From: Blasia pusilla
Lineage: Eukaryota
DNA: 64,000 bases
Direction of reading: 5' to 3'
Assembly (NCBI GenBank): GCA_050084515.1
Contig: CM114271.1
Span: 44,144,001 to 44,208,000 of the forward strand
Shown here: piece after piece, positions 1 through 64,000 of the stretch
How positions within the stretch are numbered: position 1 is the first letter of the stretch
Layout of the letters: each line of letters begins with the position of its first letter
The notes under the pieces: model-generated
The model's database searches: none
Told to the model about the DNA's origin: nothing
Seen by the model: the letters and a program-made list of their open reading frames with translations, nothing else
Translations under genes and position numbers: made by a program

Positions 1-770
1 GAGTCTCGGAAGGAGACGTGGCCAAGTGGTGAGAACTAGACTTGGGACGCGGCTAGCGTTTGGAGTTTCAGACTATACTTTTGACCATAACTTTTAGTTC
101 CAAGATTCATTTGGGACAAGTAAACAATCATTGGAAAGCTTATGTGGAGTCGATTCTAACGCTTTAAATATCTTGGAAAACGCTTAAGCAAAAGTTGAGA
201 TATGGGCCAAAACCGATTGTATGGGGGGTCAAATTGAGGGCCAAAAAGAGGGGCGCGGGTGCTCTTGCCTAAAAGTTGGGGGACCCTGGTAATCCCCAAA
301 AATACTAGTAAGGGGGAAGGTCTTCAAAGGTGTTTGAGAATCGAACCCCACTTTGGGCGCCGTAGGGTGACTCAAGGGCACAGAACGGATCGGGAGTTTT
401 GGCGTTGGGATTCGAAACCCAAACCAAGTCCAATGGAGTGGATTTTGGAGGTCCCTCTTGGATTTCAACTCACAACTCACATCGTTGAGTCTCGGTTGGG
501 GACTCATGTGAGGTCCATTGGAGAGTTGGAACCGCTAGGCACCCAAACATCATTTTAAGTGTTTAAATTGACCAGAAAGTTTGTCCCAAGTCTCGGAAGA
601 CTTGCTCGTGTTGGGAACGTAGGAATGAGGAAAGGTTGAGCTTGATGAGGTGCCGAGTCGAGGACTCGATGGATTGGAAGGCCTCTTGATCCAAGCTGGA
701 CTAACGCGAATGCGTTTGGGTACATGTTGGCGATGAGAGCGTGCTCTATTGAACGTACGCTTTCGCAACA
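1..770 (+). repeat. LTR-like repeat (family X), partial, runs off the window start; ends ...cgcaaca
   Basis: About 460-800 is collinear with 4641-5010 (gttggaaccgctaggc, gaccagaaagt, gagcttgatgag, gaacg(t/c)acgctt(t/c)cgcaaca); both copies share the ...CGCAACA end. No coding signal. Confidence 0.5.
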
Positions 771-1212
771 CTAAGACTCACGTTCGGGGGGAGTAGGCGC
801 ACTACATGATAGCTCTCAAAACATTGATCGGGAAACACATAAGTCTAAAGACATATAGGACAAGCCATCCGAGCTCTATTTCCACACTTTGAGCACTTTT
901 GACAATGTTGACTCTCCATAAAAAAGTCAAACTTACTCGCCACACTTATATGTAAAGACAACCACTGCATTTGTGTCCTTCAATGATCCATGCAAACTAG
1001 CTAGTTGCAATGGTTGGTGAAACATGATAATGATTAGGGCGATTTTTGCTTTATATTAGCCTTAACTTTCAGAGATCAATCCCCATATCCCCAAAAGATC
1101 TAGTAGTTCATCAAAATTCAATCTATCCCTAACCCCCAAAAAATAAAACAATTCCACTGCATTGTAGTATGAGGTTCACAACCATAAAAAACATACATTT
1201 GGTTGTGAACGT

Positions 1213-1686
1213 TGTCATGACCATACGGATTATGTCGTAGAGTATGGTGTGCTAGTAGAGGCCATTCCTTATGTAGGACCGTAGTGGATTGGTAGAGATG
1301 CGGTTCCATACATAGGGTTGGGGGTTACTCAGTTGGGGGTGACTTTCCCAGTAGGGCCCGCTCTTAGGTTGGAGGATATAAGGTGGAGTGCACTCAAAGA
1401 ACAGTCAGTTCTTTGAGTTGAGCCTGTTGCGTTGGGAGTTAGCCTTGGTAGTGAGTAGAGCTCTTGGCTATGGTGTTTCCCGCAAGCTTCGACCTAGATT
1501 CTCCCATTGTGGAGTGGGTTTGGCTCGATTGTATGTGATTGTAAACGTGTTTTATGACAATAGGTCTTTCACGGATTTTAGTTGTGGTACACTTGTGTTT
1601 GTGGATACTCTCGTCTATGTTATGTATGTATGTGAGTATGGTATGTCAGCGATGTATGTTGTATGACGATGTGGATTCGCACGACA
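1213..1686 (+). mobile_element. Solo LTR (A+B unit) of the Ty3/Gypsy DNMT/PHD family
   Basis: Starts TGTCA, ends GCACGACA, flanked by the 4-bp direct repeat ACGT (1209-1212, 1687-1690). Internal gatataagg TATA-like motif; 3' part has the family's gcgatgtatgttgt...cgcacgaca tail. Confidence 0.75.
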
Positions 1687-2109
1687 ACGTCCACACCACA
1701 TATTAGAGCTAGTATTTAACAAGCATGCGCCTTTTAGGTATTTCTGAGTAAATTTTTCACTTCAATCCAACGTCATGACTTAAGCGTTAGAGTGGGTTAG
1801 ATGATATAAAAAGGAAAGACCGGGTATAATTTTGAATCCATACAATTGCTAAAATTTGAATATTTGCGTTCATCCGGGATCCTCCAACTCCACCCCCCTT
1901 GACTTAAGTTCTTTTGGCCCCTAACCAAGATGGCCAAACTCTATCCATTCTTATTGTCCATATGCAAAGAATCCATGACACCAAAATATGATCCAAGCAT
2001 GAACACAATGTATACTAAAATAGATGAATCATATATTCTACAAGAAAGATATAGGGATCACTTCCAATCGAAAGGTTGTATCCACCATAGAACTCATATC
2101 GTAGTTTAT

Positions 2110-3705
2110 GAGAGAGTGATGAGGAGTCGGTGCCAGGATGGCACGCGTCAGCCTATTTAGGCACGTTGGCTATGGAGAGCCAGAGTGTGGAGACTTTGAT
2201 GGCGAGGTCTAGTGGAGAGTCTTTGGATCCCGAGGCCAGTGAGGACACGACAAGTGGCCGAGATATTCATGATGATGGAGTAGTCTTAGAGTACCTTCGT
2301 CTTTGGCGACCTTGCGAGCACCATGGATGCTAGAGAGCGGGATCGGATCCTCTGGCCGGGCCAGGCGGTTCCATTGGGAGGGGACACATGTTTTGAGGGT
2401 TTGGGAGGATGGCGAGCACGCGTAGTGCCGCATCCTTTGCGAGAGAGCACGACTAGTGCAAAGCATGCCCACGAGGAGTTGGGTCACTTTGGGGTGAAGC
2501 GGACGTATAGCTTGCTCCGATTCGATATTGGTGGCGGGCATGCGGACGGCGTTCGGCAGATTTGTTGCCAGGTGCATGGTGTGTGATCGGGTCCGAGCAT
2601 CGTTCAATGCTCCGACTCCGCGTTGCATCCATTACCGATCATGGGCTTAGGGTATAGATGGAGTTTGGATTTTTGCAGGACCTTTGCCCTTGACGGAGCG
2701 TCACGGTTGTTATGTGTTGGTGATGGTGAGCACTTTCGAAGTGGATCGAGTTGGTTGCATTGCTTGACAAAGCAAGTGAGGGAGTAGCTTATGCCTTCCT
2801 TGACAGAGTGCTGAGTCATTATGGCGCACCAGCTGAGGTGTTGACAGACCAGGGTACCGAGTTTCGCGGTGAGTTCCAGGCCTTGTGTGATCAGGCCGAT
2901 CGACCACCGCCGACGACAGCGAGATCATCCTGAGGCGGATGGATTAGCGGAGAGAGTTGTGCAGGCGATGAAGAGGGGTTTACGCAAGTATGGCTTGCAG
3001 AGAGGTCACCTAGGAGATTGGGACCTCCGGTTGCCATGGTTGGCGATGGGATCTGATTCAGAGCGAGGCATCCTTAGCGTCTTTTTACCGTACTTGCTAC
3101 TTTATGGCGAGAGCCAGATTTACGTCGCGGCCATTCGTCGAGATGATCTTTGGTGAGGTGTTGAACCTTGATGACCCAGATGTATGGGTGCAAGCATGTT
3201 CTCGAGAGGGCTGAGTTATTTCGAGAGTGATGCCCATGGCGTTCGAGAACTTGGCGATTACCGCGACAAAGATCGCGATACGTTGAGGTATCGACTATTC
3301 GAGGTGGTGGTTATCGACCAACTATCCGGAGGTTTCATCAGGAGATTATGTCTATTTGCAGCAGACGGCACCGGCGGCGTTGGATGTGATCTGCAGGCGC
3401 ACTATCCACGAGAGTGCGTGACATTTTGCCATCGGGTGTTCTCTTCTTTGGAGGGACGCGATGGTATGGTATGGAAGGACCATGTGCGTAATTGTGCGCC
3501 ATGTCACCTTCCTAACATTGATGGTACAATAGATCCGAGCTTAGTAGTAGTTCTGCAGGCTTGCGTTGTATATTGTGTGGTTACGCCGTGTAGTGCCACG
3601 ATGCTAGTCTGTGATGGATGTTCGAGAGGATGGCATATGGCATGTTTGACGCCACCTCTCACTAGGGTTCCTCAGGGACGATGGATGTGTCCCAGATGTA
3701 CATAG
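2110..3705 (+). pseudogene. Ty3/Gypsy integrase (HHCC zinc finger + DDE core) with C-terminal PHD finger, frameshifted
   Basis: AHEELGHFGVKRTYSLL (HHCC), VLTDQGTEFRGEF and HPEADGLAERVVQAMKRGL (DDE core), WDLRLPWLAMG, then [33 protein letters not shown] (PHD). Confidence 0.9.
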
Positions 3706-3844
3706 AGAAGGTAGTTCTACATTCCGACTTGTGTCTATGACATGGATGACAAGGAGGCGACTAACGATGGGGCCACATGAGCACCCGGCCTTCTTGCTCT
3801 TAGCGTCCGAGAGATGTATGTCATGGTAGGTAGGGATAGATGGC

Positions 3845-4640
3845 TATCTGGAGTTAGAGGGACCTAACCACCAGCTAGGGGGGCGATTGGAGATATTTTG
3901 GTTCTTCTTGTCTCATTGTTTGGATGCCATGAGTTAGCATGGGATCATGCGTGTTTGTGTGTGTGTTCGGTGACAGCGATGTATGTTGTGTAGCGATGTG
4001 TATGCGCACGACAATTGTCACGTCTTTTAGGATAGATCGGTGGGATCTAATAGAGCGCCTTCATGAGTAGTGGAGGACACGCCCAGTAGGTCGAGGGTGA
4101 CCTGCTGAGGCCCTTGGAAACCTGAGATAGTAGGTTTCCCTTCGCGTTCGGCTCATTTGGAGCCATATTGAGGAACTTACTATTTTAGGTAAGTACCATT
4201 TTGATTATATGATCGACTTACTATTTTTGGTAAGTGGCCCTTGACCTCCTACATCAGGTCAAGAGCCAAGGAGGTGACTTGGGAGAATAGGTTACCATGG
4301 AGAGAGCTTGGGAGAGGAGAGGGGTATACCTCAAGGAGAGAGAGCTTGAGAGCTCATTCTCTCTTTGTTGAACCTCTTGGCATGAGGCGGCGGAGCTATG
4401 GTACCTTGCCTTGTGAATGTAACCCAAGCCTCTCATTAGGAGAGTGGGTTTGGTTTGACATGAGAGAGAGTGCACACCTTTGAGAGCTATGGTGTGAGAT
4501 GGTGGAGAGAGAGATTGGATCTTACTTTAATTGGAGATATTTTGGTTCTTCTTGTCTCGTTGTTTGGATGCCATGAGTTAGCATGGGATCATGCGTGTTT
4601 GTGTGTGTGTTCGGTGACAGCGATGTGTATGCGCACGATA
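3845..4640 (+). repeat. 3' terminus of Gypsy family: PPT-like tract + B1 (3886-4013) + at + A2 (4016-4529) + B2 (4530-4640)
   Basis: attggagatattttggttcttcttgtctc...gcgcacga(c/t)a occurs twice; junction gcacgaca-at-tgtcacg at 4006-4022; agctaggggggcg lies directly before B1. Confidence 0.85.
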
Positions 4641-5010
4641 GAGTGGACTTTGTACGCCACACTTGGATTCCAACCTGAGATTCACTTCGTGCGAGTCTTG
4701 GTGAGGAACTCATTGGATGTCCATCGGACAGTTGGAACCGCTAGGCGCGAAACGCCGTTTCAGATTCCTGAACCGACCAGAAAGTCTATCCCAAGTCTTT
4801 CGAGATTTTCCCGTGTTGTAAACCGCGAAACTAGGAAGTTTGAGCTTGATGAGAGTCCAATACGAGAACTCAGAAAGTAATCCCGCTGATTGATCCATGA
4901 CCCGACTAACCGAAGTGCGTGTTTGGATGCAGATCAGCGTTGAGAGCGTGACCTACTGAACGCACGCTTCCGCAACAAACAAGATTAACGTTCAAGGAGA
5001 GTAAGCCCAC
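4641..5010 (+). repeat. Second partial copy of LTR-like family X
   Basis: Collinear with about 460-800. Confidence 0.5.
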
Positions 5011-5029
5011 GACACGGGTGGAGCCATTG

Positions 5030-6400
5030 TTGACCACATTGTTGGAGGTAGCCACTAGGGTAAGCTAATATCTGTGTTTTTTTTCGCCATGGAGTTGGAG
5101 ACGATGGGAATTGAACTAGTAGAGATGTTTCTGTTGAACGCCACGTTGTGTAAGCGTGGAGAGATAATTGGCTCTTTTTTGGAGGTGGTTGTTGAGGAGG
5201 TGGTGGACCTGCCCTTAGAGCATGTGCATGGGACGTCTCTCACACAAGTATGGAAAAATGCGGTTGCAAAGTTGGTAGATATTTCACCTCGACTAGCCAT
5301 AGAGCAAGCCATGGTGACACCTACTATGGTGTTGTTGGAAACATGAGCTAGATTGTTTTGTTTGGTTAGTTGCACATATATATAGTGTACCACATGCAAT
5401 GTGTCCTACTTGATTTGGAAGTGCAACCCTTCGTGTTAGGTAAGACAACGTGTTTGGCGTTGGGGTTACGAAAAGGCGACATTGAGCCTTGTCCCTTTTA
5501 GATACAAACCTTTAGTGGGGGCGTGTCACCCATGTAGTTCATGACTCGACAGGAGTTAGGTGTTAGACTCAAGCACGAGCATGAGTAAGATAGTGCAATG
5601 GTGTGCACTCGGGTGATTAGGCCACCGGTAGAGTCATATGATGTGTTATTAGGGAGTACGGTTTTATATTCCCTTGGTTTCATCCTTGATATTTGGGAGG
5701 AGATGGCTTCTTATAGACCGGGATGGCGATCGGTGATGGATGTGTGAACCATTTATCGGTGCATTTGCAAAGGCGTAGTGGTGGTCAACCATATGACAAT
5801 ATGGTGACCACGTTGGCAACATTCACATGTGGTGTTAGTTGACCAAGAGAGTTGTTGGAGAGGATCACCCATATAGAGGACATCCCAGTAGCGGATAGTC
5901 CCACGGAGAGACGTGTCAGGGTGGTTGTCTCGTCCCATGGTGAGAGACCTCTTTACCGTTGTTGGGTAATGAGTGTTGAGTTGCAAAGGAGTGTAGACAA
6001 GCTCGTGAGGCATGCATGGAGCCGTGCCTATGTCTTGAAGTAGAGAGAATCAGGTGATGGTCATGATCTTGGACTCGAAACTTGATATCTTTGGATACCA
6101 CACCTATTGTGTGGCAACGCTTGGAGGAGGATGCGAGAGTGTTAGATCTCTTTGAAGGGATCAACATGGCGAGAAGTTGAAGTGTTGTAGTGTTGCAGGA
6201 TGTCATCCGGATACATCGATATCTCTAAGTGGAGATAGATGAGATGGATCCGAGAACGAGTATGTGTTGCGGGAATGACGGCTCCCACGGTGCTAGATGT
6301 GTATAGAGTAGTAAATCATGTCATGTAGATGTGATGTCTGCTATCTAGAGTTAGGGGGGCCCAATTTCCAGCTAGGAGGATGGTTGTGTGGTCTTGATGT
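5030..6400 (+). pseudogene. Degenerate Gypsy-DNMT copy: gag C-terminus, protease, start of methyltransferase (motif I), deletion, then 3' UTR/PPT
   Basis: Homologous to 52710-53900; reads EEDARVLDLFEG at about 6124-6160; ctatctagagttaggggggcccaatttccagctagg at about 6341-6376 matches the family pre-PPT block. Confidence 0.8.
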
Positions 6401-6494
6401 ACATGTAAATCTTGAATTCCCGATTTTAGTCATAGTCAGCCAAGTGACCCGTTGACCGAGTCATTGGCATGTCGCTATAATTCCCTATTTTGGT

Positions 6495-7115
6495 CTTAGT
6501 CAGTGATGATGGTAAAAGGGTTACCAAATAAGTAACTCTTGAAATGCACGACAACCCACATTGCAGCCAAACACTCATCCTCATACGAGCTATATTTCGT
6601 CTTTATATCTTTGTTTGAGCGATTAGTGCAAGCCACCACAAACTCTCTACCCTCATTGTCATGCTAGGTGAGCATGGCTCCAAGTCCCGACATCCTCCAA
6701 TTTGTATGTAATTGGAAAGGACGTCCCCTTATCAGTCTCCTCGGTATAGGCACGGACGTCAACCTATCCTTGAGTAGTTGAAATGCTCTCTCTCATTCAT
6801 TCCTCCGTGCCACTCGTGATCCACCTTAGTCAACAAGGTTAGTAGCCAATCGAATAGAAACCCTTGATGTACCCTCAATAGAAATTCTCCAATCCCGTGA
6901 ATGCATGAACTCGACTCATATCTAGTTGTAGAACGTGGAATACATGAGATAGCCTCTACCTTTGTCTACTGAACACCATGGCCACCTAGGTATATCGAGT
7001 GACCCAAGTACTCAATTTGGTCGTAACAGAACTTGCACTTGCCTCGATGTATCTTCAGCCCATGTAACTTCAATTATTGAAATTCCTCCTCCAAATGTCG
7101 CTCACGCTCCTCAAT
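6495..7115 (-). pseudogene. Ty3/Gypsy reverse transcriptase C-terminus and RNase H fragment
   Basis: Hand translation of the minus strand gives ERHLEEEFQ*LKLHGLKIHRGKCKFCYDQIEYLGH and RSNKDIKTKYSSYEDECLAAMWVVVHFKSYLFGNPFTIITD. Confidence 0.8.
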
Positions 7116-7120
7116 TATTC

Positions 7121-8355
7121 AAAATTTGGAAGTGATCATGATTGTAGAAGAACGAGCTTTTGCGAATTGATTATTGGAGGTTGGAGAGGGTCGTGTGCCT
7201 TTGAAATCTCACTTAGGAGAAGATTTTATAAAATTTCCAAATGATACGGTGACCAAGAGTAAGAAAATAAGTGATCTTATTGACATCATCTATGGAAATG
7301 ATTATGAAAAATTGTGTGACATCAACTTTTTAAAGAGATACAACAATTCTTACACCGAAAAATTTGGAAGTGACCATGAGTGTAGAAGAACAAACTTTTG
7401 CGAATTGGTTATTGGAGGTTGAAGAGGGTCATGTGCTTTTGGAATCTCACTTGGGAGAAGATTTTATACAATTGCCAAATGATATGGTGACCAAGAGTCA
7501 GAAGATAAGTAATCGATTGACATCATCTATTGAAATGATTATGAAAAATTGTGCGACATTGACTTTTTAAAGAGATACAACAATTCTTACACCGAAAAAT
7601 TGACATGTTTATGACATCAATGCACAAGTCGTATCTCGTTCTATAGAGAGGTAATATTGGATTTCCAATACTTTTCATGTGATTGTCTCAAGAGTTCTCT
7701 AATTATATTATGCATCAAAACTAAAATTATCTTTGAAGATATGTTTGTTCGATGTAGGAACGAACTTCCCTTAGTGTTGATTCCATTTCGGATGAGGGAA
7801 TGAGGTATGTCTATTGACAGAATTCCTAAATACATGCTTACCGTCAGGTCTACCACCCCATTGTTCAAGCTTGAGAACTGGTGCACCTATCATGCTTTTA
7901 CGAAACTTGAACATGTCAAAGGGATAAGCCAACCGAACTCAATTGGTGATCTATGGGTTCATGCAACATGTCATTGATGTTGAAATCATCATATGAAAAA
8001 CAATGGAGATCGAGTGTTTATTCCACGTATCCCATTGATTACGTCAGACTCAAGTTTACCTTTTGATTTAGGTAGATTTCAATTTCCTATTCATTTTTTT
8101 TTTGCCATGACTATCAATAAACCTCAAGGTCATACCTTGAAAAAGATAGGAATTCAGCTACTAACATTAAGATTTTCTCATAGTCAATTGTATGTAGCAT
8201 TGTCAAGAGTAAGACAAATAAATGCAGTTAATGTCACAATAGGAAGTGATGCCTTTCAAATGAGAAAAAGACACTTCAATATATATATAAAGAAATACTT
8301 CAATGAAATAAAATTCTTTTTATTAGTTATGGCTCCTACTACTAGGCCATACTAA
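7121..8355 (+). pseudogene. Helitron-type PIF1 helicase C-terminal fragment with a ~238-bp internal tandem duplication
   Basis: FANWLLEV(G/E)EG, ILTPKN, MLLRNLN, RVFIPRIPL, FQFPI..FAMTINKPQG.TL, FSHSQLYVALSRV; 7121-7358 is repeated at 7359-7600. Confidence 0.85.
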
Positions 8356-8640
8356 TCGGTTCTCTCTTTCTCCTAGGGCCACATATTCTTCTGGTGATAT
8401 TCGGGTGTGAAGTCGATTCTGAGTGCAAACGCTGTAAAATACAAGTTATTATGCAAGTAACTTCTCAACAATGAAATGTGATTCTACAAGTAACTTCTCA
8501 ACCGTCAGATGTGAGTCGTAATAAAACATTTGGACTCAGTTTGTGTAAGTGTTAGTTAGATTTTTCCGAATAGCTTGTGCCATTCCCTCCAAATTACCCT
8601 CCAACATCTCTGATGAAACTTTCACCAAGCTCGGAATACC

Positions 8641-10554
8641 TTATGGAATATCACATGCGGTAATTCCAATCTCACCATCATCCCCACCACCATCACATCC
8701 AATTGCTGGAATGCCTTTCTCCAAACCTGCAACACTAGAAGGTATTCCGAGACTTGCCTCCAAAACTCCAATTGAATCTACAATGTCTACATGCAAGGGA
8801 GCAGGCTCACCAACACATTCCCCATCCACATGAGAGCTATCATGTAGATCCAACTCAACACGGGAAGCTCCAATGCCGCCACCACCGCCACCACCACCAC
8901 CACCACCACACACACTGGTTGGGATACTTTCCATCACTGCACCACTATAAGATACTCCAATAACAACTTCTGGTGCTCCAGCTGAAAGTAAAGTCTCTTC
9001 ATGCGAGGGAGGAGACTCACCAACATATTCCCCGACCACACAAGAGCTACCCTTCAAGATTTCTCCTTGTGGAAGGTTCATCTCGACACATGAAGGGCCA
9101 ATGGACACATCACAACTCCTAGGTGCTGGAATAGTTTCCTGTGCATCAGTAGTACATGGTGCAAAATCTAGACCAACCTGGTCTTCAACCATCACACAAG
9201 GGGTCTCAATAGGGGAAGAAGAAGGGGTTGTACCCGATATAGTTTTTTCTCTCTTCTTCAAGGACTTGGGTACATGTGGAAGCCCAACCTTGGAGCAAGA
9301 GTCACCTCCCATAGATCTCGTGCGCACTCTGACCTTTCTAACTTCTTCCACATGCGTCAAACCAATATGGTCCTCCCTACTCTCACCAAAATCTTCTACA
9401 CTCCTTGCTATAAACTTCTCAACAGCAGGCTTACAAGCCAACTTACTTCGCCTCTTTGGGCGCAAAACTTGAAAGTCACTTATATCATCACATTCATCTC
9501 CTTGAGAGGTGGGAGGTGGTTTGCTAGAGCTACTCCCTAATGTAGATTTATGCACATTCCTCCTAGACCAATCTAAATCTACATCCTTCTTCTCCCTTGG
9601 CACATACTTGGAAGCTCTTTTTTCGCAAACCTCTTTGACCTCCTCCAAGTTTCTTCTCTCCAACCATTCATTCAATTGCTGCCTAGCCATGAAATCCGAG
9701 TACTTGGCTTGATCTCTTTCAAGCCAAGCCATTAAGTTTTGTTTCTTTCGAGCAATCCAAGCTTGTGTCTCCTTCAATTGTTGAGATCTCTCATCTTTAA
9801 AAATGGCAAGAAGCACACCCAAACACACTCCCTCTTTCTTCTCTTCTACTCCCCAAAGTTTCTTCACCGACTCCAAATGAAGAAAGTAATTCTTCCCCCT
9901 CCCAATCTGGTCTGTAGAACCAGGTTCACTAGTTCTCTCAATGGCAACCAAACATGCTAAGACAATCACATCCATCATCAAATTGCTTTCACCGCACTCT
10001 CGTACTTTCACAAGACACATGTCATACTTTTCTCTATCCAATAAGTCATCCCAATCTTGGATACCAAGGCACTTGGGGAGATCACACTCCATTAAAGCCA
10101 ACAATGTTGGCTTCTTGAACAAGTGTGGGATGACAGGATCTCGTTCCATTGTCAACCATATCTCAGACCAATGTTGTCTAAATCTGTATAATTTTTCCCT
10201 CTTCATCTTTTCTAGACGCCCGATAGCATCTCCTGATTTTCTCATCAAATCTTTCTCTCTCTGCTTCTCACTAATGTTCCTCTTACGGCCCTTCACAGGG
10301 TCGTTAGGATGCCTACCTGCATTTTCCAAAGATACTAAGTAACTTGGGTGCAGGTGAGGGTGCTTCTTAGTTAAGTGCTGATTGCACTTTGTTTTGTTCT
10401 TTGTAGAGTAAATGCGACTACAAACTAGACACATCCACTTTGTGCCGTCATGCAAATACCTCCAATAGGTATTTTCCCCCAATGCAACGCCACAAACTAC
10501 CCGAATGGAAACTGAGGTCGGAGTAGACATGGGAAAGGCACTCCTGAAACACAT
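8641..10554 (-). CDS. Uncharacterised 637-aa ORF with N-terminal BED/C2H2-like zinc finger, charged helical middle and low-complexity C-terminus
   Basis: Uninterrupted 1.9-kb ORF; YWRYL..KWMCLVC...NQHLTKKH fits the W..C2H2 pattern; poly-Gly tract. True start and splicing are unknown. Confidence 0.55.
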   Translation of the reverse strand: MCFRSAFPMSTPTSVSIRVVCGVALGENTYWRYLHDGTKWMCLVCSRIYSTKNKTKCNQHLTKKHPHLHPSYLVSLENAGRHPNDPVKGRKRNISEKQREKDLMRKSGDAIGRLEKMKREKLYRFRQHWSEIWLTMERDPVIPHLFKKPTLLALMECDLPKCLGIQDWDDLLDREKYDMCLVKVRECGESNLMMDVIVLACLVAIERTSEPGSTDQIGRGKNYFLHLESVKKLWGVEEKKEGVCLGVLLAIFKDERSQQLKETQAWIARKKQNLMAWLERDQAKYSDFMARQQLNEWLERRNLEEVKEVCEKRASKYVPREKKDVDLDWSRRNVHKSTLGSSSSKPPPTSQGDECDDISDFQVLRPKRRSKLACKPAVEKFIARSVEDFGESREDHIGLTHVEEVRKVRVRTRSMGGDSCSKVGLPHVPKSLKKREKTISGTTPSSSPIETPCVMVEDQVGLDFAPCTTDAQETIPAPRSCDVSIGPSCVEMNLPQGEILKGSSCVVGEYVGESPPSHEETLLSAGAPEVVIGVSYSGAVMESIPTSVCGGGGGGGGGGGIGASRVELDLHDSSHVDGECVGEPAPLHVDIVDSIGVLEASLGIPSSVAGLEKGIPAIGCDGGGDDGEIGITACDIP

Positions 10555-12216
10555 TCAATAAAGTATCTCAAACCATGACATGAACATGTTCCAAAGGGAT
10601 AAAACCTAACAAGACCCACTAGTTCTGGGCAATGAACATTCCCACTAAATGTTTGATGTGAAATCTATTCTTAAACCTTGGTATTCTTCTAAAACCTCCC
10701 TTGGTTTCAAAGCCCAAATGCCTTCCATTCCTCCCTAAACCATCTTACTACAAGTTGTGTATCAATCTAAAAGAGGAGAAAAATCAAGCAAAGGGTTCGA
10801 AAAAATTTACAATCAATTGAAGCACAGCAAGTAGCCACCTAAACTACTTGTGTGGTTAGGAGTTAATAGAACCTAAAACAATGACTGTTACATGTCATCC
10901 GATTAGACAAAAAATTCATCTACAATTGGCGTCTAAAGTGAATGGATGCTGTAGCATTTTTACGAGAAAAAATGAAGACATGCAATTCAAACGAACAAGG
11001 TCTGTTGGTCACTTGGCTGATTGGTAATTTCAGAGCTTCATCATTAAAATCTGCTACAGACCAATCCTTCCATACCACCACTCTCTACCTGATATGTGTA
11101 TACTAAAAGCACATAGTAAACCAGCGTCCTCCATTCGTCCTCTATTGAAATGTGGGAACACTCTAACAAGTCTGAATGAAGATCAAGCAACTACTTCAAT
11201 ATAAAGGTGGGGTGGACTAAAACGAGCTACTATGCTAACCGCTGATTTTGCTACACTATTTACAGGGTCCTTCTCGGTACGAGACAGTTTCTGGTTTTGT
11301 ATGTGAAGCGTTTGGGTCGCTACATACCACGAACAGGAGGAAGTATCAATGTGATCCTTCGCAAGGCTGATAATGAGGAGAGTGAAGACCGCCGTGATGG
11401 TGAAGCAGATCATCAAGAGGATCGTAGAGAAAAGTTCCAAAAGTACAGACAGGCTTGAGGTATATTCAGTGTCCTTGTAGTTGAACCAAAAATCTGCATG
11501 TTTTCAAAAATTTGCATAGTACTCCATGACGACACGCATCTTGTGTATGTTGACTGAGCTTGACTTCTTTGAATGGCTGTATCAGATTTTGGCAGGGAAT
11601 GCTCGAAAGGTTGGTGCTGTCCGTTTTGAGAGGGTGGATGTGCTTCAAACAAAGGAAGATGCACTTGTCTTTCCTACGGGTCACGTGTGTTCAGTAACAA
11701 AGGTTGGGATGATGATGAAGAGAGTGGACTGTAGGCTTTCATTTCGGGCCAGGGTAGCTACAATAGTATATGACATACTGTAGTAAGCCTGGGGAAGGCA
11801 GCTCCCAACGGTTCACAAGAATGTAACTTCCCATCCTCGGATCGCAAAGGAACCTACGGAAAATTCCCATCCTACCCAATCGCAAAGGAACCTACGGAAA
11901 TAATCACCTCAGAATCAAATTCACTTACAACTTTGCGATGGATTCATTATCCACGCGGATTATTACAGAATGTTTGTAGTCTGGCCAGGGTGACTCATAA
12001 GAGACGCGCTCATAAGAACGCAAATTGCTACAATTTCTGAAATAAATTCAGAACTCCTTGCAACCGCATGGTTAATTATTCGATATTCATCAAGCAAATT
12101 CCATAAATTGGGCGATGATTTACATGCAAATATGCGGATTCTGGCAATTGGGAACGATAAGGCTTTGGATTACGTCATTGTGAAAGTGATGCACAAGGAA
12201 CAGCAGACTTTATATT

Positions 12217-12993
12217 GTGGCTACATAATCAGCTGGGAGTGACGGCGAATCGAGGAGGAGAAGTGTGGGCGGGACAGGTTATGGAATACAGAGCCTGAAA
12301 TCCGTGGCTACATAATCAGCTGGGAGTGACGGCGAATCGAGGAAGAGAAGTGTGGGCGGGACAAGTTATGGAATCTGAGCTGAAATCCGTGGCTACATAA
12401 TCATCACGGGAGGAGTGGCGAATCGAGGAAGAGAAGTGTGGGCGGGACAAGTTATGGAATACAGAGCCTGAAGTCCGTGGCTACATAATCAGCTGGGAGT
12501 GACGGCGAATCGAGGAAGAGAAGTGTGGGCGGGACAGGTTATGGAATACAGAGCCTGAAATCCGTGGCTACATAATCAGCTGGGAGTGACGGCGAATCGA
12601 GGATGAGAAGTGTGGGCGGGACAGGTTATGGCATACAGAGCCTGAAATCCGTGGCTACATAATCAGCTGGGAGTGACGGCAAATCGAGGAAGAGAAGTAT
12701 GAGCGGGACAGGTTATGGAATACAGAGCCTGAAATTTGTGGCTACATAATCAGCTGGGAGTGACGGCGAATCGAGGATGCAAAGTGTGGGCGGAACAGGT
12801 TATGGAATACAGCGATGGAATACAGAGCCTGAAATCCGTGGCTACATAATCAGCTGGGAGTGACGGCGAATCGGGGAAGAGAAGTGTGGGCGGGATAGGT
12901 TATGGAATATAGAGCCTGAAATCCGTGGCTACATAATCAGCTGGGAGTGACGGCGAATCGAGGATGAGAAGTGTGGGCGGGACAGGCTATGGA
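12217..12993. repeat. 87-bp tandem repeat, about 9 units
   Basis: Unit gtggctacataatcagctgggagtgacggcgaatcgagg...gagcctgaaatcc starts at 12217, 12304, 12389, 12477, 12564, 12651, 12738, 12838 and 12925; degenerate unit near 13075-13150. Confidence 0.95.
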
Positions 12994-13396
12994 TTCGGCG
13001 AGTACGTCTCTCTTTCTCGAGCTCATTCTTGAGGTTTAGACGATGGTAGGCAAACCTGGACATGATTCAAGGGTGAGGTTATGGAATGTTGGAGAATGGA
13101 GCCTAAATCATAACATAATTGGCTGGAAGTGACGGCAAATCGAGGATGAGTTTCGGTGAATACGTCTCTCAGTTGGAATACCTTCCGACTAGAGTACTCC
13201 GGCGAGTACGTCTCTCGAGATTGGGCAGAGACGGAAGTTACTCTTCATCGCGTTTGTAGGTGAAGGAAACCATCTACTTCTATGTCGGGAAAGCTTGTCT
13301 CAATTGAACAAGCTCGATCCAAGTCGAGAGCCGCTATGTCTCAGTTGAACAAGCTGCATCTAAGTGCTCTCTGAGCGACCAAATTCTCAAGGACAT

Positions 13397-13544
<148 letters not shown>

Positions 13545-15681
13545 TGGATCTTAAAAAAAGTCAGTAGTAAAAGGCATGGTAGTTGGGGGAGAAAATCCGT
13601 GGCTACAGATCGCACAGTGAAAAGGCAGCCAAAAAGAACTTGTCATGTGCAATAGGGACGGAACTATAGTGAACGACAAAGAATGATAAAAAAAGTTACG
13701 ACAGTGAATATTCGAGCATACCTCAACGGCGGAAAGTATTCCAGATGCACCTCCGTGATTAAGACGATTCAAAGTTGCTGAGCTCTAATGAAGTTTGCCA
13801 CCACGTTTGCCTTCATTTGTGAACCACCAAATCGAGCGAATCATTCCAGAAAAATAGATACTCCATTCTCCAACACGAACATGCCTGCTTTGTATATTCG
13901 GGCAAACTTATAAACGGAAAGTATTCCAGATCAACCTCGGCGATAGAGATGATTTACATTCGGCTCCGTGTATTCAAGTTTGCCTCTGAACGCCACCGGG
14001 TCCGCCTTTCTGTCAGAGTCGCCAAAACGCGCCAAAACCATTCGTGAAATACACTCATAAAATCGGAACCCACCCTAATCGGAACCCGCCCTGCCTCTAA
14101 CATGAACGAGTAACATGCGTCTCAGCCCAAACATGAACGAGTAACTTGCGTCTCTACCCAATCTCCCTCGGAAGGTATTCCAACTAGGTTTCTCGAAAAA
14201 AAAACTGAAGGCACACGTCCTGGTGCCCTGAGTCTCCCTTAGGCTGCGGCGCCAAAACTCCGCTCACTCCCTGCTCGCCAATTGCAAAACTGAGGTGTCG
14301 ATCTCGAAATCGGAGAAGGTCATTAGTGGCTACTAGACGGTTGGATCTAAACGAACCCAAATCTACACCGTTCATCCTTTTGACCCAACTATTCGTCACA
14401 CAAAGAAGGTGAGGATCGACTTTGGAGACTTGGAGGGAGCTCATTGGTTGCTGCTAGGATCGAGCCTCCATGCAAAACTTGGAGCACACATAAACGACGA
14501 AGGTAGCCCAAACATGAACACATTCTTTCGCCGAACCGCTAAGGCCATTCGCATGCCCATATGCAATGGCATCGCGGCATATGGGTGGGATGGGTACATA
14601 GGTGATGGATGGGATGGGTACTTGGGTGCGGGCCGACCCGCCGCGGATATCCAACCCATAGGGCAGATATATAGTTGCTCGGCCGGAACTACTCTTCCGG
14701 CCTACTCGGGGAGAGGGTGAGAGCGGGTCAGGGGTGGGATGACGGGTGGGTAGGGGGCGTAGGGGGAGTTCCGGGGGTTCTGGAGGATCAGAGCCCCATA
14801 GCCATAAAGGCTCTGAGTTCTCGGTCTATCGAGAGCCGGCGTGGTTGGACAGGGAGCGTACAAATAGTCGCGTGGTTCATGCATAAGGTTGCAGGCAAGT
14901 TGAGAGTTTGAGGCGTAAAACATAGAGCCCGCCATAAGGTTACAAGCCGCGAGGTCTAATAAGGACCCAGGGAGAGCACGAGCTAGTCAATACATAGGGT
15001 GGCGTGTGAAGAAATACGTGGGAAGAGGGCTACGTGTAGAACGGGTGTCAAGTGAGAGCCACGCATAGACATGTAAGGGCAAGGAAGCCACATAGGGTGG
15101 CGAGCCGGGATTTTGGAGTGGTGACGGAGTCATGGAGCTCGGCGCACATAAGCCTGGACTTGGGAGAGAGGCGCGAGAAGCTGCCATGAAGAAGGAGTGT
15201 GTGGTTGTACGTAAGGGCTCCACATAGGGAGGTGAGTTAGAGCGATGTTGAAGGAGCGGGGAGGTAGGGACTCGGAAGCCGCACCTCGTTTGGAGGGCGG
15301 TACTAGCTACATGGTAGGGAAGTGGGGAGTGGTGATAGAGCTAGACGCGTGTAGAAGGAAGTGTGTGGGCCTAAGGGTCAAACGAAGTTCAGAAACCAAA
15401 AGTGGGGGAGCAGGATAGCCGAAGCGGGGGATAGACTAGGAGAAAGAGTAATAAGGCCCACGTGTCGTGCATAGGGTGATGTGCCATCCATGCTGGAGAA
15501 GCCATGGGTCAAGGAGCGAAGTGGCGAAAGGAGGTTGGGAGTTCGGGGCCCTAACAGAGAATGATTCACTTCGATAAAAATGTGTGATGGAAAACCCATC
15601 GGAAGTACAAAAGAGGGGGACTCAAAGAGTCAAAACCTGAAGGCCACAACAAGACCAGAAAAGGAAGAAAGGGATTTAAGG

Positions 15682-18600
15682 GATTTTCTTAACTATGGTT
15701 AGTTAATCACAGTTAGTCTAACTCGAGACTATGGTTAAAGGTAGGGTTAGGGTTGCTTGTACATACCCTATATAATTGAGAAGAGGATCATCCTCCACTC
15801 ATTCTCTCATTGCAAATTTCTTTCTCCATGGTGGTGTGTGTGTGTGAGAGCCGTTTTCCACCAATTATGCTTGTAAAGCAGTTTTCCACATAGTATCAGA
15901 GCGGGAGGAGAACATCACTTGAAATTCTTGGTGTTTGAAGAGAGAAGAGAGGCAAGAGAAGGAAAAATTTTGATTCGGGAGAAGGAAATTTTATTCAGAG
16001 CTCAGTGGATGCAGATTTCAGGTGGAGCTTTGACGGTGATAAAACTTTGGAGGCATTTTATAGGGTTTTTTCCGATCGATTCAGATGTCTGGGTCCACTT
16101 CGTCTAGAATGACGCTAAAATCTGGTTCAAAATTTCTTGTAGACCTTGTCGAGAGCTTTCCAACTCACCCAAAATTACTCGATTGTGACAACCTTAGCTC
16201 CTGCAACATCAATTTCAGTGTAGGAAAGTGCAATTAGTGAAGAAAAGTTGTGGAGTTTGCTCTCTACACTCCAATTTCAACTAGTTCTTTCATACAGTTG
16301 ATCAATTTTGTCAAAATTCAGGTCGATTTCTGTATGGGAATGATCTATGCTTCAATTGGAGCACTAGAAAGCCTGAAATTATGTTTTTGTGAGTGAAATC
16401 GTTTATCATGGAGTATTCCTCACCAGCAATCACAAGCGAGAAGCTAGACAAGCAAACTTACAATGTCTGGAAGTTTCACATGAAACAATTTCTCATGGGT
16501 CAAGAACTATGGGAGCTTGTCACAAGTGATGAGGCCAAGCTAGAAGGTGGCTCAACAGACTTGAATGTTCGCGCGTTTGTTCCAAGCGCGAACATTCAAG
16601 ATCCACTACATTTCAATAAAGATCAATTCGCCAATGATAGGTCACATCCAAGACGTCGATATTCCGAAGGAGGCCTGGGATGCATTGGAAAAGTTGTTCC
16701 AGACATCTACAAAGGCCATAAAGCTTCAATTGAAACAGCAATTGAACGAAGTGAGGAAATAATCGCAGACCATCAATGATTATATTTTGAATATCAGACA
16801 TATTGTTGAATAGCATTGGAATGATAGTAGAAGATGTTGATTTTATTTTATTCACTCTTGAAGGCCTTCCAAAGGATTACAAGTCCTTTGAGATCTCTAT
16901 CTCTGTGAGAGAGAAGTATCCAACCTTTCAAGAGTTAGTTCCTCTGTTGATCAGTGAAGAGATGCACCTAGTAGACAGCGGTAGCTCGTATAGTCTGCAA
17001 GAGAGTGCGCTATTTGCAGGTTATGGATCAAACACAGACAAGGATCGTGGCAGAAACTTTCGTGGTCATTATGGATATCAAGCATATGGAGGAAGAGGCA
17101 CTCATTATAATGTCACTCAATCAACTACGAACCAGTACCAGACACAATCACAAGATGGTGATGATGGAAGCCGTTGGGGTCGAGGTCAGCAACAGAGGGT
17201 CCATGGATCTTGCAATTACTGTGGGATAAAGGGTTTCTATGCAAAGTTTTGCTTCAAGAAGAAGGCAGATATGAGAACAAGAGCCTTACAGCAACAAAAC
17301 TGTGTGGAGCAGCAACACCAAGAGTAGTACCAAGAACAACAACATTCACAAACGGAGCATCTCTTGGTCATGACTCATCATGTGAGAGCAATGGTCAAGA
17401 AAGACTCGACAGCAGATTGGTACATTGACTTTGGTGCATCAAATCACATGAGCTCACAAGTGAAATGGTTCAGTAGTTTGGAGCCGGTGAAAGATCCTGC
17501 AATTGTGCTCACAGGAGATTATACTCAACATCATATCACGCATATCGGTAAAGTTCCAATAGCATCAAATGGTCTTTGTGCTTTTGGAAATATTCTCTAT
17601 GTTCCTACCATTGCAAGAAATCTGATTTCTGTAGGACAGATAGTAGAACAAGGTTATCAAGTGAAGTTTAACGCAGATGGTTGTTTCATCGAAACAATGG
17701 ATGACCGGACTACGATAGCCAAAGCAACTAGATCTGGAAGAATGTTCAAATTAGATGCTTCTATACCAGAGATTCAAACAACAATGTATGGTCAAACCGG
17801 CCAACAAGTCATAGATGTGTGGCATAAAAGAATTAGACATATGAATCTTCAAAGATTACAGAGTCTTTCATCATCTAATATAGTAATAGGACTCCCTAAA
17901 TTAGCGAGTCCTGCTACGTTAGAGGTATGTCTTGCTTGCCAATTTGGAAAACAAGCTAGATTTCCTTTCCCAAAGCAAGGTAGAAGAACATCCAAGATAT
18001 AGGAGTTGATCCACAATGATGTGTGGACAACATCACAACATAGCCTTGGTGGTTGCCAGTACTTTGTTTCATTTATTGATGACTTCTCTATGTATATATG
18101 GGTATACATTCTGAGTCAGAGGTATTCTCAGTGTTTCAAACGTTCAGAGTTCTAGTAGAGAAGCAGACTGGACAACACATTTTCAAATTACGTTGTGATG
18201 GAGGAGGAGAGTATCTTTCTAGAGAGTTTGATGACTATTTATGTCAGAATGGCATCCAACGTTAAGTGACTTACCGTTACATTCCACAACAAAATGGAGT
18301 GGTTGAGAGGAAGAATCGATATATTTCTGAAGCGGCACGAGCTATGCTGAATGAGATGAACATGCCTAAGGTGTATTGGGCAGAGGCTGTAGCATTTGGA
18401 GTCTTCTTAATCAACCGAACTCCAACAGCAGCAGTTCATATAAACTCCATTCAAAGTCTTCACAGGAAGTAAACATGATTTTTCCTTCTTGAAAGTATTT
18501 GGCTGTATTTGTTATGCTCATGTTCCTTTTGAGAGACGTCAGAAATTAGACCCCAAGTCTGAAAGATGTATCTTCATTGGCTATGCTACTGGAACTAAGG

Positions 18601-20878
18601 GGTATAAGTGCTACATTCCATCCTCTAGGCAAGTTATTATTAGTCGAGATGTTTTCTTTTATGAGCTAAAGTCATGGTATGCTCCATCTGAGCCTATTCC
18701 ACCTCTAAACTTGTCTGTTGAGGGGGGAGAATATGACTATAAACCAACATATATTGTCTTCAACTTCCCCAAGTACTAGTGTAGGATTAGGAGAGGTCCT
18801 AGATTCATCAGTTAAATCTGTGAGTCCATGGACAGGAAGAGTACATATTCACTCTGTTGACACTAGTCAGAGCTCGAGTCAAGTGTAAGAGGCATCTACC
18901 TCTGAACAACAACCTTGTAGATCAAGTAGAGTTACACATCCAGTTCATAGATTCATAAATGAAGGTTTCCTTGCGACACATCATGCATATATGATGACTA
19001 CCCTTCAAGAGCAAGAGCCGAGTTATTTTGAAGAAGGTGCGAGTAAAGCCGAATGGATTGAAGCTATGGAGGAAGAGCTTGCTGCATTAAGACATCCAAA
19101 AAAATAGGAGTTGGTTGATATACCTTCCGGTAAGGAAGCTATTGGTTGCAAATGGGTTTACAAAATCAAGCACAATCAAGATGGTACAATTAACACATAA
19201 AAAGCGAGACTGGTAGCTAAGCGCTATGCACAACAACATGATATCGATTATGAGGAAATGTTTAGCCATGTTGCAAAGATGGCGACTACAAGAATAGTGG
19301 TTGCAGTTGCAGTAAGTAAGAAGTGGAGATTACATCACATGAACGTCAAAAATGCCTTCTTGAATGGAAATCTATACGAGGAGGTATATATGACTCAACC
19401 ACCTGGATACGAGCATCCCAAGTTTCCATATCGCGTATGCAGGTTCAAGAAAGCTCTATACGTGCTCAAACAAGCTCCAAGAGCTTGGTATGGCAAGATT
19501 ACATACGTCCTACGAGAGTTGGGTTTTAGGGTATGTGATTCTGACTCCTTGTTATATGTCTTGAGAGGACAAGGTCATACAGTTCTCATTGTGTTGTATG
19601 TTGACGATCTCTTGATTAGTGGGAGTACTGAAGAAATGGTATAACAAGTCAAGCTTAAGTTACAAGCAAAATTTGATATGAAGGACTTGGAAGAACTCAA
19701 GTACTTCCTTGGTATTGAGTTTATCAAGGTTGGAGAGAGCATGTGGTTACTACAACGACAATATGCTCTTCATATGCTTTCAAAATATGGTATGAAGGCT
19801 TGTAAGCCAATCTCTACACCGTTGGACCAGAGCGTGAAGCTAAGAGTGGATGAAGGAGAGCTACTTGCATATTCTAATATATATATATATATGTGCATGG
19901 CTGGAAGTTTGATGTATCTAACTATAACCAGACCAGATTTGAGCTATATTGTGGGCCTAGTGAGCCAGTTTATGCAAGGACCTCGAAAACCTCACCTTGA
20001 TGCTGTGAGGAGGATTATGCGGTATGTGAAATTCTCTTATTCAATTCGGGCTTCAATTTGAACCTTCTCCGAGTTTTCAATTACAGGGATTCACAGATGT
20101 TGATTGGGTAGGAAGCGTGTCTGATCGACACTCCATATCTGGTTATTCATTTACTTTGGGAAGCGCAACTATAAGTTGGGCTTCAAAGAAGCAACCTACT
20201 GTTGCTCTATCTTCAACAGAGGCTGTGTACAGAGGAGCAACCAATGCAGCATGTGAGGCAGTGTGGCTTCATCGATTACTTGTTGAGATTGGTGTTAGTA
20301 ACTTACGACCTAGTGTAATATATGCAGACAATATTAGTAGCATCAAGATTGCTAATAACCCTATGTTTCATGCTCGTACAAAGCATATTGAGGTGCACTA
20401 TCATTTTATCATAGAGAAAGTGCTTGCAAGAGAAATTGATCTTGTATATATAGGTATAGATCAACAAATTGCTGACATCTTTACAAAGGCATTGTCTAGA
20501 AATAAGTTTGAGATGTTTAGAAAGGATTTAGGCGTTAGAGATATCGATATGAGCTTGAGGGAGGAGTATTGAAGATTGAGTTACAGTCAAGCTCATGAGA
20601 CACCTGAACTGCTACACTTGGTACTCACACGGAGTAGGGAAGCTTAATCTTGGTTAGTCAGTTAAGCACGATTATCTTAACTAGGGTTAGTTAATCACAG
20701 TTAGTCTAACTCGAGACTATGGTTAAGGGTAGGGTTAGGGTTGCTTGTACATACCCTATATAATTGAGAAGAGGACCAGCCTCCACTCATTCTCTGATTG
20801 CAAATTTTGTTCTCGATGGTGGTGTGTGTGAGAGAGAGTTGTTTTCCACCAGTTATTCTTATTTAGCAGTTTTCCACA
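15682..20878 (+). mobile_element. Ty1/Copia LTR retrotransposon, decayed; 5' LTR truncated
   Basis: 5' LTR remnant 15682-15890 matches the distal ~210 bp of the 3' LTR 20567-20878 (both end gttttccaca). PBS tagtatcagagc (tRNA-iMet type, TGG>TAG) at 15891-15902; PPT ttgagggaggag just before 20567. Confidence 0.95.
16408..20572 (+). pseudogene. Copia gag-pol polyprotein with multiple stops and frameshifts
   Basis: gag (YNVWKF, CNYCGIKGF), protease (WYIDFGASNHM), GAG-pre-integrase (WHKRIRH..CLAC), integrase (PQQNGVVERKNR), RT (LKQAPRAW, LYVDDLL), RNase H (RTKHIEVHYHFI), in Copia order IN-RT-RH. Confidence 0.95.
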
Positions 20879-21689
20879 GCTACAAGGTTGGAGTCATTTG
20901 ATCGAGGTTGGGTAGAGTACGTGGTAAGAGCCACGATATGGTTTTAGGAGAGTTATATGGTTAGGATTGAGAGGTATAATCCGTGTCGAGAGTTGATGAT
21001 GGAGTTTCAGTGCGCATGATGCCAACGGGTTGTCCGCGTATGTTGATGGGAAGACCGATTTGTTGTACGAAGAGTTGGTTGTGCTGCCGAGGTTCCCGAG
21101 CCACATGGAGGAGTGAGTGTTGATGGAGCAATTGATTGGCGGGAGTATTCAGGTTACCCATTCGAGTTCCTTTTCCCGCACTTGTCTCATGTTAGTTAGA
21201 GTGATGGGTTGGGTAGTCGCAAGTGCTAAATGGGTTCAATTATGGTGATGAGTGTAGACTTCTTTCATGTTTAGCATGTTTGTATGGCGGTTACCCAGTA
21301 GGGGTTGAGTGTATGACTTGAGCGTATGTTGGTGATTATTAGGTGAGATAGTCGAGAGGCTCAAGGTGAGCCTGAGTGTTGAGTGTGCGGGAGGCCGAGT
21401 GTGTCATCACGAGGTTACAATTAGCATAGGTGAGCTAGTGAGGAGTGCGGGAGATTCTTGGTGAGTCTGAGTGTTTGAGCGGGTGAGACAGGATGATCAT
21501 CAAGGCGTTCTTCTAGGGTTGGGAAGAAGGGGGTAGTTCGAGTATTAGTGGTGGTGTGACAGGGAGTGGAGTGAGATATTGAGGGGTTACGAGCAAGGAA
21601 CCACCTCAACTTCCATCTATAGCTAGATCGTCATCACTAAACAACGGGTTTGGTGACGAGATCGCAGACAGAGGCAATGTCACTTGGCA

Positions 21690-24390
21690 GGAGATGGACG
21701 ACATGTACATGAGCCATTGGGGTATACGTCATTTCTCAGGTGCAGTGGGTACCATCGACCTAGATGACTTCATCCAAGAGTTGACACATGGTACAACTTC
21801 CAGGAGATACAGACCGCGACACGGTTCAACCCTTTCATGGCATAGAAGGGGTTGTTCCAGCACTTGGAGGGTCCTCTGATGGATGATTACATGGATTTTT
21901 GATCGTTGTACTCAATAGAGATCAGTGCCTGGAGGATGTATAGGGCTCCATGGTATATATCCACTAGTGGTTGCGAGGCATATGATGGGATCGTGAGAGG
22001 AGCGAGACCCACACCATCAGGCCGGAGACTAGATTGAGAGGAGAGCAGTGATACATGCAACCTAGGAGAGACCTCTGGCGGTAGAGGGCCACCCAGCTTT
22101 AGTCCCCCAATGGAGTTCTTCCGACAATTGGGGAAGAGCTATCAGGGCGTACGCACCGACAAGCTGAAGAGTCTATAGGATTTTTAGCGATGATCGGGTG
22201 AGAGTCTAAGAGAGGCATTCACACGCATGCAGAGATTGATCATTGCGACATATGGGGTGATTAAGGCGCAGTCAGTGCATATTGGTTAAGGGTGTTGGAC
22301 AAGGAATTACGGAGGAGAGTTTGGGATGCAATGTTGCTTCACACAGCAAAGCCCACATTGAAGGTGGTCTTCGAGTTGTCTGAGCGAGTAGAGCTCGACA
22401 TGAGTGAGGAGCATGTAGTGACCATGGGATTTTTGTGGGATTCGAAGGGTCGACGAGTAGGAGTAGACCCACAAGTGCCCCAACATGCACCGGTACCACA
22501 GGAGTGGGCCGGTGAGCCTAAAGAGCAGGCCGGGTATCGTGAGCCGATGAGGCAACGGCCCGTACCAACATATGTACCCCAACAAGGACCAGGGTTGGCT
22601 TGTTTGATGTGTGGTGGGCCACATAGGCAGAGGGACTTCCCATATCATGGGAGAGGGCCACGCACATCTCCGATTGCTCAAGAGCCATAGAGGATGCCCC
22701 CACCACAGTTGCAGTGTGATCATTGTCATCGATATGGTTACACTAGGGATAGGTGTTTTGATCTTCATCGAGCGACACGTCCAAAGATAGGCAGAGGGCA
22801 TGGCGGTGAGAGAGTTGGTGGTGGCAAGGAGTTGATGATCGTGGTGGTAGAGTACTATCATCAATCACTGGAGATGGAGGACTTGTACCCAATGCAGCGC
22901 TCCTCACTCGCATCAATCAATTAGAGCAGAGGATTGTTGCCATGACGATGATGCAGCTAGTGATAGGCATAGAGCCGAGAGTATCTAGTGTGGCTCCAGC
23001 CTCCATGTCGTATCAGGATACATGGGAGGACTATATGGGATTAAGGTTTATGTATAGTGCGGCTCAAGTTGAGGTTGTTGCGGTGGTGACTCAGGTTATT
23101 GCAAGAGTAATCGAGCCATCGAGAGGTGGGGTGGAGATTGACCCACATGAGGGAACCGATGGGCGGCAGGCCAGGGTTCCCCAGTCGGTCACATTGTCGG
23201 AGGCACTACATACACCGTCGATGGTGTCTCGACGACCGATACTACCCACATGTGGGACAGGTACGTCAATGTCATGAGGAGTTGGAGAGACGACTCCTAT
23301 GCCATCTCGGGTGGAGCCAGTGCCGACCATGTTGTTGGAGGTGGCCACTAGGGTGAGCCACGCTCCGTTGTTTTCTGCCATGGAGTTGGCGACTTTGGGA
23401 GTTAGACCAGCGGAGGTGTTCCGGCTGGCCGCCACGTTATGTGAGCGTGGAGAGGTGACCACCTCTCATTCAAAGGTAGTTGAGGATGTGATGGACTTGT
23501 CCTCAGAGCAGGAGCTCGTGACGTTCCCCACTAAGTCATGGCATGTGACAGCGGCAAAGTTGGTAGATATGCCAGCTAGGCCAGCGATAGAGCGAGCCAT
23601 GATCACACTAGGTGTGGTGTTGTTGGATAACCGAGCAGGAGTGTTTTGCTTGGCTAGTCCCACAGATACGGTGTACCACCAGCAACACGTCCTACTTGGT
23701 TCAGGAGCGCAACCCTTGATGTTAGGGAAGGCGGAATTTTTGGCGTTGGGGTTACAAAAAGGCGACATTGAGCTTTTTCCCTTTTAGATACAGATCTCTA
23801 TTGGGGACGTATCACCCACGCAGTACATGATTCGACAAGAGTTGGTACTTAGATTCAAGCCAGAGCATGAGACGGATAGTGCGATGGTGCACACTCGGGC
23901 GATTACGACACCGGCGGAGTCGTATGATGTGTTGGTAGGGAGTACGGTGTTATATCCCCTTGGGTTCATTTTGGATTTTTGGGAAGAGACGGTTTCTTCT
24001 CGGCCAGTGTGGCGATCAGGTGATAGACGGGTGAGCCATCTACCAGTGTTGTTTGCAGGGAGTGGTGGTGATCAACCACGTGAGGATACGGTGACCACGT
24101 TGGCAGCATTCACAAGTGGTGTTCGATGATCAGAGGGTTTGGGGAGAGGGGCACACATACAGAAGACATTCCCGTAGCGGATAGTCCCACTTAGAGACAT
24201 GTCAGGGTGGGTGTCTCTTCCCATGGTGTAGAGCTTCTTTATTGTTGTTGGAGATGATTGTTGAGATGCGTGGAGTGCAAATGAGCTCGTGAGGCAGGCG
24301 TGGAGCCGTGCCTATGTTTGAAGCAAGGTACGAGAGTTTTAAATCTCTTCAAAGGGATCAACACGATGGGTTGCTGCAGTATGGCAGTGT
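21690..24390 (+). pseudogene. Gypsy gag (two zinc knuckles) + protease, truncated at methyltransferase motif I
   Basis: CLMCGGPHRQRDF and CDHCHRYGYTRDRC knuckles; VLLGSGAQPLMLG protease site; YDVLVGSTVLYPLGF; RVLNLFKG at about 24331-24356. Confidence 0.85.
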
Positions 24391-24462
24391 TGCGGGGACG
24401 ACGGCACTAATGGTGCCAGATGTATATAGGATGGTAGATCATGTTAGGTACATAGGTGTTTA

Positions 24463-25210
24463 CTATCTGGAGTTAGGGGGACCCAACTGCCAGCTAGGGT
24501 TGCGGTTGTGGGGTCTCAATGTATATGTGTGTATTTTTTGGTTTATGGATGGATCGACCCGTGTGTTGGGAGCAGCGATGTGTATGCGCATAACAGTTGT
24601 CACATCTTAGTAGCCGATAGGTAGAGATCTATCGTGGCGACGGCATAGAGAGCCAGCGGATTGTTTCGAGTGTAACTTCATCCCGAGGTGTCGGATGAGG
24701 TTGAGGATAGGTCCGTTGTGTCATGAACGTTGTTTCGGAAAACTTTCCTATTGAGGTCTTTCACAGCCGGGTGACTTGTTCACCACGTCACCTAGATCTA
24801 GTAACCTCTGCGTGAAGGTTACCAGAGGGGGTTGCTATTTTTAGGGGAAGAGCCTTTTGGCTCTTCCCATACCTATATAACGCAGGAAGATGGCTTTCTC
24901 AAGCCAACTTTCTCATGTTGGGCCGTTGGAGCACCTCTCTTGTTCGTGTGTGGGATAGGACTAGGGTGCTAGCGTCTGGATTCCTTGGTAGCGTAGGGTG
25001 GACGAGGCTCGACATGCGAATGTAGACTGAGGAGTAGAGTTTTAGGCCGGGTGTGCCATTTTTACTACTCTTATTTTTGTTGTGGGATCTTGATGTGTAT
25101 GTGTGTGTTGTTTGGTTTATGGATGGATCGACCCGTGTGTTGGGAAGATCGATGTTGTGTGATGTGTAGATGTGACCAGCGATGTGAGTTGTGTAACGAT
25201 GTGTATGTTG
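24463..25210 (+). repeat. 3' terminus: PPT block + B1 (~24505-24595) + gt + A2 (24598-25078) + B2 (~25079-25210, end eroded)
   Basis: ggtttatggatggatcgacccgtgtgttggga occurs in both B copies; junction gcgcataaca-gt-tgtcacatc; A2 aligns to 49101-49580. Confidence 0.85.
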
Positions 25211-25706
25211 TAAACCCTATAGATTTTGGTTTTATATACCAAAGACCCATCCTAGAATATGAGGAAGCCTTTGCCCTATTCAAAAAGTGTAAACATAAGA
25301 GAGTATGAAGACTAGAGGTTAGAAATCATTTCACATAGCACAAGCATTTTAGAAAGGCACATAGCTAAGTCAAAAGAATCATCCCCGGTAAAGAAAGCTA
25401 ATTAAGATAAGTAGACACCACAATTAGAAGGTATGGAAGAAGAGGAGAAAAACGAAAGTGTGAAGAAAGGAAAGCAAGGAAGAGACGAGGCTTGAGGAGT
25501 GGCATGCAAGGGTGGATAAATAGTGAGGGCTCGCACACCTTTATGGTAATTGGGCTTAACATCGTGACTGAATTTAGTTTTTCAGTTTTTTTAGTTGGGA
25601 AAATTCCTTGTGACTAACTATTAGTTTTAGGTGGTTTCAGTTGGCTGCTTTTTCGGTTTAGACTGAGCCAATTCGGTTCGAACTGAATTAGATGGGAGGA
25701 GCCAAT

Positions 25707-25780
25707 TTCTTGGCAATTGAGGAGTAAGTGCTTGTCTGTTACGACATGATGACAAGCACTTACTCCTCAATTGCCAAGAA
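25707..25780. other. Perfect 30-bp inverted repeat with 14-nt loop
   Basis: ttcttggcaattgaggagtaagtgcttgtc (25707-25736) and gacaagcacttactcctcaattgccaagaa (25751-25780) are exact reverse complements. Confidence 0.95.
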
Positions 25781-26757
25781 TTAGAGAGGATTACTCTATC
25801 GTAATAACTGATATCCTGCCTCTGCGTCGAACCGATTTTTATCACTTGCAGCACAGATCCAACCCACTACTTTTGTGTAAAACGGATGACTGAACTTGGG
25901 TGCGCAATTTCTGCAGGATTCCATATGAGAGCCACTTGGTGATTTCTTGTCCCAAATCCGTTCTCCAATTCCTTTATCGAAGTGAATTTGCAGAGCTTCG
26001 TGAGTGGATTGGGACGGCTTTTGTATGGCGTTAGCTCTCTAGATTGCGTCAGCTCTTCATAGTCTCGAGAATTGCAGAGCTCGCGAAAAAGGAAGAATTT
26101 CGTAGGTGTTCCCCATCACTCACAAGCTATTGGTGTGGATGACTTGAGTAATTGGATGATCTGAGATTAGGTGTGTCGCGTGGCTGGGAAACTCCATTGG
26201 TCTTGGAAATCCGGCATCGCGACAGGCATTTTTCAGTTTCAGCATGCTTTTTCGTACCGCCACACGTTGCTCACTGTCCGTTGGTAACAAGGATTCTAGA
26301 GCTTCTAAAGATTTGCCGCACTCCCTCACCTCTGTTTTGAAATGAGCAAATGGTGATGGCTCATCGAGAACCAATTTGTTTCTGTCGGTGTGGTCCTGCC
26401 TCATGGGAAGTTGCGCTATGGGTTTTAAAGACCGATGATTTCCTCGCTATTCCAATCTGCCCATGCAGGGAAAGGTTTTGTAAAACGGAATGAAATGGGG
26501 AAACAATCTGATCTCCTGGGTTAGTTGATTGACTACGGTTGTGACAGTCTTCTCGTGATACATCTCCTCCGTCACGTCCCAAACTTACAAATGGCTCCTC
26601 AATCGTGATGTAGCTGCGCAGAGCATCCATGACGGTACTGTGGAGATTTTCCGCAAGCCTGTGAAGTTCGACTTTCTTCTCTTGTCTGATTTCTTGTCAC
26701 GGGCATTTGACTTTCCTCTCTTGTCTCTTGTCTTGTCACGGGCATTTTCTCCTCCGC

Positions 26758-27001
26758 CTATCTACCTGCATTCACCTCCCCGATTTGATAATGCTAAGCT
26801 TCACCATCCGAAAGTGATCCGAAAGTAAGCGCATTCGGATTACAGCCATCCCCGAAATACAAACAGCAATCGCCTGCATTCAAACTGCTATCTACCTGCA
26901 TTCACCTCCCTGATTTGACAATGCTAAGCTTCACCATCCGAGAGTAATCCGAAAGTAAGCGCATTCGGATTACAGCCATCGTCAAAATACAAACAGCCAT
27001 C
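26758..27001. repeat. Direct duplication, ~130-bp period (2 copies)
   Basis: ctatctacctgcattcacctccc...ccgaaagtaagcgcattcggattacagccatc at 26758 and 26888. Confidence 0.9.
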
Positions 27002-29459
27002 TAATTTTCTAATTTCTAATCTTGTCGAATTTGTGATCAATTGTGTTGTGGCTTTACGTGAGGGACGAGAAGTCCATTGCTGGAGGGTACCCAGAGTAGT
27101 ACGTTTCCGTCGTTGTAGTTGACGGAGGTGCTTGGTTTCGGTTAACACAATCCAATTGTACATTAGAAAGCCCAAACATTCGAAACCGATAGATCCTGCG
27201 TGAAGTCGCCTGTAAATGTCATAGACTTGCCGGAATAAATAAAGGACCAAGGACGTAGGACTTCCGCGACCTGGTTTAATTGGGACCTGGTTTTAAGGGC
27301 CGGGTCCCATGGGCCTCCGTAGAGGTCGCGGCGATCTTATTTCCGCGACCATTTTGTATTTCCGTAGGACAAGCCAAGAAAATACACAAACCGTTAGATA
27401 CGTAGATATGCCAATTTCTGAGGAAAAGAATTTCCCGCCCATGGGACCCGGCTCAACCTGTGCGCTTGTTTCCGTAAGCATAGGCCCAACGCTAACCTGT
27501 GCAGCCGGTAAGGAATGGATTCGAGTTTCGAGATCCTTCGATTGGTAGCGGAGTCTGAGGGGATCTAGTGCATTCGGGACCAGGAAAATGAAAGGAGGAT
27601 GCAGTCTTTTGTTGAAGAGGTCTGAGTGGGCCGCGAATGAGTGGGAGGAGCGGGTAAATAGCACTGCATCTGGGCTATGAAATGAAACCAAATGCAGGCT
27701 GTCTCGTAACAAGTGTCCGTGTGGGATTTCTCCGAAGGTCGTGGAATTGGGACCCTCTGCAATGAGGGCGACCTGCGTTGGTAGCACGGGGAAGGATTCT
27801 CCCGCTCGATGGAGGAGTCTTCTCCAGTAGCCAAAGCTGAAAGGAATCGGTCTGCGATGCGACAGAATGTGCGAGGAAGCAAGAAGAATCCGGCATCCAT
27901 GGATAATTTGGGTTGGTAAGACGCGGAGAGATAAACACTCTGAGATGGAAAAATTCCGTGGATATTTTCCTGCTTGATCGCCGACACCATCACCGGATTC
28001 CCGGAGAGGAAGAAGAGACCATTTCGCTCAGCGAGTCGTCCTTGAAAAGCCGAGTGTGTGATCGGTGTAAGTCTCTAGGAATGTAACAACCGAAAGGATC
28101 GCATCGAATGCTGGATAAATCTCATCCTCAACCCCTTCGCCAGGTGATAAGCCCATGAGAGAAAGGAGAAGGCCGTCTCCTGGAGGATCGCATGCCCGGA
28201 GTGGCCATAATGGATTGCCGGTACATTGCGCGTAAGAGATCATGCGGCACGGCAGTCGAGATGCGAGGGGAGGGAGCAGCCGGGTGGTCAGTGCTTCGAA
28301 AGTGTCGTGCAAGGCGGGGATAGAAAGTGAAAGTGCCACTTTCACACCGAAGTCGACCTCCATCGTTCATAGCCAGACACACAGAAACGCTCGCCGTTGA
28401 CGCCCCAAATTCTTTTCCTACTCGTTCTCGAATCCCGCTCGGCCCAGCGCCCAGCCGTGCAGGCAGGAAAAGGGCGTTACCTAGAGCTACGGAGAGCCGG
28501 TTTGGGTATGACTTCGACTTGATCGGTTCCCGAGCCGATTTGGTGATGCATCCGAAGTGATCAATTCCCATGCACATCACTTGCTCGTGAGCCAGCAGAA
28601 GGGCATTACGTTCGCCGACGGTCCTCTCATTCCCTCCACTGATGTGGAAATTCGAGTACACTAGACGAGTTCGACTGTACGACTTCAATTCCCAACGAGG
28701 ACAGAGCGTTGGTTCAAGAGAAGAAAGTCCAAGCCCCAGATCGCCCAAGCATTGAATGCGACGTGCTACAAAAATTCCCACGATCGTAATCCGAGGCAAT
28801 CATCAATCGCCTCGAAGAACCCCGACCCCCACAAGACAATGAGCTCAAATAGAAGATGGTTAGAGGGGAGCACAGGGCAATCCGCTGGTGCACTCGCATC
28901 TCCATACGCACATTTCTTTAATCAATGAAAAGTGTAACAAAGACCGATCGGGAAGCCGAAAAGCCTCAAGAATAGCAAGCTTCCTGGTGACCTTGCGGGT
29001 TTCTCCACCAGCCAAATTTCAGGATCTCCAATACACTACGAGAGGCGGGAGGAGCACTCGGTCGACTGGCCCATGAAACGCATCTGAAGACTAGGTTTCC
29101 AGTCTCAAAATTTGAACTCCGGTATCCCCCTTGCATCCCAGACCATCACTCTCGCAGAATATTTGGTGCCACACCAGGCATGCTAAAATCCCCCCACCTA
29201 GCCTGCCTCCCTCCTCCCAGGCAATCAACATTAAGAGTGCTCACCTGATATCCTGAGGGACAAATTGAATGTTGCAAAATTAAGTCTCGCACAAAGTCAG
29301 GAGATGCTAGAAGGTGGTGTAGTAGTAGTGTCACGCTTTCTTGGCTCATTACAAAAATTGATGAGTTCAAAATTCTCTTTACAAAAATTCGCAGCTAATT
29401 GCGCAGTTAGTTTCCGTATCGTCTACGCAGGAGTGCGTCCACATGTGGCACTCGTCCAG

Positions 29460-32400
29460 TTATCGTGTGCGCATGGTCCTCATGCAATCTTTAACCATTG
29501 TGAGTATGCGCGGGAATTCAAAGAATGCAATAGATGCTTCACCCTCTAGCCCTACACGGGTACATCGATTGTTCCCTGACAAGTTGTTACATGGGCTCCC
29601 TCCAACGACGAGGTCAAACCCACCAAATCGGGAGACTAGCTTTCTTACTACATCCAAATCTAATTCGTTCACGTCGTGATAATCATGAACAAGAACACCT
29701 CTCTGCCTAGTACTTTTCCACCAGTACTTTAGAACACTTCTTGCATTTTCATCGATTTCAACACTGACTACGACTTTTAGATGTATCCCCAACTTATGCA
29801 GCGCCACTTCTGCCCCTCCGATTCCAGTGAACAGAGACAAGACTCTCATGCCTAGAGGGAACAGGGGCTTCAACACCGACAAGTGATAGGCGACGGTGTT
29901 TACCTGGTAACTGTTTCCCAGCAGCTTGGCTCGGTTTATGTTTGAAAAGACACTCCGAGTGTGATGTCGATTGAAACCCATGATTATCTCCGTCTCTTCC
30001 ATGGTTAGAGGGGACAATTCATAGCTGTTGTGCCATACAAGATTCCATTTCCTTGCCCAAAACATGAAATCCGCTTTCTCGTCTTTAGTGGGATCCCTAT
30101 CCTCATCAATCGATTTTTGCAAACACTGCATAACTTTCCGTCTCACAAAATGTGATGCAATCGATGTATTTATGGTACACAACTTCACCCGATCATCCCA
30201 CCTTGGCCAGCTTTTATCTGTGCAGTTATGATCCATTACAGCTTCCTGAATGGTCATAGGTGGCTTGGGAAGGAGGTCAAGCCTGCCCTCTACTGGCAGG
30301 TTATGTATGTATCCTCGAGGCCTCCGACAGGCAGTGAAGTTCAAAGAATCAACAAACTCTGGTTTGATGTTGTATAAATGCCTCTGAATGTTCTCCCACG
30401 AACCCTTCGGGGTCGTGCAAACGTTTTCAAAATAAAAGTACGGTGGGCCCTTCACATCTTCCGGAAGATATCGGGGAATCACTGGGTAACCTGGTACTCC
30501 AAAACCTGTTCTGTTAGTTTTGATTTTGGGGATATCTCCTGGAGAGGGCAGGGCCCCACGTTCCACACGCTTAGTTTTGAGTGAAGCATTTTTTCGTCGT
30601 TTGACTGGAATGCTTGAAAATCCATCCTGCTCAAGCATTCCCCAGACGCACAAACCACCAATGTTCAGTGAAGAATACCACCATCAAAATGGCCTTCAGA
30701 ATGCCAAATTTTTTCATTCCCAAGTGTATGTTTTGGGAAACACAAGATGGAAAATTGGAAATATTCTGCATGAACATGGCAGCAAAAGCGATTTCCCATG
30801 ATCTCAGAACAAAACTTTCCATCCCAGCAGTTGTTATTCTCTTCTGCAAAGGGCAATTACCTTGCTCGACCGTTTGCCAGATTTAGCGAGATAAGGCATA
30901 GAGAGCTTCTGGTCATCATCCTGTCCCAAAATTGCAGAATACACAATGACAATAAGAACCCATCTGTGAATCAGTGCTCGTGATAGTTAGAATGCAAGGA
31001 CAGGAAGATAGAAGCCTATCTCCACAGGAGATAAGATGAAATAACTCACATCATCTTCAACGTTGTTTCGAATACATTCCTCCTCTGCCTCGTACTCCAA
31101 AGCCTCAATGAAGTTAACAAGTTCATCAATCTCACCATCAGCTACAACCAGCCCTCTCCATGGTTAAGGACTTTCACCCAAGAAAAGAATACAAACTGAA
31201 GAGAAACTCTTGCCGAGAGAATGCGAGCGATAGTGAGCAAATACAAGCCACTGTGGATAACCAAATTCCAGGGAATCTGTAACTCGGACGATACATACCA
31301 TAAGAATCGAGGGCTCTTTTGCACGCAGGAAGTGAATATTCCATTTTCAGTAACTGTCTGAGCTTCACCCAGTATGGCGAACTTCCCTCGAGAAACTCTA
31401 TGAGGTCATCCTCAGATGCATCTTCCCCTGAATCCCACGACCCCAGTGCCAGTTCTGACTTAGAGAGACATGGCGTTGTGTCCCGACACCTTAGCACCGA
31501 CTGGATTCAACACTGGGCAAGTAAAGGCTATGGCGTTTAAAGTCCAACAGTTCACTGCAAGTGATGGTCAACAGATATAACTAAGGGGTAAGAGGTAAGG
31601 GAGTCACCCATACCACAAGCCTCAACAGCTTGAGATGCGTTGTCTGGATTGAAACCCATCATTACCAATGACTTAGCAGGTTTCCCTTGAAGACATTTTT
31701 TATCAGGCAAAAGTAATTCTGAATTGTTCATCTCCTCATCCAAGTACTGGTCCTCACCCTTCAAACACAAACGAGAATGTTGCTTCAAAAGTTGTTAAAA
31801 CAAGTGACAATTACAATTGCTACATAATGCACAACCTATGACAACATATCATATTAACAGAGCAGTGATCCACATTTATGAGTGAGGCAAGGAATATATT
31901 ACATGGACACTTGACCATGCAGCAGACCCATAGACTTATACTAGAAGGCATGACCCTGCTTTCAATGCTTACCCAATCGGGATCACTCTCGGGATGTATT
32001 TTCAGATGCCTGAGGATATAATCGCAAAGTTCATCTAGACTTTTGTCCTCTCCTGCATGGATCAGACACTTGAGAATCAGATATTATAGAAGAGGAAAAG
32101 CCACAAAAAAATACACAAACACCACAATACTACTGTGGTTGTTGTCAAAGGCACCTAACATTATGGCATCAGAGTGATTCAGTGGGAAAACTGGTTAAGT
32201 CAGAGAGAAGCCAACCACAAGTTTGAAAAGCTTGTTCCACAAGCTTCTCAGCAAAACCCATTCTTGAAAGGGCGGCTTGCTTTCCTCCTTCTTCTGACTC
32301 CTGGCCCCATGGATCTGAATCCAGGCCCCATGGCTCTGAATCAGGGACATATGGCTCTGAATCCGACCCATAATTAACCTCCTGTGGGAAAATGACCACC

Positions 32401-33972
32401 AGCGCTCAATTAGAAAATTACATGAGAGAAATAATAATGCAAGACCTTCACCACCAGAAGTTCTTCACGTCAACACAGGAAGACAGTCAGTCTCGTATTT
32501 TCATAAGCACCTTCACATTTTTCAATATGGCCAGGATCAATCGGTAGAAATGATAATAGAAGTAACGCACATAGGCCCAAATGATTACGGCTCAGGTGAT
32601 ACAGATGAATCAAGAAAGGCAGTTGATGCTTTGAAGAAAAAGGGTTTTAGCAAACAATGCCCATTGCAAGGAAGCAGTCACTCAGAGACCCTCAGCCTGT
32701 AGAACGCATTTCCAAAGCCCATTCACCTCTTCAAATGGACCGTCCACGGGAGCTTTCCCTTTGTCCACAACACCCTGAGATCGCGACTGGACAATTTCCA
32801 TCTTCTCATACTGGTCGACTGGATCATCATCTGGGAAAACTTTCTGCTTAGCACTGCCGATGCAGTCGGCCTTTCCAGATATCCCTTTCACCATGACACC
32901 AGAAGCACTCTCATGTCGTACCAGTTCGGCTCCTGGTAAAGATGAAAACTCCTTATTGTGAGCTGAGCTCGACGGATCCTGGAAGTCGAACAATACCCAC
33001 AAAATGAGGAGACGCCAACAGAGCCCAAGAAGGCACTCCCACAACAATCACATTTCGTAAGGCCCAAAAGGAAGGCAGGCGTCAGATCTTCCACGAAGTA
33101 GTGAGATTTCGTGTCATTCTAGAATCACGTAATTGTTTGCAACATCCTATGCCGAATTGCAATAGTACCGCATTCTTATAAAAAACCAGCCCCACATTTC
33201 CCTCAACTCCCTCACTCCAGACCCTATGTAGTGACCTACTCAAGGTATTACCTCCCACACCAAAGGTCAGGAGGGAGGGAGGAAAACCAAACCATAAAAA
33301 CAACAAATAGTACCTTCATGACGGATTGTCCTTGCATCAGAAGGCTGTCGATGATCTGCTCCAAGCTCCAGCTTGCTGCAATCGCAAAATTGCAACAGTA
33401 TGAGCAATTCAGCGAGAATTACAGGCAGATGCGAATTCATGGCTAGCAAACGGAAATCCAGAGAAATCACTCACGGTTTACTCGAAGGGCGTCTGAAGCT
33501 GGTTCAATTGGAAAGCCAGCTTCGACGAGTCTCGCTAGCTTTCCATCGCACTCTTCTTCGAGTGTTTCGACATGATCGCGCTGCTGGGACATCAATTTTT
33601 CGTTAAGCCCTCGTTTAGAAAGGGGGGAAACGACCTCATATCTGAAAGAGCGGTAAAAAGCAATGCTGACGGAAAAGAATTGCAACAGCGGAGAAGCCAT
33701 CTCACTTGGGGACGGACATCGTCGCTACACGACGAACCAGAGGCGACGCTATCGCCATCATCGTCCAAATCCTGTGTAACAAAAGGCACACTTTCGCAGA
33801 GCCCTCTGACGAGCTGGGCCACTCTTGGATCGCCCAAATTCCCCATACGTTTGCAAGCGTGAAACAGCCTCGATGCCCAATGAAGACTCCCTCGCAGTCC
33901 ACCCAACGAAATCAATCATCTGTTCCCGGTCTCCATCACCTCCGAAGACACCTCCACATCCTCCTCCCCCAT
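29460..33972 (-). CDS. DRM2: DOMAINS REARRANGED METHYLTRANSFERASE (DRM-type de novo cytosine-5 methyltransferase), about 786 aa, 12 predicted coding exons, four UBA-like repeats
   Basis: Last exon has the permuted motif order typical of DRM: YFENV (VI), RRPRGY (VIII), LGNSYQ (X), then SLFTGIGG (I) and GGSPCNN (IV). Phase-consistent GT-AG exons read by hand: 33972-33940, 33771-33706, 33583-33475, 33375-33314, 32978-32727, 32381-32216, 32052-31973, 31758-31614, 31427-31299, 31141-31050, 30920-30861, 30626-29460. The 5'-most exons are less certain; the symbol denotes the family, not proven orthology. Confidence 0.93.
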
Positions 33973-34534
33973 TCCGCTGTGACAGAATGGAGGAATCTCC
34001 ACCAGAGACCCACCCATTCTAGCCGCGACTCTCCCTCCATCGAAAGCCCCAAAATCCCGAACCAATTTCAAGAGTCCAGTGATCCGCTCCGCGAAAATGT
34101 AGTGCCAATTTCGCTGACCGTTATCACTGCGGCAACATCCACTCCCACACGCACCCAGATGCCGTCTTTCGCTCGCTGCGACAGTTCGATCCCCGGCCTT
34201 CCGCCCCTCACACGCCGACCTCGCTCTCAAGTCTTTCTCTGCAAGCGTAGCAGCGCAGCGAATCGGCTCCTCCTCTTCTCTCTGGTCACTGCGTCTCGAC
34301 TCTCGTATCTTGACCTTCGCTGCGGGTTCGAACGGGGGAACTATTCTCGCCTGCCCGTCATTGCCGTGAAATGTGGAGGTCTGTCGTTCTCCGCCCGCCT
34401 GCCCTCCTTTCTCCTTTCGCAGTCAACGACTTACTCACTCGTCGCTAGCCGGAGACGTTTGTCCCGTTGGCGGCTCCTCGTCGTTACCCGGGCAGACTTT
34501 CACTCATCCGGACTCCGGAGGTCTTTTTATCTAC

Positions 34535-36799
34535 TAGGGCTCCTAAATTCCGGGTACGGTCGGGTTTGGAGGGCCCCTGTTATGGATAATCCCCGTTCGG
34601 GGCGTTTCTCCACCTACATCCGAAATCGTCCACTCGGGAGAATTGAGAAGGAATAAAATATATGTAGAAAAAGGATGGGAAACCCATCACGATACAAAAG
34701 AGGGGGCATGGACAGCCAAAAAATAGACCTCAAGAGACTTTTCCCTAACGACCAAAGACAATATCAGCAACACCTAGAGAATTATGACTACTACTAAGTG
34801 GGCCTCTAGCATTGGAGTCTCCAACCGCCTGAGCCCGCCGAAGAAGCCCATTTGCCTGGGCGCGCTGCAAAGCTATGGAGACCTGTTGCCTACAATAAAG
34901 TATCGTAGTGGCTAAGGATAACCCATTTCTCGACTGGAGATGATGGGCGCAATCCGTAAGGAACGAGTCAAACCTCTCCCCCATCGCCTCGTACATCTCA
35001 ATGGCTAGGGGGATAAATCGATATCCGTCATGAAGTCGACTATAAATGTGGGTCTTCTTGATCGCCGCCGCCGCCACTCCTTGTAGCGATCTCCCTTGTG
35101 CTACCACTTGGGCTCGCACCGCCTCCCGCGTAGGATCCGTCACCACAACATCCGCTACCATCACCTCAGACTCCCTTGTCATGTAGAGATCATCACGGAT
35201 AAGGGAATCCCGCATGGGGTAGTGCCTCTCTCTTTGTACATGGAATCCACTCTCCCGAGCAATAGAGAACATAATATCCCGCACTGCATCGTGAGTGGCT
35301 ATCCTCTCACCCCCAACTGGACACCGTGGCAAATGCACACCAAGTGGATCCAGACTCCGGCGACACTCGCAATGTGTCGAACCAACACCATTTGTTGGGG
35401 CAGGCCCAGTCAAAACCTCATCGCTGTAGTGTAGGTAAGTGGTGCGATGCGGAAAGCCGGGATGAGGGGACGAGCCCCCACCCATGAGCCTGCCCCCTTT
35501 CCGGAGCAAGAGCGAATACGGGCCCGAACCTCCATGGGGATATTCCTGTCCGACGTAGCAACTCTAAACAATGCATCAAAGTGGGCTTCCATCAAAGAAG
35601 ATTGGAGCCCAGACTGTCCGGTGGTAACTAGGGAAGAGAAAGCGGGAAGAATTGCTCTAGCCTCAACAAGAAGGGAGTCTCTACAAGCTGTGAGTGAAGA
35701 CTGAAGTGGGAAAAGACCATCCTCAACCTGGGAAACGTACTGTAAAAGTAGCGGTCTATCCCTAACAAAAAATCGGGAGCAAAGGAGGGGTGCTACAGTG
35801 GCCCAACTCCCTAAAAAGGCTGAAGACGCCACTAACTCAGTCGCTATGAGACCTACTCCACCAAAGGCAATCGGCCAAGAAGCTTGTCTACGAGCTAACT
35901 CCCCCGCGGGGCGCACTCTAATGAGCCGGGTCATAGAAGATCCCCAAACGCCTGCATAATCTTTCTATCAAAGGATCTATACAAGGAAGAAATATGGCTA
36001 GCCGCCCACACGGTCCTACACAGATAACCATGTCTACGGGAAAAACATAACGAGAGGATTCCATAAGCTACTTGAGGGTCACCAATCCTCGTGAGATCGT
36101 CGACATGAAGAAGATCCTCGGTAAGAGCCGCCGCCACAAAACTCGATACAAAGCCCTGGCTCCCGAGTGGGACTCCCAAGACGCGAAGCCCTACAGCAGG
36201 TGTCAAAAAACCGTCGGGTAAATGAATAACCGTTGACAAGCCTAATGAAGACCAAGCCTTGCACTTTCCCACCTTCACCGCAAGGCCGACGTGTGCCAAC
36301 TGTGCTGAAAAGTGCTGAAATGCAGGAACAACCAAGTCTCCAGGGCCAACAATGTGAGTATCATCTGCCAATGAAGGGAAAATACAACCCGGGAAAGCCT
36401 CCACTATAGAAAGAACCGCTCGATAATGAGCCAAAGCAAACAATGCACCACCCAAGGGATCACCCTGACTCGTCCCAGTAGTAGACTCCAAGACCGTGAC
36501 CTCCTCCTTGAACCTACCGTGGTGAAAATAGAGAGTCGAGGGGGCCCCATAAAAAGCATGCATGAAGGGAATCAGACTCGCTATGGGACCCCCTGCGTCT
36601 CTCAGCTCCGTGAAGATAGCTCCGTGAATGCCCGAGACATTGAGTTAAAGGCGTTCTCCACATCAACTTGGAGAACCACCCACTCGGGATGTATATCTAA
36701 ACAAGCCCTCAAACCTAAGGCTACAGCCTCACAACCGGCTGGCGTGGCAACTCCGAACTGGTGCGGACTAAGATGTGACTGGAGAATTGAGTAGCCCTA
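34535..36799. mobile_element. Small TIR element (hAT-like MITE, ~120 bp) split by the CRE-like insertion
   Basis: Left end tagggctcctaaattc; right end reverse-complements to tagggctactcaattc. The halves join when 34648-36791 is removed. No clear 8-bp TSD. Confidence 0.55.
34648..36780 (-). mobile_element. 5'-truncated CRE-like non-LTR retrotransposon (RT + CCHC + restriction-like endonuclease)
   Basis: HQFGV, VDVENAFNS, GTSQGDPLG, LADDTHIVG (RT); CEC..HLPRC, HDAVRD, RDDL..VADVVV, FIPLAIE (RLE). 11-bp TSD ggagaattgag at 34637-34647 and 36781-36791; few frameshifts. Confidence 0.88.
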
Positions 36800-36800
36800 G

Positions 36801-37063
36801 TAGGGGTGTCATCCGGGGTTTTAGGTTTCCCCGGAACTCTCTATTCGGGGACCGGTAGGATCCCAAATGGGTAGGTCTCGAGGTACCTCTTTGGCGTTCC
36901 CGTGGAGTGTCTTTCCTCTATGTTTTGATTTCTTCCCGGGGACCCCATGGAATTAGGGTGTTGTAAAGCTCCCGCCCCCTTTCTTATGGAAGTAGCGGAT
37001 GCCTTTCCGGGCTTGACCCCCTAATCCAGACGATTCCGGATAGCCGCTAAAATGACACCCCTA
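36801..37063. mobile_element. MITE-like element with 12-bp TIRs
   Basis: taggggtgtcat ... atgacaccccta is a perfect inverted pair; GC-richer interior; TSD not evident. Confidence 0.65.
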
Positions 37064-38929
37064 ATATTTCTTTAATGTATTATCTCCCGTAACGGTTTAC
37101 TTTATTTGAATTAGGTTCGGATTTAGTATATGCCACCCACAATTTAGGGCCGGATTCTATGGATGGCCACGAGAGTAGTCAAATTTCCCTAATTAAATGG
37201 GATATTTTGTGCATCCAAAAGTATTTTTATCTTCATTAATTTTGCAATTTTTCCATAATTTTCTAATTATAATTATATTTTATATTAATTTTGATGGGTT
37301 TCTGTCAAAAAAATAATTTTTCCACGTTCTTTTTCCACACATTAGTAATTATTTATGCGATATGATTTTTTAATTTATTCATATAATATACTATACTAAT
37401 TGTTAAGTTAACATAATGATATTAATGCCATTTGGGTTGAGCATTTACATAAAGTCTTACATATTACGACATACAAAGGGTATTACAATTCAAAGGTAAT
37501 CAATACAAACATGTATGATAATAGACACTAAACCCTTAAAACGGATGTTCTAATGAAGAATAAGAATCGAATGTGTGATATGTCACCATTGTAGTGACAA
37601 ATAAGTAACGGCGGCCACCAAAGAGACTTCAATATGAACCCTCATAGGGTTGGCAAGTGACCTGGAAACCTAATCCTAAAGACATTTCCCGAATTCTATT
37701 CATCCACGTCACTTTAGGGATTCGGTGGAGCATTTTGGTGTCTCTGTAGAAAATATGTAATTTTGCACGAACCTCCAAGAGAACTGCAACTTAAGGCCTT
37801 TAAGTTGGGGCCATAAAAATAATTCTTAGGAAGCACTTTCCTTCTGCTATCGCTGGGGACAAAGCACCTACATTTTCACATGTAGCGTGACAAGACACAA
37901 GACTTTGTTATGTTTGTCCACAATGCCTTGATGAAACCTCTAGTGAGTTCAACTTGGTGAGGTTGTGGAGGTATAGTAGGTTGGCTCCACATTGGAGATA
38001 TTGAAAAAATGAGGATTATCTTATAAAAATTGCATCTTCCACAAATGAAAAAAGAAAATAGCAGATAGCCATGTTACAATATTTCACATATGCAAGCAAC
38101 CATCCACAAAATGTATCATGCACTACCTTGAGATATTATTTCTAGTCTTTAAAATCCCACTTCTATCTTTAATTGACAATATAGTCATTAATCTTGTTAC
38201 TTAGTTAAAAAATGAGTCCATATCACACTACCCAATCCCCTATTCAACACCTTACTACAGAATGGATGGATTCAAATTATAATCGCCTTTCTAATGTTCA
38301 TATATTATTAACTAATGGAAATGAAATATAATAATATAATGTTTCATAATGATTGTAGAGTTAGTTCTCTATTCGCTTTTCTTTATAACAAGAGATCCAA
38401 AGGCCTAACAAGGAGTAACCCCCATACTGTATCGTGTCGGTCATATCCAATCTCAAGTCCAAAAGCCATAAATGACTTTAAAATTTCCATACAAAGGGCC
38501 CTGGGCAAAAAAAACACACAATTTTTTTCCATAACCAAAAATAAGAAGATTCCTTTCCTTGGATACCTTATTAGTTTTATCCGCAATTCAAAGCATACCT
38601 ACAATTTAATCTAGGAAATGCCATAAACGGACTTCCTATAAGAATATGAACAAACTAATTACCAAAATCACTTATCATCACCGGCGATTCCATAAATCAA
38701 TTTCGAACGATCGTATTGATCGATTTACAAGTCTCGCTTAACATCTTATCTCACTCTCTTACGTCATAACTCCCATCATTTGAGATATCCATCAAGGCTC
38801 GTATCTAACTTCTGCAACTTACGTCTTATTTATGATACTCCGACGTGCTTTTATTTTTATGCAAGCCCACTAGAATTATGATGTTATGCTTTGGCGCACG
38901 TTTGGTTATGAGGGTTGCGAAAATGATAT

Positions 38930-39370
38930 TGATGACAAGAAGGAGGACTTAAGATGGGGCTACACTAGCACCCAATCTTTTTCCTTGTAGCAACTAGAGT
39001 TAGAGGGACATAACCACCAACTATGGGACAATTGAAGACCCTTTTGATATACTATTGGTTGCATGTATGGATTCCATTGTATGTTTTAGGATAGTGTCTA
39101 GTTTTATGTGTATGGACAATGATAGCCATGTACATATAGGAAAATTATGAAGTCTCTTGAATTGGAGCAAAGAGTATCTACATGGTATATCCGGGAAGGT
39201 TAAACGTCGATGCTAGTAGGTAAATGATGACATATCAAGGGGAAGGGTATTCTAAGTGTGTAGATTGCTCTCTATTTTTTACTCTATAATTGGGTGTGGT
39301 ATCTGATTTTATAAGTGTATGAATGGTGACCACGTTCTAGGTTGCGTAACAATATGTATGCACACGACAC
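38930..39370 (+). repeat. Degenerate 3' UTR/PPT/B remnant of the Gypsy-DNMT/PHD family
   Basis: gatgacaag..gatggggc..gcaccc and ctagagttagagggacataaccacca match 3745-3875; ends tatgtatgcacacgaca. Confidence 0.6.
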
Positions 39371-40445
39371 ATTACTTTATCGTTTAACAACTTCCATGAA
39401 ATTATCCCATGTAATCTTGTTTTCATGTGGGATTCCCTCAATGATTGATTTTATGGTTTTGCCAAATTCATGTTCTTCTCAAAGGGCCTTGATTGCAGCC
39501 ACCTGAGATTTTGCTCTTTTATATTTTAGGATTGGAGGTCAGAATCTTGAAGAGGCCATATCTTTGTGGTGGAGTGTCATATCAAGTTGAAATTTGTAGG
39601 AACGTGGAGGTTAAGGAGGTGCCCTTATCCTAAAAAATTCAAGAAAAACCAAGTTACAAAGAAGAAGTTGTGTGCTATTTGAGTATCTACTCTTTTACAT
39701 TTGAGGATTGGAGGTCAGAATCTGACAGATTCTGAACATCTAGAATGTATTGAATTCCATTTCATGATGATTACTCAAGATGACATTTTGAATCTCGTAC
39801 AAGTCGTCTTACATGAATTGGAAGGGCTTTAATAAGAAATCAAGGTATAAACTTTGCCATTGAATCTTGCACACATTCGTATCAGAGAGTTAAAGGCAAC
39901 GCAAGAGGTCTTCAAGAATGTGATGAGAGATAGTTCTATTATGATGATACATCTTTCCAAATATGTTGCGGATGTTAAAGAGAAGGCATCATTGTTGGAT
40001 TCTCAACATCCACTTCTCTGAGCACCATTAATCTGATTGGCCCCCTCTTGTATGAGGAGAAGCCTAGATTGATGGTTCCGACTTAGATGTCGAAGGAGTC
40101 ATAGTAATATGACGTAGGTGGTTTCACGAGTAGCGTTACTAGGATTATCTAACCCTATATTGCATTAGGGTGCGGGGCACCCCGGAATTTTTTTTTATTA
40201 ATAGAAATAAAGAAAAATAGATAAAACCCTAGTTTCCCGAGTAGTGAAATAGTCAAAAGCCGCAGCGGTAGCGCATTCTCGTATGTCGAGTTATCTCCAT
40301 GTTCAGGTTCCATCGAAGCTCTTCTGTGAGCGCACGGACGGACTAGGCCACTTTGCATCTCTAATTTTTGTAAAGATTTCAGTGATTTCGTCACTTTCTG
40401 TTTTTCTCACAATCATCATTCGCAACAACTCCTAAAAGTTTAGGA

Positions 40446-40870
40446 TTGCATGAAGTTGTTGAAACTTTGGAAGTGAAAATGAAATCATATGCTGAAGCCA
40501 CAAAGGTTGCTTATATATCTTTCTTCCAAGAGCAAGAGGTATCGAAGGAAAACCAACTTGCACATTGGAAGAACATAAGAATCTCAGGATTATTAGTAAC
40601 TGAAAAGGAAGAAGGAAAGAGTCTTGTCAGCAAATTCTTGGTTGATACACTTCACATTCACAAACCGAACTTGGCTCAAGATTTTTGCATGGAAAAAAAG
40701 GGAATAAAAACTTGTGCTATTATTGTTAAGTTTGTTGATTGTTGATCAAAATCAACGTGCCATCACTATGGCTAACAAGGCCAATCTCAAAGGAAGAAGG
40801 ATATGGTCGAATCCAGTTCTTACACCTCTATAAGTTAAAGCTAGGTGGAAGGAGCTTACTAAGGTCAATG
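40446..40870 (+). pseudogene. LINE ORF1-like fragment
   Basis: KSYAEA, NIRISGL, IIVKF, LKGRRIW..LTPL resemble the coiled-coil/RRM ORF1 pattern; contains stops. Confidence 0.55.
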
Positions 40871-40889
40871 TCATATTTTTTAGGATGGA

Positions 40890-41292
40890 TCAATGAGTAG
40901 ATAGTAGAGCACCATAGATGATATTGGAGGATAGCCTCACGATATTGAGGATGAACTATTGAGGCCACGTATAACCTGAGATAGTAGGTTTCTCCTTCAT
41001 TTTGGCTTGTTTGAACCTATATAGAAAAACTTATTGTTTCAAGAAGTCATTATTATTATGAGTAGAGTTGAATTTCTACTTTCAAAAGTGGCTCTTGACC
41101 TCCTACTATAGATCAAGAGCCAAGGAGGTGACCTACGAGCATAGGTTACCATGGAAAGAGCTTGGAAGAGGGAAGGGAATATACCCAAGGAAAGAGAGCT
41201 TTGGAGCTCATTCTCTCTTTTTGAACCTCTTGGAATGAGGCAACTAAACTATGGTCCTTCTTGCCTTGTGAGTAACCCAAGCCTCTCATTAG

Positions 41293-41296
<4 letters not shown>
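40890..41296 (+). repeat. Partial A-type terminal repeat of the Gypsy family
   Basis: Aligns with about 4060-4440 (cctgagatagtaggttt, ttgacctccta, caagagccaaggaggtgac, gtaacccaagcctctcattagga). Confidence 0.8.
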
Positions 41297-46969
<5,673 letters not shown>

Positions 46970-46989
46970 GTACGCACATTGGTTGTGGG

Positions 46990-47830
46990 CCAGATGGTTC
47001 TGCTGGGGGACGAGAAGTTGAATTTTCCTGTGGGGGTGGTAGATATGTCTGTGGAGGAGGTAGAGGTCCGTCACCTAGACAAGTCAAGGGAGACTCAAGA
47101 CGTGAGGCTAGGATTGCTACTCAGATAGAGCAGTTGCAACAATTGATTGTCGTGATAGCATTAAGATTACCCGATGCCAAATCATTGGCATCTATATCAA
47201 ATGGAGAAACCACATATATTGAGGATCCTGGTTGGATATACAAGGCTCTAAAAATGAAGGAAGTCGTTATTGTTGAGCGTGGAGCAGGCAAAAAGTTGGA
47301 TCTACAGAATGGGGAAGTCAAGAAATACACCAAGCTTCCTCAGTATTTTAGTTTTTGTGAGTCGACAAAGGATCCCATTGATGCATCTTTATTAGAGTTC
47401 AAGATGTATGGTTTTCAGCTTCCAATGTTGGGAGGTATGTTTTCCGGCTAGTCGCTATGCTATGTGGGCGTAGAGGTGGTGTTACTCCCTCACGTTTAGA
47501 GGTGCTTGTAAAGGAGGCGATGGACCTATCGTTGGAGCCTATGATTGGGTTTCCCACCTCAAATTCATGGCACCTTGCGGATGCTAGGATGGCGGAGATA
47601 CTCGCTAGATTGACCTACCATAGATCAAGCGTGCTATGGTTTCTCTTGGTGTTTGTTTATTCGATAACTAGGGAGAGGTGTTCCATTTAGTGAGTCCAAG
47701 AGGTAGAGTGGTTTTTCCGCAATGCTCTTGTTCGATTCAGGAGTGCATACAATCCCTAATGTTGGGGATGGCAACGTTTACAAGATTAGGCCTGACGAGG
47801 GCTATTATGGAGTGTTGCTATGCAAGATAC
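46990..47830 (+). pseudogene. Diverged gag/protease remnant of the Gypsy-DNMT family
   Basis: [39 protein letters not shown] correspond to parts of 52200-53150. Confidence 0.65.
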
Positions 47831-49374
47831 ATACATCCTTCGATGGATCGATGTTGTATAATAAAATCACCCACTATGTAAACTCCTCTCTTAATAAGTG
47901 TTAGAGAGAGTTTTATTAATATTAAGTAAATTAGCTTAGGAAAATAAAAATTCCATATTTAAACCTCTTTAGGATGGCTTATTTGTATGGGCCCAACTTT
48001 AAGAAAAGAGATAATAAGTAAAAGATGGGAGTAAAAAAGTAAAATAATGGGATTAGTGTATTAATGAAACAAAAGCAAAAGTAGTCTTGGTGGGTAGCTA
48101 GGATAGTTAGGGTAGTTTGGAGGATATGAAATGAGTTGATGAGGATATTTTGGAGGAGATAACATGTAACCTACTTATATCAAATGGAGATTGGCTAAGC
48201 CTTGAGAGGAAGCCATGTGGCACAAGATAACATTAGCCCCAGTTTGTACTCTTGAGGATCCCTTGTGAATACATAAAGAGATGGGAACTTCAAGAGTTCA
48301 TCACCTTCTACTTCATTTCTTGAGTTCTCGTGTCAATCTTGAGTGGATGACATTGGACTTGCTTGCTATTCCAGTGAGAATGGATTATCCCTCTTGAGAG
48401 AGTAATTTGATCATGGTCTATTCTTTGAGAGGTTTCTAGAGTGTGGTATGTGAGGAAATGAGAGACTTGTCATCTTCGGGAAATTTAGTCATACTAGAGA
48501 TAATGGATGGTTTTGGCTTGTTATTTTTCTATTGAGTGTGGATTATCCCTCTTGGGAGAGAAACTCCGCCAAAACCCATTCCTAAGGAGAGTAGAGGATG
48601 TCTGTCAAGTATGGATAGGGAAGGAACATGAGTTATACCTGATTTTCCTTTCCTTAACCCGTACCACGTGAAGATTCTCTTTACAGATAGGCACTAGTGT
48701 ACTCGCTATCTAGTTTACCACTTTAGGGAGGCATTCATGAACCATGTCATGCAAAGGGAGGACATGGGATTGTACATTGTATGTTCTTATATAGCAACTC
48801 ATCGATATTAACAGACCTGTTTGAATAGGATTTAACACTAGCTGTGATATTTTTCTTGTGTACAAGCGTAAACTAGTATACAGAGACTTCATGGTTAGGA
48901 ATTTTGGGGTTTGATGTTGTGAAGAAGTGATCGCCTCGACACTACTATTCATGATTCTTGTCGTGAAATAATGGTGGGTTTATATAATAATTTTGTACTG
49001 AGAAAAGATAACTTCATATAGAGTTCATCTTGCATCAACCATGTCCGCCGTAGCTAGAAGGTCCGCCTTTACTCGAAGAAAAGCTCTCAGCACAACAACG
49101 TGTCACAATTGAGTAGCCGATAGGCCGAGATCTATCGTGGATAGGGCGTATGAGCTAGTGGACTATCTTGAGTGTAACTTTTTTCCAAGGTGTCGGATGA
49201 GATTGAGGATAGGTCCATTGTGTCAGGAATGTTTTTTCTGATAATTTTCATGTTGAGGTCTTTTACATCCGGGTGACTTGTTGACAAAGTCACCCGCCCC
49301 TGATAACCTGTGTGCGTAGGTTACCAAAGGGAGGGCTATTTTTAGGGGAAGACCCTTTTGGCTCTTCCCAACCC

Positions 49375-49594
49375 TATATAAGAGAGGAAGGTGGCTTTCC
49401 TAAGCCATCTTTCTCATGTTAGGCCGTTGGAGCACCTCTCTTCTATGTGTGTGAGATAAGACTAGAGTGCTAGCGTCCGGATTCCTTGATAGCACAAGGT
49501 GGACGAGGCTGGATATGCCGATGTAGATTGAGGATTGGGGTTTTAGGCCGGGTGTGTCGTTTTTACTACTCTTTATTTTTACATGAGAAAGATG
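49375..49594 (+). promoter_or_regulatory. TATA box, predicted TSS and self-complementary primer-binding site
   Basis: TATATAA at 49375-49381; catctttctcatgt at 49406-49419 is the exact 14-nt reverse complement of acatgagaaagatg at 49581-49594, immediately after A1. Confidence 0.7.
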
Positions 49595-51409
49595 TCATGG
49601 GGCTAGTGGGAATTTTTTGTGTGCAGGTAGGCAAGCGAGTTGCCTTGGTCGAGAGCCCCTGGAGACGTGTGTGTTGTAGGTGTTGGTTATTTTTCTGTTC
49701 GGAAGACCGTGGGCGGAAGCGCTGTCCAATTTTCTCAGATTTTGCTGGTGCGGATTGATGGGGGACAACAACCGAGTGAAGTGTATGGTGGGGCGTTGGG
49801 TGTACGCGAGTGAGGGATGTCGTGAGAGAGAAGAAAAGAGCAGGTTTGAGTCTTGTAGCCGCCGGGGGGCTATCAAGTAAAAGCGGCTAGCTAGGGGTCT
49901 AGAACTAGGGTTAGGGCGTGTAAAGCGGGCAGAGTCATTGGGGCCGCGAGAGTTGTGTCACCGGAGTCACAAGGACCGGGAGTAAGAGCCGAGAGCCTGA
50001 ACCCGCGCGTCAAGAAGCGCCGTGCGAGGAGGTTGGACGGCCGGAAGGGAAGAGAGAGGGACGGGCCGCGTGCCCATACAGGATCGCGGCTCCATAGGGA
50101 GCCGCGTAGGTGTAGTTAAGGGGTTAGAAGAGAGTCGAGGCTACATAGGGCAGCATGCAGCCTGCTAAGCTGGGAGATCCAGGGATGGGAGTGCAGAGCT
50201 GGCGCGTACCACGTAGGTTCGTCTAGGGCTCTAGGGAGCCACGTGAGCTCCTAGGGTCGCGTAAGAAAGAGGAGCCCTACATAGGGCAACGTGTCGGCAG
50301 AAGGGAGAAGCAGGGCCACTGCCCCATAGGGTTGCGTGCCCTCAACGGGCCACATAGTCCCAAGGCCCCGTCAATGGCTAAGGCCGCGTCAAGCAGGGGA
50401 ATTAGTCGGAAGGAGCTGAAGAAGTAGCAAGATTCCAAAGGGAGCCGTGCCAAGGAAGAGACGGAAGAGGGCATGTGAAGAGCCCATGAGCGGGAGTTAA
50501 AGCGTCCATAGGGACGCATGTGGGTAGTGCGTACACGTGGAGACTAGGTAAAGCAAGGACGTTGGCCGTGATAGAAGTAGAGACGTGGTATAGAGCTACG
50601 TGGTGAGACCAGATGGGTTGGGTCCGTTCGCGAGCTAGTGTGGTGGGATTCACGATGAGCGTGGCTAGAACTTTGTTGACTGGGGGCGAGACAAGTGATC
50701 CGCACCGATGGTTTGCGATGGAGTGTTAGTATGTTGATGCCAATGGGTAGTCTGCATCCAGTGATGGGAGAGTTGATGTGTGTTCGAGGAGAGTATCGTG
50801 CTACGGAGATTGCTGCATCACATGGAGGAGTGCATGTTGACGGTATGTAGGTTGGTGGGCATGATCAGGTTACCCATTCAGTCCCTTTTCCCGCACTTGT
50901 TGTGTGTGATTGAGAGTGGTGGGTATCGGGTAGTAGCTGGTGCTAGGTGGGTGCAGTGATGGTGACGAGTGTAGATTCTATTCATGTGTAGCATGTTGGT
51001 GGATATACCGCGGTTTCCGAGTAGGGGTCGCGTGTATGACCCGAGAGAGTGTCGCTAGGTTAGGTGAGTCAGTTGGGGGGCTCATGGTGAGCCCGAGTGT
51101 TGAGTGTGCGTGAGGCCAGGTATGTCATCACGGGATTGATGTTAGCATAGGTGAGTTAGTGAGGAGTGTGGGAGACTCTCGGTGAGTCTGAGTGCTTGCG
51201 CGGGTGAGACATGGTTTGTCATCACGGCGTTCTTCCAGAGTTCGGAAGAACGGAGTAGTCACGAGCAGTAGTAGTGGTGTGACACGGAGTGAAGTGAGAT
51301 ACCGAGGGGTTGCCAATGAGGAGCTACCTCGACATCCATCCGTAGCTGGATCGTCATCACTAGACATTGGGTCTGGTGACGAGATTGCAGACAGAGATAG
51401 TAGTACTAA

Positions 51410-54400
51410 ACAGGAGATGGACAACATGGGCCATCGGTGCATGCGTCGTTTCTTGGATGCAGTGGGCATCATTGACTTAGATGATTTTATCCAGGAGTTC
51501 TTCCGATAGTTGGGGAAGAGTTACCAGGGCGTACGCACCGACAAGCTGAAGAGTCTACAGGATTTTCAGCGACAATCGGGTGAGAGTCTGAGAGAGGCAT
51601 TCACACGCATGAGGAGGCTGATCATTGCTACGTATGGAATGACTGAGGCGCAGTCAGTCCAATATTGGTACGGAGTTCTAGACCGAGAACTACGGAGGAG
51701 AGTCCGAGATGCGGTGCTGATTCACACTAGCGAAGCTCACATTGAAGGTGGTCTTTGAGTTGTCTGAGCGTATTGAGCTCAACATGAGTGAGGAGCAGGT
51801 AGTGACCGCTAGATTTTCTTGAGAGTGGACGGGTCCACGAGCGACGGTGACCCCACAGGTGCCACAACGAGCACGAGTACCATGGGAGTAGGCCAGTGTG
51901 CCTAGAGAGCAGGGAGGGTACCGTGAGCCTATGAGGCAATGACCCGTACCTACATATGTTGCCCAGTAGGGACCGATGTGGTCTTGTTGGCCGTGTGGAG
52001 GGGCCCATAGGCAGAGAGACTGCCCACAATATGGGAGAGGACCACCAACGCCTCCGATTGCTCAGGAGCCACAGAGGATGGCTCCACCACAGCACCAGTG
52101 TGACTATTGCCACAAATATGGTCACACTAGGGATAGATGTTTTGACCTTCGCCGAGGGGCACGTCCAGAGGTAGGCCGAGGGCCTGGGGGCGGTCGTCCT
52201 GGAGGAGGTCGGGGAGTCCTTCTTGAACGTGGTGGTAGAGGACCACCACCATCCAGAGGAGATGGAGTAGGAGCACCAGAGCCGCCACTTCTCTCATGCA
52301 TTGATCAGTTGGAGCAGAGGATTGCTGCCATGACGATGATGCAGCTTAGGGAAGGCACGAAGCTGCGAGCAGCTAGTGTGACTCCAACTTCTACCTCTTA
52401 CCCTGACCCGGGTGAGGATCTCGCCGGTATGGGGTTTATGTGTAGTGCAGCCCAGGTTGAGGCAGCTGCAGCGGTGACTCGGGCTGCTGCGAGAGGCACG
52501 GAGCCATCGAGAGGTGGAGTTGAGATTGACCCACCAAAGGGGACTGATGGGCGGCAGGCCAGAGTTCCACAGTCATTCACATTGTCGGAGGCACTACACA
52601 CACCATCGATGGTGCCTCGACGACCAACGGTGCCTACAGCTCAGGCATCTACGTCGACGTCACGAGGAGTTGGAATGCCAACTCCTATACCGGCTCGAGT
52701 GGAGTCAATGTCGACCATAGTGTTGGAGGTGGCCACCAGAGTGAGTCAGACTCCACTATTTTCCGCCATAGAGTTGGTGACGTTGGGAGTTGGACCAACT
52801 GAGGTGTTCCCGCTGGCCGCTATGTTGTGTGAGCATGGAGAGGTGAGTGCTTCTTGTTCAGAGATAGTTGAGGAGGTGGTGGACTTGCCCTCAGAGCCGG
52901 TGCTCGGGACGTTCCCCACAGAGTCATGGCATGCCTCGGGGGTGAAGTTGGTAGATATGCCAGCTCGACCGGCCATAGAGCGAGTTGTGGTGACACCTGG
53001 AGTAGTGTTAGTGGATAACCAAGCTGGAGCATTTCGCTTGGTTAGTCCGACAGGGAGAGTATACCACCCCTAGCGCATCCTACTTGATTCGACAGCGCAA
53101 CCCTTGATGTTAGGGAAGGCGGCGTGTTTAGCATTGGGGTTACGGAAGGCCGACATTGAGCCTTGTCCCTTCTAGATATAGACCTTGATTGGGGGCGTGT
53201 CACCCACGCAGTATATGACTTGACAAGATATAGTTGTCAGAGTCCAGCCAGAGCATGAGACGGATAGTGCTATGGTGCGCACATGTGCAATTATGACACC
53301 AGCTGAGTCGTACAATATGTTGGTGGGGAGTACAGTGTTATATCCCCTAGGATTCATCCTGGACTTCTGGGAGGAGACCGTTGCTTATCGGCCAGGATGG
53401 CGGTCAGGTGACGGCCGGATGAGTCAGTTACCCGTGCAATTTGTGGGACGAGGTGATCGATCACGAGGCGAGTCTGTGACCATGTTGGCGGCTTTCACAG
53501 GTAGTGTTAGCGGGCTAGGAGAGTTGTTGGAGGGGAACATACATGCGGAGGATGTCCCAGTAGCAGATAGACAAGCCATGGCGGGTGTCTCTTCCCATGT
53601 TGGCGAGACCTCTTCACCATTGTGGGGTACAACTCGAGAGCTACAGAGGAGTGTCGACGACCTCGTGAGGCAGGCGTGGAGTCATGCTTTTATCCCAGAG
53701 CAGCAAGAGTCACGTGGCGATCAGGCTCTTGGAGTGGAGACATTGACCCCACTGGATACCACACCCGTTGTGTGGCAGTGCCCAGAGGAGGGTGTTAGGG
53801 TGTTAGATCTCTTCGGAGGGATTAGCACCGGATTGGCTGCAGTATTGCAGGCGGGCATACGGGTGCATCAGTTCCTTCATGTGGAGAGATATGAGACCGC
53901 ACGGCGAGTATCATTACGTCACGTGGCGAGATTGGTCCAGAGGTATCGTGAGTTGTTGCCGATATCTGCAATACGGGGATATCACCATACACTACCCGCC
54001 GACATCTCTTTGGTGGGGGCGCAGGATCTGGATAGAGTTGGCACCATCCATTTGGTGATTGCCGGATGGCCATGTCAGGGTCATTCATCAGCTGGCCGAG
54101 GAGTATGATTGCAAGATCCAAGGTCAGGGATGTTTTGGGAGATGCTGCGAGTAGTACGACACTTGCAAGAGAGTCAGACATGTTCTCCAACGTACATCTT
54201 GGAGAACGTGCCATTGTTGGGAGACACTCGTGCACGTGTGATGATGAGTGTGTATCATGTGAGGTCCTGGTTGGGACATGGTGTGTTATTAGATGCGGCG
54301 CGAGTTGGATCACGTGCCCATCGTCCACGACTGTGATGGATGAACCTGATACCATCAGAGGTACTGAGTCGAGCATATGATGGAGTCCAGAGAGCACCAC

Positions 54401-54930
54401 ATCTCATAGTGGATGCTATTTTGGTCTTAGGGCGTTGATCTCAGGTGGTGACACAGGATGATAGACCACCGTTGGCCATTGCCAATCAGGTGGGGGAGTT
54501 GAGGGCAGCCTTACCTACGTTGGTGAGCTTCCCAACATCCCATGCCTTTTGTCAGGGAGGGCCGGGCATGATTTGGGATGAGGTGACCCGAGCATTGGAG
54601 GAGCCTACAGCAGATGAGCGCGAGAGCGCCATGGGGTTCGCTACCGGTACTACTGCGGTGCCAGGGATGACTGAGGCATCTCGGAGACAGGTGTTGGGGC
54701 ATGCGATGGACCTCAACTGTCTCACATGGATAGTCAGCCTAGATATGGCTGAGCAGAGACGGATGCGAGTGTCATCCATGCCATCACGTCCACGAGTTGG
54801 ACCATTGCCTATAGGGTCTGTACATGCATTGGCTGGGGGCAAGACGAGGAGAGATAGGCACCCATGGACTTCCTGGGACGTCGTTCGAGCAGAGAATGCA
54901 AAGGCGGCTAGAGTAGCACATGTTGTGTGA
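51410..54930 (+). pseudogene. gag - aspartic protease - DNMT3-like C5 cytosine methyltransferase polyprotein with premature stops
   Basis: ORFs starting at 51976, 53272, 54109 and 54445 share one frame. Knuckles CWPCGGAHRQRDC and CDYCHKYGHTRDRC; ILLDSTAQP; VLDLFGGIS (I), HVE (II), GWPCQG (IV), ILENV (VI), AHRPRL (VIII), ERESAMGF (IX), RRQVLGHAMD (X). Confidence 0.92.
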
Positions 54931-55039
54931 TCTCCATGTATATGTATGAGTTGATTTTTGTACATGTGTGGATTGACTCATGTGTGGGGAAGATCGGTGT
55001 TGTGTGGTAGATATGTATGCGCATGACAAGCGAGTACAA

Positions 55040-56153
55040 CGTAATTCATCACCCAGCATAAGGTCATGGTAAGGATTTGACCATATATCATTAGATGAGT
55101 TTGTGGTTCAAGCCAAGGCAACAATGACCAATATGAAGTCTTATGGCGTCTTGGTTGGAGGAGTCATGTTGCACCAAATGTGGAAGCCCCTCGATTATTG
55201 GAAGGAATCAACGTCCTACATACCAAGATGGTAGTGAGATGATGGGCAACTAAGCTCTTTATCTGTTTGATTCATGAGTGGAGTGGTCGAGTGACGAATA
55301 GGAGAGATAGCGACTCTAGCAGCATTCAACAGCATCATCACAAGGCTTGATGATTTGATTGAGGGGCATATCCATGGAGGGGACACACCCGTGCCTAACA
55401 CTTCTATGGAGAGGAGTGTTATGATAGCCGCATCATTTCATGGAGGAGAGGTGTCATTATGGGGCTCGAGTGAGGAGCTTCGACGTTTGGCTAATGAGCA
55501 TGTGCACATGGCATGGAGCGAGATATTTGCACCAAAGCGTGAGAGATTAGAGGAACCAAGAGTGCTATGATGTCGCCTTTGGATACCACATACATTGTGT
55601 GTCGCATCCTAGAGGAGGGTATTCAAGTGTTGGATCTCTTTGAAGGGATTAGCATAGGGTTGGTTGATATTTTGCAAGTAGCAATGCCTGTGTAACAATA
55701 TTTGTACGGAGAGCTTGATGAGGTTGTAAGATGCGTCTCAATTCGACATGTGGCTCAATCACACTTTTGTTTTCCCGACTTGTTTGTTTACATCGGCCTT
55801 ACAAGGGTACCAAAGTTCCCTATTGAGGGACATTTCTTTGTTTTGGGCGCAAGATTTGGACCAGGTAGGGACTATTGATTTTCTTATTGCTAGTTGGCCA
55901 TGTTAAGGCAAGTTGAGTGTTAGATGAGGTATCGGTTTAGCAGACACTCAGTACGTATAGGTTGTTTTGGGAGATGATTAGGATCTTGCGATCCTTGCAA
56001 GAACATCAATCTCGTTCTCTATCATACATTTTGGAGGATGTGCTCATCTTGGGCAATTCACGATCACAAGTCGTGACGACTACACATCAAGTGCATGCAT
56101 GGATCGGCCCTGTAGTGTTTTTGGATGCCGCAAGTGTATGTTCACACCAGTAG
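55040..56153 (+). pseudogene. Older degenerate copy of protease C-terminus and methyltransferase
   Basis: EEGIQVLDLFEGIS, DFLIASWPC, FWEMIRILRSLQE..YILEDV, FLDAASVCSH; homologous to about 53300-54320. Confidence 0.8.
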
Positions 56154-56399
56154 AAGGAATATGGTTCTTTAAGCAATAAGGCACTTACAACTAGAGTCCA
56201 ATAAGACTAAAATACAACTAATTGTAACTAAAGAGACTTATGTGCGCATGATATAGTATGACTTAGCTACTAGGAATGACTAGAGAATTTGACTTGGATT
56301 TTTTAATATAATTGGTTAAATGAATTTCTTATTAATTAGTGGCATATAATGTAGAATGACTAGATTAGTGCAAAATAACTAAGATGTGGCACTTATGGT

Positions 56400-56844
56400 A
56401 AATTAATTTTAATTAAATTTTAATCCATAATATGAGGTGTAAAAATAAGACTAGATTATAACTAGTAATAATTAAACAATTGCATCTACTTAGAACTATA
56501 GTTGCTATTCTATAACTACTACCAGGTTGGCAAATTAAGGACCTAATTAATTAGGCCACATCATCTTATTTGGACCTAATTACAATATTTGCGATGTCTG
56601 TGCTTTCCCACATTCTCTTAAGACATTTCCAGCGACCGCGGATAAGCTTTAGTTTGAATCTAGGTTTCTTGAGAAATCGCAAGGGAGAGCTCAGAGAGTG
56701 AGCTAAGTGTTTCATAGATTTTTCTCTTGCTCTCAACAAAGAGAGTCGGCCCGTATTGGATCAAAAAGAACTTCAAAAGGATACTCCTATGCTCGGACCA
56801 CACCTAGAACACACAACAATGTCTTCAAGTGAGAAATCTCTCTA

Positions 56845-56891
<47 letters not shown>

Positions 56892-57807
56892 CTTTTTGTT
56901 CGGGATTCCAACCGCTTTCCTCGTATTAATGAGCATCAAAGCAGAGCTTGTAGGGCGGGTGTGTTTGATTGTGCGACAAGCAGATGATCTGTGGTAGGAC
57001 TTCTCAATTTCAAGCCCTTATGAAGCATCTTCGATCTCCAGTAGTAGGGACCATGCAAGAACGGACAGTGTAGGAGCAATGCAAAAGCAGCCAAAGTGCA
57101 AAGAACGAGAAAGTGAGTGAGATTGCCGTTGATCGAACTGTGGGAGATGTAGGGATAGAGAGAAGCAATGGGAGAGAGAGTAGCGTGTAGTGGTGTAGGA
57201 ATGGTTTTTCTGTTGCGGGTTTCTAGGGATCCATTTGATTTTGGTCACGGTTCTTGGTTCTTGGTTATTGGAAAGAGCATAACAAGGCCCATGGGATGCT
57301 TCCCTCCTCTGAGAATGGTATCGCTTTGTAATAAAATGGAAGGAGGGACTGTATGATCTTGTGGGAGATAGAAGAGTGGGAGAGTGTAGGTACGTACAAA
57401 CTTGCGGCATTTTCTTCTAGAGTGTTGTATGGGTGATGGAGGCAAGGTTGCACGGAAACGGACAAGTCCATTCATGGGACATACATGTCCAAACATGACC
57501 ACGGACATGCAAAACCAGTCACGAGCCTCGGCTTTTTTTGGCACCTAGGTCCACCCCACGGGCTCCACCTACGGGAACAGGTGCAGACTCTGATGCAGGG
57601 TGTGGGCTAGGGCACGGGCCACGCACAAGAAATCAACGCGATGCGAGATAATGGCGCGTATCACGCGAGCTACCGCGCATGCTGAGGGCGGGCTCAAAGC
57701 GGGCCGTGCGGGTTGCAACCAGGCACCCACGCGGGCTAATGGTGAGCCTGGCGTGGGCTCACAATGAGCTTGCGGACTAGAGGCGGGCTTGCACAGGCTA
57801 AAGAGAG

Positions 57808-57876
<69 letters not shown>

Positions 57877-58340
57877 CTCAGAGAGAGAGAACGATAGCGA
57901 GATTTCTCACTTGATGACATTGTTGTGTGTCTAGGTGTGGTCCAAGCATAGGAGTATGGGTTGAAGTTCTTTTGGCTAGGGGCAAGCCAACTCTCTTTGT
58001 TGAGAGCAAGAGAAAAATCTATGAAACACGAGCAACTCGGGCATGAGGCGGCCGAGCTCTCCTTGCAATTTCTCAAGAAACCTAGATTCAAACTAAAGCG
58101 GGCCAAACGCTGGAAATGTCTTAAGAGAATGTGGGAAAGCACGCCGACCGACGTATCTTGAAATATTGTAATTAGGTCCAAATAAGATGATGGCGGCCTA
58201 ATTAATTAGGTCCTAAAACCTGGTAGTAGTTATAGAATAGCAAATAGCGGAAAAGGTAGATGCAATTGTTTAATTATTACTGAAAGGATAAACTAGTCTT
58301 ATTTTTCTAATGGATTATTAAATAAAATTATTAAAATTAT
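56400..58340. repeat. Long inverted repeat: arms ~56400-56890 and ~57800-58340, spacer ~900 bp
   Basis: catcatcttatttggacctaattacaatattt, gctttcccacattctcttaagacatttccagcg and tttcatagatttttctcttgctctcaacaaagagagt appear reverse-complemented in the right arm; (TC)n faces (GA)n. Confidence 0.9.
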
Positions 58341-59039
58341 TGTAGGAGGAAGATGTTTGACGGCTTGAGGGGTTGGAGTAAGGTGGTTATAGTAGAGAAT
58401 AAGTTAGTCAAAAATGAGATTAATTGGAGAAAAAGGGATAGTATTGGTGGAGAGAGGAAGGAGAGTGTTAAAATTGAATTTGCATAGGGTGGTTAAATTG
58501 GAAACTAGGTTAGTTGGGAATAAAAGTAGGTAAATAATTTAGGATATGTGAAAAAGAAATGTGAGTATGAGGACAAATTTTTTTCTTTCTAAATGGTGAT
58601 TAATAGAGATGGCTTAGTAATAAATTTTAAAAGGGGCTAGATGATATGGGGAGTTTGAAGGGTTCATTGCCTTCTTTCATCCTCCCTATATAAACTTGCT
58701 CATTTCTTCTATACCCTCACAATCTCATTCCTCCCTTCATGTGTCACTCTCTTTTGTGGAAGTTTTTTTCTCCATAGATAGTTGAGCTTGATAAGTGAGA
58801 ATATGTTTCGCCACTAGATAACCCTGATAATTGAAGATATCTCGATTACCTAGGTTAGCATAGTGATCTCTCTTACTCATAGTGAGTGTTTCAAGTTTGT
58901 CATTGGAGCATTCACGAATAATATTTGGTGTATTTGCATACATTTTATTGGTCGATATAATTATTATTGACATTGTAACATTGTTGCGAATTATCCAAAT
59001 ATTGTTGGGTGGATGTTAGTGTCTGCATGTGTTAGTAGT

Positions 59040-61546
59040 CATGACCAAAGTCAGAGAGCTCCAACAGATCGTGAAGGAACATTGGGAAGAAGTATAGAGT
59101 GAAGGTGGAACATCAAGCAAATGGCAGTGTTAGTATTGTTTCTATTCTTTCAAAACCTATGATAGCACTCACATGATGGAGTATTTTACACGAGAGAGAC
59201 GAAAGATAAAGGATGGGAATCATGATACCCATCATGCCAAATCATGTGTGAAGGTCCCTCCTAGCATACAACGGGATCTCCGAAGAAGGGTACTGATGGG
59301 AAATGGACAAAGAAGGGAAGCGAGACCCTCGAGTGAAGTTGAGAAGATGACGCCATTACAAATAGGTTCTACACAAATAGGAAATAGTGTTCAGGTTGTG
59401 TCAAGTGTTGATGGGGTTGCGGACATGCCAGTGTGTGAGACTCTTGAGGAATGCAGAGAAGTTGTTGGGCCGATGCGAGGAAGTAGTAGTTCTGGGAAGA
59501 AGCAATTGATCTGAGGGATTCTTTCAACATGCAAGAAATAGAAGTTGAAATTAATATGTGGGCAAAGTATTTCTACAAATGTGGAATACCATTCAACGTA
59601 GTACGACAAGATGCTTTTAACGAAGCAGTTTTGGCAACAACAAAGGTGAAGGGTTACTCGGGTCCTATTTATAATTCGTTGCGCACCATCCAACTTGAGA
59701 AACATATGGGGAAGGTGAAGGAAAAGGTAGATATCATATTGGATAATTTGAGTTTAGGGGCCACAATCATCACGTATTCTTGGACCAATATAAAGAGTGA
59801 GTGTTTAGTGAACATTATGGTCTCGTGTCCACAAGATGAGATCATGATTGAGTCGGTAGATACCAAGGGGGAATCCCAAACGGTAGAATGGTTGGCAGGT
59901 CACATAGAGAGGACTATCATGTGCATCGGTCCAAAGAATGTGTTGCAGCTTGTGATAGACAATGTTGGAAATGAGCAAGCAGCAGGGAAACTAATTGAAG
60001 AAAAGTTTCCTCATATTCTTTGGGGTGGATGCGTATCACATTCTCTTGATCTAGTATGTGAAAAATGATGAAAATGTCCATGGATGGATATGATTTTTGC
60101 ACAAGCTCGTGAGATGGTAGTATTTTTGAAGACTAGAACTTGGGTGATGGCCGAATTCATGGAAACCAATCGAGTGAAGAGACGATTATTGCTTCCTACA
60201 AACACACGCTTTGCTACAAACTTTATCATATAGGGACATGTCTTAGAATTGAGGGAGGCGTTCCATGCCATGGTTGCCACAAATCCATTTAGGGAGTATT
60301 TCAATGGGAGGGATGCGAGGAAAAGGGAGAAGGCACGAGAAATTGAGACTATTGTGGCCAATCATGATTGTTGGATAAAGGTGAGGAGTTTTTTGATGCG
60401 GCTTTGCCAACTATCACTTTGTTTAGAGAGTGTGATGGTCATAAAGCAATGACGGGGCATATTTATAGCCGTATATTTGAGATAATGGAAGAGACCCGTT
60501 CTTTTCCAATAATCCCATGGCCAGGCGTGGGTGGAAGGTGTCGTGGTTCTTTTTTGACAATGTCCAGAGCTATGGATATGGTTAATGTTATTTCTAGGCG
60601 ATGGGCACTTATCCACAACAAGTTACATGCAATAGGGTGGTACATTCTCGCCCATTACAATCTTCTTGATAGTGTGCAAGACGTCACTTCAAATGTTGAG
60701 TGCATGAGAGATTTCGAAAAATATATGAAACTATATGCAAAGGGGGTGCATAGCCTCAATATCACGGAGGTAATTTCTTTTGTAGGTACTTGTTTGTAAG
60801 AGTTTGGCAACATTGTGAACCATCACAAAGTATTTGTGGATGAGTTTGGTAAGGAAGACGTCGATTCACTTAGTCCCTCTTATTAGTGGAGCATGCACAG
60901 TCAATGTGCACCAACATTACGCTATGTGGCTAAGTCTGTATTAGCACAAGTTTCTTCCTCTTCAGCAGAGAGAAATTGGAGTAGTTATGGTTTTATCCAC
61001 AACAAGCATAGGAATAAATTGAGCAATGAGCATGCCAGGGATTTGGTGTACATCTACACAAACTCAAGGTTTGGAGACAAGGATGTTTCTTGGAAATCAA
61101 GACAAGGACTCATGTACGAGCAATAATTTTTTGAAAGGGATGGACAATAACAAGCTATAAGGGTTGTAGAAGATGGTAGTGAGTCTAGCTTACATGCACG
61201 AAACCGTGATGGCAATCATGAAGATAACCTTGACTTGCAAGATGAGGGCCTATAGGATGTGGATGTGCTATCTGGAAATTATGGCACGGTTGGCATTGAA
61301 GGAAGTCAGGAAACTCATGTCGGAAACACTCAAAATGTTGACTGCGACGGGCTCGGAAGAGATGAAGATGACGATGTAATGGAACATTGGATTCGAGAGC
61401 ACGCTGATAAGCAACAACAGAGGACTTCAAGAGAAGTGAATCTACCCAGCACTTCAACTAACACAACCTACGACCCTCAGATTTTCGCACAAGTAGGAAT
61501 TCAAAATTATTCCACCGAGTCTTGTGAACCTATGCAAGATTCTTGA
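59040..61546 (+). pseudogene. hAT-superfamily transposase (DUF659-type), decayed
   Basis: CGIPFNVV, WTN, VIDN, GCVSHSLDL, TRFAT and the dimerisation motif SSSSAERNWSSYGFIHNKHRNKL; several stops and frameshifts; TIRs not confidently located. Confidence 0.88.
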
Positions 61547-61547
61547 A

Positions 61548-62880
61548 CAAGATGAAAAATGAAAGGACTCCATTTTCATTGAAGGTTTAACGGCGCAGGA
61601 CAAAAAATGAGTTAATAAATTTTTAGGTTTTGGTCACAACTCCATTGGACTTGAAACTTTGCAAGGAATCTACATATATCTTGGGAATCAAATATACCAA
61701 GTTTCAATTCAAGATGAAAAACTTGGACAAGATGAAAAATGGAAAGAATCTATTTTGAAGGGCACAAGTCAAAAGATGAGTTAATAAAATTTGAGATTTT
61801 GGTCACAACTCCATTGGACTTGAAACTTTTCTAAGGAGCTAAATGCAACCTGGAAATCATGCCTAACAAGTTTCAAGAAGATGAGATATTTGTACAAGAT
61901 GAAAAATGGAAAGAACCCATTTTGAATTGGAGGTTTAAGGGAGCGGGTCAAAAGATGAGTTAATAAGTTTTGAGGTTTTGGTCACAACTCCATTGCACTT
62001 GAAACTTTTCAAAGGGGCTAAATGAGCCCACGGAATCATGTCTACCAAGTTTAAATTCAAGATGACATACTTGGAGAAGATGAAAATTGAAAGGACTCCA
62101 TTTTCATTGGAGTTTTAAGGGCGCGCATCAAAAAATGATATGATAAATTTTGAGGTTTTTTTCACGACTCCATTGGACTTGTAACTTTTCAAGGGAGATA
62201 CGTACACCTTGGGGATACTTTCAAAGGAGCTACATGCGCCCACGGAAGCATGTCTACCAAGTTTAAATTCAAGATGACATACTTGGAGAAGATGAAAAAT
62301 GAAAAGACTCCTTTTTCATATGAGCTTTAAGGTCGCGAGTGAACAAATGATATGATAAATTTTGAGGTTTTGGTCAAGACTCCATTGGACGTAAAAAATT
62401 GTAAGGGAGCTACATACATCCTGGGGATCATGTCCACCAAGTTTCAATTCAAGATGACTTACTTGGGCAAGATGAAAAATGAAAGGACTCCATTTTCATT
62501 GGAGGTTTAAGGGCGCGAGTCAAAAAATGAGTTAATAACTTTTGAGGTTTTGGTCACAACTCCATTGGACTTGAAACTTTGCAAGGAATCTACATACACC
62601 CTGCGGATCATGTCTACCAAGTTTCAATTCAAGATGACTTACTGCAAGATGAAAAATGAAAGGACTCCATTTTCATTGGAGGTTTAAGCTCGCGGGTCAA
62701 AAAATGATATAATAAATTTTGAGGTTTTGGTCACAACTCCATTGGAGTTAAAACTTTGCAAGGGAGCTAAATTCACCTTGGGGATCATGTATACAAAGTT
62801 TCAATTGAATATGATATACTTAGACAAGATGAAAAATGAAAGGACTCCATTTTCATTGGAGGTTTAACGACGCCGGTCAT
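61548..62880. repeat. ~180-bp tandem repeat, about 7 units, probably hAT subterminal
   Basis: caagatgaaaaatgaaaggactccattttcattggaggtttaag...ggtcacaactccattggacttgaaacttt recurs near 61548, 61728, 61895, 62075, 62288, 62468, 62645 and 62825. Confidence 0.92.
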
Positions 62881-64000
62881 AAGTTCACAAGTAGCTTCTT
62901 AGCGAGGGCTAACACCCTTAATAGTATGATTTTCCTTATCAAGTAGAATTAAAAAACTTTATAAAATATGTAAACTATTTTTTTATAGAATAAACATAAT
63001 AATTAAATTTATATCAAACAAACATTTCAATCGTTGTACCTTCCACCGTACCCAAGGACTTAGAACCCTAGAGAAAACTTTGATCCATCTCATCAACTCA
63101 CTTTATGGACAACATTCAAAACTGACTCATCTTCACAAGTCTCCAAAGTGAATTTTTTTGAAGTATTTCTTACAAAAAGTGAGTGGTACAGCACATTTCC
63201 ATTGCTTTGAGAGGAACCTCATACTTATGTACATTACAAAAATTTATATATGAAATCATCCTATCTAATCTGATTCATCCTCGTGGAGGGGAAACACGCA
63301 TGAATAAAGCTAGGGGAAGAGATAGAAGTGTTGGTGAGACGTATGCACCGGTGTTAGATATATCTGATGTAACTCAAGGTTGGCTTCACAATCATCTGTT
63401 TCTTGTGTTGGCTGTGTTGGAAACATCTCCCACTCCCTCTCGAAGAATCCAAAAAGTTCCTCCTGCATACAAGAGGGGTAATAGTATGTTCGAGGATATC
63501 TCCCTTCCTTCCTTAGAGGAATATCTTGTCATAAGAAAGGTGGAAATATTAATTCGAGTCTCCTCAAGAAAATATCATCCACCAATGGATTGTGGTAATT
63601 TTTGTGCACAAGTTGTCGAGCAGTGTTAAGAGCATCCCGAACTTCTTGTGCATTCAACCCTTGAGCAAAGAAGAAGTTTTTTGCCTCTCAATCTTGGATA
63701 TTTATGGGAGTTATGTGAATAAGCTTCCCTCGATTGTACATGTCAATGAAGGGGACTAGCCACGCTCGCATAGCCCAATCGATCCTTTGCTGACGTGGGA
63801 TTTCAGCGCAAACCACCCCATCTATGTTGGCTTCGGGGTTGTAATTTGATCGGGGGTTGTGACTTCCCAAGCTGAAAGTGAAATTATCTTGCTCTTGGGT
63901 CCGCTTGCCATGCGTTGGTGGTGCATTACTGTCGGGAGCGCAGAAAGAGATGCCAAAGAGATGATAAAGTCTTCCTGACCAAGCTTGTCTACAAGTTGGA

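Follow-up and report, generated by a model that had tools for sequence, protein, structure and literature searches.

How can a retroelement with a DDE integrase end up with terminal repeats split into the order A-genes-B-A-B? Split direct repeats are a hallmark of tyrosine-recombinase elements, and TOC1 is among the retroelements that carry them. The window, by which we mean the whole 64-kb stretch of DNA analysed here, is eukaryotic, rich in repeats and, as self-comparison and direct reading establish, crowded with nested and truncated ones. Two copies of one bryophyte-type Ty3/gypsy family within it (copies 1 and 2) have 3' ends in the order PPT-B-nn-A-B, in which PPT is the polypurine tract, nn a two-base spacer, and A and B the two parts of the LTR. 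The first-pass annotation had described both ends and their junctions, GACA-at-TGTC and AACA-gt-TGTC, and self-comparison and direct reading confirm them, with the start of the second A (A2) in copy 1 corrected from 4012 to 4016. Copy 3 has the layout A-internal-B, with an A-only 5' end and a B-only 3' end. The features of the family in the window are as follows.

1213-1686, + strand: solo A-B unit; A 1213-1579, B 1580-1686; termini TGTCATG...CACGACA
2300-3849, + strand: copy 1, 3' part of the internal region, predicted integrase (H2C2, rve-like) and C-terminal PHD finger (Pfam, tblastn)
3850-3885, + strand: copy 1, conserved pre-PPT motif and polypurine tract (..gctaggggggcg), adjoining B1
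3886-4013, + strand: copy 1 B1; GACA end at 4010-4013
4014-4015, + strand: copy 1 spacer 'at', separating the abutted inverted termini ..TGACA and TGTCA..
4016-4529, + strand: copy 1 A2; begins TGTC; TATA-like motif near 4324; putative self-primer segment 4353-4367
4530-~4638, + strand: copy 1 B2; A2/B2 seam at 4529/4530
5015-6410, + strand: separate copy, truncated; PR-DNMT part, then the pre-PPT motif and the opening ~25 nt of B
20979-24504, + strand: copy 2 internal region, predicted gag-PR-DNMT deletion derivative, without a 5' end
24505-25217, + strand: copy 2 3' end; B1 24505-24595, 'gt' 24596-24597, A2 24598-25078, B2 25079-~25217
38996-39369, + strand: probable further 3' end; pre-PPT motif 38996-39015, B-like sequence ending ..cacgaca at 39369, then flank
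40869-~41300, + strand: A-only fragment of the copy-1 subfamily; unrelated flank, TGTCAT start, running into a (GA)n tract
49101-49580, + strand: copy 3 A1, a 5' end without B; TATA 49375; putative self-primer segment 49406-49419
49581-49594, + strand: copy 3 putative primer-binding site (PBS) ACATGAGAAAGATG, the 14-nt complement of 49406-49419
49595-54921, + strand: copy 3 internal region; gag (CCHC knuckle), protease-like part, C5 DNA methylase (~53224-54700)
54922-55028, + strand: copy 3 B; TGACA end, then unrelated flank

The internal part of copy 1 is 5'-truncated and frameshifted. Its B1 and B2 are 99% identical over 97 nt in self-comparison (E 1e-43); B1 has an extra internal duplication of ~17 nt, and B2 is without the final CA. 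Copy 2, whose B1 has the AACA end, shows 88% identity between B1 and B2 over 77 nt, and its A is 82.6% identical to that of copy 3. The flanks of copy 3, AACG and AGCG, agree at three of four positions. The solo unit, also reported in the first-pass annotation, is flanked by a 4-bp target duplication (ACGT at 1209-1212 and 1687-1690); its B was set to start at 1580 by the PPT-to-1580 joint in reads. The single 5' end seen earlier (49101-49580) does consist of A only, and it is joined by a second A-only 5' end at 40869-~41300. No Pfam domain was found upstream of the 3' end at 38996-39369 when the + strand of 30001-39000 was searched, and we therefore take this end to be an orphan fragment.

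Several other repeats lie among these copies. A 374-nt repeat (4641-5014 and 436-806, 71% identical) has no other match within the window; its first unit spans exactly from the end of copy 1 B2 to the start of the next truncated copy. This unit was considered as the leader of the element and rejected, as it matches no other copy. A 209-nt repeat that contains a TATA motif and is LTR-like in appearance (15682-15890 and 20670-20878, 91% identical) sits just upstream of the copy 2 internal region and is dissimilar to copy 2 A. A Ty1/copia-type fragment at 16791-18002 (+), with gag, Pol beta-barrel and pre-integrase domains, is unrelated to the split-LTR family, and a Gypsy RT-RNaseH fragment at 6499-7082 (-) is ~60% identical to Marchantia protein P0014. 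Tandem arrays with periods of ~87 bp and ~180 bp occupy 12217-12993 and 61537-62883, and a microsatellite-like tract is common to 13398-13542 and 46787-46967. Directly after copy 3 lies a 5'-truncated PR-DNMT fragment of the family (55079-56147).

From its coding content the full element reads gag-PR-DNMT-RT-RNaseH-IN-PHD, with copies 2 and 3 as deletion derivatives. Copy 1 scores 35.8 bits for the PHD finger and a weak 17.2 bits for H2C2 (Pfam), and its tblastn matches are to the rve part of protein P0030 and the PHD part of protein P0016. Copy 3 retains a zinc-knuckle gag and a C5 cytosine DNA methylase (PF00145, 35.7 bits), is collinear with P0004 and P0014 by tblastn, and has RT, RNase H and integrase deleted. 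A protein search with the methylase ORF gave 31 matches, of which the best named are from liverworts and mosses (Marchantia, Calypogeia, Sphagnum; 41-57% identity); no Klebsormidium sequence is among the 31. Marchantia P0014 has the domains DNMT 460-529, RVT_1 833-919 and RNaseH 974-1098, and a second Marchantia protein, to which the PHD region of copy 1 is 65% identical, has a DNMT part and a terminal PHD. The order gag..DNMT-RT-RH-IN-PHD is collinear by tblastn in five related loci (L045, L011, L024, L014, L022). A DDE integrase had been attributed to the family in the first-pass annotation, and in these loci the H2C2+rve pair (L011: Integrase_H2C2 51.4 bits, rve 39.6 bits) and the rve+PHD pair (L045: rve 48 bits, PHD 37.1 bits) score above the Pfam cut-offs. 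For Pfam runs on degenerate copies, translations carried X at stops; all examined copies are degenerate, and L011 and L045 have no ORF longer than 332 aa. No tyrosine recombinase was found in the family, whose 1.1-kb leader is without any Pfam domain.

The methylase domain sits between protease and RT (53224-54700 in copy 3 and 23300-24120 in copy 2). A PHD finger lies at the integrase C-terminus (3583-3702 in the window, ~9920-10060 in L045). In chromoviruses a chromodomain occupies the integrase C-terminus, and the PHD finger may be a chromatin-reading targeting module.

Is the split order a property of the family or of a few damaged copies? Metagenome contigs scanned with the methylase alignment yielded 80 loci, in which end layouts were read by self-comparison and by mapping the A, B and leader of one element. 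The start of A is visible in 22 loci, 19 of them distinct (L007=L008, L013=L014, L045=L046), and every 5' end passes from flank to TGTCATGACC...A and from there into the leader. B occurs between A and the leader, or upstream of A, in none of the 19 distinct 5' ends. Sequence past B1 is present at 12 distinct 3' ends. Three of these have the intact order B1-nn-A2-B2 (L011, L024, L045), two have rearranged versions of it (L051=L032, L065=L064) and seven stop after B (L014, L019, L022, L026, L034, L037, L067). The full A1...B1-nn-A2-B2 arrangement is seen in L011 and L045; L024 shows B1-nn-A2-B2. L062, from a distant DNMT lineage (~30% identity), has no clear repeat layout.

Units with both ends present are flanked by a perfect 4-bp duplication in five of five cases, three of the long form (L045 AAGG, L011 TCTC, L051 CACA) and two of the short (L014 TGTT, L022 ATTA), and the unit termini read TGTCATG...C(A/G)(C/T)GACA. 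In L045 and L011 the duplications enclose the whole A1...B2 unit, with none around A2-B2. The first-pass annotation had considered that complete copies might carry A+B LTRs at both ends, or that the B-A junctions might be independent solo-LTR insertions. No copy of the former kind was seen, and the duplications flank the whole unit; together with the lack of B at 5' ends, they exclude both nested solo-LTR insertions and canonical A+B LTRs. Among the features that define Ty3/gypsy elements, the family has the PR-RT-RNaseH-rve order, TG...CA termini with a short duplication, and the positions of PPT and PBS; in place of two identical LTRs, one per end, it has a 5' end of A only in 19 of 19 distinct cases. 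The split order A-genes-B-A-B is thus real and a trait of the family.

The priming signals indicate how such a unit might be copied. The motif GGA(A/G)GTTAGAGGGACCTAACC...AGGGGGG always stands directly before B, in 13 loci and three window sites, extending the earlier observation that B starts right after a PPT-like tract. At the other end, the bases directly after A1 complement an A segment ~26-31 nt downstream of the TATA motif: ACTCAAAGAACTATGTT against A 164-181 in L045, 14 nt in window copy 3 (49581-49594 against 49406-49419), and in the copy-1 subfamily a 15-nt complement of 4353-4367, which is found in the consensus of the loose ends that follow A in 73 DNA contigs of run X1. Complements of at least 10 nt occur at 10 of 20 5' ends, compared with 1 of 500 shuffles; the remaining ten 5' ends, which have no complement of that length, belong to old copies with substitutions there. 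That three covarying pairs keep their complementarity argues for self-priming, and the pattern points to a Tf1-like mechanism in this family. Further inside the A of L045, at ~255-265 (locus 1933-1943), 8-11 nt again complement the PBS region, in a shorter match than the first, and in L027 a second complement further inside A is the best match; such a second complement could be part of a U5-PBS fold.

With the PPT abutting B1, plus-strand synthesis would begin at B. Since U5 would end with A and U3 begin with B, ordinary strand transfers would yield LTRs ordered B-nn-A, in which the ends seen by integrase (TGTCATG.../...CGTGACA-type) abut inside the LTR, two bases apart. The first-pass annotation had already reasoned that reverse transcription from this PPT and PBS gives B-A LTRs, and its argument is strengthened by the PPT abutting B1 and the self-primer PBS abutting A1. 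The spacer is purine-pyrimidine in every case (AT, GT and GC in loci and window; GC, GT, AT and AC in reads), which may reflect a constraint or only transition bias.

Four runs under the same species label, two of DNA contigs and two of stranded raw RNA reads, were mapped to positions 1100-6500 of the window at 85% likeness, so that RNA reads pool many copies. The family is transcribed in the source organism. RNA is almost wholly of one direction, the sense strand if the library is of the usual type. Depth is 139-353 over B1 and A2; at the A2-B2 seam it drops about tenfold, from 139-165 to 15-23, and the latter figure, from the bin with B2 and flank, is the flank level. B-nn-A joints (1686 to 1213) occur in both RNA and DNA reads, with RNA counts in runs X22 and X23 of 52 and 74 for GC, 37 and 52 for GT, 9 and 9 for AT, and 9 and 3 for AC; the PPT-B joint of the solo unit's subfamily is likewise present in both. 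From the joints and the drop in depth it follows that the RNA holds PPT-B-nn-A, and that little of it holds the A-B seam. Fragment starts pile up at 1374 in one RNA run (30, at a local depth of 116), a position at the TATA-like motif, compared with ~30 nt downstream of it expected for a transcription start.

At the A2-B2 seam, the end of U5 meets the base that immediately follows the PPT. The seam has no extra bases in window copies 1 and 2 and an added A in L045 and L024. In L011 it has ~20 extra bases, including CGAG from the PPT side. In the L051 seam, 9 nt match the first bases of the PBS exactly, in a rearranged region where the reading is ambiguous. These seams resemble the scars of LTR-LTR circle junctions. 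The added A is common to the related loci L045 and L024, and hence the seam may be inherited and not remade in each cycle.

We propose, at a probability of about 0.6, that the integrated A-genes-B-nn-A-B form is explained by end-joined B-nn-A cDNA cut inside its upstream LTR. The replication-competent integrated form would be A1-PBS-genes-PPT-B1-nn-A2-B2. Transcription would start in A1 and stop close to where A2 ends, so that the RNA is terminally redundant within A; the minus strand would be self-primed as in Tf1 and the plus strand would start from the PPT, yielding a linear cDNA with LTRs ordered B-nn-A. In such a cDNA each LTR would hold the integrase sites (...TGACA-RY-TGTCA...) end to end, much like a circle junction formed in advance. 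Joining of the cDNA ends, in a 2-LTR circle or a head-to-tail concatemer, would create the A-B seam, and integrase would cut the junction in the upstream LTR and insert A-genes-B-nn-A-B. For the circle step, which we infer, the A2-B2 seam and the RNA drop at B2 offer indirect support. The short A-genes-B form could come from a linear molecule cut at both LTR junctions, from a 1-LTR circle that has been cut, or from B/B recombination after integration, and solo A-B units would derive from A/A recombination. The first-pass annotation had likewise traced solos to A/A recombination and short forms to 1-LTR circles; the former route is possible as a post-integration event, and so, for the short forms, is B/B recombination. 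We put at even odds the further claim that end-joined cDNA is the sole productive integration substrate, with the recognition ends moved to the internal palindrome TGACA-RY-TGTCA, circles obligate and the layout convergent with that of tyrosine-recombinase elements.

Several observations press on the end-joining proposal. Besides the possibly inherited seam and the degeneracy of all examined copies, no circular or end-joined cDNA has been seen. If a 2-LTR circle were cut at random, A-B-nn-A-genes-B insertions should be as common as long forms, and such insertions are found at none of the 19 distinct 5' ends; end-joining thus needs either a preference for one of the two junctions or rapid A/A recombination. 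Short forms, which account for seven of the 12 distinct 3' ends, cannot make a terminally redundant RNA, and their number implies a wasteful pathway or frequent B/B deletion.

The absence of A-B-nn-A-genes-B is what would be expected if the family replicated as PAT, Ngaro and DIRS elements do, because a templated route makes no such product. The transcript would then begin within A1 and extend into B2, with B1-nn-A2 as a template that bridges the two ends, and the seam would be inherited; the reverse-transcription intermediate would be circular or single-stranded, arise without end-joining, and still be inserted by the DDE integrase. We consider this route unlikely but still in contention. The added A common to the L045 and L024 seams favours it, as does a repeat order identical to that of tyrosine-recombinase elements (SymbioDIRS, KnitGypsy; PMC5890265). 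However, RNA depth at B2 is about one tenth of that at A2, the PPT at B1 and the self-primer PBS at A1 are ordinary LTR-type strand-transfer signals, and the L011 seam carries ~20 extra nucleotides that include PPT-side bases.

The prevalence of short forms would also fit a different order of events, in which A-genes-B is the constant primary product, cut from linear cDNA at two internal sites, and long forms and solos are rare secondary products, for example of recombination with other copies or with extrachromosomal LTR fragments. Short forms do outnumber long ones (seven against five of the 12 distinct 3' ends) and have perfect duplications (L014, L022). The short form, however, lacks terminal redundancy and is not copyable by the PBS/PPT route; the abundant B-nn-A joints in RNA can be templated only by long forms or circles; and the long forms L045 and L011 have whole-unit duplications of their own. 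These points leave short-form priority decidedly improbable. Far more doubtful still, to the point of being scarcely credible, is an artefact of nested or tandem insertions of ordinary A-B or B-A LTR elements, or of misassembly. The window is full of nested and truncated repeats, and copies 1 and 2 lack 5' ends, as such an artefact would have it; but the same order recurs across the window, independent metagenome assemblies, and the reads and contigs of four runs, the duplications enclose whole units and never A2-B2, and B is found in none of the 19 distinct 5' ends.

The A-genes-B-A-B layout is therefore not diagnostic of tyrosine-recombinase elements. The use of LTR-LTR circle junctions as integration substrates is an old idea that has been mostly dismissed in retrovirology, and the anatomy of this natural family seems to require it. 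The question can be tested, as the family is transcribed and has protein relatives in the genetic model Marchantia. Programs that search for LTRs as a pair of identical terminal repeats will probably set the boundaries of such elements wrongly, misdate them or overlook them, and the short A-genes-B form is without any terminal repeat. An element with its own DNA methyltransferase and PHD finger is also of interest for the interplay of transposons and chromatin.

Among known systems, PAT, Ngaro and DIRS elements, and TOC1, share with this family the split direct repeats A1-internal-B1-A2-B2, in their case with a presumed circular intermediate. PAT, Ngaro and DIRS carry a gene for a tyrosine recombinase and insert without duplicating the target, whereas the present family has an H2C2+rve integrase, TG...CA termini and 4-bp duplications. 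In the copy-out-paste-in pathway of IS3/IS911, a circle with abutted inverted ends a few bases apart is the substrate of a DDE enzyme; these are DNA transposons without reverse transcription, and the likeness is one of analogy only.

The closest published description is that of KnitGypsy-Dnmt3 from Klebsormidium nitens, which the Fig. 4c legend of PMC5890265 (de Mendoza 2018) presents as having a DIRS-type repeat structure with Gypsy domains and whose pol contains a Dnmt3-type methylase; the same source describes SymbioDIRS as 'A-coding region-B-A-B'. By these descriptions, our family is like KnitGypsy-Dnmt3 in combining a Gypsy pol that has a C5 DNMT in the polyprotein with a DIRS-like repeat order, and a Gypsy element that joins the A-genes-B-A-B layout to a DDE integrase has been published before (PMC5890265). 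The two differ in host, and the best named relatives of the window DNMT are from liverworts and mosses. Section 9 and the Fig. 4c legend of PMC5890265 contain no analysis of PBS or PPT, target duplication, seam, short form or mechanism. Neither a replication mechanism for such elements nor this family in bryophytes was found in the literature outside subscription journals and Repbase reports, where de Mendoza 2018 was the one relevant paper, and the plant LTR survey PMC6317226 has no mention of Marchantia, PHD or methyltransferase. Relative to the literature outside subscription journals, Repbase reports and the supplements of PMC5890265, the whole-unit 4-bp duplications, the covarying self-primers, the PPT at B, the RNA stop before B2 and the short form appear to be new.

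Self-priming has been described for Tf1/sushi and predicted for Tcn1 (PMC6317226). Like those elements, our family has no tRNA-type PBS, and the bases after U5 complement a 5' part of its own RNA; unlike them, with their ordinary identical LTRs, it has a PHD finger in place of a chromodomain and a DNMT between PR and RT. Modular LTRs of an unusual kind in Dictyostelium DGLT-A were considered as a possible parallel and dropped, being unsupported in passages of PMC5006619 and PMC6101501. Foamy-virus and HIV-1 integrases cleave palindromic 2-LTR circle junctions, as stated in the abstracts of PMC1180852, PMC1905944 and PMC4372172, and the step that we propose is similar, with a retroviral-type integrase cutting abutted CA..TG ends within a junction. 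In retroviruses such cleavage is a side route of debated importance, whereas in this family every LTR contains the abutted ends, and the element would depend on this route.

Follow-up and report, generated by a model that had tools for sequence, protein, structure and literature searches.

How reverse transcription is primed in a retrotransposon without a tRNA primer-binding site behind its 5' repeat is the question raised by a degenerate element found in a window of transposon-rich plant nuclear DNA (the whole stretch analyzed, 64,000 nucleotides or 64 kb). A preliminary description had claimed that no TGG-type primer-binding site follows the repeat A1 of this element, that the next 14 nt are perfectly complementary to a segment located 31 nt after the start of a TATA box, and that the family primes itself in the manner of Tf1, with the cDNA boundary at the end of A. 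In the analysis presented here, Tf1-type self-priming by the 5' end of the element's own RNA came out as the best reading, with a probability of about 75% as judged from sequence comparisons. Positions correspond to the plus strand unless otherwise stated.

The window element and its relatives

The element is a degenerate Ty3/Gypsy-like retrotransposon with gag, protease (PR) and DNA methyltransferase (DNMT) regions. Its repeat A1 (49101-49580), the R/U5-equivalent part of the long terminal repeat (LTR), holds the promoter and starts with TGTCAC at 49101, one base upstream of the BLAST estimate. This repeat is 82.6% identical to 24598-25078 in a self-BLAST, and the match between both A copies stops at 49580, which corresponds to 25078. 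Contig depth, determined in four public DNA runs of one organism, jumps from hundreds to thousands at 49102 and drops 3-5 fold past 49577, and it goes down in steps after 49611, in the leader. The end of the self-BLAST match and the fall in contig depth both uphold the repeat boundary that had been placed at 49580. Beyond 49580, the loose contig ends continue with GTTGTGTGATC..., the beginning of repeat B.

The untranslated leader (49595-51416) is 1.8 kb long, G-rich and unique in the window. It is followed by a gag region with two CCHC knuckles (51417-53073), degenerate and with in-frame stops, that aligns to the N-terminal part of P0004, and by the end of the protease and a C5 DNA methyltransferase with visible motifs I and IV (53224-54930). 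The reverse transcriptase (RT), RNase H and integrase (IN) have been deleted, and only gag-PR-DNMT remain. A decayed polypurine-tract region, GGCGGCTAGAGTAGCAC (54905-54921), homologous to CCAGCTAGGGGGG, precedes repeat B (54922-55028, GTTGTGTGATC ... GCGCATGACA), which is the right end of the insertion and whose first 17 nt are identical to the consensus of the loose ends found after 49580 in other copies of the genome. The candidate target-site duplications, AACG on the left (49097-49100) and AGCG on the right (55029-55032), match in 3 of 4 bases, and perfect 4-bp duplications occupy the corresponding places in relatives.

Copy X consists of an internal region with leader, gag, PR and the start of the DNMT (20998-24504), cut off upstream by a Copia insertion, followed by B1 (24505-24597), which is preceded by CCAGCTAGGG and ends in ...AACA and then GT, by A2 (24598-25078) and by B2 (25079 to about 25213); its A2 is thus followed by B2 and not by the bases found after A1. 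Copy V, which belongs to another family, comprises B1 (3886-4015), A2 (4016-4529) and B2 (4530-4633), with an open reading frame (ORF) for a PHD finger (3175-3702) upstream of its B1; the primer site predicted for family V was found nowhere on the plus strand of the 64-kb window. The Copia element (15682-20878), inserted into or next to copy X, has 209-bp LTRs that are 91% identical and, directly after the LTR at 15891, the sequence TAGTATCAGAGC, which differs by one change from a tRNA-iMet-type primer site.

Two other fragments of this lineage, much more diverged (32-55% at protein level by tblastx), sit directly after the window copy (55094-56144, PR-DNMT) and 1.3 kb before it (47032-47818, gag-PR). 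On the minus strand, an ORF (29463-30683) whose motifs are arranged as in a DRM-type (domain-rearranged) cytosine methyltransferase is probably an exon of a host gene, separate from the retroelement. The same strand holds a LINE with RVT_1 and a zinc-knuckle tail (41453-46118) and a second RT (34748-36644), whose C-terminal region resembles, by eye only, a restriction-like endonuclease. Other mobile-element remnants are a DUF659 (hAT-associated) ORF (59490-60065), a 637-aa ORF with a weak zinc-finger match (8644-10554, minus strand) and a weak helicase match (7984-8352).

The proteins closest to PR-DNMT were found in Marchantia polymorpha and Calypogeia fissa (53-57% identity) and carry PF00145, with Sphagnum proteins more distant (38-41% identity). 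A search with a gag-PR-DNMT protein profile yielded 80 metagenome loci (handles beginning with L). The near-intact relative L077 carries, according to Pfam, gag-asp_proteas, DNA_methylase, RVT_1, RT_RNaseH, Integrase_H2C2, rve and PHD; the order is gag-PR-RT-RH-IN, and the integrase is of the DDE type. In L077, rve and H2C2 were the only integrase domains detected and a tyrosine recombinase did not appear, and no chromodomain was detected by Pfam after rve, a PHD finger being present instead. RT relatives occur in Klebsormidium, Closterium and Chara, K. nitens proteins included. Among the best 120 RT relatives listed, the organism-named matches were from plants or streptophyte algae, except for two animal entries (a pseudoscorpion and a tapeworm), and none bore a Tf1/sushi name. 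No relatives were found among viral contigs.

The TG...CA ends, the 4-bp duplications and the polypurine tract are Ty3/Gypsy hallmarks present in these elements, whereas the two identical terminal LTRs are replaced by repeats split as A ... B-A-B. This layout, A-internal-B-A-B, is shared by relatives in liverworts and streptophyte algae. KnitGypsy-Dnmt3 of Klebsormidium nitens has been described with Gypsy domains, a Dnmt3-type DNMT inside Pol and a DIRS-like arrangement A-coding-B-A-B (PMC5890265, de Mendoza et al. 2018). A C5-DNMT inside a Gypsy-type polyprotein and the same arrangement of repeats were also found here, and the element belongs to the lineage described under that name. With Gypsy-like genes and a DIRS-like arrangement of repeats, it nevertheless has an integrase and target duplications.

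A complementary pair at the promoter and at the end of A1

The segment 49581-49594 (ACATGAGAAAGATG, x), which directly abuts the 3' end of repeat A, is a perfect 14-nt reverse complement of 49406-49419 (CATCTTTCTCATGT, x'), and x' begins 31 nt downstream of the start, at 49375, of the TATA box TATATAAG (49375-49382), in agreement with the preliminary description on both counts. From this complementarity and from the helix formed in predicted folds, x is proposed as the primer-binding site for the 5' end of the element's own RNA; from the TATA spacing, x' is proposed as the self-primer, corresponding to the predicted first 14 nt of the transcript. Exact matches to the 14-mer within the 64-kb window are restricted to x and x', and a copy with 1 mismatch at 24905-24918 is the homologous x' site in A2 of copy X. 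None of the 40 read-table rows listed, of 101 in all, contains a majority variant inside either 14-mer. Since this copy is dead (gag stops, RT-IN deleted), its perfect x/x' pairing is a relic. In one DNA run, the segment between TATA box and predicted start (49374-49441) shows a summed contig depth 10-100 times that of the remainder of A (about 300,000 versus 1,000-90,000), which may reflect a segment common to many subfamilies or a property of the library.

A comparative analysis has been carried out with the metagenome loci, 80 in number, none of which gave a BLAST match with the window A. Two families, F1 and F2, were defined by A1/A2 pairs from self-comparison of the loci. The A repeats of the window family, F1 and F2 share no BLAST-detectable similarity, and those of F1 and F2 match their own family only. 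In F1, GTTCTTTGAG starts 32 nt after the start of TATAAAG and CTCAAAGAAC constitutes the first bases after A1, with a perfect pairing of 17 nt in L028, L036 and L052. In F2, AGTTTTTCTAGAATT starts 32 nt after the start of TATAAAAGG and AATTCTAGAAAAACT spans the end of A1, with a pairing of 15 nt. Both families have a TATA at the place equivalent to that of the window copy. Three families with unrelated sequences therefore use the same two anchor points, 31-32 nt after the TATA and the end of A1, and in all of them the 3' arm starts 0-3 nt from the repeat boundary.

Covariation across families had been named in advance as a check on the proposal, and it was found in the form of different matched pairs at the same two places in F1 and F2. 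Within families there were no convincing compensatory double changes, and the association in F1 was weak and non-significant; the apparent covariation is that seen between three families, a small number. Perfect pairing of at least 10 nt was present at the canonical place in 11 of the 22 A1 rows of F1, 2 further rows keep 10-11 nt in a 5' extension of the canonical site, and the pairing has been lost by mutation in the other 9. In F2, 15 nt were paired in 4 of 6 rows, the other two (8 and 6 nt) having lost the pairing by mutation. These row counts include insertions present on two contigs (L005/L006, L023/L038, L028/L036, L064/L065 and L076/L078). A TATA-anchored scan of the 110,430 nt that precede gag yielded 21 matches, of which 11 were canonical pairs; as controls, the opposite strand gave 3 matches and 146,007 nt of downstream sequence gave none. 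Inverted-repeat scans and sensitive self-comparisons of L020, L031, L035, L054, L071, L072 and others gave no further families; L020 is a truncated F1 copy.

A perfect 10-bp hairpin, CTCAAAGAAC-ATA-GTTCTTTGAG, is located between the TATA and the predicted start in F1 (L028 1838-1860, for example), and its 5' arm is the x sequence. The F1 complementarity could partly reflect this palindrome, and the hairpin could mask x' in the 3' A copy, where the 5' arm is transcribed. A comparable local hairpin is absent in F2, and therefore the feature common to the families is the x'-x pairing. By reading of the sequence, a weaker hairpin with G-U pairs, analogous to that of F1, can be drawn at 49388-49415 of the window.

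The palindrome at the F1 site, together with the palindrome AATTCTAGAATT included in the F2 arms, would suit the view that the complementarity arose by chance, or as a by-product of local palindromes or simple sequence, and has no function. The same view can draw on a sliding control across the window, in which 10 of 9,053 positions reached at least 14 nt, a number that includes the x site itself and simple repeats. Nevertheless, a complement of at least 14 nt to the 22 nt after A appeared in none of 20,000 shuffles of A, in which the longest complement had 12 nt and occurred 4 times, and anchored 14-mers are expected by chance at a level of 1.6e-6. The recurrence of the same anchor points in three unalignable families also argues against it, as does the fact that the longest pairing was found in the best-preserved copies. 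The absence of function is thus extremely improbable; the x/x' complementarity is confirmed as real, and chance is excluded.

The absence of a TGG-type site directly after A1 was also borne out, the first TGG of the window copy being at 49598-49600, 17 nt downstream of A1. No TGG was found within 16 nt of A1 in the window family, F1 or F2, nor within 25 nt in F2. It could still be considered that a host RNA (a tRNA, a tRNA half or a small RNA) primes at or near 49581-49610 and that the match to 49406-49419 is secondary, because TGGGGCTAGTGGG is located 17 nt past A1 in the window copy and TGGGAGTAGTT about 23 nt past A1 in F1, and half-tRNA priming is described for plant Copia lineages in PMC6317226. 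However, a site located 17-23 nt downstream would put the intervening bases inside the repeat, and A2 passes immediately into B2. Taking into account also the lack of such a TGG in F2 and that three unrelated x sequences each match their own A, priming by a host RNA is very unlikely. No tRNA genes were found in the window or in 26 metagenome loci.

The x'-x helix closes both the minimum free energy (MFE) and the centroid folds of all three predicted 5' RNAs, that of the window copy included. The folds of L028 and L077 are unusually stable (z of -2.7 and -4.05), and the whole fold of the window copy is not (z = -1.0). The Rfam search gave only a chance-level match to FsrA (E 0.19, 19.9 bits versus a gathering score of 80). 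A helix that closes the whole R/U5-like region, like the 5' panhandles of other retroelements, would also be compatible with a selected RNA structure that has another role (packaging, dimerisation, translation control or strand transfer), the primer being something else. The position of the 3' arm, 0-3 nt from the repeat boundary in three families, counts against this because the first copied base must lie there to regenerate A, and no other primer site is visible nearby. A purely structural role of the helix is consequently regarded as unlikely, and self-priming is preferred.

Predicted ends of the cDNA and ends of the insertion

B1 is immediately preceded by a polypurine G-run in both copy X and copy V, and the same holds for families F1 and F2; the sequence is AGCTAGGGGGG in V and F1 and TCTGGGGGGGG in F2, decayed to AGCTAGGG in copy X. 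In front of B1, the motif CCAGCTAGGGGGG is common to copy X, copy V and F1. In position and appearance, the G-run before B is what is usual for a polypurine tract, and it is taken as the putative one. The inserted element, in turn, has A at its left end (TGTCA...) and B at its right end (...ACGACA), and it is flanked by 4-bp target duplications in L028 (AAGG), L023/L038 (CATA), L077 (GGTC) and L080 (CCAA), with none in L076. The internal B1|A2 joint reads ...ACA NN TGT..., where NN varies between families. The NN bases at these joints were GT, AT, GC and AC (window 24596-24597 and 4014-4015, for example), and they are missing from the outer ends of inserted copies.

Unrelated host DNA was found upstream of all 25 A copies that are followed by x (19 rows from 16 independent insertions in F1; 6 rows from 5 independent insertions in F2), and B1 upstream of all 9 A copies that are followed by B2. 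A reading of the DNA upstream of 49101 as a decayed B1, which would make a tandem joint, was rejected: the alignments were weak (score 28), and it is also opposed by the host DNA upstream of every F1 and F2 A-x joint and by the own B of the window copy and its duplication matching in 3 of 4 bases.

One A2|B2 junction (L063 15937-15952 and L010 5690-5705, two loci that look like the same insertion) keeps CTCAAAGAA, 9 nt of x, plus 6 other bases. Such a remnant is what a plus-strand stop product copying a short self-primer would leave, and as x copied onto the end of an A it is a further point against a purely structural role of the helix. In this copy the 5' part of A2 has been replaced by other sequence. 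The cDNA boundary proposed at the end of A in the preliminary description thus gained support from two sides, the putative polypurine tract 5' of B in four families and the x remnant at one A|B junction.

Unit-length copies, in which A-x-internal-polypurine tract-B is followed by host DNA, coexist with the A-...-B-A-B form. They comprise L006 (11127-11240), L016 (15489-15602), L007 (11942-12055), L020, L024, L039 and the window copy (49101-55028), with target duplications TGTT in L006 and ATTA in L016, and 3 of 4 matching bases in L007 and in the window copy. These copies may be direct insertions or B1/B2 recombinants; lacking a 3' A, they should therefore be unable to replicate.

As x is located directly 3' of A, the LTR seen by reverse transcription would be B+A, and with the tract before B and the primer site after A the inserted form would be a permutation of the cDNA. 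The A2|B2 joint then represents the cDNA ends joined head to tail, and for this reason the intermediate is probably a circle or a tandem-LTR form that is opened at the B|A site. A random opening of a two-LTR circle was discarded as the route: it predicts A-B-A-x-internal-B equally often, and none of the 21 independent A-x joints showed this arrangement. The path by which the cDNA becomes an insertion must therefore be asymmetric.

Self-priming model and known systems

According to the preferred reading, self-priming, transcription would start in repeat A about 31 nt after the TATA box, as predicted from the TATA spacing, and the first 14 nt or so of the RNA (49406-49419) would fold back and pair with the bases that immediately follow A. 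The RNA would presumably be cut by the element's own RNase H, which would release a short primer as in Tf1, and the freed 5' fragment would be extended at its 3' end back through A. Plus-strand synthesis would proceed from the G-run directly 5' of B. The resulting cDNA would carry B+A LTRs, its ends would then be joined by a route suggested by the A2|B2 joints, and the inserted copy would run from A (TG...) to B (...CA), with a 4-bp target duplication and permuted with respect to the cDNA. The same geometry found with different sequences in F1 and F2 supports the Tf1-like mechanism advanced in the preliminary description.

The extension of this scheme to the whole streptophyte lineage, with a self-primed cDNA bearing B+A LTRs, its ends joined head to tail and a DDE integrase inserting it through the internal TG/CA at B|A, is put forward tentatively and is rather doubtful at present. 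If it were true, the provirus would be a circular permutation of the cDNA, and DIRS, Ngaro and PAT elements would owe their split direct repeats to a similar scheme, which would also indicate where their primer should be sought.

Self-priming itself is already known and has been predicted for other plant lineages. The novelty would lie in cDNA ends, marked by the primer site and the polypurine tract, that are distinct from the ends of the inserted element, even though this element has an ordinary DDE integrase and generates 4-bp target duplications. The Klebsormidium layout, given without explanation in section 9 and the legends of PMC5890265, becomes a testable replication model, in which a cDNA intermediate with its ends joined head to tail is expected. 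The model also gives a clue to the tyrosine-recombinase retrotransposons of the same layout, one of which, DIRS-1, is presented in PMC7192593 as having an unknown reverse-transcription primer. Moreover, the family is very abundant in its host, with contig depth in the thousands, and this matters for the annotation of liverwort genomes.

Among known systems, Tf1-type self-priming is given in PMC4600332 as established for Tf1 and inferred for Tj1. The elements described here resemble Tf1, Tf2 and Tj1, of the Tf1/sushi group, in lacking a tRNA site and in that the bases following the 5' repeat complement the 5' end of their own RNA, which is a predicted end in the present case. The Tf1 primer has about 11 nt, and the arms found here, of 10-17 nt, are of similar order. 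Unlike Tf1/sushi elements, those analyzed here carry a PHD finger and a DNMT without chromodomain, the RT relatives listed are, apart from the two animal entries, streptophyte algal and bryophyte, and their repeats are split as A-internal-B-A-B instead of forming two identical LTRs.

Self-priming has also been predicted for the plant Tcn1 and TAR lineages (PMC6317226, Neumann et al. 2019). The Tcn1 chromoviruses of mosses and clubmosses and the TAR Copia elements share with the present ones that they are plant LTR elements with sequence-predicted self-priming and bryophyte members, but they have ordinary LTRs, unlike the split repeats found here. The main text of PMC6317226 contains no mention of Marchantia or of the DNMT/PHD lineage.

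The A2|B2 joint is similar to the junction of retroviral two-LTR circles, as it places the end of a U5 next to the start of a U3 and, in one copy, includes primer-site bases. Insertions of primer-site bases are a feature of aberrant retroviral circle junctions, and the two-LTR circles themselves are by-products. In contrast, inserted elements of the lineage analyzed here have the joint as a fixed component, and a circle would be an intermediate.

Another close system is KnitGypsy-Dnmt3, whose host is an alga, whereas the hosts here are liverworts or other bryophytes. In the literature searched, the name KnitGypsy or Gypsy-Dnmt3 was found only in PMC5890265, and section 9 and the legends of that article include no primer site, polypurine tract, target duplication or replication model. 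DIRS, Ngaro and PAT elements have been described with the layout A1 ... B1-A2-B2 (PMC4157794, PMC7192593), and the same split direct repeats were found here. They differ in the enzyme of insertion, a tyrosine recombinase in DIRS, Ngaro and PAT elements and, in the present lineage, a DDE integrase (H2C2 plus rve) accompanied by 4-bp target duplications.

What the first reader, a model, noticed from the sequence alone, without database searches (positions are those of the whole stretch)
51976..54930. Ty3/Gypsy retrotransposon encoding its own DNMT3-like cytosine methyltransferase in the polyprotein frame
Seen: from the gag knuckles through the protease into a full C5-MTase (motifs I, II, IV with catalytic PCQ, VI ENV, VIII RxR, IX, X in canonical order), everything is in one frame, broken only by point stops. 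Further copies (about 6124, 24331, 55610-56150) carry the domain or its start at the same position, so it belongs to the family. Known: DNMT-bearing retrotransposons were reported in dinoflagellates and the charophyte Klebsormidium (de Mendoza et al. 2018), but they are not a standard feature of land-plant LTR lineages. Inference: a land-plant Gypsy clade that could methylate its own cDNA or insertion site independently of host RdDM.
Basis: partly seen in the sequence, partly recalled or inferred. Interest (0 to 1): 0.92.

Follow-up and report, generated by a model that had tools for sequence, protein, structure and literature searches.

The report
Dead bryophyte retrotransposon carrying DNMT3 methyltransferase
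This is a broken, shortened copy of a jumping gene from a moss- or liverwort-like plant whose family carries its own DNA-methylating enzyme, a kind so far described only in a freshwater alga and in dinoflagellates.

Summary
Window 51970-54930 (+) is one reading frame with 7 internal stops and no frameshift. It runs from two gag zinc knuckles through a protease remnant into a complete, non-permuted C5 cytosine methyltransferase domain (PF00145, 38.2 bits; best solved relatives DNMT3A/B/C).

Relatives show the family is real. Marchantia, Calypogeia, Riccia, Sphagnum and Closterium proteins and metagenome contigs carry gag-PR-DNMT-RT-RNaseH-IN-PHD in one frame. One predicted ORF is 2358 aa. One contig reads 2163 codons with 2 stops.

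The DNMT is under purifying selection between lineages (dN about 0.27, dS saturated, ratio about 0.1).

The window copy itself is dead. It has 11 stops in 51739-54930 and a mutated protease site. RT, RNase H, IN and PHD are missing, and the DNMT end abuts a terminal repeat.

Copies B and C keep only the DNMT start and share one deletion junction. A DRM gene in the window places the organism among bryophytes.

The repeat layout (A-body-B-A-B) matches what de Mendoza et al. 2018 report for Klebsormidium KnitGypsy-Dnmt3. I therefore file this as a land-plant member of a known kind. Methylating activity is inferred, not shown.

The parts
49097..49583 (+). Terminal repeat 'Y' (A-type repeat) left of copy A's body. 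It holds a TATA-like CCTATATAA box.
   Evidence: 82.6% identical to 24598-25078 beside copy B. Reads join 49580 directly to 54921 in other genomic copies.
49584..51412 (+). Untranslated leader of copy A. Similarity to copy B begins at 50717.
   Evidence: blastn 50717-51499 against 20998-21782, 75.9%. Relatives have leaders of about 1.1-1.2 kb between repeat and gag.
51413..52300 (+). gag remnant. It has an internal deletion of about 0.33 kb relative to copy B, a frameshift between 51722 and 51739, and two zinc knuckles at 51985-52023 and 52099-52140.
   Evidence: tblastn to Marchantia P0003 residues 138-215 and 221 onward. B 21783-22111 has no counterpart in A. Knuckle coordinates. The gag start at about 51413 is my projection from copy B's gag start at 21694.
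53068..53436 (+). Aspartic protease remnant. The active-site triplet reads DST instead of DSG, and it holds 3 stops.
   Evidence: Aligns to the PF13650 region of P0019. The site is at 53080-53100. Relatives have LLDSGAQ.
53800..54711 (+). DNMT3-like C5 cytosine methyltransferase domain with motifs I, IV (PCQ), VI (ENV), VIII, IX and X in canonical order, and 3 in-frame TGA stops.
   Evidence: PF00145 E 1.5e-9. DNMT3A is the best solved relative. Family alignment, coordinates.
54712..54920 (+). C-terminal tail after the DNMT. The frame ends where relatives continue into RT, so this is the deletion junction.
   Evidence: Homologous to L013 and P0003 up to the last residues. Relatives run on into RT. 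Junction with repeat X at 54921.
54921..55027 (+). GT-rich terminal repeat 'X' (B-type repeat) right of copy A's body.
   Evidence: Similar to 24505-24571 and 25078-25161 beside copy B, aligned. It is the joint partner of 49580 in DNA contigs and RNA reads.
55094..56147 (+). Copy D: a more divergent fragment (end of PR to DNMT motif VIII), frameshifted and with stops. Motif VI reads EDV.
   Evidence: tblastn, 37-52% identity to copy A residues 432-781. Translation.
20998..24528 (+). Copy B: leader, gag, PR and DNMT motif I only, then an internal deletion that runs to the block just before the terminal repeats.
   Evidence: 76-77% nucleotide identity to copy A. gag residue 1 at 21694. Motif I remnant and junction.
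24504..25155 (+). Terminal repeats of copy B in the order X (24504-24597), Y (24598-25081), X' (25079-25155).
5012..6406 (+). Copy C: PR to DNMT motif I, with the same deletion junction as copy B.
   Evidence: 77% identity to B and 71% to A. 6264-6406 matches 24387-24528.
2227..3889 (+). Integrase-PHD fragment of a family member (2227-3705), followed at 3821-3889 by the same purine-rich pre-repeat block as copies B and C.
   Evidence: PF00628 E 3.5e-8 and PF17921 E 4.6e-4 on the read-through. tblastn to P0019 residues 1880-2344. Block alignment.
6499..7083 (-). RT/RNase H fragment of a family member, in the opposite orientation.
   Evidence: About 60% identity to Marchantia P0008 residues 890-1071. 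PF17919 E 1.5e-19.

Best explanation
Window 49.1-55.0 kb holds a dead, internally deleted copy ('copy A') of a bryophyte Ty3/gypsy-type retrotransposon family. The family's single polyprotein reads gag - aspartic protease - DNMT3-like C5 cytosine methyltransferase - RT - RNase H - integrase - PHD finger. Copy A keeps the leader, gag, PR and the whole DNMT. It has lost RT through PHD, has 11 in-frame stops and a mutated protease site, and is flanked by the family's terminal repeats. It does nothing now.

For the active family, shown: the DNMT is a constant in-frame module with all catalytic motifs conserved. It evolves under purifying selection between lineages. It has a DNMT3-like predicted fold. 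At least one other family member is transcribed in the window's organism.

Inferred: after translation the element's protease frees the DNMT, or a DNMT-RT fusion. That enzyme uses S-adenosylmethionine to methylate cytosines of the element's cDNA or of DNA at or near the new insertion. The C-terminal PHD finger of the integrase would steer integration by reading histone H3 tails, as chromodomains do in chromoviruses. This part follows the hypotheses de Mendoza et al. 2018 give for their elements.
For: Domain identity: PF00145 E 1.5e-9. A family profile hits DNMT3A at 5.6e-22, DNMT3B/C at about 1e-20, DRM at 1e-8 to 1e-11 and HhaI at 1e-8. The AF2 model of relative P0162 (pLDDT 78, pTM 0.82) matches the DNMT3A methyltransferase domain best (E 9e-19, target TM 0.78-0.81).

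Architecture: P0019 is an uninterrupted 2358-aa ORF with PR 663, DNMT 953, RT 1443, RH 1660, IN 1925-2090 and PHD 2300. Marchantia P0008 and P0176 have DNMT then RT then RH. L013 reads 2163 codons in one frame with 2 stops: CCHC, DNMT, RT, RH, IN. 7 of 9 metagenome loci examined have DNMT followed in order by RT, RH and IN.

Selection: copy A against 12 loci gives dN 0.26-0.31, dS 2.0-3.3 and a ratio of 0.08-0.15. The DNMT stretch has the lowest nonsynonymous divergence of gag-PR-DNMT (pN 0.19-0.28 against 0.34-0.51). 7 columns are invariant and 44 are at least 90% conserved across 50 relatives, including the PC, ENV and motif VIII to X residues.

Decay of copy A: stops sit where relatives have R, Q, Q, Q, R and W, that is single C>T or G>A changes for at least 6 of 11.

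Transcription of a relative: 3, 8 and 8 reads in three RNA runs of the same species label match only 54050-54084. By my hand translation they run on in frame into family-consensus residues (table 7).
Against: No enzymatic or methylome evidence was obtained or found for this lineage. dS is saturated, so the ratio of about 0.1 is only an upper-level indication. Within one host's recent copies the ratio is 0.37-1.01. Between L013 and the decayed copy L008 the DNMT (pN/pS 0.41) is less constrained than RT (0.22), RH (0.15) and IN (0.17).

Cleavage by PR, the substrate (DNA or RNA) and the role of the PHD finger are inference. The window copy has no RT or IN next to its DNMT, so the link rests on relatives and on shared terminal blocks. 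No phylogeny against host DNMT3 or against the Klebsormidium copies could be made.
Confidence: 0.85

Rival explanations
1. Copy A is not a randomly deleted relic. It is a member of a non-autonomous gag-PR-DNMT sublineage that lost RT through PHD before insertion and was copied in trans by full-length elements.
For: Copies B and C are 77% identical to each other and share one internal deletion junction, so deletion derivatives of this family did multiply. Copy A's DNMT end abuts terminal repeat X exactly, and a terminal repeat Y lies on its other side. Metagenome locus L012 is another internal-deletion form, with DNMT joined to the PHD region.
Against: No second copy with copy A's junction was seen in the window. 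The joints are Y-to-X junctions without any body, not copies of this form. A later deletion or recombination between repeats explains the layout equally well.
Confidence: 0.25
2. The conserved DNMT module is kept for something other than DNA cytosine methylation, for example RNA methylation, DNA binding or a structural role in the particle.
For: De Mendoza et al. 2018 could not show de novo DNA methylation for one of their retrotransposon DNMTs and suggested RNA as substrate (Discussion). The module is less constrained than RT, RH and IN.
Against: The catalytic Cys of motif IV, ENV and the motif I S-adenosylmethionine-binding glycines are at least 90% conserved in 50 relatives. The closest sequence and fold relatives are DNA methyltransferases DNMT3A/B/C, not DNMT2.
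Confidence: 0.15
3. The methyltransferase is a host DNMT3 gene or pseudogene that lies next to a retrotransposon by chance, or a one-off capture in this copy only.
For: None beyond the fact that RT and IN are absent from copy A.
Against: The same gag-PR-DNMT order in the same frame occurs in 4 window copies, in 25 Marchantia-labelled proteins, in Calypogeia, Riccia, Sphagnum and Closterium, and in the 9 metagenome loci examined. The window's host-type de novo methyltransferase is a different, permuted DRM ORF.
Confidence: 0.02
4. The contig is algal or a contaminant and not land-plant DNA.
For: Related elements exist in the zygnematophyte alga Closterium. The organism's name is coded in the run listing.
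Against: The window's DRM ORF falls in a starred (95) clade of liverwort and moss DRMs, next to Riccia (87). Copy A's DNMT lies in a starred (99) clade with Marchantia, Calypogeia and Sphagnum, apart from Closterium. Parts of the stretch are held by DNA runs of one species label in several studies.
Confidence: 0.03

Closest known systems
KnitGypsy-Dnmt3 of Klebsormidium nitens (de Mendoza et al. 2018, PMC5890265; sections 9 and 11 and passages read)
   Same: A Gypsy-type Pol polyprotein with an in-frame, non-permuted, intronless DNMT3-like domain, conserved key residues and purifying selection. The repeat layout is 'that of a DIRS retrotransposon' by the Fig. 4c legend (A-coding-B-A...). Here relative L026 has A1-body-B1-A2-B2, and copy B in the window has X-Y-X'.
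   Different: The host here is a bryophyte-grade land plant. Relatives occur in liverworts, Sphagnum mosses and Closterium. The integrase ends in a PHD finger, and the paper's main text has 0 mentions of PHD. I could not see the paper's domain order (figure and supplements not held), and I could not reach a K. nitens sequence, so common descent is untested.
SymbioDIRS-Dnmt3 and SymbioLINE-Dnmt of Symbiodinium (same paper)
   Same: Retrotransposons that carry a C5 methyltransferase in or beside Pol. DNMT3-type in the DIRS elements.
   Different: These are tyrosine-recombinase DIRS or LINE backbones in dinoflagellates. The family here has a DDE integrase (rve, Integrase_H2C2) and a gag-PR-RT-RH-IN order.
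Host de novo methyltransferases of bryophytes: DNMT3 (MpDNMT3b Mp5g09290, bioRxiv 10.1101/2021.02.12.428880, passages read; PpDNMT3b, PMC6453930, passages read) and DRM
   Same: The same catalytic superfamily. DNMT3A/B/C are the best solved matches of the element's domain.
   Different: The element's domain is embedded in a polyprotein. Pfam found no PWWP, ADD or UBA companion domain. DRM is circularly permuted, as in the window's own ORF 29460-30683. No tree with host DNMT3 was made.
Chromoviruses (Ty3/gypsy elements with a chromodomain after the integrase)
   Same: A chromatin-reader domain is fused to the C-terminus of a Ty3/gypsy integrase.
   Different: Targeting is inferred only.

Membership tests
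C5 cytosine DNA methyltransferase (Pfam PF00145) | Profile score above Pfam's gathering cutoff | tested here: met
   38.2 bits against 22, E 1.5e-9, on the read-through with X at the stops. Cut at the stops, only 1 of 4 ORF pieces matched PF00145, at 16.4 bits, under the cutoff.
C5 cytosine DNA methyltransferase (Pfam PF00145) | Motifs I, IV (catalytic Pro-Cys), VI (ENV), VIII, IX and X in canonical, non-permuted order | tested here: met
   Coordinates. Aligned to DNMT3A and to 50 relatives. Motif VIII holds a stop in copy A.
DNMT3 subfamily | Closest relatives by sequence and by fold are DNMT3 enzymes, not DNMT1, DNMT2, DRM or bacterial methyltransferases | tested here: met
   Profile against the PDB: DNMT3A 5.6e-22, DNMT3B/C about 1e-20, DRM 3.6e-11 to 2.9e-8, HhaI 3.6e-8, DNMT2 about 5e-7, no DNMT1 at E up to 0.001. 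Foldseek top 50 are all DNMT3A/B/C.
DNMT3 subfamily | Placement inside the DNMT3 clade in a tree with host DNMT3, DRM, DNMT1/MET1, CMT and DNMT5 | not tested
   No host DNMT3 sequence came back from the three word-indexed searches or from the 150 best representatives.
Ty3/gypsy LTR retrotransposon (Metaviridae) | Pol order PR-RT-RNase H-IN, with gag upstream | tested here: met
   Met in relatives P0019, L013 and L008, and 7 of 9 loci are collinear. Not met in copy A itself, which lacks RT through IN. Only separate RT/RH and IN-PHD fragments lie in the window.
Ty3/gypsy LTR retrotransposon (Metaviridae) | A pair of long terminal direct repeats with a target-site duplication | tested here: inconclusive
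   Direct repeats about 8.7 kb apart flank the coding region in L026 (92%) and L004 (94%). The layout is A-body-B-A-B, not a simple LTR pair. No matching target-site duplication was seen at L026.
Ty3/gypsy LTR retrotransposon (Metaviridae) | RT groups with Ty3/gypsy RTs in a phylogeny | not tested
   Only Pfam families typical of this group were seen (RT_RNaseH, RT_RNaseH_2, Integrase_H2C2). That these families are typical is my own knowledge.
Streptophyte Gypsy-DNMT3 (KnitGypsy-Dnmt3) | DNMT3 domain in frame inside a Gypsy polyprotein, under purifying selection (Ka/Ks below 0.2 in the paper) | tested here: met
   In frame. Between lineages the ratio is 0.08-0.15 with saturated dS. Among recent copies of one host it is 0.37-1.01.
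Streptophyte Gypsy-DNMT3 (KnitGypsy-Dnmt3) | DIRS-like arrangement of two repeat types (A-coding-B-A...) | tested here: met
   L026: A1 1678-2035, B1 about 10237-10352, A2 10353-10691, B2 about 10697-10797. Window copy B: X-Y-X'. Y-to-X joints in reads. Only one relative (L026) was checked for B2.
Streptophyte Gypsy-DNMT3 (KnitGypsy-Dnmt3) | Sequence relatedness to the K. nitens copies | not testable with these tools
   No K. nitens protein appeared among the named hits or the 20 clusters looked up. The paper's supplements are closed.
Chromovirus | Chromodomain at the integrase C-terminus | tested here: not met
   A PHD finger (PF00628) is found there instead, in P0019, P0022 and the window fragment 2227-3705. 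No chromodomain hit.

The most novel reading that the evidence does not exclude
One ancient Gypsy lineage with a DNMT3 module, a PHD-tipped integrase and DIRS-like split repeats has persisted or spread from charophyte algae (Klebsormidium, Closterium) into liverworts and mosses. It is still transcribed in the window's organism. Its enzyme adds transposon-encoded de novo cytosine methylation to bryophyte genomes alongside host DNMT3 and DRM. A sister lineage has moved the same module to between RNase H and integrase.
Probability: 0.3. Interest if true: 0.75.

Novelty: new member of a known kind. Interest (0 to 1): 0.55.

Why it matters
Retrotransposons are normally the targets of cytosine methylation. 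Elements that carry the methylating enzyme themselves were reported in 2018 for dinoflagellates and one charophyte alga. Later papers I read still cite only that source for streptophytes (PMC12344493 and bioRxiv 10.64898/2026.05.21.726589, passages).

If the bryophyte family is active, the question of what a transposon gains from methylating DNA becomes testable in Marchantia, where host methyltransferase knock-downs and methylomes already exist.

The family is large in public data: 542 clusters at 50% identity at E up to 1e-30. It carries a PHD reader and comes in two domain orders. That makes it useful for studying how mobile elements assemble epigenetic tool sets.

The window copy itself has no function and matters only as a marker of the family in this genome.

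Tried and rejected
- Pfam on the ORF pieces cut at the stops gave only weak hits. The read-through with X was needed.
- Self-blastn of the window found no LTR pair around any copy. Terminal repeats were worked out from copies A and B, from reads and from relatives. Whether X belongs to the repeat or to the internal region stays partly open. So does the question of whether Y left of copy A is its own repeat or the 3' repeat of an upstream element.
- The look-up of sequencing runs: no RNA holder listed, and the best DNA holders hold 0.22-0.28 of the sampled words.
- Read laying: copy A itself has almost no RNA reads at 95% likeness (19, 35 and 27 reads laid, most only partly on it). This is not used as evidence of silence.
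- The host-DNMT3 and Klebsormidium comparison failed for lack of sequences. 20 representative clusters looked up gave only 2 names, both Closterium.
- Literature. No paper among those found describes DNMT-bearing retrotransposons in liverworts or mosses. De Mendoza 2018 has 0 mentions of Marchantia or liverwort. The searches 'Chlamyvir + PHD' and LTR retrotransposon + PHD finger + integrase + chromodomain + green algae gave nothing on PHD-tipped Gypsy integrases. My recollection that some algal Gypsy lineages carry PHD fingers is unverified. Supplements of PMC5890265 and PMC12344493 were not visible and may list land-plant copies.
- No target-site duplication was found at L026.
- CpG observed/expected in the copies (0.59-0.72) is like the window average of 0.65, so it says nothing specific about them.
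Full report
WHAT IS IN THE WINDOW

Translating 51970-54930 (+) gives one frame. It has 7 internal stops, at 53071, 53173, 53179, 53221, 54106, 54334 and 54436, and a terminal TGA at 54928. A single tblastn segment, 51739-54888, aligns to residues 221-1245 of a Marchantia polymorpha protein (P0003). There is therefore no frameshift across 3.1 kb. The frame reaches back to 51739 with 4 more stops.

Along the frame lie these features, with coordinates:
- two gag zinc knuckles (51985-52023 and 52099-52140);
- a protease remnant whose active-site triplet reads DST where relatives have DSG (53080-53100);
- a complete C5 methyltransferase domain with motif I (53800-53835), motif IV with Pro-Cys-Gln (54058-54087), ENV (54193-54210), motif VIII (54307-54339), motif IX (54610-54639) and motif X (54682-54711).

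Cut at the stops, the ORF pieces barely register in Pfam. Read through with X, 53224-54930 scores PF00145 at E 1.5e-9, 38.2 bits against a cutoff of 22. The best solved relative is DNMT3A.

OTHER COPIES

A tblastn of the read-through against the window finds four further places:
- copy B (20998-24528 including its leader; 76-77% nucleotide identity);
- copy C (5012-6406; 71%);
- a small fragment (47439-47818);
- copy D (55094-56147; 37-52% protein identity).

B and C carry only DNMT motif I. They then jump, at the same junction, to a shared block of about 140 bp. That block ends in a purine-rich stretch just before the terminal repeats. Because B and C are only 77% alike yet share this junction, a deletion derivative of the family must have multiplied.

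The same purine-rich block follows an integrase-PHD fragment at 2227-3705. This ties gag-PR-DNMT copies and IN-PHD sequence to one family inside the window itself. An RT/RNase H fragment about 60% identical to a Marchantia family member lies at 6499-7083 on the minus strand.

COPY A IS TRUNCATED AND DEAD

Copy A's frame ends about 25 codons, by my reading of the alignment, before the point where relatives enter RT. At 54921 it abuts a GT-rich repeat X (54921 to about 55027). On the left of the body lies repeat Y (49097-49583), which is 82.6% identical to 24598-25078 beside copy B and holds a TATA-like box.

DNA contigs of a run with the same species label, and a few RNA reads, join 49580 directly to 54921. 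Y followed by X is thus the common arrangement elsewhere, as at 25078/25079 beside copy B.

Copy A therefore reads Y - leader - gag - PR - DNMT - X, without RT, RNase H, integrase or PHD. gag also has an internal deletion of about 0.33 kb relative to B.

At least 6 of the 11 stops sit where relatives have Arg, Gln or Trp. These are single C>T or G>A changes.

THE FAMILY

Word-indexed protein searches with the DNMT region gave 38 longer and 50 similar-length relatives. The named ones are 25 from Marchantia polymorpha, 3 from Calypogeia fissa, 1 from Riccia sorocarpa, 4 from Sphagnum species, 2 from Closterium and 1 labelled as a bacterial MAG. The rest are unnamed.

Pfam scans give the domain order:
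- P0019, an open 2358-aa ORF, reads PR 663, DNMT 953, RT 1443, RNase H 1660, integrase 1925-2090, PHD 2300.
- Marchantia P0008 and P0176 read DNMT, RT, RNase H.
- Closterium P0201 reads CCHC, DNMT-like region, start of RT.

A scan of metagenome contigs matched 598 stretches. Of these, 357 were confirmed and 80 loci were kept. I examined 9 long loci. In 7 the DNMT is followed in order by RT, RNase H and integrase. One stops after RNase H with a rearrangement. One is an internal-deletion form. Locus L013 reads 2163 codons in one frame with 2 stops, from CCHC to the integrase core at the contig end.

A second architecture, RT-RH-DNMT-IN-PHD, occurs in 16 unnamed proteins that form their own starred clade.

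An exhaustive profile search counts 542 clusters at 50% identity at E up to 1e-30.

IS IT DNMT3-LIKE?

A profile of 13 domain-size relatives hits DNMT3A at 5.6e-22 and DNMT3B/C near 1e-20. It hits DRM at 1e-8 to 1e-11, HhaI at 1e-8 and DNMT2 near 5e-7.

An AlphaFold2 model of relative P0162 (pLDDT 78.2, pTM 0.82) matches DNMT3A/B/C methyltransferase domains best (E 9e-19, target-normalised TM 0.78-0.81).

I could not obtain host DNMT3 or Klebsormidium sequences, so no subfamily tree was made.

SELECTION

13 of 30 loci were dropped because their best segment covered fewer than 320 residues. That left copy A plus 17 loci for the codon alignment.

Copy A against L001-L012 gives dN 0.26-0.31, dS 2.0-3.3 and a ratio of 0.08-0.15. 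For L013, L021 and L025 dS could not be computed. dS is saturated, so the ratio is rough.

Along gag-PR-DNMT the DNMT part has the lowest nonsynonymous divergence (pN 0.19-0.28 against 0.34-0.51 in gag and the PR flanks), at pS of 0.57-0.87.

Among recent copies of one host the ratio is 0.37-1.01, as expected when much of the divergence is neutral decay after insertion.

Between L013 and L008 the DNMT (pN/pS 0.41) is less constrained than RT (0.22), RNase H (0.15) and integrase (0.17). My domain borders there are approximate, and L008 is itself decayed.

Across 50 relatives, 7 columns are invariant and 44 are at least 90% conserved. These include the catalytic motifs.

TERMINAL REPEATS

In relative L026 the coding region is flanked by direct repeats A1 (1678-2035) and A2 (10353-10691), 92% alike. 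A second repeat occurs on both sides of A2: B1 (about 10237-10352) and B2 (about 10697-10797), 95% alike. B1 is preceded by the same purine-rich block as in the window.

This A-body-B-A-B layout is what the legend of Fig. 4c in de Mendoza et al. 2018 calls 'the same as that of a DIRS retrotransposon' for KnitGypsy-Dnmt3 (compare the Symbiodinium legend). The window shows the same pattern (X-Y-X' beside copy B; Y-body-X for copy A).

B2 was checked in L026 only. In L004 the A pair is present (94%) but the locus ends before B2.

THE ORGANISM

No genome is held, and run labels are coded.

The window holds an open 407-codon ORF on the minus strand (29460-30683). It is a circularly permuted DRM-type methyltransferase. 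In a quick tree it sits in a starred (95) clade of liverwort and moss DRMs, next to Riccia (87), on long branches.

Copy A's DNMT lies in a starred (99) clade with Marchantia, Calypogeia and Sphagnum, apart from Closterium. The contig is therefore from a bryophyte-grade land plant, probably a liverwort.

EXPRESSION

Copy A itself draws almost no RNA reads.

In three RNA runs with the same species label, 3, 8 and 8 reads match only 54050-54084 (motif IV). They continue on both sides into other sequence. By my hand translation that sequence stays in frame and matches the family consensus (table 7). All of these reads have the first mate on the minus strand.

A different family member is therefore transcribed. 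Whether it is intact is unknown.

HOW IT LIKELY WORKS

Shown: the module's constancy, its frame, its motif conservation, its DNMT3-like fold and its selective constraint.

Inferred: the element's protease releases the enzyme. The enzyme methylates the element's cDNA or DNA at the insertion, as de Mendoza et al. propose. The PHD finger guides integration.

Nothing here or in the papers I read tests this for land plants. Host DNMT3 is functional in Marchantia sperm (MpDNMT3b), so independence from host pathways is open.

NOVELTY

The kind is known for streptophyte algae. Searches found no description of it in liverworts or mosses. Supplements that might list such copies were closed.

I rate it a new member of a known kind, of moderate interest at family level. 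The copy in the window is an ordinary dead relic.

Noticed in passing
window 29460-30683 (-): An open 407-codon ORF encodes a complete DRM-type (circularly permuted) cytosine methyltransferase catalytic domain, with motifs VI-X ahead of I-IV. It is 48-59% identical to plant DRMs and groups with bryophyte DRMs next to Riccia. It is probably the last exon of a host DRM gene, about 21 kb from the transposon's DNMT3 copy. An upstream ORF (31174-31506) gave no Pfam hit.
   Followed up: partly
proteins P0022-P0037: A sister group of 16 unnamed metagenome polyproteins carries the same DNMT module between RNase H and integrase (RT-RH-DNMT-IN-PHD) and forms its own starred clade. The module has therefore changed position within Pol.
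   Followed up: partly
window 5012-6406 and 20998-24528: Copies B and C share one internal deletion junction just after DNMT motif I, although they are only 77% identical. A non-autonomous gag-PR derivative of the family has multiplied.
   Followed up: partly
L026 1678-10797; L004 5997-15050: Split direct repeats (A-body-B-A-B) surround a Gypsy-type element with a DDE integrase. This is an odd combination, also noted for Klebsormidium in the 2018 paper. How reverse transcription makes such ends is unexplained.
   Followed up: partly
DNMT tree: Sphagnum (moss) sequences nest closer to Marchantia than the liverwort Calypogeia does, so the element tree does not follow the host tree. This could mean several old lineages or horizontal transfer among bryophytes.
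   Followed up: no
L017 8707-9174 / 12772-13239; L018 956-1423 / 5021-5488: 468-bp inverted repeats (92%) flank the DNMT-RT part of one relative, and a gag piece is inverted downstream. This is a rearranged copy seen in two contigs.
   Followed up: no
protein P0175: A 455-aa member of the transposon DNMT family on a 2.4-kb contig is labelled as a DNA cytosine methyltransferase of a Candidatus Obscuribacterales MAG. It is probably a eukaryotic contig binned into a bacterial genome.
   Followed up: no
window 47439-47818 (+) and 55094-56147 (+): The fragment left of copy A covers family residues 279-399, and copy D right of it covers residues 432-781. The two may be halves of one older element split by later insertions, copy A among them.
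   Followed up: no
window 16791-18002 (+); 59490-60068 (+); 42490-43206 (-); 35931-36644 (-): Other mobile-element remnants: Copia-type gag and pre-integrase, a hAT-type DUF659 ORF, and two further reverse-transcriptase ORFs.
   Followed up: no
window 12217-12993 and 61537-62882: Two arrays of tandem repeats, seen as ladders of self-matches (steps of about 87 bp and about 180 bp).
   Followed up: no
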